Source of the DNA: an uncultured Anaerolineales bacterium
GTDB taxonomy: Bacteria; Chloroflexota; Anaerolineae; Anaerolineales; UBA11579
DNA: 53,975 nucleotides
Direction of reading: 5' to 3'
Assembly (NCBI GenBank): GCA_965370435.1
Contig: CBDUUP010000001.1
Location: 1 to 53,975, forward strand
In this document: positions 1 through 53,975 of the stretch, one piece after another
Layout: the number at the start of each line of letters is the position of its first letter
Position numbering within the stretch: the stretch's first letter is position 1
Notes under the pieces: model-generated
The model's database searches: none
What the model was told of the DNA's origin: nothing
Seen by the model: only the letters and a program-made list of their open reading frames with translations
Translations under genes and position numbers: made by a program

Positions 1-20
1 TCATGGTCTACTAGTTTACC

Positions 21-632
21 CTAGTTTCTTCCTTTGCTCCCCCCCCCCTGAACGATTACATGAGATAATAGTCTCTCACAAACATCTGTGCCTAAAGGCG
101 TAAGAATGGCTTCAGAAGCATCTTCGATTGTAGGTGCATCAAGTTCGATTAGACCACAATTAATAAGATACTTCAAAGGGTAATTAAAATCGTAATGTTT
201 CGATACTTTTATTTTTCCATCAGAACGGTACATTAGTAGTAGGATACCGACCCCATATGGTGATGTAGTACCAAGAAGTATTTTTACCCAACCACTTTGA
301 TCGTCTAAAGCCATATAATTATCAAATCTTGAATGTCCAACCCCCATCTCAACATCACCAATTTTAGCACCTGTTGTTTTTGATAATACCATTCTCAATG
401 TTGCTAAGAATAACCTTGTCATTCCTTTATATACTATTGCACCAATTGCTCCAAGAGAAATAATTGCTAATATTTCCATTCGCTGCAATATTCCGAAAGC
501 GCACACGATAATGAGAATAATTATAACAAGGGCATCCTTTAATTTATACTTAACATTATGGATTCTCGTTTTCTTTCCTATTTTTTCATTTACTGTCTTT
601 TTTTGAAATAATTGTGATATTTTCCTTTTCAT
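21..632 (-). CDS. hypothetical membrane-anchored protein in AT-rich block
   Basis: 203-aa ORF with a basic N-terminus and two hydrophobic helices (ALVIIILIIVCAFGIL, ILAIISLGAIGAIVY). The ~120-aa C-terminal part has no motif I recognise. The surrounding DNA is visibly AT-rich up to ~900. Confidence 0.45.
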   Translation of the reverse strand: MKRKISQLFQKKTVNEKIGKKTRIHNVKYKLKDALVIIILIIVCAFGILQRMEILAIISLGAIGAIVYKGMTRLFLATLRMVLSKTTGAKIGDVEMGVGHSRFDNYMALDDQSGWVKILLGTTSPYGVGILLLMYRSDGKIKVSKHYDFNYPLKYLINCGLIELDAPTIEDASEAILTPLGTDVCERLLSHVIVQGGGSKGRN

Positions 633-903
633 GAAGAATCATCCTCTTGATTGAGATATGAAGGCTTAGTCCTAATTACTTACGATATAACCTTCACATC
701 ATTTATCATGATAAGAATTACTATTGTAAACCTCATCCTACTTCTCACTCATTACTTCCGCTGCATAATCAGAATACCAAGTAATTGTACAGGATATGAG
801 AATAGGGTGCAAGGGAATTTCTTCTCTTCACGAAATGTTCGTGACCATAGGATATTGGTTTTTAAAGCGGAGTCTAAGATTCTATGGTATATAAGAGGCA
901 CAA

Positions 904-3033
904 ATGTTCGAGTATCAACTATCCCCCGACCAAATAACCCTCATCCAATCCCCCCTCTCCTCCAAAACCTTCCTGGAAGGCCCGGCGGGGACCGGGAAAA
1001 CCACCGTGGGCGTGGGGCGTGTGCGCCATCTGCTGGAACAGCGGATCCCCGGCGGTTCGATATTGGTGTTGGTCCCCCAGCGCACCCTCTCGACGCCCTA
1101 TCTGGAGGCCTTGCAGGGGCCGGACCTCTCGGCGGGCGGGGTGGTGACCTCCCTCACGGTGGGCGGGCTGGCCCGGCGCATGGTGGAGTTGTATTGGCCG
1201 CTGGTTGCGGAGGAGGCCGGTTTCGCCCACCCCGACCAGCCGCCCACCTTCCTCACCCTGGAGACAGCCCAATACTTCATGGCCCACCTGGTCAAACCTC
1301 TGCTGGACCAGGGCTACTTCGACTCGGTGACCATAGACCGCAACCGCCTGTACAGCCAGATCTTGGACAACCTCAGCAAAGCCGCGGCGGTGGATTTCCC
1401 TCACACCGAGATCGGCGCCCGGTTGAAAGGCGCGGTCAGCGGCGAGCCGGGGCAGACCCGCATCTACGATGACGCCCAGGCCTGCGCTACCCTTTTCCGG
1501 GAATACTGCCTGGCAAACAACCTGCTCGACTTCTCCTTGCAGCTTGAGGTGTTCATGAAACATCTCTGGCCCTACCCCCTGGTGCAGGAACACCTGACGG
1601 GCGTGTACCGCCATCTGATCGTCGATAACCTGGAGGAGAACTACCCCGTCGCCCACGATCTGCTCCGCGAATGGCTGCCTCAGTGCGACTCGGCGCTGGT
1701 GATCTACGACCAGGAGGCCGGATACCGCCGCTTCCTGGGCGCAGACCCCGAGTCGGCAATAGAACTCCGGGATTTGTGCCCCGAACAAGTCGAATTCAAC
1801 CAGTCCTTCGTCACGCCGGAGACTTTAGACTCTTTCGGCGATCACCTGGGCCGAGTCTTGAACCAGGAGATTCCAGGGGAACCGTCGCCCCTCTCCTTCG
1901 AGGAGGCGCGGTCGGCCCTGGTGTTCGAGCCGCATCGCTATTACCCCGAGATGCTGGATTGGGTGGCCGAGACCATCGCCGGGTTGGTGGAGTCGGGCGT
2001 CCCGCCAGGGGAGATCGTCGTCCTGGCCCCTTTCCTGCCCGATTCGCTGCGCTTCTCGCTGATGGATAAATTGGAGGGCTATCAAGTCCCCGTGCGGTCA
2101 CACCGCCCCTCCCGGTCGCTGCGGGAAGAGCCGGTCACCGAATGCTTGCTCAATCTGACCATGCTGGTTCATCCCCAATGGGGGTTCCGCCCGGCCAAGT
2201 TCGACATCGCCTACGCGCTGGTGCAGGCCATCGAGGAGATGGACCTGGTGCGCGCCCAACTGCTCTCCGAGGTGGTCTATCGGGTGGTGGACGGGACGCC
2301 GACCTTATCTTCTTTTGACGACATCAAACCCGCCATGCAGGAACGCATCACCTACGCCCTGGGAAAGCAGTACGAACGCCTGCGCCTCTGGCTGGAAAGA
2401 TACCGGGACGAACCCGTGGCTGAGTTGGACAATTTCCTCAGCCTGCTGTTTGGAGAGTTGCTCTCCCAGCCGGGATATGGCTTCCACGACAATTACGCCG
2501 CCGGGGAGACCACCGCCAACCTGATCGAATCCACCCGCAAATTCCGCCAGATCGCCGGGAAGGCTGTGTCCGATGGGGAAGGGCCGCTGGGGAAGGAATA
2601 TATTCAGATGGTGCAGGATGGGGTCATCGCCGCCCAGTACATCCGCAGTTGGACCCTCCAGGAGGAGGACGCCGTCCTGCTGGCCCCGGCCTACACCTTC
2701 CTGATGCGCAACCGCCCGGTGGACTACCAGTTTTGGCTGGACGTGGGCAGCCAAGGATGGTACCAGCGCATCTTCCAGCCCTTGACCCACCCTCACGTCC
2801 TCAGCCGGGGTTGGCCCCAAGGCCAGACCTGGTCCGACGACGACGAGGTCGCAACCGGCCAGAAGTCTCTCTACCGCTTGGCGCGGGGCCTCCTGCGCCG
2901 CTGCCGGAAAGGGATGTATCTGGGCTTGTCCGAATTGAGCGAGCAAGGCTACGAGTACCGGGGAGATTTACTGCGCGCCCTTGACCAGGTCCTCTGGAGC
3001 CTCCCCCGGACGGAAGGAAGCGGCCATGATTAA
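904..3033 (+). CDS. AddB-like helicase-related P-loop protein (degenerate SF1 fold, no nuclease domain)
   Basis: 709 aa. Walker A GPAGTGKTT lies at aa 26-34. The motif II position reads LIVDNLEE rather than DExQD. The stop overlaps the next gene's ATG (ATGATTAA, 3026-3033). Confidence 0.65.
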   Translation: MFEYQLSPDQITLIQSPLSSKTFLEGPAGTGKTTVGVGRVRHLLEQRIPGGSILVLVPQRTLSTPYLEALQGPDLSAGGVVTSLTVGGLARRMVELYWPLVAEEAGFAHPDQPPTFLTLETAQYFMAHLVKPLLDQGYFDSVTIDRNRLYSQILDNLSKAAAVDFPHTEIGARLKGAVSGEPGQTRIYDDAQACATLFREYCLANNLLDFSLQLEVFMKHLWPYPLVQEHLTGVYRHLIVDNLEENYPVAHDLLREWLPQCDSALVIYDQEAGYRRFLGADPESAIELRDLCPEQVEFNQSFVTPETLDSFGDHLGRVLNQEIPGEPSPLSFEEARSALVFEPHRYYPEMLDWVAETIAGLVESGVPPGEIVVLAPFLPDSLRFSLMDKLEGYQVPVRSHRPSRSLREEPVTECLLNLTMLVHPQWGFRPAKFDIAYALVQAIEEMDLVRAQLLSEVVYRVVDGTPTLSSFDDIKPAMQERITYALGKQYERLRLWLERYRDEPVAELDNFLSLLFGELLSQPGYGFHDNYAAGETTANLIESTRKFRQIAGKAVSDGEGPLGKEYIQMVQDGVIAAQYIRSWTLQEEDAVLLAPAYTFLMRNRPVDYQFWLDVGSQGWYQRIFQPLTHPHVLSRGWPQGQTWSDDDEVATGQKSLYRLARGLLRRCRKGMYLGLSELSEQGYEYRGDLLRALDQVLWSLPRTEGSGHD

Positions 3034-5275
3034 ACTGCGCCCGGCCCAGGAAGAGATTCTCAAGTACCCCGGAGGGCGGATGGGCGTTTCCGCGGTCCCC
3101 GGCAGCGGGAAGACCTGGACGCTATCCCTCCTGGCGGCCAACATCATCACCGGCGGGAAATTGGAGGCCGGGCAGGAAGTCCTCATCGTCACCTTGACCA
3201 ACTCGGCGGTGGATAACTTCAAATTCCGGGTGCAATCCTTCCTGGGAGACAGTGAACGAGAGAGCTTGCTGCCGAGATATGTGATTCGGACCCTGCACAG
3301 CTTGGCCCATGACATTGTGCGGAACAATCCATCCAAAGTTGCGCTCTCCGATGATTTCCAGATCGTGGATGAGCAGGCGATGGATGAAATACGCAATGAC
3401 GTGGCCCGGAGTTGGCTGCAAGGCCATCCTTACGCCCTGGATGACTACCTCCGAGATAATAAAGAAGAAGACGAAAACCGCCGGGATTGGATTCGGCGGG
3501 AACAACTGCCCAAGCTGGTCGGCAACATCGCCGGGAACTTCATCCGTTTCGCCAAAAACCTGGAACTGACCCCCGAGAAACTGCGTGAACGGCTCGACAA
3601 CCTCCCTATTCCCCTGCCTCTGGCCGAAATGGGATACGACATCTACACCGGCTACCAACGGGCTTTGAATTACCGCGGCGCGGTGGACTTCGACGACCTG
3701 ATCCGGCTGGCGTTGAAAGTATTGCAGGACGACCCGGAGTACCTGGAACGCCTGGGCCACCGCTGGCCTTACATCCTGGAGGACGAGGCCCAGGACAGCA
3801 ACCTGCTCCAGGAGGAAATATTGGGGCTGCTGTCGAAATTCAGCGGGAATTGGGTGCGGGTGGGCGACCCCAACCAGGCCATCTTCGAAACCTTCACCAC
3901 CGCCGACCCTCGCTACCTGAGGGATTTCATCGCCCAGGCGGATCACCCCCGCACCCTGCCCAATTCAGGCCGCTCGACCCAGAGCATCATTGACCTGGCC
4001 AATTACCTGATCGAATGGACCCAGAGCGGCCATCCGGTCGAGGAAGTCCAGGATGCGCTGGGGCCGCCGCCCATCGAACCGGCCCCGCCGGGCGACCCCC
4101 AGCCCAACCCACCCGATGACCCCCAGAAGATCCATTTCTCCATGAAGGGCTACGCTCCCCAGGGCGAGATATTGGCGGTTGCCGATTCGCTGGAAAGCTG
4201 GCTGCCCGACCATCAGGAGGAGACCGTCGTCGTGCTGGTGCCCCGCAACCAGAGGGGCTTCCAACTGGTGGATGAACTGCGGCGGCGGGGCATCGAGCCG
4301 GTGGACAGCCTGCTGCGATCCACCAGCGCCACCCGGTTCGCGGCTGGGGCATTGGCTAACATCCTGCAATACCTCTCCGATCCAAAGTCATCCGCCAAAT
4401 TGTCCACCGCCTTCCGAGTCTGGCGGCGGGAGGACCGGGAGGACGAGGCCGCCCTGGAACGCGTCGAGCGGGTGGTGAAGCTGTTAAAGACCTGCGTCCA
4501 CGTGGAGGACTACATCAAGCCGCAGCCAGGCCAAAACTGGTTGGAAGGGCTGGAGATCGCTATTGATGCGCCCAAACTCCACGCCCAACTGGCCGAGTTC
4601 CGGGAAGTGGTCCAACGTTGGCATAAATTGACCCTGCTGCCGGTGGACCAGATGATCCTCACCCTGGCCCAAGACCTCTTCACCGAGCGGACCGACCTGG
4701 CCGTCGCCCACAAGCTGGCCTCGGTCCTCAGCCAGGCCCAGGACGACCACCGGGACTGGCGTCTGCCCGAATTCACCGAGGAACTGGCCGCGGTGGCCCG
4801 CAACGAGCGGCGTTTCCTGGGCTTCAGCGAGGACGACCTGGGCTTCGACCCGGAGAAGCACAAGGGCAAGCCGGTCATCTCCACCATGCACAAGGCCAAA
4901 GGGTTGGAGTGGGACCGGGTATACATGCTGTCGGTCAACAATTATGACTTCCCCTCCGGCATGGAGTACGACCAATACATCAGCGAGAGGTGGTTCATCC
5001 GGGACAACCTCAACCTGGAGGCGGAGGCGCTGGCCCAGTTGGATGCGGCCGTGTCTGCGGATGAGTTCAACTGGTACGCCGAGGGCGCGCCCACCCAGAA
5101 AGCGCGCCTGGATTACGTGCGGGAGCGACTGCGCCTGCTCTACGTCGGCATCACCCGGGCCAAGAAAGAATTGATCATCACCTGGAACACCGGGCGGCGC
5201 GGAGACCAGCAGAGCGCCATCCCCTTCGTCGCCCTGAGCGCGTTCTGGGAGGAGAGGAACGATGACACTGCCTGA
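3026..5275 (+). CDS. UvrD/Rep/AddA-family SF1 DNA helicase without nuclease domain
   Basis: Motifs AVPGSGKT, ILEDEAQDSN, VGDPNQAIF, TMHKAKGLEWD and LYVGITRAKKEL. ATG 3026 is preceded by GGAAGGAAG. The ORF-track start at 2981 is an upstream alternative. Confidence 0.85.
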   Translation: MIKLRPAQEEILKYPGGRMGVSAVPGSGKTWTLSLLAANIITGGKLEAGQEVLIVTLTNSAVDNFKFRVQSFLGDSERESLLPRYVIRTLHSLAHDIVRNNPSKVALSDDFQIVDEQAMDEIRNDVARSWLQGHPYALDDYLRDNKEEDENRRDWIRREQLPKLVGNIAGNFIRFAKNLELTPEKLRERLDNLPIPLPLAEMGYDIYTGYQRALNYRGAVDFDDLIRLALKVLQDDPEYLERLGHRWPYILEDEAQDSNLLQEEILGLLSKFSGNWVRVGDPNQAIFETFTTADPRYLRDFIAQADHPRTLPNSGRSTQSIIDLANYLIEWTQSGHPVEEVQDALGPPPIEPAPPGDPQPNPPDDPQKIHFSMKGYAPQGEILAVADSLESWLPDHQEETVVVLVPRNQRGFQLVDELRRRGIEPVDSLLRSTSATRFAAGALANILQYLSDPKSSAKLSTAFRVWRREDREDEAALERVERVVKLLKTCVHVEDYIKPQPGQNWLEGLEIAIDAPKLHAQLAEFREVVQRWHKLTLLPVDQMILTLAQDLFTERTDLAVAHKLASVLSQAQDDHRDWRLPEFTEELAAVARNERRFLGFSEDDLGFDPEKHKGKPVISTMHKAKGLEWDRVYMLSVNNYDFPSGMEYDQYISERWFIRDNLNLEAEALAQLDAAVSADEFNWYAEGAPTQKARLDYVRERLRLLYVGITRAKKELIITWNTGRRGDQQSAIPFVALSAFWEERNDDTA

Positions 5276-6086
5276 TAACCTCCGATTCAGCCAGGCCAGC
5301 CTGCAGGACTTCGTGGACTGCCGGAGGCGCTTCCAACTACGCTATCTGGAGCGGGTGTCCTGGCCGGCCCTGGAATCCCAGCCCGCCCTGGAGAACGAAC
5401 GCCACATGGAGCAGGGCCTGCGCTTCCACCGGTTAGCTCAACAGCATATCCTGGGCGTGCCCGAGGTGCGCCTCACCGGCCTGTCCAAAGACGAAGACCT
5501 CACCCGTTGGTGGGAGAACTTTCTCGCCCACGCCCCGGCGGATATTGAAGGCAAGCGATACCCAGAGATCAGCCTGACCGCGCCCCTGGGCAGCCACCGC
5601 CTCTACGCCAAATACGACCTGATCGTCATCCAGGAGGATGGAAAAGCCCTCATCTTCGATTGGAAGACCAACCGCAGGCGGCCCAAGAAAGATTGGCTGG
5701 AGAAGCGTTTACAGACCCGCGTTTACCCTTACCTGCTGGTGGAGGCGGGGGGAAACCTCCCGCAGGTTGACGTGACCATCGAACCGCAGAACGTAGAGAT
5801 GGTCTACTGGTTCGCCGAGTTCCCCGACCGCCCGGAGCGAATCCCATATACCGCCAAACAGCATCAAGAGGACAGCCAATACCTGGCCTCCCTGGTCAGC
5901 CAGATCGAAAGCCTGGCCGGGGGCGATTTCCCCCTCACCGAAAACGAAGACCGCTGCCGCTTCTGCGTGTACCGCTCCCTCTGCAACCGGGGAGTCGAGG
6001 CCGGGCCGTGGGAGGAGATGGAGGCGGAGGGCGAGGAGATAGATATAGAGTTGGACTTCGAGCAGATCGTCGAGATCGAGTTCTAA
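5262..6086 (+). CDS. PD-(D/E)XK nuclease, Cas4/AddB-type with four-Cys Fe-S signature
   Basis: 274 aa with YDLIV...LIFDWKT (D...D-x-K) and QTRVYPYLL. One N-terminal Cys (DFVDCRR) plus a C-terminal CRFCVYRSLC (C-x2-C-x5-C). It overlaps the helicase gene by 14 nt. Confidence 0.8.
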   Translation: MTLPDNLRFSQASLQDFVDCRRRFQLRYLERVSWPALESQPALENERHMEQGLRFHRLAQQHILGVPEVRLTGLSKDEDLTRWWENFLAHAPADIEGKRYPEISLTAPLGSHRLYAKYDLIVIQEDGKALIFDWKTNRRRPKKDWLEKRLQTRVYPYLLVEAGGNLPQVDVTIEPQNVEMVYWFAEFPDRPERIPYTAKQHQEDSQYLASLVSQIESLAGGDFPLTENEDRCRFCVYRSLCNRGVEAGPWEEMEAEGEEIDIELDFEQIVEIEF

Positions 6087-6087
6087 G

Positions 6088-6136
6088 AGAGTCTGAGTGA
6101 TATAATTGGTCGAAGTGGTCTAACTAGTCTGGGTGT
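6088..6136. repeat. tile repeat, GACCA/AGAC word family (copy F1, inverted relative to F2)
   Basis: The reverse complement reads agactagttagaccacttcgacc, which resembles agacaactaagaccacttagact at 49205-49232. Confidence 0.4.
6098..6106 (+). promoter_or_regulatory. extended -10 element (TGaTATAAT) upstream of lipoprotein gene
   Basis: tgatataat lies 52 nt upstream of ATG 6158. GAGGTG SD at 6148-6153, 4 nt before the ATG. Confidence 0.35.
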
Positions 6137-6157
6137 TCGGGCAAAAGAGGTGATGGT

Positions 6158-7495
6158 ATGAAACTTACAAGACAAATCCCCATCTTACTAATTCTATTGG
6201 CGGCTTCCTGCACCCTGGGTGGAGAAACGCCCTCGCCAAGTCCGCCACCGCCAACCGCCACCAGGACGCCAACGCAAACGCCCTCCCCAACCCGGACATT
6301 TACGCCCCTCCCGCTAACGCTTACGCCCTCTCTGACCGAGACCCCCACCCCAAATATCATCCATCCAGAAGTAGTAAAACTCTGCCCAGAGCAGAGAGAA
6401 GTCCCCTTTGAAGAGTTAGGAATGGATCCCAATATCGGCATGATGGTCAGAATAGACCCTCGAAGGCCCTATGAACATTTGGGGATCATATCTGGCGGTG
6501 ACCCTAACCCGGTTATTAGCCCTGTTGATCCATTTACATATGATGTTCTCGAAGTCAGCCCGGACGGTCAATGGATAGCTTTCCTATCAGTGGAGACGCT
6601 GGAGATTACTGTATGGATAAGTTCTATAGATGGTGCGCAGAAATGGGAGGCTGCCAAAATATCAGGGGATTTACCTCACGCTCCAGGGGTAAGGATATCT
6701 TGGCTCTCAAATGAGGAAATGCTAATTCTGGCAAAACTTTGGGAGCGAGAGGACTATTCACCGTACTTACTGGTTAATCTATCCACATCTGAACAGATGC
6801 CACTCTCTCCTATTCCGGATGAAGCATTGCATATAAGAACATTCACCGTTGATCAAAGGTTGTATTCAATATACATCTACCCAACTTATGGGGAACCAAG
6901 ATTTATTCTTTTAGATCACGAAACAAATAATGAACGAATCATTCTCCCATGGATATTCGAGGATTATCCCCAAGATTATTACTTGACCTCATCTTACGTC
7001 GCGGCAGGTATTGCTTTGAAAATCGATGATACAGGTAAAGTAACGTTTGCCATAGAACAACCTTACGGGTTTGATATTTCGAAGGATTTAGATATTGACG
7101 CACTTGCTAATGACCTGAATTACGATCAAGCCATGAGTCAAGTCGTTGTCGGTGAAACATTCGACTGGACGCGAAATATGGAGCAACATAACAATTCGAG
7201 TTCACTCAGTTTTTTTCGTGCAAATCAAGCGATAAGTCCATATATAGATGAGAATACACCTTATTACGTCTACGATTGGGAAAATAATATATTGAGAGAC
7301 TACTGTCTTGCAGGCGATTATGTATTTCGCCTCAATTTTCCATCGCTTGACGGACGTTATCTCACCTGGACCGAGAACAGTGGTTATGGCGATGACTATG
7401 ATTATAAGCTTGTTATCATGGACCTTACAACCGGGTACGTCAGCCGAATTTCTGGAGTAGAGTTTTTGGGTTGGTTCGACGCTTCGGAAGAATAA
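6158..7495 (+). CDS. secreted lipoprotein with Pro/Thr-rich linker and possible TolB-like beta-propeller body
   Basis: Signal peptide and lipobox-like LAAS-C, then a long P/T/S linker. The motifs VSPDGQWIAF and LDGRYLTWTE resemble propeller blades. The body is visibly AT-richer than its neighbours. Confidence 0.55.
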   Translation: MKLTRQIPILLILLAASCTLGGETPSPSPPPPTATRTPTQTPSPTRTFTPLPLTLTPSLTETPTPNIIHPEVVKLCPEQREVPFEELGMDPNIGMMVRIDPRRPYEHLGIISGGDPNPVISPVDPFTYDVLEVSPDGQWIAFLSVETLEITVWISSIDGAQKWEAAKISGDLPHAPGVRISWLSNEEMLILAKLWEREDYSPYLLVNLSTSEQMPLSPIPDEALHIRTFTVDQRLYSIYIYPTYGEPRFILLDHETNNERIILPWIFEDYPQDYYLTSSYVAAGIALKIDDTGKVTFAIEQPYGFDISKDLDIDALANDLNYDQAMSQVVVGETFDWTRNMEQHNNSSSLSFFRANQAISPYIDENTPYYVYDWENNILRDYCLAGDYVFRLNFPSLDGRYLTWTENSGYGDDYDYKLVIMDLTTGYVSRISGVEFLGWFDASEE

Positions 7496-7544
7496 CAGTC
7501 TATAATTATCCACACATTTGACCAATTTCTCAGAGTATCTCCTT

Positions 7545-9872
7545 ATGCGCCGATGGATTGAACCCCAAGAGGTCCCCTTACCGCCAGAACTCCAAGCCGC
7601 CGTGGGAGGGCATCCGCTGGCAGCGCAGGTATTGGCGCGGCGAGGCTTCGCCGAGTTGGACGCCGCGCGGGCCTTCCTCGACCCCCAGTCCTACACCCCC
7701 GCGCCCCCCTCCGACCTCCCCGACCTGTCCAAAGCCGCCGACCTGCTTGAAGAGGCCATCCAGGAGAGCCAGACCATCGGCGTGTGGGGCGACTTCGACG
7801 TGGACGGGCAGACGGCGACCGCCCTGCTGGTCTCCGCATTAGAAGACCTGGGGGCGCAGGTCGTCTTCCACATCCCCGTGCGAGCCGAGGAATCGCATGG
7901 GGTGAACATCCCCAATCTCAAAAAACTCATCGCCCAGGACGTTGACCTGCTGCTGACCTGCGACACCGGCATCGCCGCCCATGAGGAAGTCGCCTACGCC
8001 AAAGAGCGGGGCCTCACCGTCATCATCACCGACCATCACGACCTGCCTCCCACCCTGCCGGATGCGGATGCGGTGGTCAACCCCAAGCGTCTGCCCCCAG
8101 GACATCCCTTGAGCGACCTGCCGGGCGTAGGCGCGGCCTACAAGCTGGTCGAGGAACTATACGACCGGGCCGGGCGCGCCGAAGCGAGCGACAGTTTCCT
8201 CGACCTGGTGGCGCTGGGCATCGTCGCCGACGTTGCCACCCAAACCGGGGATACCCGCTACCTGCTCCAGCGCGGCCTGGAGGTTCTGCGCCACACCGAA
8301 CGGCTGGGCTTGCAAGTCTTGATCGAAAACGCCAAACTGGACCCCATCCATCTCACCGAAGAGAATATCGGCTTTGGGCTGGGGCCGCGGTTGAACGCGC
8401 TGGGACGGCTGGGCGACGCCAACACCGCCGTCGAATTCCTCACCACCGGCGATCTGAGCCGTGCCCGCGTCCTGGCCGCCGAATTGGAGGGCCTCAACGC
8501 CCACCGCCGCCTCCTCACCGACCAGGTCTTCGAGGGCGCGCAAGCCCAGATCGAAAAAGACCCCGCCCTGCTGGATAACGCCGCCCTCGTGCTGGCCCAT
8601 CCTGACTGGCCCGGCGGAGTGATCGGCATCGTCGCCAGCCGCCTGGTGGAACGCTACCACAAACCCGCCATCCTGCTCACCGCCCCGGAGGGAGAACTGG
8701 CCCGCGGCTCGGCCCGTTCGATCCAGGGCTGCAACATCACCGCCGCCATCGCCGCCCACCAGGAGATGGTCGAAAACTTCGGCGGCCATCCCATGGCGGC
8801 GGGGCTGGCCATTCAGCCGGAGCGCATCCCAACCTTCCGCCGCGCCCTCTCCCGCACCGTCGAGGCGATGGTGAGCGCTGAAGCCCTGGAAGCCACCCTC
8901 CAAGTGGACGGCTATCTCGGCTTGGAGGAGATTTCCCTGGCCTTGGTTGAAGACCTGGCGAGGCTGGCTCCCTTTGGCGCTGGCAATCCGCGCTTGACCC
9001 TGGCGAGCCGGGGATTGACCCTCAAAAGCCACAGCAAGCTGGGGCGGGGAGGCCGCCACCTTCAATTGATCGTCGAGGACGAGGACGATAACACCCTCCG
9101 GGTGATCTGGTGGCGGGGCGCGGGGAATCCCCTGCCCCAGGGCCGCTTTGATATGGCCTACACCGTGCAGACCACCACCTACCGGGGGGAGCCAGAAGTG
9201 CAGGCCGTGTGGGTGGACGTCCGCCCGCTGGATGAACCGCCGGTCGAAGTTCAGCCCGACCCAATTCCCTTGGAAGTGATAGATCACCGCCAGGAAGCCC
9301 ATCCGGCAGCTATACTAGAATCGCTGAGAGCAGAGGGGGAGATTCAGGTCTGGTGCGAGGGCGAAGACAAGAAAAGATTAGCCGGACAAGACCGGGACGA
9401 ACTTGAACCCTCGGGAGCCTTAGCCATCTGGACCATCCCGCCGGGCCGGGGAGAGCTGATGGCCGTATTAGAGAAAGTCTCGCCGGAGCGGGTGTACCTG
9501 TTCGGGGTTGATCCAGAGATGGACCGTCAAGAGACCTTTATTCGGCGGCTGGCCGGATTGGTCAAACACACCCTCAGCGCCAAAGCGGGAAAGACCAGTA
9601 TCCCCGAACTGGCCGCGGCGACCGCCCAGCGAGTCACGACAGTCCGTTTCGGCCTCGCCTGGTTAGAAACCCGTGGAGACATCACCCTCCAGGAACATGG
9701 AGAAGATGAAATCCTGCTTGGAAAGGGAGATGGGACCGAGATGATCGCCCTACCTCTGCTGGCCGCACAGTTGAAAGCTATTCTGGATGAGACCGCCGCA
9801 TACCGGGCGCATTTCAAGAGAGCGGAAGGGGTAGTAGACAGTAGTCAGTTGTCAGTGGGTAGTGGACAGTGA
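7545..9872 (+). CDS. recJ: single-stranded-DNA-specific exonuclease RecJ
   Basis: DHH-family motifs GDFDVDGQTATALL, TCDTGI and ITDHHD, followed by a GGHPMAAG DHHA1-like motif. Start chosen at ATG 7545 (MRRWIEP). TTG 7518 is the alternative. Confidence 0.9.
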   Translation: MRRWIEPQEVPLPPELQAAVGGHPLAAQVLARRGFAELDAARAFLDPQSYTPAPPSDLPDLSKAADLLEEAIQESQTIGVWGDFDVDGQTATALLVSALEDLGAQVVFHIPVRAEESHGVNIPNLKKLIAQDVDLLLTCDTGIAAHEEVAYAKERGLTVIITDHHDLPPTLPDADAVVNPKRLPPGHPLSDLPGVGAAYKLVEELYDRAGRAEASDSFLDLVALGIVADVATQTGDTRYLLQRGLEVLRHTERLGLQVLIENAKLDPIHLTEENIGFGLGPRLNALGRLGDANTAVEFLTTGDLSRARVLAAELEGLNAHRRLLTDQVFEGAQAQIEKDPALLDNAALVLAHPDWPGGVIGIVASRLVERYHKPAILLTAPEGELARGSARSIQGCNITAAIAAHQEMVENFGGHPMAAGLAIQPERIPTFRRALSRTVEAMVSAEALEATLQVDGYLGLEEISLALVEDLARLAPFGAGNPRLTLASRGLTLKSHSKLGRGGRHLQLIVEDEDDNTLRVIWWRGAGNPLPQGRFDMAYTVQTTTYRGEPEVQAVWVDVRPLDEPPVEVQPDPIPLEVIDHRQEAHPAAILESLRAEGEIQVWCEGEDKKRLAGQDRDELEPSGALAIWTIPPGRGELMAVLEKVSPERVYLFGVDPEMDRQETFIRRLAGLVKHTLSAKAGKTSIPELAAATAQRVTTVRFGLAWLETRGDITLQEHGEDEILLGKGDGTEMIALPLLAAQLKAILDETAAYRAHFKRAEGVVDSSQLSVGSGQ

Positions 9873-9897
9873 ACAGTGGTCAGTTTGGTGGTTGAAG
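9828..9897. repeat. tile repeat, CAGTG/GGTAGT word family (C1, left arm around mrr)
   Basis: ggggtagtagacagtagtcagttgtcagtgggtagtggacagtgaacagtggtcag. It overlaps the last ~14 codons of recJ. The 11-mer tgggtagtgga recurs inverted at 10953-10963. Confidence 0.6.
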
Positions 9898-9921
9898 TAA
9901 CTTTTACGAAGTCTACCGTAG

Positions 9922-10782
9922 CTAAATTGTTTCAAACCAATCGTGGTCAACGGTAATTTGATCGACTTCGATTTTCTCTGTATGTACACCAAGAGAAAGT
10001 TCTTTGAGCTTGTCTACAAGTAGCTCACCGTCAATCAAATCAATAGCAGGTGCTCCATCTCTAGTAGCCTCTCTCATAGCATCTTTCGTGAACGTCCCAG
10101 TCGTTATCAACAATCCTTTATCTGCCCGTCCCACCATGGCACCACGAAAATCTCGAACTTGTCCGGGGTTTACAGAACCTTTATAACGTTTGCATTGGAA
10201 TATTACATGGAAACTTAACAGACCGCCTAGACGCATGATGCCCTTCCCATCGATTCCACCATCTCCACTTTGTCCAGTGACCTCTACTTGCACAAAACCG
10301 GACTCACGTAGTAACCTTTGTGTTAGCCTTTCAAAGGCTGATGGAGACATATTTTGTATTGTATTCAGGAGTTCATCACGCCAAGTAATTGCATCTTCTG
10401 GTTCTACGGATTCATCTTCAACCAATGCGAGTTGTAACTTTTCTTTTTTTATTTGCTCCTTGACGACTCGAACAATCTCTTTTCCATCGACGTTTTCAGT
10501 TTTCCTCCCCAGAGGCGTCAACGCCCAAACCCCCCGGCTAGAATTTTCAAGTACTTCAAATCTTTTTAGATAAGTTCTCGACCAAGCGAGCCTGTATTCA
10601 AATTTCGTTCTGCCACTTCTTTCAGGGTTTTGTAACACCTCAAGTTGTTCATCTGAGAGTTCCATAATTTCTGAGACTTTATTGTCAATTTCCTCGATGG
10701 TGCCTGACCCGCCAAGAATTTTGATAGCCTTAATTAAAGGATTCATCATTGTGTCAAAGGTTGGAACTTTTACATCGGTCAT
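9922..10782 (-). CDS. mrr: Mrr-family type IV restriction endonuclease
   Basis: 286 aa. The N-terminal winged-helix Mrr_N-like part begins PTFDTMMNPLIKAIKILGG. The C-terminal catalytic part carries GDGGIDGKG and FQCKRY. AT-rich relative to flanks. Confidence 0.85.
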   Translation of the reverse strand: MTDVKVPTFDTMMNPLIKAIKILGGSGTIEEIDNKVSEIMELSDEQLEVLQNPERSGRTKFEYRLAWSRTYLKRFEVLENSSRGVWALTPLGRKTENVDGKEIVRVVKEQIKKEKLQLALVEDESVEPEDAITWRDELLNTIQNMSPSAFERLTQRLLRESGFVQVEVTGQSGDGGIDGKGIMRLGGLLSFHVIFQCKRYKGSVNPGQVRDFRGAMVGRADKGLLITTGTFTKDAMREATRDGAPAIDLIDGELLVDKLKELSLGVHTEKIEVDQITVDHDWFETI

Positions 10783-10855
10783 CAGCGCTCTCCCTAATTC
10801 ATATCAAATTGATAATCAAGCTTGATAGTTGTGTATATTTGCCATTGCACAACCC

Positions 10856-10884
10856 ATTATACAGAATTTCTCTCCTCCACACAA
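10856..10884 (-). promoter_or_regulatory. candidate sigma70-type promoter for mrr (TTGTGT-N17-TATAAT)
   Basis: Read on the minus strand. GGGAGAG SD precedes the ATG at 10782. Confidence 0.3.
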
Positions 10885-10892
10885 CACGAAAT

Positions 10893-11005
10893 CCCAATCA
10901 CTACACCCCATTCGCAACCCACCATTCACAGTCCACAACTCGCAACCCGCAATCCACTACCCATTGACCACTATCCATTGTTCACTAATCACTGTCAACT
11001 ACCCT
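10893..11005. repeat. tile repeat, CAGTG/GGTAGT family (C2, right arm around mrr, inverted relative to C1)
   Basis: The reverse complement reads gggtagttgacagtgattagtgaacaatggatagtggtcaatgggtagtgg. It uses the same words as C1. Confidence 0.55.
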
Positions 11006-11016
11006 CCCCTCCATAG

Positions 11017-11022
11017 TATAAT
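11017..11022 (+). promoter_or_regulatory. candidate -10 box (TATAAT) for the DUF1232-like gene pair
   Basis: The context is catagtataatcc. No convincing -35. GGAGG SD lies 5 nt before ATG 11063. Confidence 0.3.
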
Positions 11023-11062
11023 CCTAATCCTCTCAACAACTCTCCACGCCCCGGAGGCAACC

Positions 11063-11398
11063 ATGACCGACGACCGACAGATCATCCCATCCGACCCGAA
11101 AGAGGAAGAAGACGGCGCTGTTCAAAGCCTGTTCAATCAGTTAAAATTGGTCTGGCGCTTGATAACTGACGGACGGGTAAGCTTTTTGCTCAAACTCTTG
11201 CCCTTTGGCTCACTGGTTTACCTGATCATGCCCGACCTCATCCCCTTCATCATAGACGACGCTATCATTCTCACCGCGGGGCTGTATCTCTTCGTGGAGC
11301 TTTGCCCCGACGACATCGTGGAGGAGCACCGCGCCGCCATCGAGGGGCGGGAACCGGAAGGCGATATCGTCGAAGGGGAATTCAAGGAAGAGGAATGA
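11063..11398 (+). CDS. small membrane protein, DUF1232/YkvA-like
   Basis: Start at ATG 11063 with a GGAGG SD. The motif is LIMPDLIPFIIDDAIILTAGLYLF, and the C-terminus is acidic. The ORF-track start at 10829 runs through repeat DNA. Confidence 0.5.
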   Translation: MTDDRQIIPSDPKEEEDGAVQSLFNQLKLVWRLITDGRVSFLLKLLPFGSLVYLIMPDLIPFIIDDAIILTAGLYLFVELCPDDIVEEHRAAIEGREPEGDIVEGEFKEEE

Positions 11399-11404
11399 AA
11401 TGCC

Positions 11405-11761
11405 ATGACCGATAACGGCAACGACACCCCCCAAAAAGGTATCTTTCAAGGAATCATGCGTCAGATCAAGCTGGTCTGGATGTTGTGGAACGACAACCGG
11501 GTGCATCCCCTGCTCAAGCTGATCCCGATGGGGTCAATCTTGTATTGGCTTATCCCATTCGACATCCCCGGCCCCGTGGACGACGCGGCCGTCATTTGGT
11601 TCAGCGCAACCCTGTTCGTCGAACTCTGCCCGGCGGACATTGTGGCCGAGTACCGGGCCATATTGGATGGCAAAAATGGGGACAACATCGTGATCGATGC
11701 CGAGGAGGTTGTTGAGAAAGAGAAGACTAGAGGGACTTCCAAATATGACCGCAATTACTGA
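11405..11761 (+). CDS. small membrane protein, DUF1232/YkvA-like (tandem paralogue)
   Basis: Same layout as the upstream gene: LVWMLWNDNRV, LIPFDIPGPVDDAAVIWFSATLF and ELCPADIVAEYRA. Confidence 0.5.
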   Translation: MTDNGNDTPQKGIFQGIMRQIKLVWMLWNDNRVHPLLKLIPMGSILYWLIPFDIPGPVDDAAVIWFSATLFVELCPADIVAEYRAILDGKNGDNIVIDAEEVVEKEKTRGTSKYDRNY

Positions 11762-11764
11762 AAA

Positions 11765-11934
11765 ACTGAATCGCTGAGGGGGAGAGGGGAACAGTTTATA
11801 AACTTAACCACAAAGGCGCTAAGTGCTAAGTTAAGATGATTATTGTACTTCTTTCCTGCTTTATAGAAATCAATAGTACCCTGAGTTTCTCAGGAAAAAA
11901 GTTTTTCAGTGTTTCAGTGATTCAGCGATTCAGT
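11765..11934. repeat. gene-less AT-rich element with 13-bp perfect terminal inverted repeat
   Basis: actgaatcgctga at 11765-11777 pairs with tcagcgattcagt at 11922-11934. Inside are the palindrome gtttataaac and the hairpin cctgag-ttt-ctcagg. Confidence 0.55.
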
Positions 11935-12053
11935 GTTTCAATCTTTGTACAACATATAGCTTATCTATGCACTAAGTGGGCAAACACGCTCAATTGAACA
12001 AAGACGCTCATCTAATCTAGCCTCCGGTTCATCTCCCTAGCCCAAACGTCCTC

Positions 12054-12082
12054 TTTACCCGTCTCCTCCCCTCGTGTATAAT
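12054..12082 (+). promoter_or_regulatory. candidate promoter TTTACC-N17-TATAAT
   Basis: The spacing is exactly 17 nt. An ATG at 12089 sits 7 nt downstream of the -10 box. Confidence 0.45.
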
Positions 12083-12153
12083 CCATCCATGTTCAACCCA
12101 GCCCCTAGCGCAAGGAAATAAGGAAACTCCCGGTCTAGCAGCGACCCCTGCGG

Positions 12154-12182
12154 CGGCTCTCAGACCCGGAGAGCCGTTTTTT
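12154..12182 (+). terminator. intrinsic terminator / attenuator hairpin upstream of mazG-like gene
   Basis: The stem is cggctctc (12154-12161) pairing with gagagccg (12169-12176), with a 7-nt loop followed by TTTTTT. Confidence 0.6.
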
Positions 12183-12198
12183 GTACTACAATTGCCTC

Positions 12199-12513
12199 AT
12201 GAACCTCCAAGAACTCACCCAGGCCATGCACGATTTTGTGCGCTCGCAGGGCTGGTACCAGCCGGACAGCCCCCGCCCCCAGACTCCGCGCAACCTGGCG
12301 GCTTCGCTGGTGTTGGAGGCCGCCGAAGTCCTGGAGCACTTCCAATGGAATGGCGATGTAGATGATAAAGAGGCCCTGGCCAGTGAGTTGGCCGACGTGG
12401 CCCTCTACTTGCTGCAAATCTCCAGCATCTGCGAGATAGACCTGGAAAAAGCCATCCTCGCCAAGCTGGAACAAAACTACACCCGAACCTGGGATGAGGA
12501 GGTTGAACGTTAG
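12199..12513 (+). CDS. MazG-like nucleoside triphosphate pyrophosphohydrolase (small all-alpha type)
   Basis: About 104 aa. The acidic motifs LVLEAAEVLEHFQW and ELADVALYLLQI are typical of the MazG/dCTPase-like fold. ATG 12199 was preferred over TTG 12181. Confidence 0.7.
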   Translation: MNLQELTQAMHDFVRSQGWYQPDSPRPQTPRNLAASLVLEAAEVLEHFQWNGDVDDKEALASELADVALYLLQISSICEIDLEKAILAKLEQNYTRTWDEEVER

Positions 12514-12556
12514 AAAGTTAGAACGTTTAAACGTTCTAACGTTGAAACGTGTAACG
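12501..12556. repeat. AACGTT tile patch (A1) with 22-bp perfect palindrome
   Basis: Four AACGTT copies in ~45 nt. ttagaacgtttaaacgttctaa (12518-12539) is a perfect palindrome. The patch overlaps the mazG-like stop codon. Confidence 0.75.
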
Positions 12557-12559
12557 CCT

Positions 12560-13657
12560 ATGACATCACAACCGATACCCGAATCAAACGGCCTGCTCAG
12601 CGACCCGCGTCCCTGGGCCTTCACCCGCGCGGAACTGACCGCCGCTCTGCGCCGCCACACCGGCGACCCCAGCCTGGTGATCGAGAACCTGAAAGGCAAC
12701 GACATCACTCAGCGACGCCCGGCTATCGGGCGTTTCCGCGGCCTGCTGGTCACCGCGGAGGGCAAGGTGACTGGCAAGCATACATTCACGCTGGTGCTCA
12801 AAGAGCCGCAAGGCGCAACCCGCAAAGGCACCGCCGGAGTCGGCCGCCGCGAAGTGTCGCTGTACCAGATCCTGGCCGACCACCTTCCCGTGCGGGTGCC
12901 CCAGCTTTTTGCCGCCCATCCGGGCGGAGATTGGCTGGTGATGGAACTGCTGCCCATAGGCCGCCTGCCCGAACAATGGACCGCCGACGACTATCTGCTG
13001 GCAACCGACCAACTCGTCGCCCTGCACGACCGGTTCTGGAATTTGGGCGAGGACCTCAATGTCTACAATTGGCTGGCCCGCCCGCTGGACTCGGACTTCC
13101 AGATCCACGTCAAGGCCGCCGCCTATGGGATGGAACGCCTGGTGGAAAACGCCCTGTCCACCCTGCTGACCGACGACCCCGACCTGGCCCAGATATTCTC
13201 CCGGCTCATCAGCCAGGCTGACAAGATCAGCGAGAGCCTGTTGGCGCAGCCCGCCACCCTGCTGCACGGCGACTATTGGCCCGGCAACGTCCACGTCCAT
13301 AAGGACGGCACTTTGACGGTCTACGACTGGCAGCACGCCGGTATCGGCCCGGGGGTGCTGGATCTATTATCCTTTGTGCAAGCCAGCCGGTGGTGGTTCG
13401 ACCCCCTGCCCATAGACCCCGCCGACATCATCCAGCACTACCGCAAGAGCCTGCAGGAGGCCTCAGGCCACAAATGGAGCCAAAAAGATTGGGAAGCCCA
13501 ATGGGATAACGCCCTTTTGTGGACTTTCGTGGCCCGTTGGGTGGATCTGCTGGCTGCCATCCCCGAACCCATCCTGCAATCCCGCCACGAACTGCTGGAA
13601 AGCGTCTGGCTGAAACCGGTGCGAGAAGCGGCCGCCCGCTGCCTGGTGGAGGTATAA
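12560..13657 (+). CDS. phosphotransferase of the APH/choline-kinase fold
   Basis: LLHGDYWPGNVHV (catalytic loop) and VYDWQHAGIGPGVLDL. Start chosen at ATG 12560. The ORF-track start at 12494 reads through the AACGTT tile. Confidence 0.7.
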   Translation: MTSQPIPESNGLLSDPRPWAFTRAELTAALRRHTGDPSLVIENLKGNDITQRRPAIGRFRGLLVTAEGKVTGKHTFTLVLKEPQGATRKGTAGVGRREVSLYQILADHLPVRVPQLFAAHPGGDWLVMELLPIGRLPEQWTADDYLLATDQLVALHDRFWNLGEDLNVYNWLARPLDSDFQIHVKAAAYGMERLVENALSTLLTDDPDLAQIFSRLISQADKISESLLAQPATLLHGDYWPGNVHVHKDGTLTVYDWQHAGIGPGVLDLLSFVQASRWWFDPLPIDPADIIQHYRKSLQEASGHKWSQKDWEAQWDNALLWTFVARWVDLLAAIPEPILQSRHELLESVWLKPVREAAARCLVEV

Positions 13658-13660
13658 CCC

Positions 13661-14203
13661 ATGCGCGTCACCGTCTTCGGCGGTTCCAAACCCAAGCCGG
13701 GGGAAGCGGCTTACCTAGAAGCCCTGCATCTGGGGCGGCTGCTGGGAGAGGCGGACTGCACGGTGCTCACCGGCGGCTACATCGGGACCATGGAAGCGAT
13801 CTCGCGGGGGGCCAACGAGGCCGGGGGCCATGTCATCGGCGTCACCTGCGATCAGATCGAGTCCTGGCGTCCGTTGAAGTCCAATGATTGGGTGCAGGAG
13901 GAGATGCGCTTCCCCACCCTGCGCCAGCGCCTTTACGCCCTGATCGATGAGTGCCAGGCCGCCATCGCCCTGCCCGGCGGAATCGGCACCCTGGCGGAGA
14001 TCGCCATCATGTGGAGCCAGTTCCAAACCCACGCCAGCGCGCCCCGCCCGCTGATCCTGGTCGGCGAGGGCTGGCAGGCCACCTTCGACCAATTCACCGC
14101 CTCGTTAGGCGACTACGTCCCCCCAGAACATCTCCCCCTCCTGACCTTCGCCGACGACGTAGAAGCCGCCTTCAAAACCCTCCAGCAAATAACCAAAACA
14201 TGA
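13661..14203 (+). CDS. LOG/TIGR00725-type Rossmann-fold nucleotide-binding protein (possible nucleotide N-glycosidase)
   Basis: VTVFGGS, LTGGYIGTMEAISRGA and the ALPGGIGTLAEI (PGGxGTxxE) motif. The ATG lies 3 nt after the kinase stop. Confidence 0.7.
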   Translation: MRVTVFGGSKPKPGEAAYLEALHLGRLLGEADCTVLTGGYIGTMEAISRGANEAGGHVIGVTCDQIESWRPLKSNDWVQEEMRFPTLRQRLYALIDECQAAIALPGGIGTLAEIAIMWSQFQTHASAPRPLILVGEGWQATFDQFTASLGDYVPPEHLPLLTFADDVEAAFKTLQQITKT

Positions 14204-14235
14204 CCAAACAGCGCCCTTACGAGCTTAATCTTCAT

Positions 14236-14302
14236 CCTTGTCTACTTGTTTACCTGTTTCCCTGTCTACCCGCACTAACTAACTACCCAACTACCTAACT
14301 CC
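14236..14302. repeat. tile repeat, CTTGT/CTGTTT words followed by AACTA words (B1)
   Basis: ccttgtctacttgtttacctgtttccctgtctaccc followed by gcactaactaactacccaactacctaac. Confidence 0.55.
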
Positions 14303-14313
14303 TCCAAAATCCC

Positions 14314-15747
14314 ATGAGCGAAGACAAACTCCCCTCCCACAGCGATAATTTTTCCGACTGGTACAACCAACTGGTGGTCAAGGCCGAACTGGCCGACTAC
14401 GCCCCGGTGCGGGGCTGCATGGTGGTGCGGCCTTATGGCTGGGCCATGTGGGAAAACATCCAGAGCGCCCTGGACCGGCGGTTCAAGGCCACCGGCCACG
14501 TCAACGCCGCCTTCCCCCTGTTCATCCCCATGTCCTTCATAGAGAAGGAATCCCAGCACGTGGAGGGCTTCGCGCCGGAGTTGGCGGTGGTCACCCACGG
14601 CGGCGGCGAGGAGCTGACCGAGCCGCTGGTGGTGCGCCCCACCTCCGAGACCATCATCGGCTACTTCTACGCTAAATGGATCAAATCTTACCGGGACCTG
14701 CCGGTGCTCATCAACCAGTGGGCCAACGTGGTGCGCTGGGAAATGCGCACCAAGCTCTTCCTGCGCACCCTGGAATTCTACTGGCAGGAAGGCCACACCG
14801 CCCACGCCACCCACGAGGAGGCCGAAGAAGAAACCCTCCAGATGCTGGACATCTACGCCGACTTCGCGGTGAACGACGCGGCGGTCCCCGTTGTCCAGGG
14901 CCGCAAGACCGAGAGCGAGCGGTTCGCCGGGGCCTTGCGCTCCTACACCATCGAGGCCATGATGGGAGACAAACGCGCCCTGCAATCGGGCACCTCCCAC
15001 AACCTGGGACAGAACTTCGCCAAAGCCTTCGACATCCAATACCTGGACCGGAAGAATGACCTGATCCACTGCTGGACGACATCCTGGGGCCTCTCCACCC
15101 GCTTCATCGGGGCCATCATTATGACCCACGGCGACCAGCAGGGTTTGATCCTGCCGCCCAAGCTGGCCCCCATTCAGGCCGTCATCGTCCCCATTTACCG
15201 GGATGACGAAGCGAAAAGCGTGGTGATGCCGGTTGTAGAACGGATTGAGCGCGAGCTGGCCGACTTCCGGATCAAAGTGGACCACCGGGAGGAGGTCACC
15301 CCCGGATTCAAGTTCAACGATTGGGAGATGCGGGGCGTGCCTCTGCGCATTGAGATCGGCCCCAAAGACGTGGAGAAAAACAGCGTGGCCCTGGCTCGCC
15401 GGGATGTCCCCGGCAAGCAGGGCAAATCCTTCGTCCCTCAGGAGAACCTGGAGGCTCAGGTCGCCGAGATGCTGATCGAGATACAGGCCTCGCTTTACGA
15501 CCGAGCGCTGGCCTTCCGGGAGGCCAACACCCACGACACAAAAAACTACGCCGAATTCCAAGAGGCAGTCAAGGACGGTTGGGCCTTCGCCTGGTGGTGC
15601 GGCGACGCCGAGTGCGAGGCCAAGATCAAGGAAGAGACCAAAGCTTCCACCCGCTGCATCCCCCTGGAGCAACCCGGCGGGGAGGGGAAATGTGTTTACT
15701 GCGATAAACCGGCGGAGGAGAAGGTCTATTTTGCCCGCGCTTATTAA
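14314..15747 (+). CDS. proS: prolyl-tRNA synthetase, archaeal/eukaryote-like short type
   Basis: 477 aa. The N-terminus reads FSDWYNQLVVKAELADY..VRGCMVVRPYG. Class II motifs are present, and the C-terminal end is a Zn-type CVYC. Confidence 0.93.
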   Translation: MSEDKLPSHSDNFSDWYNQLVVKAELADYAPVRGCMVVRPYGWAMWENIQSALDRRFKATGHVNAAFPLFIPMSFIEKESQHVEGFAPELAVVTHGGGEELTEPLVVRPTSETIIGYFYAKWIKSYRDLPVLINQWANVVRWEMRTKLFLRTLEFYWQEGHTAHATHEEAEEETLQMLDIYADFAVNDAAVPVVQGRKTESERFAGALRSYTIEAMMGDKRALQSGTSHNLGQNFAKAFDIQYLDRKNDLIHCWTTSWGLSTRFIGAIIMTHGDQQGLILPPKLAPIQAVIVPIYRDDEAKSVVMPVVERIERELADFRIKVDHREEVTPGFKFNDWEMRGVPLRIEIGPKDVEKNSVALARRDVPGKQGKSFVPQENLEAQVAEMLIEIQASLYDRALAFREANTHDTKNYAEFQEAVKDGWAFAWWCGDAECEAKIKEETKASTRCIPLEQPGGEGKCVYCDKPAEEKVYFARAY

Positions 15748-15758
15748 CATTAATTTTC

Positions 15759-15787
15759 GTAGGGGCGACCCGCCGGGTCGCCCCTAC
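15759..15787. repeat. GC-rich REP-like hairpin (D1)
   Basis: gtaggggcgaccc-gcc-gggtcgcccctac gives a 13-bp perfect stem. No U-tract follows. Confidence 0.65.
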
Positions 15788-15807
15788 ACCATATCTTCCA
15801 TATCCCC

Positions 15808-16614
15808 ATGCCTGCGATACAACTAGAACGCCTCAAAGCCCAGGCCGCTGAACTGGCGGAGCATTTTGGCAGCCCAGCGGCCTTTGTCCATCGCCTCCAC
15901 GGCCTGCTGGACTTCTACGCCGACAGGACCCGCCGCCCCGGACTAACCGGCGCGCCGCCCCCCCTGATCCCGGCGTATCAGGCAGCCCCACCGGTGCTGC
16001 GCCAGGTCATCCGCGCATTGGCTCCCCAGGCCGCCAAAGATATTGAGGCCTCCCTGGCTCTGGCCGATGCCCTGTGGGCCGAAGACTACCTGGAATGCCG
16101 CCTATTGGCCGCCCAACTGCTGGGCGTCCTCTCCCCCTCCCCCTCCGAACCTATCCTGGAACGCGTGTCTGCCTGGGCGCAGGCGGAGCGAGAAGATCAG
16201 GCCCTGACAGCCCTGTTCAACCAGGGATTGGCCCCCATGATCGCCGAAAACCCGGATGCGGTCCTCGCTTTGGCGGACGGATGGCTCACCGCCACCCAGC
16301 GCAACGCCAAGATCCTGGGGCTGCGGGTTCTGGCCGCCCTGCTGGAAGACTCCAGCTTCGAGAACCTGCCCGCCGTGTTCCGCCTGCTGGGTCCCTCGGC
16401 GCAGAGCGCGCCCTCGGCCCTGCGCCCCCACTTGCTCAAGGTGATCCAGGCTCTGGCCCGCCGCTCCCCCCCGGAGACGGCCTTCTTCCTGCGGCAGACC
16501 CTTGCCCGGGAGTCCGGCGCGCCCGGCCCCGCTTGGCTGGCGCGCAAAAGCCTGGACGCCTTCCCCGAAGAGAACCAGATCAGTTTGAGGGAGGCGTTGA
16601 AGCGGGGGGGGTGA
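15808..16614 (+). CDS. hypothetical helical-repeat protein (HEAT-like, faint resemblance to AlkD-type DNA alkylation repair family)
   Basis: 268-aa Ala/Leu-rich ORF predicted to be all-alpha. No catalytic motif recognised. Confidence 0.35.
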   Translation: MPAIQLERLKAQAAELAEHFGSPAAFVHRLHGLLDFYADRTRRPGLTGAPPPLIPAYQAAPPVLRQVIRALAPQAAKDIEASLALADALWAEDYLECRLLAAQLLGVLSPSPSEPILERVSAWAQAEREDQALTALFNQGLAPMIAENPDAVLALADGWLTATQRNAKILGLRVLAALLEDSSFENLPAVFRLLGPSAQSAPSALRPHLLKVIQALARRSPPETAFFLRQTLARESGAPGPAWLARKSLDAFPEENQISLREALKRGG

Positions 16615-16668
16615 TGAGGTAGTTATCAGGCCAAAAATCCCATCCTCCCCAAATTCCCCCCTTTTTGG

Positions 16669-16677
16669 TGGTATAAT
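16669..16677 (+). promoter_or_regulatory. extended -10 element (TGgTATAAT) for rpsO
   Basis: tggtataat lies ~87 nt upstream of ATG 16764. Confidence 0.45.
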
Positions 16678-16763
16678 CTAGGCCGTTGACTCGACCGGTT
16701 GGCGGCTGATAAGGCTGCTGGCTAGGAGACCTGCTACAAAAACCAAAGGAGAAGGCAGACGTC

Positions 16764-17036
16764 ATGCCATTAGACAAAGAGATTAAAACCAAAGTAATTG
16801 AAGAGTATCACCGCCACGAGAACGACACCGGCTCGCCCGAAGTGCAGATTGCCATTTTGACCAACCGCATCACCCATCTCACCGGCCACCTGCAAGAGCA
16901 CAAGCACGACGAATCCTCCCGCCGGGGGCTGCTCAAGATGGTCGGGCGAAGACGGCGATTACTGCGCTATCTGCGCAACCAAGACTACCACGGCTACTTG
17001 GCGATCACCGACAGCTTGAAGATTCGCCGCAAATAA
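16764..17036 (+). CDS. rpsO: 30S ribosomal protein S15
   Basis: 90 aa. [49 protein letters not shown] is a classical S15 sequence. Confidence 0.95.
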
Positions 17037-17051
17037 CCTGTCACCCCGGAT

Positions 17052-17080
17052 AGATGGCGGTTTCCCCGCCATCTACTTTT
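17052..17080 (+). terminator. rpsO terminator/attenuator hairpin
   Basis: agatggcgg-tttcc-ccgccatct (9-bp stem) followed by acttttat. Confidence 0.6.
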
Positions 17081-17228
17081 ATCTACTGCGAATAGAAAAC
17101 AGCGATGCTTTGCAACCAACCGACCTGGGGGTTGCTTTAGCCGCCGGACCACAAGAATTTGAACTGACAGAAATTATATCCTTTATCCCCCCTAACTCTG
17201 CCCGATGGTTAGGCATTGGAGAGTGGGA

Positions 17229-17259
17229 ACAACGACTCAAGCTGTAAGACTGTCGTTGT
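17229..17259 (+). promoter_or_regulatory. stem-loop in pnp 5' leader (possible RNase III/autoregulation site)
   Basis: acaacgac (17229-17236) pairs with gtcgttgt (17252-17259). Function is assumed only by analogy with the E. coli pnp leader. Confidence 0.3.
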
Positions 17260-17309
17260 CCGCAGTTTCCAGTCCCTAACTAGGCGGGCCACCTCAATAG
17301 GAGCTACAG

Positions 17310-19514
17310 ATGAAACCCGAATCAAAGCAATACCAAGTCGAAGTGGGCGGTAAAACGCTCATCTTCGAAACCGGCACATTGGCCGAGCAAGCCGGAGGCG
17401 CTGTCACCGTGCGTCTGGGCGACTCGGTGATGTTCTGCGCCGCCACCATGGGCGATCCGCGACCCATCAATTTCTTCCCCCTCACCATAGACTACGAAGA
17501 ACGCCTGTACGCCGGCGGGCGCATCCCCGGCTCGTTTTTCCGCCGGGAGGGCCGCCCCACCGAGAACGCCATCCTCACGGCTCGTCTCACCGACCGCCCC
17601 TTGCGCCCGCTCTTCCCCAAGGACATGCGCAACGAAGTGCAGGTGATTCTCTATTCGTTCTCCGCGGACGGCGAAAACCTGCTTGACATCCTGGCGCTCA
17701 ACGCCGCCTCCACCGCGGTGATGATCTCCGACATCCCCTGGAATGGGCCGGTGGGCGCCGTGCGGGTAGGCCGGGTCGAAGGGGAATTCGTCATCAACCC
17801 CACCTACGCCGAACTAGAAGAATCCGACCTGGACCTGCGCCTGGCCGGAACCCGGGAGGCCATCCTGATGGTCGAGGCCGGGGCCTTAGAAGTCTCCGAA
17901 GAGGTGATGGTGGAGGCTCTGGAAGTAGGCCATAAGGCCATCCAGCCCATCATTGACCTCCAGCTTCAAATGGTCGCCGAGCTTGGCAAGGAAAAACGAG
18001 AATACCCTCCCGTCACCATAGAAGAGACCCTGTTGGAGGACGTTTTCGGGCGAACCGATGCCAAGCTTCAAGGCATCCTGGACCAAACATTGACCAAAGG
18101 CGAGCAAGTGAAAGCCACCAACGCCCTGCGAGACGAGATCGTGGAGGCCTTCACCGCTGAGAACGCCGAAATAACCGAAACTGAGATCAAGGACATCAAA
18201 GAGGCTTTCTACGCCGCCAACAAGAAGGTAGTGCGCAGCCGCATCCTGGATGAGGGCAAGCGCCCCGACGGACGCCAGGCCACGGACGTCCGGGCCATCT
18301 GGTCGGAGATCGAGATCAGCCCCAAAGCCCACGGCTCCGGCTTGTTCACCCGCGGCTCCACCCAGGTGCTGACTGTCGCCGCATTAGGCACCCCGCGGGA
18401 AGCCCAGATCATGGATAACCTGACCCCGGTGGAGACCAAACGCTTCATCCACCACTACAACTTCCCGCCCTTCTCCGTGGGCGAGGCCCGTTTCCTGCGA
18501 GGGGCTTCGCGCCGGGAGATCGGACACGGCCTATTGGCCGAGCGGGCCTTAATGCCCGTCATCCCCCCGGAAGACGAGTTCCCCTACACCATACGCCTGG
18601 TATCGGAGTGCCTTTCTTCCAACGGCTCCACCTCCATGGGATCGGTGTGCGGCTCTACACTGGCCTTGATGGACACCGGCGTGCCCATTAAAGCGCCGGT
18701 ATCGGGCATCGCCATGGGCTTGATCAAAGAAGGCGACAACTACGCCATTCTGAGCGACATCCAGGGCATGGAAGATCACCTGGGCGACATGGACTTCAAA
18801 GTAGCGGGGACCGACAAAGGCATCACCGCCCTGCAAATGGACATCAAAATCTCCGGGGTAACCCGGGAGATCATGACCCAGGCGCTGGCCCAGGCCAAAG
18901 AAGGGCGTTCCCACATCCTCAACAAAATGCTGGAAACCATCTCTGCCCCGCGCCCGGAACTGAAGCCCCACGTCCCCCGCATCACCACCATCAAAGTCCC
19001 CATTGAAAAGATCGGCGCCATCATCGGCCCAGGCGGGAAGAACATCCGAGCTTTGCAAGAGGAGACCAACACCAAGATAGACATCGGCGATGACGGCACC
19101 GTCTTCATCGCTGCCGTAGACGGCGAAGGGGAGGCTGCGGCCCGTGAGCGGATCGCCGCTCTCACCGAATCGCCCGAAATTGGCCGCATCTATACCGGCA
19201 AGGTCGTGCGCACCACCGATTTCGGCGCTTTCGTCGAGATCCTGCCCGGTACCGACGGGCTGGTCCACATCTCCCAATTGGACAGCGAGCGGGTTGAAAA
19301 GGTGGAAGACATCGCCCGGCTGGGCGAAGAGATCACCGTGATGGTGACCAACATAGACCCCATGGGCAAGGTGCGGCTCTCCCGCCAGGCGGTGTTGGAA
19401 GGCTGGACCGCCGAGGAAGCCCGCGAGCGCGATAAACCCAAGCGCAGCAGTGGAGGCGGCCGACGCCAGGGCGGACGGCGGGGCGGCGGCGACCGAAACC
19501 GCAACAGACGCTAG
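17310..19514 (+). CDS. pnp: polynucleotide phosphorylase
   Basis: 734 aa with two RNase PH domains, then KH ([16 protein letters not shown]) and S1 ([23 protein letters not shown]). An Arg/Gly-rich C-terminal tail is present. Confidence 0.95.
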
Positions 19515-19539
19515 GCTAGTTAGACTTAACCAATCTAAA

Positions 19540-19573
19540 AGAGCGAGGCCGTTTCCGGTCTCGCTCTTTTTTT
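19540..19573 (+). terminator. intrinsic terminator of pnp
   Basis: agagcgag...ctcgctct forms the stem, with inner gcc/ggt pairs. Seven T follow. Confidence 0.75.
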
Positions 19574-19590
19574 CGCGCCCAGGCAAACAT

Positions 19591-19631
19591 AAAAGACCCC
19601 TCCCGCATGGCAACGGCGGGAGGGGTTTCTT
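19591..19631. terminator. bidirectional hairpin terminator
   Basis: cccctcccgc (19597-19606) pairs with gcgggagggg (19616-19625). An A-run lies on the left and a T-rich run on the right. It serves the minus-strand gene ending at 19656. Confidence 0.6.
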
Positions 19632-19655
19632 AATTCAAGCTATCTTGATCTGGGA

Positions 19656-21713
19656 TCAACCCCCCAGCAACCAAGCGACGGCGTTGAGGGCCAAGAGGGA
19701 TTGCATGTCCTCAGGAAAACGGTAGAGGGCGACCAAGGCGATGACCAGGCGTTGGTCTACCACATTGTCATGAATGGCGACGACGACGGGCACTCCAGAT
19801 TGGGGACTTGAGGGACCCCGAGATAAGATCAGGCCAATATCTGCGTCAAACCCGGCAAATAAGCTTTCATCGAAAATATAGGCCGGGGCGCCGCTCTGGG
19901 AGGGAGAAAGAGAGATCACCGCGCCGCTCCCTAACCCAGCGCCCAGGGGATGGAATGCATCGGTAACTTCAAGGTCGCTGAGAGCGGCAGTATTCCCCAT
20001 AGGGAAAGACTGGCTGCCCATGAACATGATAGGTCCTTCAACCAGAAGCATTGATAAGATGGTATTGAAATCATCTTCGTTGTTAATGAAGTCGATAACG
20101 GAATCTCCAGAGTCGTAGATATGCAGGTCATAGCCTATCAGGTCATTCTCGGTAGGGATGCCGTCCAGACTGGTGGACCATATCGTCACGTCATAGGAAG
20201 CGCCCAGGATGAGGGATAATTCTGCCGCGCTGTTGCGGCCGCCCCCTGAGCCGTCATCATCGGAGAGGATGAAGATACTCCCGCCCGCGCCGCCTGTGCC
20301 GCCGTTTCCGTCGTCCGTATCGGTGTCCAGGCCGCCGGTAGGAGCTTTCCCAGTGGAGCAGAGCATCACCGCGCCGGTTTCCACACAGCCGCCGAAATCA
20401 TCGTACAGCAGCCGCTCCAAAGCTTCAATGGCTGTCTCGCCATCTTCCGCCAGAGCCAGGACCACGATCTGGTCGCCGCTGCGATCCACGATGAACAGGG
20501 TGATGCCTTCCAGTTCAAGAGCGCCCAACCCGGCCACATGGACGGTGCCTTCATTCAGTTCAATGGCGACATCGGCGGTCTCCAGATAGCCTTCCACCGA
20601 CTCTAGATCACTGTAGGTGCCCACCAGGAGCGCATCGTGGCTGGGGTCAGCTTGGTCGGTCAGGCGGAGGGAAAGTCCCGCCTGGGCAAACAGCGCTTGC
20701 AGGTTGTCCATGCGCACCACCAGCCGCGGGTCGATCACCTCTCCGGCGATCTGGGACAGGTCAACCGGTTTTTCGTAGAGATAGGGGAATTCGGTCAGAG
20801 ACCAGTCCCGGGTGTCGGTCGCCAGCCAGTCGGCGATGTTGCTCATGAAGCGGTCGTTATCGGCGATGGTGTTGTAGGGCGCGATGAGGAAGGTCAGGTC
20901 GCCCAGGGCCAAGAAACGGCCCTCGCCGGCCAGGACCGCCGGAGTGAGTCCAGTCTCCCCGGTACGGATGGGCGATAGGGTATCGTCATCGCCCAGGATG
21001 AGCGGCGGGGACTCAGTTTTCAGGGAGTGAGCGGCGAAGAATACCACCTTATCCAGCCCGTCGGTGAGGGCGTTATCCTCAGGGAAGGTGGAAAAGCCCA
21101 CGTTGCGGTAATTGCCTTCGTTCACCACCAGGTTGTAGAGATAGTCGTTGTAGTAGGTGACCCCGAAGAGTTCGGCCAGGCTGTTGGCCGCCGGGACCGC
21201 GCTTTCGGGGAACAGGGCGGAGTACAGATCCTGGTACTGGGGTTCTATGATCGTAGCGGTGCGGGTGGGGTCAGCCACCAGAAGCACCCGCCCGCCGTCG
21301 GCCACGAAGTCCAGCAAGGCGGTTTGTTCGACGGGGGTGAAGATGTAGGTGGGGGCCAGCACAACGTAGGCGGAGGCTCCCCGCAGCGCGTCGGCCAGCT
21401 TGCCAGTCCCTTCATGCACTTCAACCACCGCGCCCCGCGCAGCCAAACGGTCGCGCAGCGGGGTCAGGTCGTCAATCCTCAGGTTGTTTCGGTGATCCAT
21501 ATCTATGACCACCCGCCCGCCCTCCGCCAGAGCTACGTCCTGATAAGGATTGTATTCCGGCGGGGCGGCGATGATGTCATCCACGTCCAGGGTGGCGATC
21601 TCGGGGGCAGCGTATCCGCCCCGGTGGAAGATGAGCCATCGTCCGCCAAAAGGCAGGATGAATAGGAAGGCGAGCAGAAGCAAGAACACCAGGTTAGTTA
21701 TCGTTTTCTTCAT
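19656..21713 (-). CDS. exported protein, DUF4350/GldG-like N-terminal domain
   Basis: 685 aa with an N-terminal signal anchor. The segment YVVLAPTYIFTPVEQTALLDFVADGGRVLLVADP is typical of that fold. Its ATG overlaps the sppA stop (ATGA). Confidence 0.45.
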   Translation of the reverse strand: MKKTITNLVFLLLLAFLFILPFGGRWLIFHRGGYAAPEIATLDVDDIIAAPPEYNPYQDVALAEGGRVVIDMDHRNNLRIDDLTPLRDRLAARGAVVEVHEGTGKLADALRGASAYVVLAPTYIFTPVEQTALLDFVADGGRVLLVADPTRTATIIEPQYQDLYSALFPESAVPAANSLAELFGVTYYNDYLYNLVVNEGNYRNVGFSTFPEDNALTDGLDKVVFFAAHSLKTESPPLILGDDDTLSPIRTGETGLTPAVLAGEGRFLALGDLTFLIAPYNTIADNDRFMSNIADWLATDTRDWSLTEFPYLYEKPVDLSQIAGEVIDPRLVVRMDNLQALFAQAGLSLRLTDQADPSHDALLVGTYSDLESVEGYLETADVAIELNEGTVHVAGLGALELEGITLFIVDRSGDQIVVLALAEDGETAIEALERLLYDDFGGCVETGAVMLCSTGKAPTGGLDTDTDDGNGGTGGAGGSIFILSDDDGSGGGRNSAAELSLILGASYDVTIWSTSLDGIPTENDLIGYDLHIYDSGDSVIDFINNEDDFNTILSMLLVEGPIMFMGSQSFPMGNTAALSDLEVTDAFHPLGAGLGSGAVISLSPSQSGAPAYIFDESLFAGFDADIGLILSRGPSSPQSGVPVVVAIHDNVVDQRLVIALVALYRFPEDMQSLLALNAVAWLLGG

Positions 21714-22603
21714 TTCTCACCTCCCAGCCGCACGTCGTAGAGCAAGTAGATGCCCGGCGGCAGGTTGCGCTCCCGGGTCACCGGGTCGGCGGCGCCGACC
21801 CAGGGATCCGCCTGGTAATAGTAGAGGTCGCCGTAGATCTCTTCGTAGATGATGGCTTCGATGTCGATCACTTCATAATTGATGATCTTGGCCTGGGCGG
21901 CGGCTTCGGCAATCGCGTCCGCCTGGGTGCCGATAGCATCAATCAGTCCCAGCATGACGGCCTCCCGCCCGGCGTAGGCCAGGCCCTGGGTGATCTCATC
22001 ATCGGCCATGGTCAGCCGGTCGCCTCGCTGGCTGGTCACGGTTTCCAGGAACTCTCGCTTGATGCCTTCAATCTCCCGGGAGAATTCTTCCGGGTTGGTG
22101 GCGGAGAGTTTGAAGGGGCCGCTGGCCAGAACCAGGTCGTTGACGGCGTATTCATAGGGGAAGTAGCCCCACACGCCGACGTTGCCCACCGTGGAGGAGG
22201 GCATGGCGTAGATGGGGTCGGCGGCCATGGCGGAGTAGTAGCCTCCGCTGGCGGCCCAACTGCCTATCACGCCGACCACCGGCATCTCGGCTCGCAGGCT
22301 CTGCACGGCGAGGAAGATCTTCTGGGTGGAGACCACGCCCCCGCCGGGGGAGTCGATGACGAAGACCACCGCTTTCACCTGGGGCATCTCGCGGACTTTC
22401 TCGACTTGAGCGATCAGGTAATCGGCAGTGAACGAATAGATGTCGCCTTCCAGCTTGATGATGCCGACCGCCGGGCGGGGCACCACCTTTCGCGACAGCC
22501 ACCAGCCCAACATCAGGACCACAATGAGGATGAGTATCCTCCACAGCAGTCCCCAGCCAGAGGCGGACGAGGGGGGAGTTTGTTCAATCGTCTCAGTTTC
22601 CAT
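21710..22603 (-). CDS. sppA: signal peptide peptidase SppA (S49 family, 36K type)
   Basis: VFVIDSPGGGV and WAASGGYY motifs. ATG 22603 is preceded by AAGGAGAAAGG. ATG 22654 is the alternative. Confidence 0.8.
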   Translation of the reverse strand: METETIEQTPPSSASGWGLLWRILILIVVLMLGWWLSRKVVPRPAVGIIKLEGDIYSFTADYLIAQVEKVREMPQVKAVVFVIDSPGGGVVSTQKIFLAVQSLRAEMPVVGVIGSWAASGGYYSAMAADPIYAMPSSTVGNVGVWGYFPYEYAVNDLVLASGPFKLSATNPEEFSREIEGIKREFLETVTSQRGDRLTMADDEITQGLAYAGREAVMLGLIDAIGTQADAIAEAAAQAKIINYEVIDIEAIIYEEIYGDLYYYQADPWVGAADPVTRERNLPPGIYLLYDVRLGGEK

Positions 22604-22677
22604 ATTTAGCGCCTTTCTCCTTGTGTAGTGGATAGGATGAGGGTAGTTTACCATAGAGCGGGGATTTGGATGGTCAG

Positions 22678-22695
22678 AATGTTGCGGGGAAATGG
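22678..22695. repeat. 18-bp direct repeat, copy 1 (aatgttgcggggaaatgg)
   Basis: Identical to 22968-22985. Confidence 0.85.
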
Positions 22696-22760
22696 GCGGG
22701 TTGCAGATTGGAAGGTTGAACGTTGAAGGTTGGCAAGTTGCAAATTGCAGGTTATGGTGT
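22696..22760. repeat. tile repeat, left inverted arm of the SIR2-TPR bracket (A2)
   Basis: It contains ttggaaggttgaacgttgaaggttg (22708-22732). The exact reverse complement lies at 24951-24975. Confidence 0.8.
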
Positions 22761-22830
22761 TTTTGGGCGGAATAAAATCTATTCAGTTACAGCAGCGGTT
22801 ATTGAAAATTTATTGACCTGGGTTTGTGAT

Positions 22831-22936
22831 GGGTGCAGTTCAGTTTAGGGGTAATCGGCGACTGAAGTCGCACCAACAACTGCGAAGTCCGCCCCTTCGG
22901 GGTGAACCTCAGGACGAGGCCTTCGGCGGACTGAAA
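22831..22936. repeat. partial copy (E1) of the foldback element at 27185-27352
   Basis: gggtgcagttcagttt matches the start of E2. gcgactgaagtcgcaccaacaactgcgaagtccgcc matches 27221-27256 at 34 of 36 positions. The right half of the element is missing. Confidence 0.65.
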
Positions 22937-22967
22937 TCTCTTGTAGTCGGCGAAGGCTGGCTTGGTT

Positions 22968-22985
22968 AATGTTGCGGGGAAATGG
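22968..22985. repeat. 18-bp direct repeat, copy 2
   Basis: Identical to 22678-22695. Confidence 0.85.
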
Positions 22986-23000
22986 AAATTAGTGTATATT
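22972..23000 (+). promoter_or_regulatory. candidate promoter TTGCGG-N17-TATATT for SIR2-TPR gene
   Basis: The spacing is 17 nt. GGAG SD at 23026-23029. Confidence 0.3.
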
Positions 23001-23037
23001 ATTGAGGAGAATAGTAGCTAAAGGCTTGGAGACTGAT

Positions 23038-24843
23038 ATGCAACGATCACTTGACGATGTTGTCGAAACCCTCAAAAAAGCTAGAGAACGAGAGAGAAAA
23101 TGTGCACTGTTGATTGGCGCGGGATGTTCGGTCAAGGCGGGGATTCCTCTCGCCGGTGAATTTGTTGAAATTATCGAAAAACAATTTTCTCGCGCCTACC
23201 GCCGGGCAGAGAAAAATGGTGATGTTAGCTATCCTCACTGTATGCATGAAATTGCGCCAGGCGATAGGCATGATCTCATCGCCAAATATGTTGACGAGGC
23301 CAAGATCAACTGGGCGCACGTCGGCATCGCCCAATTAATGAAATTTGGCTACGTTGACCGCATTCTGACCACCAATTTCGACCCCCTCATTGTGCGAGCG
23401 TGTGCGTTAGTGGGCATTTTCCCCGCAGTTTACGATTTTGCCGCCTCACAAAGTTTCGATCCTGCCAGGATTAAAGGGCAGGCTATCTTCTACCTGCACG
23501 GCCAACGTTCGGGCTTCAAAATCTTGAACACCCCTGAAGAATGCGATATCCTTTCTACCCACCTTGCCCCCGTTTTCCAGGACGCTGGAAGCGGGCGGTC
23601 CTGGATCGTGGTGGGCTATAGCGGAGAAAATGACCCCGTCTTTGACCAATTGGCAGACGTTGAGTGCTTCGACCACAACCTTTATTGGGTGGGTAATAAG
23701 GATAACGAACCCGCTCTCCACTTACGAGAGCGTTTGCTGATCTCTGGTAAATACGCCCATTATGTCAATGGCTTTGACGCCGATGATTTCTTCGTCACTC
23801 TGGCACAGAAACTAGGTTGCTTTCCTCCCGATTTTGTGGGAGAACCTTTCACCCACCTGGATAATTTATTAGAAATGGTCACGCCCTATACGCTTCCTGG
23901 TCAAGATGCTGAAACGGATGTCACAAAAGACGCTCGTGACTTGATACAACGCGCGATTGAACGCTACGAAAGCGTGCCGGAGGTTATTGAACCGGAAGTA
24001 GCACTGGATGCTGTATCAACCACGGCGATGAAACTGCAATCTGTGCTCATGGCCGGAAAATATGATGAAATCATCGCCCAGGTCGCTGGAAGGGAAGGAG
24101 AGCTACCACCAGAATTCGTTTACTCTGTTACCTGGGCTTACGTTTATCAGGGCGATGCGCTCTCTGACCATGCCCTGACCAAATCCGGCCAAGAAGCCGA
24201 CCAACTCTTCGAACTAGCCGGGCAGAAATACCAGGCTGCCCTCGATATCAAACCCGATATGGACGAAGCCCTCTACAACTGGGGCAATGCGCTCTCTGAC
24301 CATGCCCTGACCAAATCCGGCGAAGAAGCCGACCAACTCTTCAAACTGTCCAGGCAGAAGTACCGGACTGCCTTCGATATCAAACCCGGCGACTTCGATA
24401 CTCTCTACAACTGGGGCTTTGTGCTCTCTGACCATGCCCGGACCAAATCCGGCGAAGAAGCCGACCAACTCTTTGAACTGGCCGGACAGAAATACCAGGC
24501 CGCCCTCGTTATCAAACCTGACGACCATGTTGTTCTCGACAATTGGGGAATGGCACTAAACGAGCAAGCCAAGACCAAGACAGGGAAGGAAGCCGACCGC
24601 CTTTACAAGGAGGCCAGGGAAAAATGTACACGAGCCAACGAAATTTCCCCAGGAAGTGGGTCGTACAACCTGGCTTGTCGCAGCGCGTTGATCGGCGAGG
24701 AAGAGGAATGCCGAAAATGGCTGGAGGACGCCTATCAACATGGGGAACTTGAATCTCGCGAGCACCTGGAGAACGATTCAGACATGGACAGCGTGCGTGA
24801 GAGGGAGTGGTTCAAGGAGTTTCTGGCGAAATTGGATGGGTGA
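23038..24843 (+). CDS. SIR2-like (SIR2_2-type) domain fused to TPR-like repeats
   Basis: N-terminal LLIGAGCSVKAGIPLAGEF, ILTTNFDPLI, FYLHGQ and VVGYSGENDP. The C-terminal part has 44-aa units (ALSDHALTKSGEEADQLF...YNWG) and a capping helix pair. The gene is visibly lower in GC than its flanks. Confidence 0.8.
   Translation: MQRSLDDVVETLKKARERERKCALLIGAGCSVKAGIPLAGEFVEIIEKQFSRAYRRAEKNGDVSYPHCMHEIAPGDRHDLIAKYVDEAKINWAHVGIAQLMKFGYVDRILTTNFDPLIVRACALVGIFPAVYDFAASQSFDPARIKGQAIFYLHGQRSGFKILNTPEECDILSTHLAPVFQDAGSGRSWIVVGYSGENDPVFDQLADVECFDHNLYWVGNKDNEPALHLRERLLISGKYAHYVNGFDADDFFVTLAQKLGCFPPDFVGEPFTHLDNLLEMVTPYTLPGQDAETDVTKDARDLIQRAIERYESVPEVIEPEVALDAVSTTAMKLQSVLMAGKYDEIIAQVAGREGELPPEFVYSVTWAYVYQGDALSDHALTKSGQEADQLFELAGQKYQAALDIKPDMDEALYNWGNALSDHALTKSGEEADQLFKLSRQKYRTAFDIKPGDFDTLYNWGFVLSDHARTKSGEEADQLFELAGQKYQAALVIKPDDHVVLDNWGMALNEQAKTKTGKEADRLYKEAREKCTRANEISPGSGSYNLACRSALIGEEEECRKWLEDAYQHGELESREHLENDSDMDSVREREWFKEFLAKLDG
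24157..24552 (+). repeat. 3 x 132-bp tandem coding repeats (4th, diverged unit to ~24684)
   Basis: Units start at 24157, 24289 and 24421. The first 54 nt of each unit are nearly identical. Confidence 0.85.
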
Positions 24844-24868
24844 TTGAGGTTCATATCTCAGTGCGATC

Positions 24869-24896
24869 AACGCCGTGTGGGGGAGCGGCGTTTTTT
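24869..24896 (+). terminator. intrinsic terminator of SIR2-TPR gene
   Basis: aacgccg pairs with cggcgtt across a 10-nt loop, followed by TTTTTT. Confidence 0.6.
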
Positions 24897-24911
24897 CTTT
24901 TCCCCCCACAA

Positions 24912-24986
24912 ACATCATTTGCCACTTGCAACTTGCCACTTGCCAACCTGCAACCTTCAACGTTCAACCTTCCAACTTTCAACCCT
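24912..24986. repeat. tile repeat, right inverted arm of the SIR2-TPR bracket (A3)
   Basis: It contains caaccttcaacgttcaaccttccaa (24951-24975) plus cttgcc words that mirror 22733-22752. Confidence 0.8.
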
Positions 24987-24996
24987 CTCTCCCCCC

Positions 24997-25025
24997 TTGA
25001 CAAACTCCGTTCATTCCTGTAAAAT
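24997..25025 (+). promoter_or_regulatory. promoter TTGACA-N17-TAAAAT for ArsR/MFS pair
   Basis: Consensus -35, 17-nt spacer and a good -10. Confidence 0.55.
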
Positions 25026-25069
25026 ATCTTCAATCATTCAAATTATTTCAAATGATTAGGAAATATCAA

Positions 25070-25735
25070 ATGTCTGACAAAATTCAAGCGGAAGAAACCC
25101 GCGTCATCTCCGACCTGGAAACCATCAAGGTCATGAGCGACCCGCTGCGGATCCAGATCATGGAATACGTCGCCACCGCCAACTGGGCCGGGGAACTGCG
25201 CACCGTCAAGCAGCTCGCCGAGCAGTTGGGCCTGACCCCCACCAAGCTCTACTACCACATCAACCTGCTGGAAAAGCACGACCTCCTCCAGGTGGCCGAC
25301 ACCCAGGTGGTCTCCGGCATCATCGAAAAACACTACCAGGTCAGCGCTTATGGCTACAAGGTGGATAAAAAACTGATCCCGACTCCCAACGACGCCGGGG
25401 GGGAGGAGAATCTCAACACCCTGATTGAGTTCGTGTCGGGCATCTTCAACTCCACCCTGGCGGACCTTCGCCGGGGGATACAGTCCGGGGCTATCAGCTT
25501 TCCCCAATCCGAAGATGATACTGAAAAAAAAGCCATCCTGGGCCGGAGATTCTGGCGCCTGCCGCCGGAAAACGTCCCCCTGGTCTACCAACGCATGCGT
25601 GACCTGATTGAAAGCTTCGAAGAACTGGAAACCGATGAAGGAGACCCCAACGCCTCCATCCACGCCCTGACCTTGGCGATGTATCCCCGCCAGGAGCCGC
25701 CAACATCTACTGAAAAAGACTCAACCAACGACTGA
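25070..25735 (+). CDS. ArsR-family winged-helix transcriptional regulator with C-terminal extension
   Basis: KVMSDPLRIQIMEYV...LAEQLGLTPTKLYYHINLLEKHDLL is an HTH. ATG 25070 follows AGGA. ATG 25052 is the alternative. Confidence 0.7.
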   Translation: MSDKIQAEETRVISDLETIKVMSDPLRIQIMEYVATANWAGELRTVKQLAEQLGLTPTKLYYHINLLEKHDLLQVADTQVVSGIIEKHYQVSAYGYKVDKKLIPTPNDAGGEENLNTLIEFVSGIFNSTLADLRRGIQSGAISFPQSEDDTEKKAILGRRFWRLPPENVPLVYQRMRDLIESFEELETDEGDPNASIHALTLAMYPRQEPPTSTEKDSTND

Positions 25736-25780
25736 GCGGTTGAACCGCTCAACCATCTTAGTTCAAGGAGATAACATAAC

Positions 25781-27091
25781 ATGGCAACACAATTTTCCAC
25801 CGAAGAAGGCCGCAAATGGAAAGCGCCCTTCTTCACCATCTGGACCGGGCAAGCCTTTTCCCTGCTGGGCAGCCAGTTGGTGCAGTTCGCCCTCATCTGG
25901 CACCTGACCATCGAGACCGAGAAAGCCACCGTTCTGGCGACCGCCTCTCTGGTTGCGCTGCTGCCCGGCGTGCTCCTCTCGCCGTTCATCGGCCCGCTGG
26001 TGGACCGCTGGAACCGCCGCCGCATCATGCTGGCAGCCGACACCTTCGTCGCCCTAGTGACGGTTGCGCTGGCAGTACTGTTCGCCCTGGATGTTATTGA
26101 GATATGGCACATTTACTTAGCGATGTTCCTCCGGTCCATCGGCGGCAGCTTCCACCGTCCGGCCATGACCTCATCCACCTCTTTGATGGTCCCCACGGAG
26201 AACCTCTCCCGCATCCAGGGCTTCAACCAACTGCTCAACGGCGGGTTGAACATCATCTCCGCGCCGCTGGGCGCCATCCTCCTGGATGTCCTGCCCATGC
26301 AAGGCATCCTGGCGATTGACGTGGTCACCGCCCTCGGCGCAGTGCTGCCGCTGCTCTTCATAGCCATCCCCCAACCAGCGGTTCGGCTGGACGAAAGCGG
26401 GCAAAGACCCTCTTTCTTCCAAGACCTAAAGGGCGGATTGGAGTACATTCTCGCCTGGCCGGGATTGCTGGTCATCATGGGCATGGCTACCCTGATCAAT
26501 TTCTCGATCTCTCCCGCCTTTTCCCTGATGCCCCTCCTCGTCAAGAATCATTTTGGCGGCGATGCCACCCAATTGGGGTGGCTGAGTTCCCTCTTTGGAG
26601 TTGGAGTCATTGTGGGCGGCTTGACCCTGGGGGTATGGGGCGGGTTCAAGCGCCGCATCATCACCGGCATGTTCGCCCTTATCGGAATGGGCGCAGGAGT
26701 CATCATGCTGGGCCTGGCCCCGTCCAACCTCTTCGCTCTTGCTTTAGGAGGCATGATCCTGAGCGGCATCATGCAGCCCTTGGCCAACGGCTCCCTGGGC
26801 GCTATCCTTCAATCCACCGTCGCGCCGGAGATGCAGGGGCGGGTCTTCACCCTGGGCGGCAGCGCGGCGATGGCGATGACCCCCATCGGCTTGATCTTCG
26901 CCGGGCCTATCTCCGACTATCTGGGCATCCAGACCTGGTTCGTCCTGGGCGGCGCAATGTGTATCCTGATGGGTGCGGCGGGCTTCATGATCCCGGCGTT
27001 GATGAATATCGAAAAAGGCCGCAATGGGACGGAGAGCGACCCGCAAGAGGCGGAATTGCCACTGGAGGAGGCCGCTCCTTCTAGTGATTGA
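25781..27091 (+). CDS. MFS transporter (EntS/macrolide-efflux-like)
   Basis: 436 aa with about 12 predicted TM helices. The GPLVDRWNRRRIM loop motif is present. Confidence 0.8.
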   Translation: MATQFSTEEGRKWKAPFFTIWTGQAFSLLGSQLVQFALIWHLTIETEKATVLATASLVALLPGVLLSPFIGPLVDRWNRRRIMLAADTFVALVTVALAVLFALDVIEIWHIYLAMFLRSIGGSFHRPAMTSSTSLMVPTENLSRIQGFNQLLNGGLNIISAPLGAILLDVLPMQGILAIDVVTALGAVLPLLFIAIPQPAVRLDESGQRPSFFQDLKGGLEYILAWPGLLVIMGMATLINFSISPAFSLMPLLVKNHFGGDATQLGWLSSLFGVGVIVGGLTLGVWGGFKRRIITGMFALIGMGAGVIMLGLAPSNLFALALGGMILSGIMQPLANGSLGAILQSTVAPEMQGRVFTLGGSAAMAMTPIGLIFAGPISDYLGIQTWFVLGGAMCILMGAAGFMIPALMNIEKGRNGTESDPQEAELPLEEAAPSSD

Positions 27092-27112
27092 AATAGCATC
27101 CGGGTAAACCGA

Positions 27113-27145
27113 AACCTCCCGCCGGTTGGGAACCTGCGGGAGGTT
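27113..27145 (+). terminator. 10-bp stem-loop after MFS gene (no U-tract)
   Basis: aacctcccgc pairs with gcgggaggtt. Confidence 0.35.
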
Positions 27146-27184
27146 GCTATTAATCACACCCGGCTAAAGCCTCGACTCCTCCTC

Positions 27185-27352
27185 GGGTGTAGTTCAGTTT
27201 TGGGGTGTTTGGAGCACACAGCGACTAAAGTCGCACCAACAACTACGAAGTCCGCCCTTCGGCGGACTAAAACATCATCAAATCGGCGCAGACCGACTTC
27301 GTAAACATTTGAATGACTAAAGTCACTCAAACCCTCAAACTGAAATACACCC
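27185..27352. mobile_element. 168-bp foldback, MITE-like non-coding element (E2)
   Basis: The terminal inverted repeat is gggtgtagttcagttttg paired with caaactgaaatacaccc. Internal hairpins are gcgac-taaa-gtcgc, gtccgcc-cttc-ggcggac and tgac-taaa-gtca. The left and right halves are mutually complementary. A partial copy lies at 22831-22936. Confidence 0.6.
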
Positions 27353-27537
27353 ATCCTCCATATTCCCCTAATCCCTAATAACCTAATCCCCTCCCCTACT
27401 CGCTCGTCGGCAGCCAGGGCATATACTTTTTTGTTCAAAATTTTTAATTTCACTATTTTGCCTATTTCAACGCACATTGAAATTTATTGTAGCAGTGAAA
27501 TCATGATTTACCAAAAATCATTGTGATTCAGCGTTTC

Positions 27538-29091
27538 CTACCCACTCGTCGGCAGTCTGGGCATCTCCGGCCCTTCCACGCCCAGGTGTTCAGCCAACGC
27601 CGCCTTGAGCGCGGTGCGGTCATCCCAGAGATGTTCGACCTCGCCGAAGCACATAGATTGCTCATGGCCCTTGCCCAGAGCCAGCACCAGGTCGCCAGGT
27701 TGGGCCTGCGCCACCGCAAAACGGAGGGCCTTTCCCCGGTCGGGGATGCGCCAGAAAGTCTCCCCCTCCACGCCCCCGCGAGAGTCTGCGCCCGCCGCCA
27801 TCTCCGCCAGGATGTCTTCCAGGGATTCGGTGCGGGGGTCTTCGGCGGTGAGGATGGTCAGGTCGGCCAATTCAGCGGAGACTTTGGCCATCATGCGGCG
27901 TTTCTCCCGGTCCCGCAAACCCGCCGAACCGAACACCGCGATCACCCGACCGCCGGTCAACCCGCGGCCAGCTTTCAGGACATTTTTCAGGGCGTTGGGC
28001 GTATGGGCAAAATCCACAATGGCGGTGAAATCCTGCCCCATGTCAATCTGCTCCATGCGGCCCGGCACGCCCGGCAGAGCGGCGATACCGGCCTGGGCGG
28101 CTTCTGCAGCCAGCCCCAGCCCCTCCACCGCGGCCCCAATCGCCGCCAGACAGTTGGCGGCGTTGTACTCTCCCATCAACTGGGTTTCAATGGGCAATTT
28201 ATACCCCGGCCCGATCAAGTCGAAGCGCAGGCCCAGCAATGTAGAGGCCACATTTTCAGCCCGCAGGTCAGCCTCCGGATGCAGGCCGACGCTCACCTGG
28301 CGGACCGTCGTCATCGCAGCCAGATAAGCATAGGAGTCATCATCCCGGTTGAGGACCGCCAATCGCGGGTTGCCGCCCGCCTTCTCCGGCGTCTCGGCCA
28401 GCCCGGTGAACAGCCCGGCCTTGGCCTCCCGATAAGCCTCAAAGCTGCCGTGATAATCGAGATGCTCGTGGGTGATATTGGTGAGCACACCCACGTCGAA
28501 GGCGCAGGCTGTGACCCGGCCCTGCGCCAGGCCGTGGGAGGTGACCTCCAGCACGACGTGGGTCAAGCCCGCCTCTGCCATTTGGGCCAGGTAGCGCTGC
28601 ACGTCGGGCGCTTCGGGCGTGGTGACGTGGAAGCCGGTGTCCAATTCCTGGCCGCCGATCACCGCGCTGACAGTCGTTATCATGCCCGCTTTTATCCCCG
28701 CGTTGAGCAATATCTGGTAGATCATATTGCCGGTGGTTGTCTTGCCGTCGGTGCCGGTGACGCCGATCACCGTCATCTTATGCGCTGGGAAACCGTAGAA
28801 CGCCGCCGAGAGATACGCCAGAGCCTCCCGGCTATCCTGCACTTGCACGTAAGGGATCGCCAACTCCCCCGGCGGCCGGGTTCCAACCACCGCCGCCGCC
28901 CCCCGTTCAATCGCATCGGGTATAAAGCGATGCCCATCCACCCGCTCCCCTTCAATCGCCACAAACAAATTCCCCGCCTTCACCTCCCTCGAATCCAACA
29001 CCACCCCCGTCACCTCCACCCCCTCCGGCGCCCCCGAAAGCGCCTCTACAGGAATATCACCCAACAAATCCGCCAAATCCGCAGCCATCAC
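27538..29091 (-). CDS. murE: UDP-N-acetylmuramoyl-L-alanyl-D-glutamate--diamino-acid ligase
   Basis: 517 aa with VIGVTGTDGKTTT. The overall layout is Mur ligase, and the C-terminal substrate motif reads EDPR. Confidence 0.9.
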   Translation of the reverse strand: MMAADLADLLGDIPVEALSGAPEGVEVTGVVLDSREVKAGNLFVAIEGERVDGHRFIPDAIERGAAAVVGTRPPGELAIPYVQVQDSREALAYLSAAFYGFPAHKMTVIGVTGTDGKTTTGNMIYQILLNAGIKAGMITTVSAVIGGQELDTGFHVTTPEAPDVQRYLAQMAEAGLTHVVLEVTSHGLAQGRVTACAFDVGVLTNITHEHLDYHGSFEAYREAKAGLFTGLAETPEKAGGNPRLAVLNRDDDSYAYLAAMTTVRQVSVGLHPEADLRAENVASTLLGLRFDLIGPGYKLPIETQLMGEYNAANCLAAIGAAVEGLGLAAEAAQAGIAALPGVPGRMEQIDMGQDFTAIVDFAHTPNALKNVLKAGRGLTGGRVIAVFGSAGLRDREKRRMMAKVSAELADLTILTAEDPRTESLEDILAEMAAGADSRGGVEGETFWRIPDRGKALRFAVAQAQPGDLVLALGKGHEQSMCFGEVEHLWDDRTALKAALAEHLGVEGPEMPRLPTSG

Positions 29092-29105
29092 TCTTTACCT
29101 TATAT

Positions 29106-29156
29106 CCTTGTTTACTTGCACACTTGCCTACTTGCCTGCTTGCCTGCTTGCACACC
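29106..29156. repeat. tile repeat, CTTGC/CTTGT family (B2)
   Basis: ccttgtttacttgcacacttgcctacttgcctgcttgcctgcttgcacacc. Confidence 0.6.
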
Positions 29157-29164
29157 TTATACCA

Positions 29165-29207
29165 TAAAAACAAAAGACGCCCAAAGAATCATTCTCTCCG
29201 GGCGTCT
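29165..29207 (-). terminator. intrinsic terminator closing the atp (Fo) operon
   Basis: The minus strand reads agacgccc...gggcgtct (8-bp stem) followed by tttgttttta. Confidence 0.65.
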
Positions 29208-29242
29208 CAACTATCGAACTAAATAACCAGCTAACTATCCAA

Positions 29243-29461
29243 CTAGCGCAAATTCTGCCTCATGGACTCCAGTTGGCCGGAGACCGAGCCATCCAGCACC
29301 TTGTCGCCCACGCGAACCACCAAGCCTCCCAGAATGGAGGGGTCTACGCGGAAGGAAACGGTGGCCTGGCTGCCGATCTTGGAGAGCACGTCCTTCTTGA
29401 CCGATTCTTGCTCTTTGTCGGTCAGGGGCAGGGCGCTGGTGATCTCGGCGGAAGCGCCGCT
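29243..29461 (-). pseudogene. atpH: ATP synthase delta/OSCP C-terminal domain only; no start codon of its own, in frame with atpF across TAG
   Basis: 72 codons read SGASAEITSALPLTDKEQ...VDPSILGGLVVRVGDKVLDGSVSGQLESMRQNLR. The ORF track does not list it because no start codon opens it. Confidence 0.6.
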
Positions 29462-29980
29462 CTAGCTGGAGTCCTCCAGCACGGTCACCTTGCGAGCTTT
29501 CACCCGGGAGAAGAATTCTTCGATCAAAGCCCGCTGGCGTTTCTCATCCAGGGCCTCGCCGATCAACTTCTGGGCGGCGGCCATGGAGAGCGCAGCCACC
29601 TGGCCGCGCAGGTCGCCCAGCACGCGGTCGCGTTCAGTTTCAGCGTCGGCGATGGCGGCCTTGCGGGCCTCGGCAGCTTCAGCTTCGGCAGCGACTTTGA
29701 TATCGCCGGTGGCAACCTCGGCGCGCTCGCTGGCCTCGCGGACGATCTTGGAGGCTTCGGCCTGCGCATCCGCGATGACCTTCTCGGCCTCTTCCTCCGC
29801 GTTGGCGCGGGCATCGGAAGCCACGCGGGCGTCTTCCAGACCTTGAGCGATGAGTTCGCGGCGTTTTTCGAGCGTTTCAATAATGGGGATAAAGGCCCAT
29901 TTACGCAGAATGAGAAAAACAATCGCGAAGTTGAGGATTTGTACGATTAAAAAACCTAGATTTATGCCTAATGCATCCAA
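29462..29980 (-). CDS. atpF: ATP synthase Fo subunit b
   Basis: TTG start with an AAGGAG SD. One TM helix is followed by a long charged coiled coil (AEEEAEKVIADAQAEASKI...). Confidence 0.85.
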   Translation of the reverse strand: MDALGINLGFLIVQILNFAIVFLILRKWAFIPIIETLEKRRELIAQGLEDARVASDARANAEEEAEKVIADAQAEASKIVREASERAEVATGDIKVAAEAEAAEARKAAIADAETERDRVLGDLRGQVAALSMAAAQKLIGEALDEKRQRALIEEFFSRVKARKVTVLEDSS

Positions 29981-30019
29981 GGGATTTCTCCTTTCTATTT
30001 CGTGTTTATTATTACCTGG

Positions 30020-30247
30020 CTAAAACACGAACAGAATTAGCATGGCAACAACCAGGCAGTAAATGGCGATCGCTTCGGTGAAAACAATGCCCAGGATCAT
30101 GTTGGTCTGGATCTCGCCTGAGGCATCTGGGTTGCGGGCAATACCCTGCACACCGCCAAAGGTAGCCATTCCGACGCCCAATCCGGCGCCCATCGCGCCG
30201 ATCATAGCGATTCCGGCGCCTATCAGTTTTGCAGCTTCTGCATCCAT
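30020..30247 (-). CDS. atpE: ATP synthase Fo subunit c
   Basis: 75-aa hairpin. It has the GIARNPDA loop and a carboxylate in the VFTEAIAIY helix. Confidence 0.95.
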   Translation of the reverse strand: MDAEAAKLIGAGIAMIGAMGAGLGVGMATFGGVQGIARNPDASGEIQTNMILGIVFTEAIAIYCLVVAMLILFVF

Positions 30248-30345
30248 AATTACTTTTGAACCTCCGTTAATTTGATCTGGGGCGGGAAAACCGCCGCAAT
30301 TTTGGTTTAACCCGGGCGGATAACCGCCCGAAGATCACAAACTTT

Positions 30346-31398
30346 TTAGTGCTCTTCATCGCCATGGTGTGCGTGAGTGGCCTGAGCCATGAACACCATA
30401 GTGAGCATCCCGAAAACAATCGCCTGAATCAGGCCCACGCCAAACTCCAGCATCAACACCAGGGATTGGGCGAAGACCGGGATGAGGGTGCCGATCACGA
30501 AGAGCAGCACCGCCCCGGCGAATATATTACCGAATAACCGGAAGGAGAACGAGATGATCTTGGAGAACTCCGAGACGATCTCAAACAATCCGACCGCGAA
30601 GTCAACCACGCCGAAAACAGGTTTTGAAAACAGGGTCTTGACGTAGATAAATTTCTCGAAATAGCTGATGCCCAAGGCGCGCACACCAATAACCTGGATC
30701 ATGACCACCGATACAATAGCCAGCCCAATGGTGAAGTTCAGGTCGGTGGCGGCAGCCCGCACGAAGGGGATCACGCTCGTGGCGCAATCTGCCACGCCAT
30801 CAGCGTTACCCTTAATTGGGCCTACCGCGACCACATCCATCCCAGCAACGGTGAAAAGTGTGTTTTTGGTGCAAATATCATCGAAGTGATGATCGCTATA
30901 ATCTTCAACGTGATGCTCATTGAAGATGCCGATGCTGTCCACGCCGGGGATCAACTCCATCCAGTTCATGGTCAGTACCAGCATGGTGATGGCGGCGAAG
31001 AAGGGGAAGATGGTTTTGGCCCACTTCCCGGCGGTCGATTCGGTCAAGTTATACAGCATTTCAATCAAGGCTTCCACCGCCCCGGCAAGCCCCTTGGGGA
31101 CCAGGCTTCCGCTGCGCACGGCTCGCTGGACGAAGAAAAACGTGATGATCAGCAGAACTATGTCTGCCAGGATCGTCGCCACCAGCGTATTGGTGAGCCG
31201 AAACTCACCCATGGGGCCGTCAACGATTGAGAAGAGCACATCGGTGAGCGGCTCTGCGGGTAATTGAATGTGGGGGCGAGCCGGGGGGAATTTCCCCGCC
31301 AGGAACACGCCCAAGATAATTAAGCCTAATATCAACCAGCGGCTGACGCCCCATCGCCATCCTGTTCTCTTAGTTTCCGTTGTTTCCGTTTCCTGCAC
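30346..31398 (-). CDS. atpB: ATP synthase Fo subunit a (with loop insertion)
   Basis: The C-terminal part reads SFSFRLFGNIFAGAVLL (essential Arg). At 350 aa it is long for the family. The GTG start is uncertain. Confidence 0.85.
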   Translation of the reverse strand: MQETETTETKRTGWRWGVSRWLILGLIILGVFLAGKFPPARPHIQLPAEPLTDVLFSIVDGPMGEFRLTNTLVATILADIVLLIITFFFVQRAVRSGSLVPKGLAGAVEALIEMLYNLTESTAGKWAKTIFPFFAAITMLVLTMNWMELIPGVDSIGIFNEHHVEDYSDHHFDDICTKNTLFTVAGMDVVAVGPIKGNADGVADCATSVIPFVRAAATDLNFTIGLAIVSVVMIQVIGVRALGISYFEKFIYVKTLFSKPVFGVVDFAVGLFEIVSEFSKIISFSFRLFGNIFAGAVLLFVIGTLIPVFAQSLVLMLEFGVGLIQAIVFGMLTMVFMAQATHAHHGDEEH

Positions 31399-31687
31399 GG
31401 TCTGCTTCCTCCGGAATGGATTCTTTTTCAGCGGGTTTTATGCGTGAAGTGGTGGTGCGCACCACCTTCAGCATAACGAACAATGTGACCGGCACACTGC
31501 CCACCAAAAGCAAGATGGTGAACATGGGCCGGGTGTCAAACGTTTTGTCAATCCACAAGCCAAGCAACAAGGCTGCGAATAAGATCGCAACCGTCAGGCA
31601 TCCTGACAAGCCAGCCGCCGCCGTCAGCATGGCATTGAAGGTATATTGGCGGCGGTCAACCTTGGGCTTTTGTTCAGGCTGGCTCAT
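31370..31687 (-). CDS. AtpZ/AtpI-like small membrane protein
   Basis: 105 aa with two TM helices and an LGLWIDKTFDTRPMFTILLLVG motif. It sits first in the atp operon. Confidence 0.55.
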   Translation of the reverse strand: MSQPEQKPKVDRRQYTFNAMLTAAAGLSGCLTVAILFAALLLGLWIDKTFDTRPMFTILLLVGSVPVTLFVMLKVVRTTTSRIKPAEKESIPEEADRAGNGNNGN

Positions 31688-31696
31688 AACTAGCGA

Positions 31697-31726
31697 ATTG
31701 TATCACAATCACCAAAAAGCCGTCAA
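31697..31726 (-). promoter_or_regulatory. promoter TTGACG-N18-(TGa)TACAAT for the atp operon
   Basis: Read on the minus strand. The predicted start site falls only a few nt before ATG 31687. Confidence 0.5.
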
Positions 31727-31739
31727 CAAACTGAAAGCT

Positions 31740-33212
31740 CTAGAACAGGCCCGACACGGCGCTGGCCCAGTCGAACCAGGGCGCGAACAGGGTTCCCAGC
31801 AGCAAGATACCGATTATACAAACCGCCAGGGCCACCGCATAAGGGCGCGGCACCGGCAGGGGTTCTTCTTCATTCTCCCCGCGGTCCAGGTAAATGACCT
31901 TGAGGATCATCAGGTAGTAGTAAATGCCCACGATGGCGTTGATGACGCCCAACACCGCCAGCCAGATGAGGGATTTGGTTTCAATCGCCGCGGCGAACAC
32001 CAGCACCTTGGCGATGAAGCCGCCCATCGGAGGGATGCCCGCCAGGGAGAGGAGCGCAACCATGAAGGCCAACGCCAGGGTTGGAGAACGGCGGCTCAAC
32101 CCGGCGTAATCTTTGATCTCATCGCTGCCGGTGACTCGCCAGAAGATGACCACCCCGCCGAAAGCGGCCAGGTTGGTCACCATGTAGGCGATCAGGTAGA
32201 ACACTACGCTGGGCAGGCCCAGGACCGAGTCTTCCGAACCGGCCGCCACCGCCGCCAGGCCCATCAAGATGTATCCGGCGTGGGCGACGGAGGAATAGGC
32301 CAGCAGGCGTTTGATATTGGTCTGCGCCAAGGCGATCAGATTGCCCAAGGTCATGGTGGCGGCGGAGATGATTGCCAGCAGCGCCCCCCATTCCATAGCG
32401 GCGAAGGGGAAAACCACCAGCAGGAACCGCGCCAACGCCGCAAACCCCGCCGCTTTGGAAGCGGTGGAGAGGAAACCGGCCACTGGCGTGGGCGCGCCCT
32501 CGTATACGTCGGGGGCCCAGAAGTGGAAGGGGACCAGGGAGGTCTTGAAGGCAAAGCCCACCAGCGCCAGCAGCAAGCCGCCGATCACCGGCAAGGGATA
32601 CTCGGCCATCAAATCGCCCAGGGAACCCGCCAAGACGTAGAGGTCGGTAGTGCCGCCGAAGCCGAACAGCAAGCTGAAGCCGTAGAGCAAAATAGCGGAG
32701 GTCATAGCCCCGAAGAGCAGATACTTGACGCCCGACTCGGTGGACTTGTCATCGCCGGTGAGGAAACCGGCCTGAATGTAGAGGGGGATGGAGGTGGTCT
32801 CTATCGCCAGGAAAAGCATGATCAGGTCTCCGGAGGAGGCCATAAGGCACATGCCGATGGTGGAGGCCAGCATCAGCAGGTAATACTCGCCGCGCTTGCC
32901 CAGCTCGTCCACGTTGGAGGCGAATAAGGCGGTGATCGCCGCGCCGAACAGGAACAGCATCTTGAAGAGGAAGCCCATCCAATCGTAGCGCAGCATCCCG
33001 CCCCATACGGGGCCGTCGTCCACGCCGGGACGAGCGATCATTATGCTGATGACGAGGATCAACGCCAACCCCCCGGCGGTGACCCAGCCCAAGTTGCGGC
33101 GTTTTTCGTCCGGCAGGAACACATCCAGGAGCAGGACGATGAAGCCCAACGCCAGGATCAAGATTTCGGGCAATATCGCCAGGATCATGGTTGAGGTTAC
33201 GTTTTCAAACAC
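31740..33212 (-). CDS. nuoN: NADH-quinone oxidoreductase subunit N
   Basis: 490-aa polytopic antiporter-like subunit in the last nuo position. Confidence 0.88.
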   Translation of the reverse strand: MFENVTSTMILAILPEILILALGFIVLLLDVFLPDEKRRNLGWVTAGGLALILVISIMIARPGVDDGPVWGGMLRYDWMGFLFKMLFLFGAAITALFASNVDELGKRGEYYLLMLASTIGMCLMASSGDLIMLFLAIETTSIPLYIQAGFLTGDDKSTESGVKYLLFGAMTSAILLYGFSLLFGFGGTTDLYVLAGSLGDLMAEYPLPVIGGLLLALVGFAFKTSLVPFHFWAPDVYEGAPTPVAGFLSTASKAAGFAALARFLLVVFPFAAMEWGALLAIISAATMTLGNLIALAQTNIKRLLAYSSVAHAGYILMGLAAVAAGSEDSVLGLPSVVFYLIAYMVTNLAAFGGVVIFWRVTGSDEIKDYAGLSRRSPTLALAFMVALLSLAGIPPMGGFIAKVLVFAAAIETKSLIWLAVLGVINAIVGIYYYLMILKVIYLDRGENEEEPLPVPRPYAVALAVCIIGILLLGTLFAPWFDWASAVSGLF

Positions 33213-34694
33213 TTAGGCACCTCCCAGCAGGCGTAAAATATTTTCCACACCCGATTCCACCATAGGCACAATCACCGAGGGGAATAGGCCGATGAGGATC
33301 ATCAGTCCGGCCAGCAACCCCAGGGCGACTTTATCCAGAACCCGCACGTCGAATAGGTGGCCTTTGATATTTTCAGGCATCTCCCCAAAGAACACTTTGC
33401 CGATAATGCGGATGATGTACGAAGCGGTGATCACGATCGAAATCGCGGCCAGGATGGCGATCCAGGGACGGAACTGCCAGACGCCCATGAAGATGGGGAA
33501 CTCCGCCACGAAGCCGGAGAAACCGGGCATCCCCATGGAGACCAGGCCGCCGATGATGAAGGCGACGGTGACGAAGGGCATCACCTTGCTGGCTCCGCCC
33601 AATTCGTCGATCTGGCGGGTGTGGGCCTGGTCGTAGATCATTCCGACCACGGCGAAGAAGAGAGCGGTCATAATGCCATGCGAGAACATCTGCACCCCGG
33701 CGCCCACCATGCCGTCGTGGTTGAGGGTGGCAAAGCCCATCACCACCAGGCCCATGTGGGAGACCGAGGAGAAACCGATGACGTACTTCATGTCCTTCTG
33801 CACCATAGCGATGTAGGCCCCGTAGACCACGTTCACGATGGTGAGCAGGATGATCCAGGGCATGTGGGTCTTGGCCCCCTCCGGCAGGAGCATTATGCCG
33901 ACGCGCAGGGCGGCGAATGCGCCCAGCTTCATCAGCACTCCGGCGTGGAACATGGAGACCGCGGTGGGCGCAGCCACGTGCCCGTCGGGGCTCCAGTTGT
34001 GGAAGGGCCAGATGCCGCTCAGCACCGCAAAACCAAAGAAGACGAAGGGGAACCATAGGTTCTGGAACGCCACTGAAAAATTAGCCGTCTCCAGGATTAG
34101 CATGTCAAATGTCAGCGTCTCCAGCCCGGAGTTGAAATACATCGCCAGCACGCCAACCAGACTGACCACCGAGCCGATCATGAGGTACAGGGTCAGCTTC
34201 ATGGCAGCGTACTCGCGGGTCTTCACCCAGCCCCAGATGACGATCAGCAGGTACATGGGGAAGACGGCCACCTCGTAGAAGAAGAACAGCCCGAACAAGT
34301 CCAGGGCCACGAAGACCCCGAAAACGCCGGTCGCCAGGATGAAGAGGAAGGCGAAGAACTCACGGGGGCGGTCGTCAATGCCCCAGGAGATCAGCACGCC
34401 GGTGAACATCACCACCCCGGTCAACAGCACCAGGGGGGCGCTCAAACCGTCCACGCCCACGTGAAAGGAAATACCCAGAGCAGGCAGCCAATCGTACTTT
34501 TCGACGAACTGGTAGCCCGCTTCCCCGATGTTGTACGAGACGTACACCCAGATGGAAAGCAGCAGCGCGAAAGTCGCCGCGGCCAGGGCGGTGACCCGGA
34601 TCTCATTCTTGCGTTCGCCGGGTATCAGCAGGATCAGCATCCCGGCGACGATGGGGGTAAAAACGATAAAGCTAAGTACAGGAAATTGCATCAT
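33213..34694 (-). CDS. nuoM: NADH-quinone oxidoreductase subunit M
   Basis: 493 aa with HVGVDGLSAPLVLLT and FFYEVAVFPMYLLI motifs. Confidence 0.88.
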   Translation of the reverse strand: MMQFPVLSFIVFTPIVAGMLILLIPGERKNEIRVTALAAATFALLLSIWVYVSYNIGEAGYQFVEKYDWLPALGISFHVGVDGLSAPLVLLTGVVMFTGVLISWGIDDRPREFFAFLFILATGVFGVFVALDLFGLFFFYEVAVFPMYLLIVIWGWVKTREYAAMKLTLYLMIGSVVSLVGVLAMYFNSGLETLTFDMLILETANFSVAFQNLWFPFVFFGFAVLSGIWPFHNWSPDGHVAAPTAVSMFHAGVLMKLGAFAALRVGIMLLPEGAKTHMPWIILLTIVNVVYGAYIAMVQKDMKYVIGFSSVSHMGLVVMGFATLNHDGMVGAGVQMFSHGIMTALFFAVVGMIYDQAHTRQIDELGGASKVMPFVTVAFIIGGLVSMGMPGFSGFVAEFPIFMGVWQFRPWIAILAAISIVITASYIIRIIGKVFFGEMPENIKGHLFDVRVLDKVALGLLAGLMILIGLFPSVIVPMVESGVENILRLLGGA

Positions 34695-34701
34695 TCACCT
34701 C

Positions 34702-36261
34702 TTAGCCAAACAGCATCCGCATGGCCTTGTTGATCACGTCCAGCAGCCAGACCGGCCACACGCCCAGCCACAGCATCAGGGCCATCAGCGGGGCGACCAC
34801 CCAAATCTCTCGGGTGTTGATCTCGCTCAGTTTTCCGACCCATTTCTCGTTCAGGGGGCCGTGGATGGTCTTGCCGATCCCCTTGAGAATGTACGCGCCG
34901 GTGAAGAGCAGACCGATCATGCTCAGGGCGGTGTAGACGGGGAAGATGTCCCAGGAACCTCGCACCACCAGGAACTCGGAGACGAAGCCGTTCAGCCCCG
35001 GCAAGCCCAGCGAGGCCATCGAGACGAAGATCAGGATGCCGCCGTACTTGGGTATCAGGGGGAACAGGCCGCCCATCTCCTCCAGGTTGCGGGTGTGGGT
35101 GCGTTCGTAGATCACGCCCACCAGGAAGAACATCCCCGCCGCCGAGAGGCCGTGGTTGAACATCTGCAAGACGGCTCCGTTGAGGGCGATGGTGGCGCTT
35201 GGCGTGCCAATCGCTTTGGCCGCCGCGGCGATGCCCAGCAGCACAAAGCCCATGTGGTTGACCGAGGAATAGGCCACCAGCCGCTTGAAGTCCTTCTGCC
35301 CGTAGGCGGCGAAGGCCCCGAAGATGATGGCCATGGTCGCCAGGAAAGCCAAGGCTCCGGCGTAATTGGCCGCTTGCTCCGGGTATAAGGGCAGCACGAA
35401 GCGCAGGAAGCCATAGCCGCCCAACTTCAGCAGCACGCCCGCCAGGATCATAGACCCGGCGGTGGGCGCTTCGGTGTGGGCGTCGGGCAGCCAGGTGTGG
35501 AAAGGCCACACCGGCACCTTGATGGCAAATGCGATGGCAAAAGCCCAGAAAGCCACCGCCTTCACTGTCTCAATGGGAACGTTCAGGGGGATGTTGGCAA
35601 GCTCGGTGAGGGACGGCCAAATGGTCAGCAGCTTAGGGATGTCATAGGTTTGGGAGGCTACGCCGATCAACTGGATCGCCAGCAGCAGTCCCAACGACCC
35701 CGCCATGGTGATGACCATGAACTTGAAGGAAGCATAGGTGCGTGCCTTGACCTTCATCCCGCCCCAGAGTTCGCGCTCTCCCTTCTCGCTGCCCCACTGG
35801 TTGATGAGGAAGTACATCGGAACCAGGCCGATCTCCCAGAACACGAAGAAGATCATCAGGTCCAAAGACAAGAAGACGCCCAACATGCCGGTCTCCAGGA
35901 AGAGGAACAGCATCATGTAGGCCTTGATTTTTTCCTCAATGTTGAAGGAAGCGAGGATCGCCACCGGAGTCAGCAGGGTGGTCAGCAAGACCATGGTCAG
36001 AGAGAGGCCGTCCACCCCCAGGTGGAAGGACGAGTTTATCGCCTCGTACCAGACCGCCTGCACCTCAAACTGGAAGCCCTCCTGGTTGGCGTCGAAGCCG
36101 AACCACAATACCAACGCCAACGCCAGCGGGAGCAGGCTGAGGACGAAGGCCGCCCAGCGGATCAGTTTCTTCTCTCCGCCCGGCAGGAACAGCAGAGCCA
36201 ACGCCGCCAGGGAAGGAAGGAACAAGATCAACGTGAGCAAATTATTCTCGATGAATTCCAT
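34702..36261 (-). CDS. nuoM: second NuoM-type antiporter-like subunit
   Basis: 519 aa with HLGVDGLSLTMVLLT and FFVFWEIGLVPMYFLI. It is clearly M-type, not L or N. Confidence 0.82.
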   Translation of the reverse strand: MEFIENNLLTLILFLPSLAALALLFLPGGEKKLIRWAAFVLSLLPLALALVLWFGFDANQEGFQFEVQAVWYEAINSSFHLGVDGLSLTMVLLTTLLTPVAILASFNIEEKIKAYMMLFLFLETGMLGVFLSLDLMIFFVFWEIGLVPMYFLINQWGSEKGERELWGGMKVKARTYASFKFMVITMAGSLGLLLAIQLIGVASQTYDIPKLLTIWPSLTELANIPLNVPIETVKAVAFWAFAIAFAIKVPVWPFHTWLPDAHTEAPTAGSMILAGVLLKLGGYGFLRFVLPLYPEQAANYAGALAFLATMAIIFGAFAAYGQKDFKRLVAYSSVNHMGFVLLGIAAAAKAIGTPSATIALNGAVLQMFNHGLSAAGMFFLVGVIYERTHTRNLEEMGGLFPLIPKYGGILIFVSMASLGLPGLNGFVSEFLVVRGSWDIFPVYTALSMIGLLFTGAYILKGIGKTIHGPLNEKWVGKLSEINTREIWVVAPLMALMLWLGVWPVWLLDVINKAMRMLFG

Positions 36262-36285
36262 CTATTCGCTCCAAATCTCGCCGGT

Positions 36286-38481
36286 CTATTGCAAGACCAG
36301 CAGGTAATAAATCAGCGTGCTGAGGGCCACGCCCAGCGCGATCAGCATGTACTGCTGGACCAGCCCGGTTTGGATCACTTTGATACCGCGTCCCACCCAT
36401 CGGGTGGCATTGGCGACGAAATCGCCAAAGCCGTTGATGATGGGCGCGTCAATGTAATTGCGTAACAAGCCGCCAATGCTGTACATCACTCTGGAGAACC
36501 CGTGCAGGATACCGTCAATGATCCCCCGGTCCATAAAGAGATAGGTGAAGGTCTCGGAGAACCACATCGCCGGGCGGACGAAGATCAAATCGTACAATTC
36601 GTCGAAGTAGTACTTGTTCTGGAACAGGGTGTATACCGGGCCGAGGACGCGCTGGAGGGGGTCTTTCTGGTCGGCTTTCTTGACGTTCCGGTAGACCAGC
36701 CAGCCCAAGAACAACCCGCCCAGAGCGACGCCTAAGGAGGTAATCAGCGGAATATAGCTGAATTCCACCCCCTCAAGATGACCTACCAACGTCGCGCCCA
36801 CAAAATCGTGGAACCAGTTGGGCAGCAGTCCGCCAATAACAGGGAAATGCTCCGGGATGCCCACCCACCCCGCGCCGATGGCGAATACCGCCAGCACCAC
36901 CAGCGGGAGCGTCATCGTCCAGGGGGTTTCGTGGGCGTGTTCGGCCTCTTTCGTGCGGGGTTCGCCCAAGAAGGTCAGCGTGATCTGGCGCATGGTGTAG
37001 AAGGCAGTCAACAAGGCCGCCAAGGCCAGGGTGATGAACACCGCGGTTTGCCCGTGCCCCCAGGCATCCGCCAGAATCTCGTCCTTGGACCAGAAACCGG
37101 CCGTCAGCACCGGGAAGCCGGAGAGCGCAAACCCGCCGATCAAGAAAGTCCAGAAGGTGATGGGCATTTTCTTGCGCAGGCCGCCCATATTGAACATGTC
37201 CTGGGAGTCTACGTCGTGGTCGCCGGTGTGCAGTACGCCATGCTCCACCCCTTGGATCACCGAACCCGATCCCAGGAACAACAACGCCTTGAAGAACGCG
37301 TGGGTCACCAGGTGGAAGGCGGCGGCGATGTAAGCGCCGATGCCCAGCGCGGCCACCATGAAGCCCAACTGGGAGATGGTCGAATAGGCCAGCACCCGTT
37401 TGATGTCGTTCTGCGCCAGGGCGATGGTGGCGGCGAATATAGCCGTGAGCGCGCCGATGAAGGCCATCGCCATCATAGCAGTGGTCGGTTCACCGTGCTC
37501 CATACCCGCCGAGAGCAGCGGGAACATGCGGATGACCATATACACGCCCGCCGAGACCATCGTGGCGGCGTGGATCATGGCCGAAACAGGGGTGGGGCCT
37601 TCCATAGCGTCGGGCAGCCAGACGTGCAGCGGCCACTGGGCCGACTTGCCCACCGTGCCGATGAAGAGCAGCAGCCCGATCAACCCGGCAGCCGTGAGAC
37701 CCAGGAAACCTGAGTCGATGCCAACCAGAGTTTCGAGCATGGCGCCGTGATCCGCGTACATAATCTCGCGGAAATTGAGCGTACCCGTCTTCGTATATAA
37801 GTAGGCGATGCCCAACAGCATGAACACGTCGCCCACCCGGGTGGTGATGAAGGCTTTGACCATCGCAGCCTTGGCCGTTTTCTTGCCGTACCAAAACCCG
37901 ATCAGCAGGTAGGAGCACAACCCCATGATCTCCCAGCCCACGAAAAGGGTCAGCAGGTTATCGGAGACCACCAGAGTGTACATACCGGTGGCAAACAGGG
38001 CGATGAAGGCGAAGAAGCGTGAATACATCGGCTCGACGGAGGGGACGGTGTGCTTGCGGCCCTCCTCGTCGGTGACGGTGGCGCCGTGGGGGGGGAGACC
38101 GTGTTTATCGTGGTCGCCTTCCGGTTGGCCGAAGTTGTGATAGCCGACGCTGTAGACGAAGATCATCAGCACCGTCCAGGACACGAAAAACAAAACCACC
38201 GCCGAGAGCGGGTCGATCATCACCCCGATGTTGAGCCAAGTCTCGCCGGTGGGCAGCCAATAGGTGGAAGAGGTGAAGGGTTCGTGCCCCAAATCTGTCG
38301 CGCCTTTCACCACGGCCTGCCAGAAGACGAACATGCCGCCCGCCCAGGAGAGCAGCGCCGCGCCCACCGCGATGGTGTGGCTGAGGGCTTTGTTCCGGTT
38401 GGTGAACAGCACGATCAAGAAGAAGGCCGCCAGCGGAAACGCCGGGATGAGCCAGATTATCAGTTCAGGTTTTATTGTCAT
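36286..38481 (-). CDS. nuoL: NADH-quinone oxidoreductase subunit L (long form, 731 aa)
   Basis: An L-type N-terminus and a C-terminal lateral-helix region. An extra hydrophilic loop reads HNFGQPEGDHDKHGLPPHGATVTDEEGRKHTVPSVEP. Confidence 0.88.
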   Translation of the reverse strand: MTIKPELIIWLIPAFPLAAFFLIVLFTNRNKALSHTIAVGAALLSWAGGMFVFWQAVVKGATDLGHEPFTSSTYWLPTGETWLNIGVMIDPLSAVVLFFVSWTVLMIFVYSVGYHNFGQPEGDHDKHGLPPHGATVTDEEGRKHTVPSVEPMYSRFFAFIALFATGMYTLVVSDNLLTLFVGWEIMGLCSYLLIGFWYGKKTAKAAMVKAFITTRVGDVFMLLGIAYLYTKTGTLNFREIMYADHGAMLETLVGIDSGFLGLTAAGLIGLLLFIGTVGKSAQWPLHVWLPDAMEGPTPVSAMIHAATMVSAGVYMVIRMFPLLSAGMEHGEPTTAMMAMAFIGALTAIFAATIALAQNDIKRVLAYSTISQLGFMVAALGIGAYIAAAFHLVTHAFFKALLFLGSGSVIQGVEHGVLHTGDHDVDSQDMFNMGGLRKKMPITFWTFLIGGFALSGFPVLTAGFWSKDEILADAWGHGQTAVFITLALAALLTAFYTMRQITLTFLGEPRTKEAEHAHETPWTMTLPLVVLAVFAIGAGWVGIPEHFPVIGGLLPNWFHDFVGATLVGHLEGVEFSYIPLITSLGVALGGLFLGWLVYRNVKKADQKDPLQRVLGPVYTLFQNKYYFDELYDLIFVRPAMWFSETFTYLFMDRGIIDGILHGFSRVMYSIGGLLRNYIDAPIINGFGDFVANATRWVGRGIKVIQTGLVQQYMLIALGVALSTLIYYLLVLQ

Positions 38482-38497
38482 GCAATACCTCTTTAAT

Positions 38498-38532
38498 GCG
38501 TTGAACGTTTAAACGTTTTAACGTTCTAACGC
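38498..38532. repeat. AACGTT tile patch (A4) inside the nuo operon
   Basis: gcgttgaacgtttaaacgttttaacgttctaacgc carries three AACGTT copies. It is an imperfect palindrome. Confidence 0.7.
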
Positions 38533-38534
38533 AC

Positions 38535-38843
38535 TTACCATTTCATGAGGTCAACTTCATCCGCGGCCACGGTTGTGCGGCGGCGGTAAAGGGAGATCAC
38601 CAGGGCCAAGCCCACCGCCACCTCCGCCGCAGCCACGGCGAATACGATGATGGCGAATGCCTGCCCGGAGACCTCTTCGGGAGCCAGGTAGCGCCAGAAG
38701 GCCACCAGGTTGACATTGACCGCGTTGAGCATCAATTCGATGCCCATCAGGACGGCGATGATGTTCTTGCGGGCCAGCACGCCGTACAGCCCTACACAGA
38801 ACAACGCCGCCGCTAAAATGAGATACCAGGAAAGTGGGATCAT
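38535..38843 (-). CDS. nuoK: NADH-quinone oxidoreductase subunit K
   Basis: 102 aa, three TM helices, LMGIELMLNAVN motif. Confidence 0.9.
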   Translation of the reverse strand: MIPLSWYLILAAALFCVGLYGVLARKNIIAVLMGIELMLNAVNVNLVAFWRYLAPEEVSGQAFAIIVFAVAAAEVAVGLALVISLYRRRTTVAADEVDLMKW

Positions 38844-38855
38844 ATCGTCTCCTAC

Positions 38856-39371
38856 CTACTCGCGTTCCCAGGCCACGTAAATGGCCCCGATCATGGCGGC
38901 TACCAACAGCACCGATGCCACCTCGAAGGGGATCACGTAGCCCTGAGTCGAAACCAGCGCCGCGCCCAGTTCTCTCAGGGTGTCGGTAGCGGGGTCCAGG
39001 TCGGGCAATTCGGTCTGAAATCCGGGCCAGGAAGCCAGTATCCAGAGGATGCCGCCCAGGGTGAGGGTCGAGAACAAGGCCGCCAGGGGCCAGTTCCGGT
39101 TTTGCTGGGGGCCGCTGTCCTTCATCACCCGGCGGGTGAGCATGATGGCGAAAAGCATCAAGATGGAGATGGCCCCGATGTAGACCACGATCTGCACCAT
39201 CGCCAGGAAGGAGGCGTTGAGCAGCACGTAGACCACCGAGATGCCGAACAAGGCGGCGATCAAATAAAGGGCCGCGTGCACCAGGTTGCGGGAGGTCACC
39301 ACCATTATGGCGCATCCCACGGTGGCCGCCGCGGCAATGATGAAAACTATCTGTAAAGGAGTCATACGCAA
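38856..39371 (-). CDS. nuoJ: NADH-quinone oxidoreductase subunit J
   Basis: 171 aa with a typical NuoJ N-terminal TM bundle. Confidence 0.85.
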   Translation of the reverse strand: MRMTPLQIVFIIAAAATVGCAIMVVTSRNLVHAALYLIAALFGISVVYVLLNASFLAMVQIVVYIGAISILMLFAIMLTRRVMKDSGPQQNRNWPLAALFSTLTLGGILWILASWPGFQTELPDLDPATDTLRELGAALVSTQGYVIPFEVASVLLVAAMIGAIYVAWERE

Positions 39372-39387
39372 TATCCTTGAAAGGAGT

Positions 39388-40608
39388 TTATTCCGCCGGT
39401 TGAGCGGGAGGGCGGGCTTCGGGCTTCGGTTCGCCCACCACCTGCACGGTCTTGCGATGGCGGCGGGAGAAGTCCCGCAGGAATTCCAGGGTGATCCAGC
39501 CCAAAACCAGGTTCACGCCCAGGTGGGTGAGAACTCGGGTGAGGGCCGGCGCGTCGCCCACAAACTGCTCCACAATAGCGGTCACCATCAAGATGACCAG
39601 CATGAGGGGGGTGAGGAACTTCCAATTGATGTTCAGCATTTGGTCAATGCGGACCCGAGGGAAGGTGGTGCGGATGAGCATAATCAAGTAGGCCAAGAGA
39701 AAAGACTTGAGGCCCAAATAGAAGATGCCCAGAATGGGATAGGCCTCCGCGCCGGGGCCTTGCCAACCGCCGAAGAACAAGGTGGCCGAAAGGATACCGG
39801 CGGTGAAAGCGTGCAGGAACTCGCTGACCATGAACATGCCCCACTTCATCCCGGAGTATTCAATGTTGAAACCGGCCACGATCTCCGAGTCAGCCTCCAG
39901 CAGGTCGAAGGGCGCGCGTCCCACCTCGGCCATATTGCTGATAAAGAAAATCACCGCCGCTAAGGGGGCGATGGCGACGAACCATACGCCCTGAGCCTCC
40001 ACGATGGCATGCACGCCCATCGAGCGGGCCAGCAGCACCGCCACCAGGATCGCCAGGATCATGGGTATTTCATAAGACACCAGTTGGGCCACTGCCCGGA
40101 AAGCGCCCAGCAAGGCGTACTTGTTATTGGAGGACCAACCGGCCATCAAAATAGACAAGATGCCGAAGGATCCCACTGCGATCAGGTATAGCACGCCGAC
40201 GTTGAGGTCGGCTCCCACCAGGGTTTTCGCAAAGGGGATCACCGCCCAGAGCAGCAGCACCGAGGCCAGGGCCATCAGCGGGGCCAGGTTGTAGACGAAC
40301 TTGTCCACGCCGTCGGGGGTGATGAGTTCTTTGGTGGTGATCTTGACCATGTCGGCGAAACTCTGCAAGATGCCAAATTTCCCGGCCCGGTTGGGACCGA
40401 ACCGGTCCTGGATGCGGGCGGCGATCTTACGTTCCAGCCAGAGGACGAAGATCACCACACCCATCGCAGCGGAAGCCACGATCACCACCCCAGCAAATTT
40501 CATGATAAGGATGGTCAACCCCTCCGACAACCCCCAGTCCATCAACAGACCTCGGAACCATTCTGCAATCAATGCCGGGTCACGCAAAAAATCCAGCAGT
40601 AAATCCAT
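39388..40608 (-). CDS. nuoH: NADH-quinone oxidoreductase subunit H
   Basis: ERKIAARIQDRFGPNR, EAQGVWF and GRAPFDLLEADSEIVAGFNIEYSG motifs. ATG 40608 follows GGGAGAG. GTG 40641 is the alternative. Confidence 0.9.
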   Translation of the reverse strand: MDLLLDFLRDPALIAEWFRGLLMDWGLSEGLTILIMKFAGVVIVASAAMGVVIFVLWLERKIAARIQDRFGPNRAGKFGILQSFADMVKITTKELITPDGVDKFVYNLAPLMALASVLLLWAVIPFAKTLVGADLNVGVLYLIAVGSFGILSILMAGWSSNNKYALLGAFRAVAQLVSYEIPMILAILVAVLLARSMGVHAIVEAQGVWFVAIAPLAAVIFFISNMAEVGRAPFDLLEADSEIVAGFNIEYSGMKWGMFMVSEFLHAFTAGILSATLFFGGWQGPGAEAYPILGIFYLGLKSFLLAYLIMLIRTTFPRVRIDQMLNINWKFLTPLMLVILMVTAIVEQFVGDAPALTRVLTHLGVNLVLGWITLEFLRDFSRRHRKTVQVVGEPKPEARPPAQPAE

Positions 40609-40704
40609 GGAAACTCTCCCGAAGAGAAATCTTCTTGTCACTTAAGCGTAATAAAAGGCTGAGAAGTTGCCTCATCAGCCTTTTGATCTATTATGCTATC
40701 GGGT

Positions 40705-41061
40705 TTAGAACCACTCCAATGCGCCTTTTCGCCAGGCTGCCAGCAATTCTACGAGCAAGATAAAAATGAATAGAACTCCCGCCAACACCCCGAAGAGGGT
40801 CAACTGGTCGTAAGCGACCGCCCAGGGGAAAAGGAAAACCAATTCCACGTCGAAGATCAAAAAGGTCAGCGCAAAGATGTAATACTGTATCTTGAACTGT
40901 ATCCAAGCATCCCCGACGGTTTCAACCCCGCATTCGTAAGTTTGTGATTTGACCTTATTGGGCTGCTTTGGAGCGACCACAGCGGCCAGCAATATCGGAG
41001 CTAGCGGGAAAGCTAAACCAATCAGAACAAAAATGCCGATGTACAGCCAATTCTCAAGCAT
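40705..41061 (-). CDS. nuoA: NADH-quinone oxidoreductase subunit A
   Basis: 118 aa with YECG and FLIFDVELVFLFPWA motifs. Confidence 0.9.
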   Translation of the reverse strand: MLENWLYIGIFVLIGLAFPLAPILLAAVVAPKQPNKVKSQTYECGVETVGDAWIQFKIQYYIFALTFLIFDVELVFLFPWAVAYDQLTLFGVLAGVLFIFILLVELLAAWRKGALEWF

Positions 41062-41456
41062 AATGCGCCTCAGAAATCAGATTTACTAACATTGAACCAG
41101 AGTCTTACCCTGGATAGTATTATACATAGTAAAATTTGTAATAAAAACAACAGCGGGCAAGATTTTACCACATATCAACCTGATTGTGTGAACTCCCGCA
41201 ATCAGCCAATAGTTTTTCTCCCGCAGGTTTAGCCGAAATGGGCTTATTTCAGCGCCATGCCTGGTAAAATCGGACCGGTTTAATCAAGGTACTACCTGCG
41301 GCAGGTTCGACAGTACAACGCTTGCACACCGCGCAATCACATTAATAAATGTTAAGGATACCGCTTTGCCCATGGTTCCATGCTAAACTTAAGAACCCCA
41401 AAATACTCGCATCGTCGCGTGCTTGTTAAAGGAAGACGATATTCCCAGAGGTCGAT

Positions 41457-43931
41457 ATGTCTATTAGCTCTCTAAATAATGCCAACTCCACCCGTTGGTG
41501 GGACCGCCTGGCGGCCTTCATTTTCTTGGCAGTCGCCTTATCCGCTGCCGCCCGCCTGGTCGCCACCCATTGGACCGAACATCTGGAGCTGGTCTACACC
41601 CTGACCATCCTGGGGACTCTGGCCGGGCTGGCTATCGGGAGAAGCAGCTTCTCCCCCCAACTGGCCGCCGGATTCAGCCTGGCCTACGGCCTTTTCGCCA
41701 TCCCTTGGCAGGTCGGCCTCACCCTGGGCGACGGTTATTCGTGGACCGCCCGCCTGGTAAGCCTCTTGGGGCGCTTGAGCTACTCCGCGGCCCAGTTCAT
41801 CAGAAAAGAGCACGTCACCGACCCGCTGCTCTTTCTGCTGTTGATGGCCCTCATCTATTGGACGTTGAGCGTGTTTGGCGGATATACCCTGGTGCGCCAC
41901 GGCCACGCCTGGCGGGCCACCCTGCCCATCGGCTTGACCCTGGTCATCTTGCACACCTACGATTTCATGCTCCCCCGGCGGGCCTGGTATCTGGCCAGCT
42001 TCCTTTTCTTTGCCTTGATGCTGGTGGCCCGGGTGGCCTTCGTCCGCAACCAGGTCGAATGGAAAAAACACCGCACCCACCTGCCCATCTACATAGGCTT
42101 CGACCTGACCAAGGCCACCGTGCTGGCCGCCCTGCTGCTCATCTTCATTTCCTGGGGCGCGCCGGCCATAGCCGCCACTTTGCCCCCCGCCGCCGAAGCC
42201 TGGGAGACCCTCACCGAACCCTGGGTGAAACTGCGCGACCGCCTGGGGAAAATGTTCACATCCTTGCAGGTGTCGGTAGGAGTGGTGAACGACTATTACG
42301 GCGAGAGTCTGGCTCTGGGACGGGGCAACGATCTCTCCGACTTCATAGTGCTGACCGTTGAAGCGCCCCGGCCGCCTTCCAACGTGCGGTACTATTGGCG
42401 CTTGCGCACTTACGACTTCTACGACAACAACCAATGGAGCAGCACGCTCCCCGACCTGGCCAACGTGCTCCCCTCCAGTGAAAACATGGGCTTCACCGCC
42501 CCGCCGCCGATGGAAGGCCGCTGGGAAGCCGAATTCATCTTCACCGTGGGCACCTCCATCACCATCCTTTACACCCCCAACCAACCCCTATGGGTGGAAA
42601 TTCCCGCCGAAGCCCACCTAGCTTACAACTCCGACGGGTCTGTCGATCTGAACACATTGAAGGCCTACACGACCTTGTATCCAGGCGCAACCTACAAGGT
42701 CGCCGCCTCGATCACCAACGCATCCGTCAACCAACTCCGGGGGGCGGATCCCGAATACCCGGACTGGGTTGTGGATCGCTACCTGGAAGTCCCCGACTCG
42801 GTCTCCGAGCGCACCCTGGAACTGGCCCGCCGGATCACCGAAGGGATGGATAACCCCTACGACATGACCAGCGCCATCACCCAATGGATGCGCGATAACG
42901 TCACCTACGTGGATACTGTGCCCACCCCTCCCGCCGGTCAGGACCACATTGACTGGATGCTCTTCGACCTGAAGCAGGGCTACTGCATGTATTACGCCTC
43001 CGCCGAAATTATCATGCTGCGCTCTCTGGGCATTCCGGCCCGGCTGGCGGTAGGCTACTCCTCCGGCGAACGGACTTTGGGCGTGGAGCTGCTCGCCGAC
43101 GGCGGCGACCGTCCCGGAGGAATTGATCAAATCCCCGACGAATTGGACGAAGGCTCCCTGTCAGAGATGGCCAACAAAGAATTTTACACCGTGCGCCAGA
43201 GCAACGCCCACGCCTGGCCGGAGGTTTACTTCCCCGGCATCGGCTGGGTCGAATTCGAACCCACCGTGAATCAATTTCCTCTCTCCCGGTTTCAAGGCGC
43301 CGCGGAGACCGAAGATCCCCTAAACTCAGAAGACAATACTGAGGCAATCACCGACCGCAACGATGATCCCCTGGATCGTTCCTCCCAGGAAAATGACCTC
43401 GCCGATGAGGTTGCCGCCATGTCCGCAGACTCACCTACCTCCATAGGAACCTGGATCGCCTGGGTCACTCTGGCGCTGGTCTTGATCCTGTCGCCCATCA
43501 TCTGGCAGGTTTTGCGCAGGCGAGGCATGCCCTCCCTCCCGGCGCTTGTGGAGAGCGGGTTGGAGCGCTTCGACGTTGAACCCCCGGAGATCATCCGCCG
43601 GTGGGTGCGTTTTGCCAAACTGCCGCCGCTGGCCAAGGCCTACCAGGAAATGAACCGGGCGCTCAAGCGTCTTGGCTCACCGCCCAAACTCTCCAACACC
43701 CCCGCCGAACGGGCCGCCGCGCTCGCCAGCCTGCTCCCAGAGACCGAAGGGCCGGTCGTCCAGCTCCTCTTGGATGAATATCACACCGGCGTTTTCAGCC
43801 CCCAAGAAGGCAACCTGGAGGTTGCCGCCCGGGCCGGGAACGCTCTCCGCGCCATCTCGTATATGACCCTGATACGGCGCTTCCTCTCCCGCTGGCAGTC
43901 TCCAAAGAAAAAACCGTCTTTCGCCGACTAA
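41457..43931 (+). CDS. transglutaminase-like membrane protein (TgpA/DUF3488-like)
   Basis: A multi-TM N-terminus. The core reads QGYCMYYASAEIIMLRSLGIPARLAVGY and NAHAWPEVYFPGIGWVEFEPT. Confidence 0.8.
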   Translation: MSISSLNNANSTRWWDRLAAFIFLAVALSAAARLVATHWTEHLELVYTLTILGTLAGLAIGRSSFSPQLAAGFSLAYGLFAIPWQVGLTLGDGYSWTARLVSLLGRLSYSAAQFIRKEHVTDPLLFLLLMALIYWTLSVFGGYTLVRHGHAWRATLPIGLTLVILHTYDFMLPRRAWYLASFLFFALMLVARVAFVRNQVEWKKHRTHLPIYIGFDLTKATVLAALLLIFISWGAPAIAATLPPAAEAWETLTEPWVKLRDRLGKMFTSLQVSVGVVNDYYGESLALGRGNDLSDFIVLTVEAPRPPSNVRYYWRLRTYDFYDNNQWSSTLPDLANVLPSSENMGFTAPPPMEGRWEAEFIFTVGTSITILYTPNQPLWVEIPAEAHLAYNSDGSVDLNTLKAYTTLYPGATYKVAASITNASVNQLRGADPEYPDWVVDRYLEVPDSVSERTLELARRITEGMDNPYDMTSAITQWMRDNVTYVDTVPTPPAGQDHIDWMLFDLKQGYCMYYASAEIIMLRSLGIPARLAVGYSSGERTLGVELLADGGDRPGGIDQIPDELDEGSLSEMANKEFYTVRQSNAHAWPEVYFPGIGWVEFEPTVNQFPLSRFQGAAETEDPLNSEDNTEAITDRNDDPLDRSSQENDLADEVAAMSADSPTSIGTWIAWVTLALVLILSPIIWQVLRRRGMPSLPALVESGLERFDVEPPEIIRRWVRFAKLPPLAKAYQEMNRALKRLGSPPKLSNTPAERAAALASLLPETEGPVVQLLLDEYHTGVFSPQEGNLEVAARAGNALRAISYMTLIRRFLSRWQSPKKKPSFAD

Positions 43932-43961
43932 GCCCCTCCAAAACTCCTCTAAACTATCCAT

Positions 43962-43998
43962 CCCCCGGCCCTCTTTCATCATGGCCGGGGGATTTTTT
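43962..43998 (+). terminator. intrinsic terminator
   Basis: cccccggcc pairs with ggccggggg (9-bp stem), followed by aTTTTTT. Confidence 0.7.
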
Positions 43999-44096
43999 AC
44001 AGCGCAGATTTATTCTCAACTCCCCTATCCTGTCATTCCGAGCGCTTCCACTTCGACAAAAGCCCAGTCCTGTGGAGAAGAAACACTCTCCTCTCT

Positions 44097-44129
44097 CGTA
44101 GGGGTGCAGCGTTGCTGCGCCCAGTCACG
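44097..44129. repeat. GC hairpin repeat (D2) cgtaggggtgcagcgttgctgcgcccagtcacg
   Basis: The stem is gcgcagc-gtt-gctgcgc style. Related copies lie at 46318 and 46383. Confidence 0.6.
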
Positions 44130-44261
44130 CGCCAACCCGCGCACAATCACGTCCAAAACCATCACTCTTCTTAGTAGTTCCCCAGAATATCCTCAAATTG
44201 ATGCGCATCATCACAGAGCTTCGCGTGAGCTAAGCCGAACCTTCTTTTTCACATACAGAAG

Positions 44262-44376
44262 ATATGATGCTCTAAAAAAAGAGCCTCAACCGTCTTCCCT
44301 GTGTACTTGGTCCCTGTTTCCCTATATGCCTGTTTACCCGGCCCTTGTGTACTTGTTTACTTTTCCCTTGTCCCCA
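44262..44376. repeat. left inverted arm flanking the cyclase gene (unique core plus CTTGT tiles, B3)
   Basis: atatgatgctctaaaaaaagagcctcaaccgtcttccctg, followed by tiles. The reverse complement of 46275-46313 matches at roughly 85% by eye. Confidence 0.65.
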
Positions 44377-44495
44377 ACGCCCTACAGAACCGCAAGGCAA
44401 TTGAATCCCAGAAACCGCCGCCTTGACGTATAATATGAGTATTGTCAAACTGCTTCCGGCATTGCCTATCCCTTTTCTCCATCAAGAGGTGTTTA

Positions 44496-46214
44496 ATGTA
44501 TTCAGAGCCAAACACCACCGTCACACCGCCCATGGACCAGCAAGTTTCCCGCCTCAGCAAGCTGGCCGACCAGATCAGCCAATCCTTGCAATCCCAGGTC
44601 AAGGGTCTCCCCAAGGGCGTGACCGAAAGCCTGGCCCAGCTTTCCGGAAGTCTGACCCGCATGAGCCGCCAGATCGCCCAGCAGCAAGAAGAGCGCACCA
44701 ACCTGATGGCCCTGGCCGATATCGGACAGGTGGTCAACTCCTCTCTGGACATCAACGACGTACTGCGCATTGTGATGGATACCATCGTGCGCCTCACCGG
44801 AGCCGAGCGCGGCTTCCTGATGCTGCGGGACGAGAACGGCGAACTGACCATCCGCATGGCCCGCAACTGGGAGCGAGAGTCGATCAACCCCTCCGAGTTC
44901 GCCATCAGCGGCACCATCATCAACCGGGTCGCTACCGAGGGCAGGCCGGTGCTCACCACCAACGCCCAGGAAGACCCCCGCTTCGGCGGCCAGGAGAGCA
45001 TCGTCGCCTATAACCTGCGCTCCATCTTGTGCGTGCCTCTCAAGGTGAAGGACGAACTGACCGGGGTGATCTATACCGACAACCGGGTCCGCACCGGCCT
45101 CTTCACTGAAGTCGAACGCGACCTGCTGATGGCTTTCGCCAACCAGGCCGCAGTCGCCATCCAGAACGCCCGCTTGTTCGAGTCGGTGCGCGAAACCCTG
45201 GCCGAAGTGACCCAACTCAAGAACTTGATGGAAAACATCTTTGCCTCCATTGCCAGCGGGGTGATCACCGCCGACGTACACGACAACATCTTACTTTGCA
45301 ACCGCGCCGCAGAGACCATCCTGGGACGCTCCGAAGAGGAACTGGTGGGCAACCAGTTGGTCGCCATGCTGCCGCCTTTGGCCCCCCACCTTTCCGGTCC
45401 CTTCTCCACCGTGCAGGAGACCGACGAGGCCATCATCGGCCTGGAGATCAACCCCACCCTGTCGGACCGCGGCCCGGTGGATCTGCGCTTCAATATCTCT
45501 CCCCTCAAAGACGCCGACCAGAAAACCCAGGGCGTCGCCATCGTGTTGGACGACCTGACCGAGCGCAAAGTCCTGGAAGCCCAGCGCCGCCTGCTTCATG
45601 TGATGATCTCCCCGGCGGTCATTGACCAGTTGAACCCCGACGAAATGCAGTTGGGCGGCAAACGGGTCGAGATCACCACCATGTTCGCCGACGTGCGCGG
45701 TTTCACCAGTTTCAGCGAGAAACACGATCCTGAAAAATTGGTTTCTATATTGAACATGTACCTGGCTGCGGGCGCGGAAGCCGTCCTGGCCCAGGAAGGG
45801 GCCTTGGACAAATTCCTGGGCGACGCGGTGATGGCCTGGTTCAACCACCCCATCCCCCAGCCCGACCACACCCTCCGGGCCGTGCGGGCCGCCCTGGCCA
45901 TAAGCGAAGGCGTCAAAGCCGTCCACAAGCAATTGCCCAAAGAATTCCATCTCTCTTACGGGGTAGGCATACACTTTGGCGACGCAGTGGTAGGCTGGGT
46001 GGGCACCGAAACCCGCCTGGACTACACCGCCATTGGAGACAGCGTGAACACCGCCAAACGCATCCAGGAAAACTCAGCCCCCAGCCAAATCCTGATAAGC
46101 TCACAGGCCTACGAACTGGTCAAAAATGAAGTCGCCGTCCGGGAAGTAGACCCCGTGACCGCCAAGGGCAAGAGCAAGCCTTTGCAGGTGTATGAGGTGG
46201 TGGGGTTGAAATGA
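44496..46214 (+). CDS. GAF-PAS-class III adenylate/guanylate cyclase
   Basis: A GAF segment (ERGFLMLRDENGEL), then a PAS segment, then the cyclase motifs TTMFADVRGFTSFSE, KFLGDAVMAWF and DYTAIGDSVNTAKRIQ. ATG 44496 chosen. TTG 44442 is the alternative. Confidence 0.85.
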   Translation: MYSEPNTTVTPPMDQQVSRLSKLADQISQSLQSQVKGLPKGVTESLAQLSGSLTRMSRQIAQQQEERTNLMALADIGQVVNSSLDINDVLRIVMDTIVRLTGAERGFLMLRDENGELTIRMARNWERESINPSEFAISGTIINRVATEGRPVLTTNAQEDPRFGGQESIVAYNLRSILCVPLKVKDELTGVIYTDNRVRTGLFTEVERDLLMAFANQAAVAIQNARLFESVRETLAEVTQLKNLMENIFASIASGVITADVHDNILLCNRAAETILGRSEEELVGNQLVAMLPPLAPHLSGPFSTVQETDEAIIGLEINPTLSDRGPVDLRFNISPLKDADQKTQGVAIVLDDLTERKVLEAQRRLLHVMISPAVIDQLNPDEMQLGGKRVEITTMFADVRGFTSFSEKHDPEKLVSILNMYLAAGAEAVLAQEGALDKFLGDAVMAWFNHPIPQPDHTLRAVRAALAISEGVKAVHKQLPKEFHLSYGVGIHFGDAVVGWVGTETRLDYTAIGDSVNTAKRIQENSAPSQILISSQAYELVKNEVAVREVDPVTAKGKSKPLQVYEVVGLK

Positions 46215-46215
46215 G

Positions 46216-46313
46216 GAACAAGTAAACAAGTGTGCAAGTATGCAAGTGAACAGGGAAACAAGTACACAAGGAAACAGGGAAAACGGTTGAGGTTCTCTTT
46301 TGGAACATCATAT
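46216..46313. repeat. right inverted arm flanking the cyclase gene (B4)
   Basis: Starts 1 nt after the stop codon. It holds caagt/cagggaaac tiles followed by cagggaaaacggttgaggttctcttttggaacatcatat. Confidence 0.65.
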
Positions 46314-46317
46314 TTTC

Positions 46318-46415
46318 CGTAGGGGCGCAGCGTTGCTTCAGTCGATCACGGGCCAAATCCTAGCCAGCCAATCTCATAACCCCGTAGGAGCGCAACGTTG
46401 CTGCGCCCGGTCACG
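46318..46415. repeat. two tandem GC hairpin repeats (D3, D4)
   Basis: cgtaggggcgcagcgttgcttcagtcgatcacgg and cgtaggagcgcaacgttgctgcgcccggtcacgg, with starts 65 nt apart. Confidence 0.65.
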
Positions 46416-46425
46416 GCTCCCCCAT

Positions 46426-46471
46426 CGTTCAACGTTAAACCTACAACCTTCCAACGTTCAACCTTCCAACG
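46426..46471. repeat. AACGTT tile patch (A5)
   Basis: cgttcaacgttaaacctacaaccttccaacgttcaaccttccaacg. Confidence 0.65.
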
Positions 46472-46475
46472 CCCC

Positions 46476-49001
46476 TCATTTTCCGTCCCAATCGCCAGAG
46501 AGGGGAACCAGGCCCGCTCCTCCATAGATGAAGGTTTCATCCGGGGGGCCGATGGAATTGGTGTTGCGCAGGTAGATCAGGCCCTCTTTATAGATGCCCA
46601 CCGTATCCACGCCATCGCTGTCCCAGTCGCCGACCAGAGGAGCCGCATTTTTCAGGTGTTTGTTGGAAAGAACGATGTCGGCTGGCCCATTGCTGTTGGC
46701 ATTGCGGAGTTTGAACTTCCCGTTGACCGGGTCGAAGGTGCCGATGGTGTCCATCCCGTCGCCATCCCAGTCGCCAGCGAGGGGCGTGAGTCCCGCCTCT
46801 CCAAAAGTGAACCTCCCGTCCGGTCTGCCGATGGAATTGCTGTTGCGGAGGAGAACTTCGCCATCCCGGTAGATGCCGATAGTGTCCACCCCGTCGCCGT
46901 CCCAGTCGCCCACGATGGGCTGCGCGCCGATCAATTTGAGGTGGGTGAGGGTGATGTCAGCCAAGCCCGCGTCGTTGCTGTTGCGCAGGCGGAACTCTCC
47001 ATTGACCGGATCGAACACCCCAATAGAGTCGGCTCCGTCGCCGTCCCAATCCCCGCTGAGGGGGATGCCGTCGGTGATGTCGGCGGCGAAAATGAAGTCC
47101 AGGTCGGGCGCGCCAGCCTCATTGGTGTTGCGCAGTTGGAAACGCCCCTCGGCCGGGGTATAGGTCCCGATGGTGTCATCGCCCTGGAAAAGGGAGGAGA
47201 ATCCCCAAGCAGGCCCGTTGATCGAACCGCCGTAAACTCTCACTCCATCGCTGGGGCCGCCAGCCGCGCCGGATGTATCATAAATGGGATTCCCGTATCC
47301 TGTATCGAAGTGATACAGGGCGACGGTGTCCCCGTCGGTGAGGTAGGGGGCTTCGGGAACAGTGAAATTGGTGGTCCCCGGCGTCTGCCGTAAGATAGTG
47401 GAAAACCGCAGTTCTTCCAGCCAGCCATAAAAAGAAGGATGCACGTCATGGCCCAGGATGCCCTTCCAGGCCCCCACCACCAGATAGGGGTCGTATTCAT
47501 CCACTGCCACGGCATCGTCAGGATAGCTGATGTCGCCGACCGGGCCAAATCCCTCCGCCGCCAACACTCCGTCCACGAACAGCCAAAGGTGGCCGTCACT
47601 GGAATGCCGCTGCACCAGAATGTGCCGCCACTCCCCATCGGTGACCGAGGCCGGGCTGCATAGGGTGAGGGAACCGGTCCCCGGTACAGTCACGCCGAAC
47701 ACCACCTTCCCCCCCGCCAGAGAGAGGCCATATTCCGGCGTCCCATTCTGGGCGGCGCGGTTGAGGATGATGTTGCCCAGCTTCCAATCATCGTTGTCCC
47801 CACAGGCGATGGCGGGTGCGACGTTCTCTTCCGCCGCCGCCTTGAGCCAGAGTTCGATGGTGAAATCCCCGGCGCCCACGTCCACCGGCGGGCCGGGGCT
47901 GCCATCCACGGGGATGAGCAGGCGGTTTTCGGTATCCCCGGTCACCTCGTTGCTGTAGCTGCCGTTGTAGCGCAAGTTGAACCCGGCCACCGGCGGCTGG
48001 ATCACCGGCGTGAGCAGTATCCCCTCGTAAAAGTAAAACAAAATGTCGGCCCAGGATTCTCCCGCCGCGGCCATATCATTGGATTCATACTGCCCCATGC
48101 AAAAATCAATTTTCAACGCTTCACAAGAATAATTGTTGTCATTCTCAATGTCGTGATAGGTGCGGTATGAAGTGTGGGGAATAAGGCCGTCCAACGTCAT
48201 CCGCCAGTTCCAGATCCAATCCACCGCCGCGTTGGTGCTGGCATATGAGAGTGATGGGTCGTAGACCTGGTCGCAGGTGCTGTCGTACACGTCGGCATCC
48301 GACCATTTGCCGCCCCGAGCGATCCAGTGCCAGGCGTAGGTCTTGACCGCCATCCCGCCCGCCCGCAGCGATTCGCCCACCCAATAATATAGCCATTCGT
48401 TGGGCAGCACGTGCTTGACGTAATACTTGAAGTTCACCTCTACGACCACGTAATCGGTCGGGTGGCTGCAATGCGGCCAGGTGGACCCAACCAGGCCTTT
48501 GGTGACCCGCACCTTGATCGTCTCCGGCAAGGGATCGTTGAGGTTGTCTCCCGGCAGAGGCCCCTGGTCTTCTATCCATTCATCCAGGTCGGGCAAGTCG
48601 CTGCGGTCAGGAAGGCCTTCGGGCAGCACGGTGTTGACGGGTTCGTCGCCCAGTTCGACGCTCAAGATCAGGGTGTCATTTCGCACCAGGCGCACGTTGA
48701 CGATGGCCCATTCGCCGAAGCCCTCCGCAGTTACCCGCACAGTGACCGGCAAGATCTCCTCGTTCATCGGAATATCATCCCAGGAGAAACGCCCCTCGGC
48801 ATCCGTCACCCCGGCGAGGCCCAAATCATCCACCCTCACCTGCGCGCCGGAGACCGCCATCCCAGAAGCCCCCTCCACAACCTGCCCGCGCAAATCCCCA
48901 TAATAAACCTCTCCCGCCGCAGCCTGAATCGCCGGATACAAAGAGGCCAACCCCAAAACCAATACCGCCCCCACTTGAAGGAGTTTATTCACTCTACTCA
49001 T
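46476..49001 (-). CDS. large secreted protein: CarboxypepD_reg-like, SpoIID-like, LamG-like domains and C-terminal FG-GAP-type repeats
   Basis: Signal peptide present. VSGAQVRVDDLGLAGVTDAEGRFSW, then ESLRAGGMAVKTYAWHWI (SpoIID-like), then DFTIELWLK...GEWRHILVQ (LamG-like). At least five units follow the pattern GDWDGDGxDTIGxxxxxxGxFxLRNxN. Confidence 0.7.
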   Translation of the reverse strand: MSRVNKLLQVGAVLVLGLASLYPAIQAAAGEVYYGDLRGQVVEGASGMAVSGAQVRVDDLGLAGVTDAEGRFSWDDIPMNEEILPVTVRVTAEGFGEWAIVNVRLVRNDTLILSVELGDEPVNTVLPEGLPDRSDLPDLDEWIEDQGPLPGDNLNDPLPETIKVRVTKGLVGSTWPHCSHPTDYVVVEVNFKYYVKHVLPNEWLYYWVGESLRAGGMAVKTYAWHWIARGGKWSDADVYDSTCDQVYDPSLSYASTNAAVDWIWNWRMTLDGLIPHTSYRTYHDIENDNNYSCEALKIDFCMGQYESNDMAAAGESWADILFYFYEGILLTPVIQPPVAGFNLRYNGSYSNEVTGDTENRLLIPVDGSPGPPVDVGAGDFTIELWLKAAAEENVAPAIACGDNDDWKLGNIILNRAAQNGTPEYGLSLAGGKVVFGVTVPGTGSLTLCSPASVTDGEWRHILVQRHSSDGHLWLFVDGVLAAEGFGPVGDISYPDDAVAVDEYDPYLVVGAWKGILGHDVHPSFYGWLEELRFSTILRQTPGTTNFTVPEAPYLTDGDTVALYHFDTGYGNPIYDTSGAAGGPSDGVRVYGGSINGPAWGFSSLFQGDDTIGTYTPAEGRFQLRNTNEAGAPDLDFIFAADITDGIPLSGDWDGDGADSIGVFDPVNGEFRLRNSNDAGLADITLTHLKLIGAQPIVGDWDGDGVDTIGIYRDGEVLLRNSNSIGRPDGRFTFGEAGLTPLAGDWDGDGMDTIGTFDPVNGKFKLRNANSNGPADIVLSNKHLKNAAPLVGDWDSDGVDTVGIYKEGLIYLRNTNSIGPPDETFIYGGAGLVPLSGDWDGK

Positions 49002-49013
49002 CTCATCACCATT

Positions 49014-49066
49014 TGCGTTTAACGTTAGAACGTTTAAACGTTGAACGTTTTGACGTTAAAAAGTTC
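49014..49066. repeat. AACGTT tile patch (A6)
   Basis: tgcgtttaacgttagaacgtttaaacgttgaacgttttgacgttaaaa has four AACGTT copies. gtttaacgttagaacg is the inverse of cgttc-aacgttaaac at 46426-46440. Confidence 0.7.
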
Positions 49067-49110
49067 GGTCAAGTTAATTATGACCTAAAATCCCCTCCTG
49101 GGTCATGGCT

Positions 49111-49235
49111 CAGTAGTCCTAATCGTCGAAGACCTTCAACCCCATAGAACCACTTTGACCAGTAAGGCCAGTTCGACTAGCAAGACCAGTCAGACCATTA
49201 AAGACTACTCAGACAACTAAGACCACTTAGACTCT
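49111..49235. repeat. tile repeat, GACCA/AGAC word family (F2)
   Basis: gaccagtaaggccagttcgactagcaagaccagtcagaccattaaagactactcagacaactaagaccacttagactc. Confidence 0.5.
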
Positions 49236-49236
49236 T

Positions 49237-49602
49237 TTATACCCAATTCCACGCATACCAAACAGTCAGCGCATTAAGCCCAATGCCTACAATGATCAAA
49301 AATTTGTGATAGGCAGGGTAGCCAGGCAGGGAAGCGAGATTGACAAAAATAAAGATTACGCCTACGATAATGTTCGCCCAGCGATTCACAGGATCATCCA
49401 ACGTCAGGGATAAGAAAACCATAATAATCGGGATCACCATTAAAATTGCGATTCCCAACCACATTCCCTGAGACATCTTCACGCCTTCTATTTCTTGTCC
49501 CGCTTTAAAGTCGCCCGCCATGATCCGCAGCACATCCCCCCAAAGATTATTTAACATTGAAGCCACCCATAATATTGAAAGCGTTATCCTAATCTCTTCC
49601 AT
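49237..49602 (-). CDS. small four-TM membrane protein (DUF6326-like, tentative)
   Basis: 121 aa, hydrophobic, with LSILWVASMLNNLWGDVLRI at the N-terminus. Confidence 0.45.
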   Translation of the reverse strand: MEEIRITLSILWVASMLNNLWGDVLRIMAGDFKAGQEIEGVKMSQGMWLGIAILMVIPIIMVFLSLTLDDPVNRWANIIVGVIFIFVNLASLPGYPAYHKFLIIVGIGLNALTVWYAWNWV

Positions 49603-49652
49603 GATTCATTCTCCTTTTTGAATGAAAATCGTTTACCCTATTCGCTGCTATT

Positions 49653-50627
49653 CTATTCCACAGTGATGACGATCTTTCCTTCGGCGTGTCCTTCCCCAAA
49701 ATACCGGAAGGCTTCAGCAGTCTCACTAAGCGGGTAACGTCTATCGATAACCGGGACGATCTTACCGGCTTCGAGAAGCTCCTTCACCACAACCAAATCT
49801 TCTTGGCTTTGTATTGCCGGCCCTGAACCCTTTAATTGCTTGCCCCCCTTCTTTGACATCAAGGGTCCCAGGAGCATGGTTTTGAAGATATGCGATATCG
49901 GGCCGCCAATACAGACATAAGTTCCCGTGGGGCTTAATGCGCGCTTAATATCTGAAAGCGGAGGATTTCCATTTGCGCCAATGATCAAGTCATACGCCTT
50001 CCCATTTTGAGTGAAATCTTCTTGAGTGTAATCAATGGCATGGTCTGCCCCAATTGAGCGCGCCATCTCCATTTTCCCGGTACTGCACACCGCAGTGACT
50101 TCAGTCCCATACGATTTGGCGATCTGCACTGCAAACGTCCCCACGCCGCCAGATGCGCCATTCACCAAAACCTTTTGCCCGGCCTGAATTTGTCCTGTAT
50201 CGCGAATACATTGCAGAGCGACGACCGCCGACACAGGCGCGGCTGCGGCTTCCTCGAACGATATATTGGACGGTTTCAACGCCAATACATTTTCAGGGAC
50301 CGCTACATACTCAGCATAACCGCCCTTGCCAGACCAGGATATGTCCCCGAATACCTCATCGCCGGGTTGAAACTGCTCTGCGTTTTTGCCAACCGCTTCT
50401 ACCCGCCCCGCTGCGTCCATGCCGAGTATCTCGTCTTTTGGTTTTAGAAAGCCATCCGTTAGGCGGACCATGAACGGTTTACCGGTCATGGCATACCAGT
50501 CGCCTTTATTTAGGGCTGCCGCATGGATTTTTATCAAGACTTCATTGTCTTTGGGAGCAGGCTTTTCTACCTCTTGAAGCTGTAGGACATCCGGCGGCCC
50601 GTATTCTTCACATACAATTGCTTTCAT
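49653..50627 (-). CDS. MDR-superfamily NAD(P)H quinone oxidoreductase/alcohol dehydrogenase-like (copy 1)
   Basis: 324 aa with a GroES-like N-terminus and a VLVNGASGGVGTFAVQIAK Rossmann motif. Confidence 0.85.
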   Translation of the reverse strand: MKAIVCEEYGPPDVLQLQEVEKPAPKDNEVLIKIHAAALNKGDWYAMTGKPFMVRLTDGFLKPKDEILGMDAAGRVEAVGKNAEQFQPGDEVFGDISWSGKGGYAEYVAVPENVLALKPSNISFEEAAAAPVSAVVALQCIRDTGQIQAGQKVLVNGASGGVGTFAVQIAKSYGTEVTAVCSTGKMEMARSIGADHAIDYTQEDFTQNGKAYDLIIGANGNPPLSDIKRALSPTGTYVCIGGPISHIFKTMLLGPLMSKKGGKQLKGSGPAIQSQEDLVVVKELLEAGKIVPVIDRRYPLSETAEAFRYFGEGHAEGKIVITVE

Positions 50628-50703
50628 TTTATTCTCCTTTTTTAAATATCATCATTTAATCTTCGTTCCTATCTGTTTTGGCTGACTCGGAAACGATTGC
50701 GGA

Positions 50704-51372
50704 TCAATTGAATCCTTTCACGATCAGCCATACCCCTAGAACTACTTCGTATGGCAGGTATAGCAGGCCCACTACCATAGCGGGACTGAATTTAGGATTG
50801 TATAACACCAGCAGGACAGCTATTGTCATCAGGCAAACTGCTATAAGTCCCCAGAGAGCCAATGCCGTTGGAACAACTCCTGATACATAAAGCAGGTAAT
50901 ACCAAAGGATTCCGCCCAGGCAGAAGAACCACATATGGATATCGTATCCCTGCCTATCAACGCCGTTATACAAGAAACGGCCCAGCGTTTGGTAGGGGGA
51001 TGCTTCGGGCGCTCCCGCCTCAACGAATTCCTGGCTCAAAGGTATCAGCGCGTAAGTCCCTATCTTGCTCATGGCAAGCGTTATCCCTTCGGCCATAAAA
51101 CACCCCAGGGCGACAAGCGAGATGATGGGGTACTTTTCGTAAAAGACGATATAAAACATGACCCCCAGGATAAGAATTGCAGCGCTGTTAACCAGCGCGA
51201 CCAAATTGCTGACCCGCAGCCGGTTAAGGTTTTTTGAAACATTCACCAGGATATCGGATGTACTGCCAGATCCAACGACCGATATCAGCAGGCGTTCACT
51301 GACCATACTGGCGGCAAAAACAAGCAATTGCGCCGCGCCTAAAAGCCTGACGGTATTCATATCTATGTTCAC
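50704..51372 (-). CDS. polytopic membrane protein, DUF4386-like
   Basis: 222 aa with about six TM helices. The N-terminal part LLGAAQLLVFAASMV...LRVSNLVALV is typical of that family. Confidence 0.5.
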   Translation of the reverse strand: MNIDMNTVRLLGAAQLLVFAASMVSERLLISVVGSGSTSDILVNVSKNLNRLRVSNLVALVNSAAILILGVMFYIVFYEKYPIISLVALGCFMAEGITLAMSKIGTYALIPLSQEFVEAGAPEASPYQTLGRFLYNGVDRQGYDIHMWFFCLGGILWYYLLYVSGVVPTALALWGLIAVCLMTIAVLLVLYNPKFSPAMVVGLLYLPYEVVLGVWLIVKGFN

Positions 51373-51458
51373 GTTTATGCTCCTTTTTGACTATTCCGAG
51401 GTTGGCGTAATCTTACGCTTACCATATAACAGCCCAGTGGCATTGGCGTCATATTCCT

Positions 51459-52430
51459 TCACATAGTGATGACGACTTTTCCTTGGGCGTGTCCTTTTTC
51501 GTAATAGCGGATAGCTTCAGGGACCTCACTTAGCGGGTAACGTCTATCTATAACCGGCGTTACTTTACCGGCTTCAATAAGCTCTTTCAAAAAAACCAGA
51601 TCCTTATGGTTTGGTTCACCACCGTAATAAACAAATTTCTTATCCCCGGTCTTTGAAATCCTTGGCCCTAGGAACAAAACGCCCAACATTGCAGCTATAG
51701 TAAATCCGCACAGGACATAAATTCCCGTGGGACTTAATGAATGTTGATAATCCGAAACCGAACCTTTGACCGCAATATCAAAGATCAGATCATACTGCCG
51801 CCCATTTTTGGTGAAATCTTCTTGAGTGTAATCAATAACATGGTCAGCGCCAATCGAGCGCAGCAGGTCCAAATTCCTAGCGCTGCACACACCGGTTACT
51901 TCAGCTCCAAACGACTTGGCAATCTGTACCGCAAACGTGCCAATACCGCCAGAGGCGCCAATGATCAAAACCTTTTGCTCCGGCTGAATCTGTCCGTGAT
52001 CGCGAAGGCCTTGCAAGGCGGTGACTGCGGCTGAAGGTACGGCGGCGGCTTCCTCAAAGGTCAAATTAGCCGGTTTTATTGCCAGAGCGCGTTCTTCAGA
52101 CAGACATATATACTCGGCAAAAGCGCCCAGGCCATCGCTGTATAGGTCCCCGAATATCTCATCACCGGGTTGATACTGCTTTACGTTGCTGCCAACCGCT
52201 TCAACCTGGCCCGCCAGGTCAACGCCGAGCATCTTGTTCTTGGGTTTTAGAAACCCGCCCGTGAAGCGGATAAAGAACGGGTTAGCTCTCAGGGCGCGCC
52301 AGTCAGGCGCATTTACGGACGCCGCATGAACTTTTACCAAGACTTCATTGTCTTTAGGGATAGGTTTTTCTATCTCTTTGAATTGAAGAACATCCGGCGA
52401 TCCGTATTTTTCATATACCATTGCTTTCAT
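51459..52430 (-). CDS. MDR-superfamily oxidoreductase (copy 2, paralogue of 49653-50627)
   Basis: 323 aa with VLIIGASGGIGTFAVQIAK. Roughly 60% identical to copy 1 by eye over the N-terminal 100 aa. Confidence 0.85.
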   Translation of the reverse strand: MKAMVYEKYGSPDVLQFKEIEKPIPKDNEVLVKVHAASVNAPDWRALRANPFFIRFTGGFLKPKNKMLGVDLAGQVEAVGSNVKQYQPGDEIFGDLYSDGLGAFAEYICLSEERALAIKPANLTFEEAAAVPSAAVTALQGLRDHGQIQPEQKVLIIGASGGIGTFAVQIAKSFGAEVTGVCSARNLDLLRSIGADHVIDYTQEDFTKNGRQYDLIFDIAVKGSVSDYQHSLSPTGIYVLCGFTIAAMLGVLFLGPRISKTGDKKFVYYGGEPNHKDLVFLKELIEAGKVTPVIDRRYPLSEVPEAIRYYEKGHAQGKVVITM

Positions 52431-52503
52431 TGTATTCTCCTTTTAAAAATGGTTCTCAATCGCCGAGAGCAGGGACAACCGTGAGGATGCCCGCCGCACC
52501 CAT

Positions 52504-52878
52504 CTATCTCGTGTACACTAGAAAGAACTGAGCCATAGCCAGCAAGAAATACGTTATCGCCATTGCGGGCGTATCAATAAAGACAGCCCAAAGGCTGAAG
52601 ATGGCCCCGGCAAGGAGACCGTAGACCGCCAATGGCCCTCGACTGAGGATAGCGATGCCAACTAGCTCTTGAAATACGAAAAGCAGTATGGTGAAGAACT
52701 TTGTGCGAGGCAGGACAACCGATTTGAGGAATCGCCGCGATAGAGCCAGCCAAGCGCCGCTGGCAAATCTTCCATGTCCATGCTTCCAATGATAGAAGAA
52801 GTTGCCAATCCCGCCGAATAAAAAGGCCAGCCCGAATCCGATCTCAAACAAATTCTGAGCGCTTTCGCTTATCTCCAT
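52504..52878 (-). CDS. small membrane protein (DoxX-like?, tentative)
   Basis: ATG 52878 is preceded by AGGAG. Four hydrophobic helices. Confidence 0.4.
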   Translation of the reverse strand: MEISESAQNLFEIGFGLAFLFGGIGNFFYHWKHGHGRFASGAWLALSRRFLKSVVLPRTKFFTILLFVFQELVGIAILSRGPLAVYGLLAGAIFSLWAVFIDTPAMAITYFLLAMAQFFLVYTR

Positions 52879-53022
52879 GTCATCTCCTAAAGATATTTGG
52901 TCGCCGATTTGGCGCAATGTTAAACAATGACAGATGACGACGAAATCGGAGCATTGGGTCAGGGGTAAGCCCCTCTCCCCAATACTCCGTTTCGCCGTTG
53001 AGTCTTGAAATCGAAAAGGTTA

Positions 53023-53742
53023 CTACGCCGCCGCGCTTGGCTTACTGCGCAACATGACGATCCCCAGCCATATCATCCACACGATCTTACCCAGCCCAAA
53101 AACGGCCACAAACGCCAGGAAGAAAGCCGGGATAGCTGAAAGGATACCCGCCACACCGAGGACCACGCCAAGGTAGTTCAGCGCCTTGGGAAGCTCTCCT
53201 GCCCGCAAAGCTGCCAAACTTACCAGCAGAACCCATGGGCCGCCTAGCAGCTCACCACTAGCGCCGCCTAATCCTTGAGCCACTGAGTCAATCGCCAACC
53301 AGACCGTTCCAGCTTGAGTCGGGTCTGTGCCATAGAGATCGATGACAATGCCCATGCCGAAGTTTGAGATCATGCCGTAAGCAATGAGCACGGTGGCCCA
53401 GATAAGCCCGATGACAGTCGCGGTTTGCGCCAATCTAGGTGAGCCGGCTTTCAAGCGCTCGTAGAGCGCCAGCGACAGGACAACCAGAAAGAAGCCGAAG
53501 ACAATATAGGCGATCAGGTTCAATATGTAAATGAAGCCCTGGTTGTCCACAAGTGAAGCCACCTTCTCGATAAGAGTGAAATCACCAAGAGTGTCCAACA
53601 CAACGACATACCCCACCATTGCAATCACGTATGCTGCTGCCGAGTACAGTGCGGCAATGCCGCCCAACTTCTGTAAATTCTTCTTTTTTTTCTCCTTTTT
53701 TGTATACCTAAATATAGCACGAATGTATATCTGGATTGTCAC
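53023..53742 (-). CDS. polytopic membrane protein, DUF4386-like (second copy; start uncertain)
   Basis: The hydrophobic body starts at LGGIAALYSAAAYVIAMVGYVV. The Lys-rich N-terminal stretch is probably not translated. Confidence 0.45.
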   Translation of the reverse strand: MTIQIYIRAIFRYTKKEKKKKNLQKLGGIAALYSAAAYVIAMVGYVVVLDTLGDFTLIEKVASLVDNQGFIYILNLIAYIVFGFFLVVLSLALYERLKAGSPRLAQTATVIGLIWATVLIAYGMISNFGMGIVIDLYGTDPTQAGTVWLAIDSVAQGLGGASGELLGGPWVLLVSLAALRAGELPKALNYLGVVLGVAGILSAIPAFFLAFVAVFGLGKIVWMIWLGIVMLRSKPSAAA

Positions 53743-53873
53743 GAATAGGTATTGAATTTTCTCAGTTTTTTATTGGCGGATAGTACTTAAAAAATAGTTA
53801 TCAATTGCCTGCAGTAAACTGCTCGATCAGAGGCGGACGGGGAGGTTTATATTTGAAAATATGGGTTCACTCT

Positions 53874-53975
53874 TCACATAGTGATGACGACATTTCCCTT
53901 TTTGTGCCCTTTTTCGACATACCTGTGAGCGTCGGCAATCTGTTCCAAAGGATAGCGTCTATCTTTAGCCGCCTT
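53874..53975 (-). CDS. MDR-superfamily oxidoreductase (copy 3), C-terminal 33 codons only, truncated by window edge
   Basis: The minus strand reads [33 protein letters not shown]. This is the same ending as copies 1 and 2 (DRRYPLSE...GHAxGKxVITx). Confidence 0.6.

Follow-up and report, generated by a model that had tools for sequence, protein, structure and literature searches.

A SIR2-TPR fusion protein from an Anaerolineales bacterium, a candidate stand-alone, ligand-triggered NADase

The window analysed here, a stretch of 53,975 nucleotides from an uncultured Anaerolineales bacterium, is core genome, with genes for ProRS, PNPase, MurE, ATP synthase and Nuo. One gene, flanked on its left by the sppA operon and on its right by ArsR and MFS, encodes an N-terminal SIR2 domain joined to a C-terminal array of TPR units; its neighbours in the window are genes for an S49 peptidase, DUF4350, ArsR, MFS and MurE. 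The features of the locus are as follows.

22698..22753, no strand assigned: upstream heptamer tandem array, left arm of an inverted repeat (repeat search, TRF)
22972..23000, plus strand: weak, putative sigma-70-type promoter, TTGCGG-17 nt-TATATT
23028..23031, plus strand: GGAG Shine-Dalgarno sequence, read from the sequence
23038..24843, plus strand: complete SIR2-TPR coding sequence, 601 aa and stop codon (ORF list, translation, homologue N-termini; codon positions checked)
23089..23814, plus strand: SIR2_2 (SIRim-type) Rossmann NADase domain, residues ~18-259 (Pfam, PADLOC, invariant columns, SPARSA alignment, Foldseek)
23116-23130, plus strand: GAGCS motif, residue 27
23374-23376, plus strand: codon for Asn113, catalytic by motif match
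23380-23382, plus strand: codon for Asp115, catalytic by motif match
23497-23499, plus strand: codon for His154, catalytic by motif match
23614-23634, plus strand: GYSGEND motif, residue 193
23815..24084, plus strand: conserved post-SIR2 helical extension and hinge, residues 260-349 (N-module profile, AF2)
24085..24660, plus strand: four 44-residue Tom20-type TPR hairpins, residues ~350-541 (Pfam, PDB profile matches, AF2)
24664..24825, plus strand: C-terminal TPR 'end-of-group' cap, residues 543-596 (NCBIfam NF047558 TPR_END_plus)
24869..24902, plus strand: intrinsic-terminator-like hairpin (8 bp, 5 GC) and T-rich tail (terminator scan and sequence)
24913..24985, no strand assigned: downstream heptamer tandem array (AACNTKC-type units), right arm of the inverted repeat (repeat search, TRF)

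The reading frame, which ends at 24843 on the plus strand, could start at TTG 23002 or ATG 23038. The ATG, from which the 601 aa are counted, is favoured because the N-termini of homologues agree with it, sharing an M-x-R-x-x-DDVVET start, and because the GGAG lies 6 nt upstream. The single 601-aa frame and the Shine-Dalgarno sequence reported in the original prediction are thus both present. The claim that the gene has its own promoter is weak, as the proposed hexamers match at 8 of 12 positions and fell below the threshold of a promoter scan, which did not call them. As for the terminator that had been proposed, the hairpin exists (24869-24892, 26 nt past the stop codon) and is followed by TTTTTCTTTTC, but terminator-like sites show no excess in the region (3 observed against 2.9 in shuffled sequences).

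The SIR2-TPR gene is a horizontally acquired, compositionally foreign singleton. Its GC content and GC3 are 0.517 and 0.558, compared with 0.612 and 0.806 for sppA, 0.563 and 0.750 for ArsR and 0.609 and 0.789 for MFS, in keeping with the lower GC previously noted relative to sppA and ArsR; it is the difference in GC3 (0.56 against 0.73-0.81 in neighbouring genes) that leads us to conclude that the gene was acquired horizontally. An 'empty site' was sought via orthologues of the S49 peptidase (at most 61% identical), but insertion boundaries could not be defined, synteny in these relatives being confined to the S49-DUF4350 pair.

The flanks had been described as repeat or mobile-looking DNA, and the repeats are real. 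The two heptamer arrays, one on either side of the gene, pair as an inverted repeat (56 nt, 79%); exact copies of the 19-mer GGTTGAACGTTGAAGGTTG are confined to the upstream array and, in inverted orientation, to 24951-24969, while weaker matches with 3 mismatches lie at 24944-24962 and 46423. An exact 18-mer is present twice, at 22678 and 22968, and a dispersed element of ~135 nt (22831-22985) is found again between MFS and MurE. A related heptamer array also lies at 46422-46476, the window contains many further 7-8-nt arrays of like kind, and neither a transposase nor an integrase was found next to the gene. Because the same repeat types recur and no such enzyme is adjacent, the flanking repeats provide no evidence of a mobile cassette, and a reading of the inverted repeat as transposon ends was rejected. 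A gene-specific leader or riboswitch upstream was also rejected: the upstream element (22838-22972) folds on the plus strand no better than shuffles (z = -0.8) and, having a second copy, is read as a dispersed REP/MITE-like repeat. When the whole window was scanned against Rfam at gathering thresholds there were zero matches, so that the upstream DNA corresponds to no known RNA.

The N-terminal domain resembles the SIR2 enzymes of immune systems. The Pfam SIR2_2 model (PF13289) matches residues 108-208 at 30.3 bits (gathering score 24.5), and the best PADLOC profiles are Aga_SIR2, a pAgo-associated SIR2 (1e-21), and PDC-S65 (2.6e-21, residues 18-259). In addition to GAGCS and GYSGEND, the GIP, TTNFD and YLHG motifs are found where they had been predicted (residues 35, 111 and 152), and in an alignment the SIR2 motifs match those of the SPARSA SIR2 one-to-one. 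None of the 50 aligned homologues departs from Asn113, Asp115, His154 or the GYSG..D motif, and GAGCS is nearly invariant. The AF2 model of the protein has a pLDDT of 90.2 and a pTM of 0.84; its top Foldseek matches in the PDB are SPARSA SIR2-APAZ, DSR2, ThsA, Avs5 and KomBC, while a search of viral structures returned nothing but generic TPR or Sel1 proteins. Profile and fold searches thus place the domain inside the SIR2 fold and bear out its assignment to the SIR2_2 type. An assignment to the canonical sirtuin deacylases (CobB/Sir2) is contradicted by the missing Cys4 zinc module, there being no CxxC pairs in the protein (cysteines at 22, 30, 68, 122, 169, 210, 261, 530, 547 and 558), and by the scores of the CobB-type deacylase models of NCBIfam, which at 13-19 bits fall far short of cut-offs of 220-395. 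These comparisons of sequence and model support an immune NADase-type SIR2 fold (SIR2_2/SIRim) whose set of catalytic residues is intact.

The SIR2 domain is followed by a helical extension, which up to residue ~312 is part of a conserved N-module; the profile of this module covers residues 1-312 in essentially all of the best 150 family representatives. In the AF2 model the extension consists of helices at 265-278, 297-311, 319-338 and 342-349 with a low-confidence hinge (pLDDT <50) at 316-319, giving a linker of roughly 90 aa (~265-349), close to the ~100 aa of the original estimate. The array scores 34.8 bits with TPR_11 (cut-off 26.8) and 41.6 bits with TOM20_plant (cut-off 20.6) in Pfam, and its profile matches in the PDB are TOM20-3 (1zu2, 4.7e-10) and consensus TPR proteins; with both parts above curated cut-offs, the fusion of SIR2 to TPR is confirmed. 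The NWG spacing is 44 residues, and three TPR units are visible in the DNA as a 132-nt tandem repeat (24132-24527, 77-83% identical). Four long helix hairpins (358-536) and a capping bundle (542-598) in the AF2 model fit the estimate of about five TPR-like units, and the cap is matched by TPR_END_plus at 41.6 bits (cut-off 32). Matches to the Pfam TPR-S 'sensor' repeat are weak. An NTPase is absent, as had been claimed, with no Walker A in the protein and no NTPase family match in Pfam, NCBIfam or PADLOC.

The N-module defines a large family, with at least 831 cluster representatives (50% identity clusters) at E<=1e-30 and ~99 matches among 185,579 species representatives at 45-67% identity. 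It is spread patchily over many bacterial phyla and Methanosarcinaceae/ANME archaea and is concentrated in Planctomycetota, Acidobacteriota, Chloroflexota, Myxococcota and Alphaproteobacteria. Many full-length homologues have 600-680 aa. Behind the same N-module (residues 1-312) homologues carry between 1 and 11 TPR units, the window protein with three clean 44-residue repeats being among the shortest members; the TPR_END_plus cap is present in 88 of 134 family representatives, and ~28% have another helical C-terminus. The same TPR array also follows a ParA-like ATPase (P0047). Conservation of the 44-residue repeat scaffold across phyla is unusually high, and a comparison of homologues found unit positions 3, 6, 7, 40 and 43, which match the concave face, to be variable. 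The variable number of units, the swapped C-termini, the occurrence of the array behind another enzyme and the variable concave-face positions together suggest a sensor-like C-terminus, and the TPR array is probably the sensor of the SIR2 enzyme.

There is some published context for these proteins. One study observed that bacterial proteins of the SIRim clade are 12-fold enriched near defence systems and mentioned TPR-like fusions in eukaryotic sirims (bioRxiv 10.1101/2024.09.18.613514); TPR-fused SIR2_2 proteins appear elsewhere as labels in a tree legend only (PMC12700824). Our literature search found no work on the SIR2-TPR architecture and no experimental test of any family member.

The genomic surroundings of the homologues were surveyed at 75 chromosomal loci, of which 73 were scanned with PADLOC after two duplicates were set aside; the scan covered the two nearest genes per side (255 neighbour proteins), with ORFs called by a crude heuristic in high-GC MAGs, which limits its sensitivity. 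PADLOC matches among these 255 proteins at 73 loci amounted to a handful, mostly generic (kinases, AAA ATPases), and within this scope no enrichment of defence islands was found; by Pfam, neighbours were mostly housekeeping genes. Clustering of neighbours within 6 kb on either side at the 75 loci revealed no conserved partner gene, the most recurrent neighbour being a sigma-54 response regulator (7 of 75 loci), a member of a huge family. Neighbours differ from locus to locus. The original prediction had named consistently housekeeping contexts as evidence against it, and here the survey cuts both ways: the neighbours are indeed housekeeping genes, but the contexts are all different, unlike those of a core operon. 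Since there is no single conserved housekeeping operon, a mobile singleton fits these contexts better than a core function does, and low GC3, the patchy family and the differing neighbours all point to accessory, mobile behaviour.

Mobile elements carry more distant relatives. A tblastn search of phage and plasmid records did not find the close (>45% identity) Tom20-TPR subfamily, and a ~40%-identical Firmicute subfamily is the sole branch of these seen on phages or plasmids. Bacillus-type prophages carry relatives that are 35-42% identical from residue 1 to ~370, in the vicinity of genes for a phage sigma factor, DNA methyltransferase, terminase and portal; an example of a prophage-borne relative is WP_286119681 (NZ_CP128151), and on one contig the gene directly follows tail-fibre and endolysin genes. 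A 41%-identical Bacillus relative, whose alignment runs through residue 367, shares a Bacillus albus plasmid with a full-length PDC-S65 gene, the two lying head-to-head. Prophage carriage and adjacency to this PADLOC candidate link relatives at ~40% identity to phages and to a candidate defence gene, in favour of the original prediction. Distant single genes with SIR2 and TPR, or SIR2 and an unknown domain, lie beside a Haloferax pleolipovirus integrase and between cI and int in a Vibrio prophage-like element.

We hold it to be slightly better than an even chance that the protein is a ligand-triggered, DSR2-like NAD-depleting abortive-infection protein that works alone. As an immune-class sirtuin (SIR2_2/SIRim) it would unite sensor and effector in one cytosolic chain, encoded by a gene that arrived horizontally and was inserted between the sppA operon and the ArsR/MFS pair. 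At rest the N-terminal SIR2 would be catalytically competent and held inactive. The Tom20-type TPR solenoid may then bind a protein or a peptide, in the likeliest case a protein that a phage produces during infection, and binding would rearrange the SIR2 domains or alter their oligomerisation, as in DSR2, ThsA, SPARSA and Avs5. NAD+ hydrolysis would thereby be switched on and NAD+ depleted, with the result that infection is aborted or growth arrested. The NADase activity, its activation by a ligand, the identity of that ligand and the anti-phage phenotype are what we infer from the analysis. Against a defence role stand the lack of a defence-island signal, the core-genome window and the failure to see the >45%-identity subfamily on phages or plasmids.

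A non-immune, NAD+-dependent regulator is the alternative that survives best, though we regard it as unlikely. Here the TPR array would recruit a conserved host protein or peptide, and the SIR2 domain would deacylate or ADP-ribosylate the target or, as a switch for stress or dormancy, lower NAD+. The host ligand might, for example, be the tail of a chaperone or a protein induced by stress. Short peptides are bound by Tom20-type TPRs, and the array matches 1zu2; the very high conservation of the repeat scaffold across phyla suits a conserved endogenous ligand and counts against the abortive-infection reading; and the neighbourhoods are predominantly housekeeping without defence enrichment. However, the SIR2 domain belongs to the SIR2_2/SIRim clade and not to the deacylase clade; it lacks the zinc module, and its CobB-type scores are low. 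Contexts vary by locus with no single conserved operon, a core regulator would not usually show such strong signs of horizontal transfer or so patchy a spread, and relatives are carried on prophages.

This prophage carriage, which points to phage-phage or phage-host conflict, also weighs against a second alternative, which we find distinctly unlikely: that the protein is a NADase 'death switch' of conflict or programmed cell death that is not phage-specific, acting on its own against other mobile elements or in kin or colony-level conflict among bacteria of complex lifestyle, with the TPR array sensing a non-viral cue. The concentration of the family in the five groups named above and the weak TPR-S matches are consistent with such a role, as is one locus (L008) that adjoins caspase/CHAT/trypsin genes and several transposases. 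PIN toxins make up 3 of 132 nearest neighbours, and other toxin-antitoxin genes occur occasionally within 10 kb of homologues. However, a context like that of L008 was seen at only one of ~75 loci, and there is no conserved partner or antitoxin. It is very improbable that the gene is an inactive remnant, either decaying after transfer or a pseudo-enzyme scaffold without NAD chemistry, because despite a weak promoter and a repeat array among the shortest in the family its frame is intact over 601 codons, every catalytic and NAD-binding motif is kept, the structure model is confident and full-length homologues are many.

If the family is an active ligand-triggered NADase, as in the abortive-infection reading, it would be a compact ~600-aa addition to the SIR2 defence repertoire and would extend NAD-depletion immunity to Chloroflexota, Planctomycetota, Acidobacteria and methanogenic/ANME archaea, phyla in which very few defence systems have been tested. 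A wider reading we hold with more reserve, at a little under an even chance: SIR2-Tom20-type-TPR proteins may be unrecognised, widespread one-protein immune receptors of environmental bacteria and archaea, an uncatalogued defence family in which a variable-copy TPR array directly senses a protein of a phage or other invader and triggers a pAgo-type SIR2 NADase with no need of an ATPase, a nucleotide signal or a partner. In that case the prophage-borne Firmicute branch would be a tractable experimental model. The near-identical 44-residue units, with few variable positions and variable copy number, should allow specificity to be probed easily by repeat swapping, which could help to understand or engineer solenoid gating of SIR2 without an ATPase. 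The missing defence-island context is a caution, either that guilt-by-association screens may miss singletons or that the role is non-immune.

Among known systems, the closest SIR2 by profile (1.5e-11 and 1e-10), PADLOC (1e-21) and structure is that of SPARSA SIR2-APAZ (8in8, 8jl0), with an identical TTNFD and matching GAGxS, HG and GYSG motifs. The window protein differs in having no APAZ, residues 75-226 aligning to profile positions 89-247 of 558. An Argonaute gene is absent from the window and not conserved in the 75 homologous loci; the sensor of SPARSA is a guide-loaded pAgo, whereas that of the window protein would be the TPR array. The PADLOC candidate PDC-S65 is likewise a single-gene SIR2_2 protein of similar length (592-position profile) with a homologous SIR2 half, but only profile positions 29-290 of 592 are matched and the C-terminal halves are unrelated; a true PDC-S65 member matched positions 16-588 at 2e-204. 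Avs5 and other SIR2-STAND proteins share a SIR2 effector with a TPR-type sensor, and Avs5 chains were matched by Foldseek, but the window protein has no STAND NTPase between effector and sensor, so nucleotide-dependent oligomerisation cannot drive its activation. Thoeris ThsA has the same SIR2_2 NADase fold (7uxt, 8btp by Foldseek); it differs in that neither the window protein nor its neighbours contain a SLOG/STALD domain or a TIR (ThsB). SIR2-HerA differs too: no HerA-type ATPase gene adjoins this one in the window, and no neighbour family recurs from locus to locus.

In overall design the protein resembles DSR2 of Bacillus subtilis, which combines SIR2 with a HEAT-like solenoid and is activated by a phage tail-tube protein (PMC11850899; bioRxiv 10.1101/2021.12.14.472415); binding of the tail tube to the solenoid opens the NAD pocket of the SIR2 tetramer (PMC11850899). 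Both are single polypeptides, acting alone in the case of DSR2 and by proposal in ours, and neither has an ATPase; each starts with a SIR2 domain bearing the catalytic Asn and His, continues through a helical segment and ends in an alpha-solenoid. DSR2 chains are among the best Foldseek matches, yet with a TM-score of ~0.32 that largely reflects the SIR2 part, and DSR2 has ~1000 aa and HEAT-like repeats, in contrast to 601 aa and 44-residue Tom20-type TPRs with an end cap. No DSR1 or DSR2 profile was among the nine PADLOC matches at E<=1. PADLOC-DB v2 includes models of both. A solenoid sensor with a SIR2 effector and no ATPase is a concept already established by DSR1 and DSR2, and the ATPase-free minimal sensor-effector put forward in the original prediction is therefore not a novel idea, DSR2 being such a protein. 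The SIR2-TPR protein itself is outside every named system that could be tested.

The SIR2-TPR gene lies in a long plus-strand reading frame that opens at 23002 (TTG) or 23038 (ATG) and ends with the stop codon at 24841-24843. We take the ATG as the start because a GGAG Shine-Dalgarno sequence, as originally predicted, stands 6 nt upstream and because the N termini of homologues agree: M-x-R-x-x-DDVVET, matching the ATG start, is found at the N terminus of 50 homologues. The product is 601 aa long and joins a SIR2 domain to TPR units. All motifs of the original prediction could be located (GAGCS at residue 27, GIP at 35, TTNFD at 111, YLHG at 152 and GYSGEND at 193), and the claim that it contains no NTPase holds, with zero Pfam, NCBIfam or PADLOC NTPase families and zero Walker A motifs in the protein. 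An AlphaFold2 model was made from a 50-sequence alignment (mean pLDDT 90.2, pTM 0.84).

Domain anatomy of the SIR2-TPR protein (window 23038-24843, plus strand)
Residues 108-208, Pfam SIR2_2, 30.3 bits (cut-off 24.5)
Residues 393-419, Pfam TPR_11, 34.8 bits (cut-off 26.8)
Residues 434-544, Pfam TOM20_plant, 41.6 bits (cut-off 20.6)
Residues 543-596, NCBIfam TPR_END_plus, 41.6 bits (cut-off 32)
To residue ~260, alpha/beta Rossmann domain, AlphaFold2 model
Residues 265-349, helical extension with a low-confidence hinge at 316-319, AlphaFold2 model
Residues 358-536, four long helix hairpins, AlphaFold2 model
Residues 542-598, capping bundle, AlphaFold2 model

The hairpins are 44-residue TPR variants, with 'NWG' at 414, 458 and 502 (spacing exactly 44), and three of the units form a 132-nt tandem DNA repeat (window 24132-24527, 77-83% identity). 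Four modelled hairpins and a capping bundle make "about five TPR-like units" a fair count. The "~100-aa helical linker" is also a fair description, but its first half, to residue ~312, belongs to the conserved N-terminal module.

The SIR2 domain has an immune-type fold. By sequence profile, its nearest solved relatives are the SIR2-APAZ proteins of SPARSA (short-pAgo) systems (8in8, 8jkz and 8jl0; E 1e-10 to 1.5e-11), in which TTNFD is identical and GAGxS, HG and GYSG correspond. Foldseek against the PDB placed SPARSA SIR2-APAZ first, followed by DSR2, ThsA, Avs5 and KomBC, all of them SIR2 proteins of defence systems. The best PADLOC profiles, pAgo-associated SIR2 (1e-21) and PDC-S65, a candidate single-gene SIR2 defence protein (2.6e-21), matched the SIR2 part only. 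Deacylase (CobB) models reached only 13-19 bits on the window protein versus cut-offs of 220-395, and inspection of its cysteine positions showed that the Cys4 zinc module is absent. Because of the defence-SIR2 matches, the low CobB scores and the absence of the Cys4 module, we assign the domain to the SIR2_2 or 'SIRim' class, whose bacterial members are reported to be enriched 12-fold near defence systems (bioRxiv 10.1101/2024.09.18.613514).

A homologue search of 5.8 billion proteins gave >1,188 matches, the best 120 of which share the architecture at 38-61% identity and 547-1024 aa; source names among the homologues are few ('SIR2 family protein' or 'TPR end-of-group domain-containing protein'). 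When a profile of the N-module (the SIR2_2 domain plus conserved helical extension), built from residues 1-330, was run against 1.84 billion cluster representatives, 4,680 proteins matched at E<=1e-3 and 831 at E<=1e-30, and the best 150 matches all reached profile position ~312. C-terminal modules are swapped in this family: among N-module representatives of >=420 aa, the 44-residue Tom20-type unit is present in 97/134 and the end cap in 88/134, the remaining representatives having other TPR types or helical regions without a Pfam match. NWG units number 1-11 per protein, the window protein lying at the short end. The same Tom20-type array (seven matched stretches) occurs behind a ParA/MinD-like P-loop ATPase in P0047, a metagenomic protein of 963 aa; as the ATPase there replaces SIR2, the TPR module is portable between N-terminal domains. 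Across 718 repeat units, W1, G2, L5, A9, G14, A17, L20, A24, K27, Y28, A31, P36 and N44 are almost fixed, and positions 3, 6, 7, 40 and 43, which map to the concave face of helix A by alignment to a canonical TPR, are variable. Since several outer-face positions are likewise variable, this is weak evidence for variable ligand contacts.

In composition the gene is foreign and, as predicted, lower in GC than its sppA and ArsR neighbours (0.517 versus 0.612 and 0.563).

Composition of the SIR2-TPR gene and its neighbours
SIR2-TPR gene, GC 0.517, GC3 0.558
sppA-like S49 peptidase gene, GC 0.612, GC3 0.806
ArsR gene, GC 0.563, GC3 0.750
MFS gene, GC 0.609, GC3 0.789
MurE gene, GC 0.641, GC3 0.774

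The surrounding genes have core functions (ProRS, PNPase, DUF4350-S49, ArsR, MFS, MurE, ATP synthase a and Nuo subunits); together with the foreign composition, this marks the gene as a singleton that entered a core region by horizontal transfer. Where a terminator was predicted there is a terminator-like hairpin (24869-24892) followed by TTTTTCTTTTC, 26 nt past the stop codon. The proposed promoter sequence (TTGCGG-17-TATATT, 22972-23000) is there, but it agrees with the consensus at only 8/12 positions and was not called by a promoter scan. Similarly, the repeats behind the description of the surroundings as mobile-looking exist, but their array type recurs across the window and no transposase or integrase lies near the gene in the window; given the core neighbours as well, there is no demonstrable mobile cassette and no defence island.

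Repeats in the window
22678-22695 and 22968-22985, exact 18-nt direct repeat AATGTTGCGGGGAAATGG
22698-22753 and 24930-24985, 56-nt inverted repeat (79%) bracketing the SIR2-TPR gene
22831-22985 and 27196-27320, hairpin-rich dispersed element of ~135 nt, copies 77% identical with a 27-nt indel
9829-9884, 10908-10980, 11900-11940, 12502-12550, 22701-22753, 24919-24984, 29113-29155, 46216-46282, 46422-46471, 49016-49065 and 49149-49232, short tandem arrays

Both arms of the inverted repeat are heptamer tandem arrays, and arrays resembling them, with units of 7-8 nt, recur at 9829, 11900, 12502, 29113, 46217, 46422, 49018 and 49149. Short arrays (7-8-nt or 14-16-nt units, related AAC/GTT-rich motifs) are many in the window, apparently mostly intergenic, and seem to represent a class of short tandem repeats found throughout the genome; two pairs of copies are mutually inverted (29090-29134 and 46219-46263; 22708-22739 and 46438-46469). 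The 18-nt repeat flanks a 272-nt segment containing the upstream heptamer array and the REP-like element, and could be a duplication from insertion of that segment; the putative -35 box of the SIR2-TPR gene overlaps with its second copy. The dispersed element, with hairpins GCGACTnAAGTCGC and GAAGTCCGCC...GGCGGACT, is REP/MITE-like; Rfam gave zero matches, this element included. Its second copy folds far better than shuffles (z = -3.4) and lies where the MFS and MurE genes converge, in a gap of low GC (~0.48; 27154-27477) whose sole ORF (107 aa) is of doubtful coding status. Elsewhere, tandem paralogous segments of ~1.8 kb (49649-50603 and 51452-52406, 75-78% identical; a third, partial, at 53872-53971, running to the contig end) are probably a tandemly duplicated gene family, and repeats of period 135-144 nt (CCGATAGTGTCCACCCCGTCGCCGTCCCAGTCGCC...) within a coding region at 46483-47063 would, on the reverse strand, encode GDWDGDG-type calcium-binding or FG-GAP-like repeats.

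Among 185,579 species (one genome per GTDB species) there were 99 relatives, with N-module identities of 43-67%, in Planctomycetota, Acidobacteriota, Chloroflexota, Alpha- and Deltaproteobacteria, Nitrospirota, Actinomycetota and Myxococcota and, among archaea, in Methanosarcinaceae and ANME. A distribution so patchy, and extending over two domains, is consistent with horizontal transfer. At seven annotated homologue loci the gene is solitary with different neighbours every time, and ORF clustering within 6 kb at 75 loci gave no recurrent partner gene. PADLOC found isolated matches only (PDC-S02, PD-DExK, IetA, DpdF, mad6/8, MkoA and PD-T4-6 kinases) among 132 nearest and 123 second-nearest neighbour proteins, whose Pfam families are mainly housekeeping; at these chromosomal loci no enrichment of defence genes was found. 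To the letter, these are the housekeeping contexts that the original prediction named as refuting it, but they all differ, as expected for a mobile singleton, and there is no conserved housekeeping operon. Only L008 of the seven loci adjoins caspase/CHAT/trypsin genes and transposases; it differs from the other contexts in being a conflict-system or mobile island. In its flanks (1-8889 and 13549-22433), CHAT, caspase (Peptidase_C14) and several trypsin-like protease genes lie on one side and at least five transposase/integrase genes on the opposite side. At three related Acidobacteriota loci (two Pyrinomonadaceae), a divergent isochorismatase-family gene lies 28-280 bp upstream of SIR2-TPR.

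Isochorismatase-family genes, divergent to SIR2-TPR
L022, 9122-9709
L023, 3111-3725
L025, 1138-1773

The isochorismatase family includes nicotinamidases, and the adjacency may reflect a nicotinamide-salvage link or plain inherited synteny.

Close homologues were absent from GenBank phages and PLSDB plasmids. Relatives are carried by prophages: a Firmicute branch, 35-42% identical to the window protein from residue 1 to ~367-464 and bearing TLNFD, HLHGQ and GYSGNND, occurs in six low-GC IMG/VR prophage contigs, adjoining phage sigma factor, transcriptional activator and DNA methyltransferase genes, with terminase and portal genes 3-5 kb away. In a seventh IMG/VR contig, a related 805-aa protein is encoded directly 3' of tail-fibre and endolysin genes, which is a typical accessory-gene position. 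A Bacillus albus megaplasmid (L089, NZ_CP128151) has two different single-gene SIR2 proteins head-to-head (5781-7541 and 7968-9950), a full-length PDC-S65 (2e-204) and a 41%-identical Firmicute-branch relative of the window protein, and appears to be a small defence locus rich in SIR2 genes; a helicase-domain gene lies ~6 kb from the pair. More distant single genes of similar size include a SIR2+TPR gene adjoining the integrase of Haloferax pleolipovirus Halfgib1 and a SIR2 gene flanked by cI and int in a Vibrio prophage-like element.

DSR2, which consists of SIR2, a middle domain and a HEAT-like solenoid, forms a tetramer in which tail-tube bound to the solenoid opens the NAD pocket (PMC11850899; 10.1101/2021.12.14.472415). 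By analogy, the TPR solenoid of the window protein would bind an invader protein, and this ligand would trigger relief of autoinhibition or oligomerisation of the SIR2 domains; their presumed NADase activity would then deplete NAD+, with abortive infection as the phenotype. On balance, we lean towards this DSR2-like mechanism. A rival reading, a non-immune, NAD-dependent regulator acting on a conserved host ligand, is favoured by the housekeeping surroundings and by the strong conservation of the TPR repeat scaffold, but we consider it unlikely. A broader conflict or cell-death switch seems somewhat less probable again. N113, D115, H154 and G193-Y-S-G...D199 are invariant and GAGCS nearly invariant in 50 full-length homologues, the catalytic set of the window protein is intact, and an inactive remnant is very improbable.

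No work on a bacterial single-gene SIR2-TPR system turned up in full-text literature searches, and mention of TPR-fused SIR2_2 proteins is limited to labels in a tree legend (PMC12700824). A specialist would hardly be surprised by the architecture, which is a plausible one. Even so, the family is large, is common in phyla that have received little study and is missing as a system from PADLOC v2. The window protein, which has neither ATPase nor partner gene, is closest to SPARSA SIR2-APAZ in its SIR2 domain but lacks APAZ and pAgo; it differs from Avs5 in having no STAND NTPase, from Thoeris in having no SLOG domain or ThsB partner, and from SIR2-HerA in having no HerA, and it matches PDC-S65 in the SIR2 half only. 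Compared with DSR2 and DSR1, it has no DSR profile match in PADLOC, its solenoid is of another type and its length is ~40% less. By analogy, the protein would function most like DSR2 or DSR1, yet it belongs to neither.
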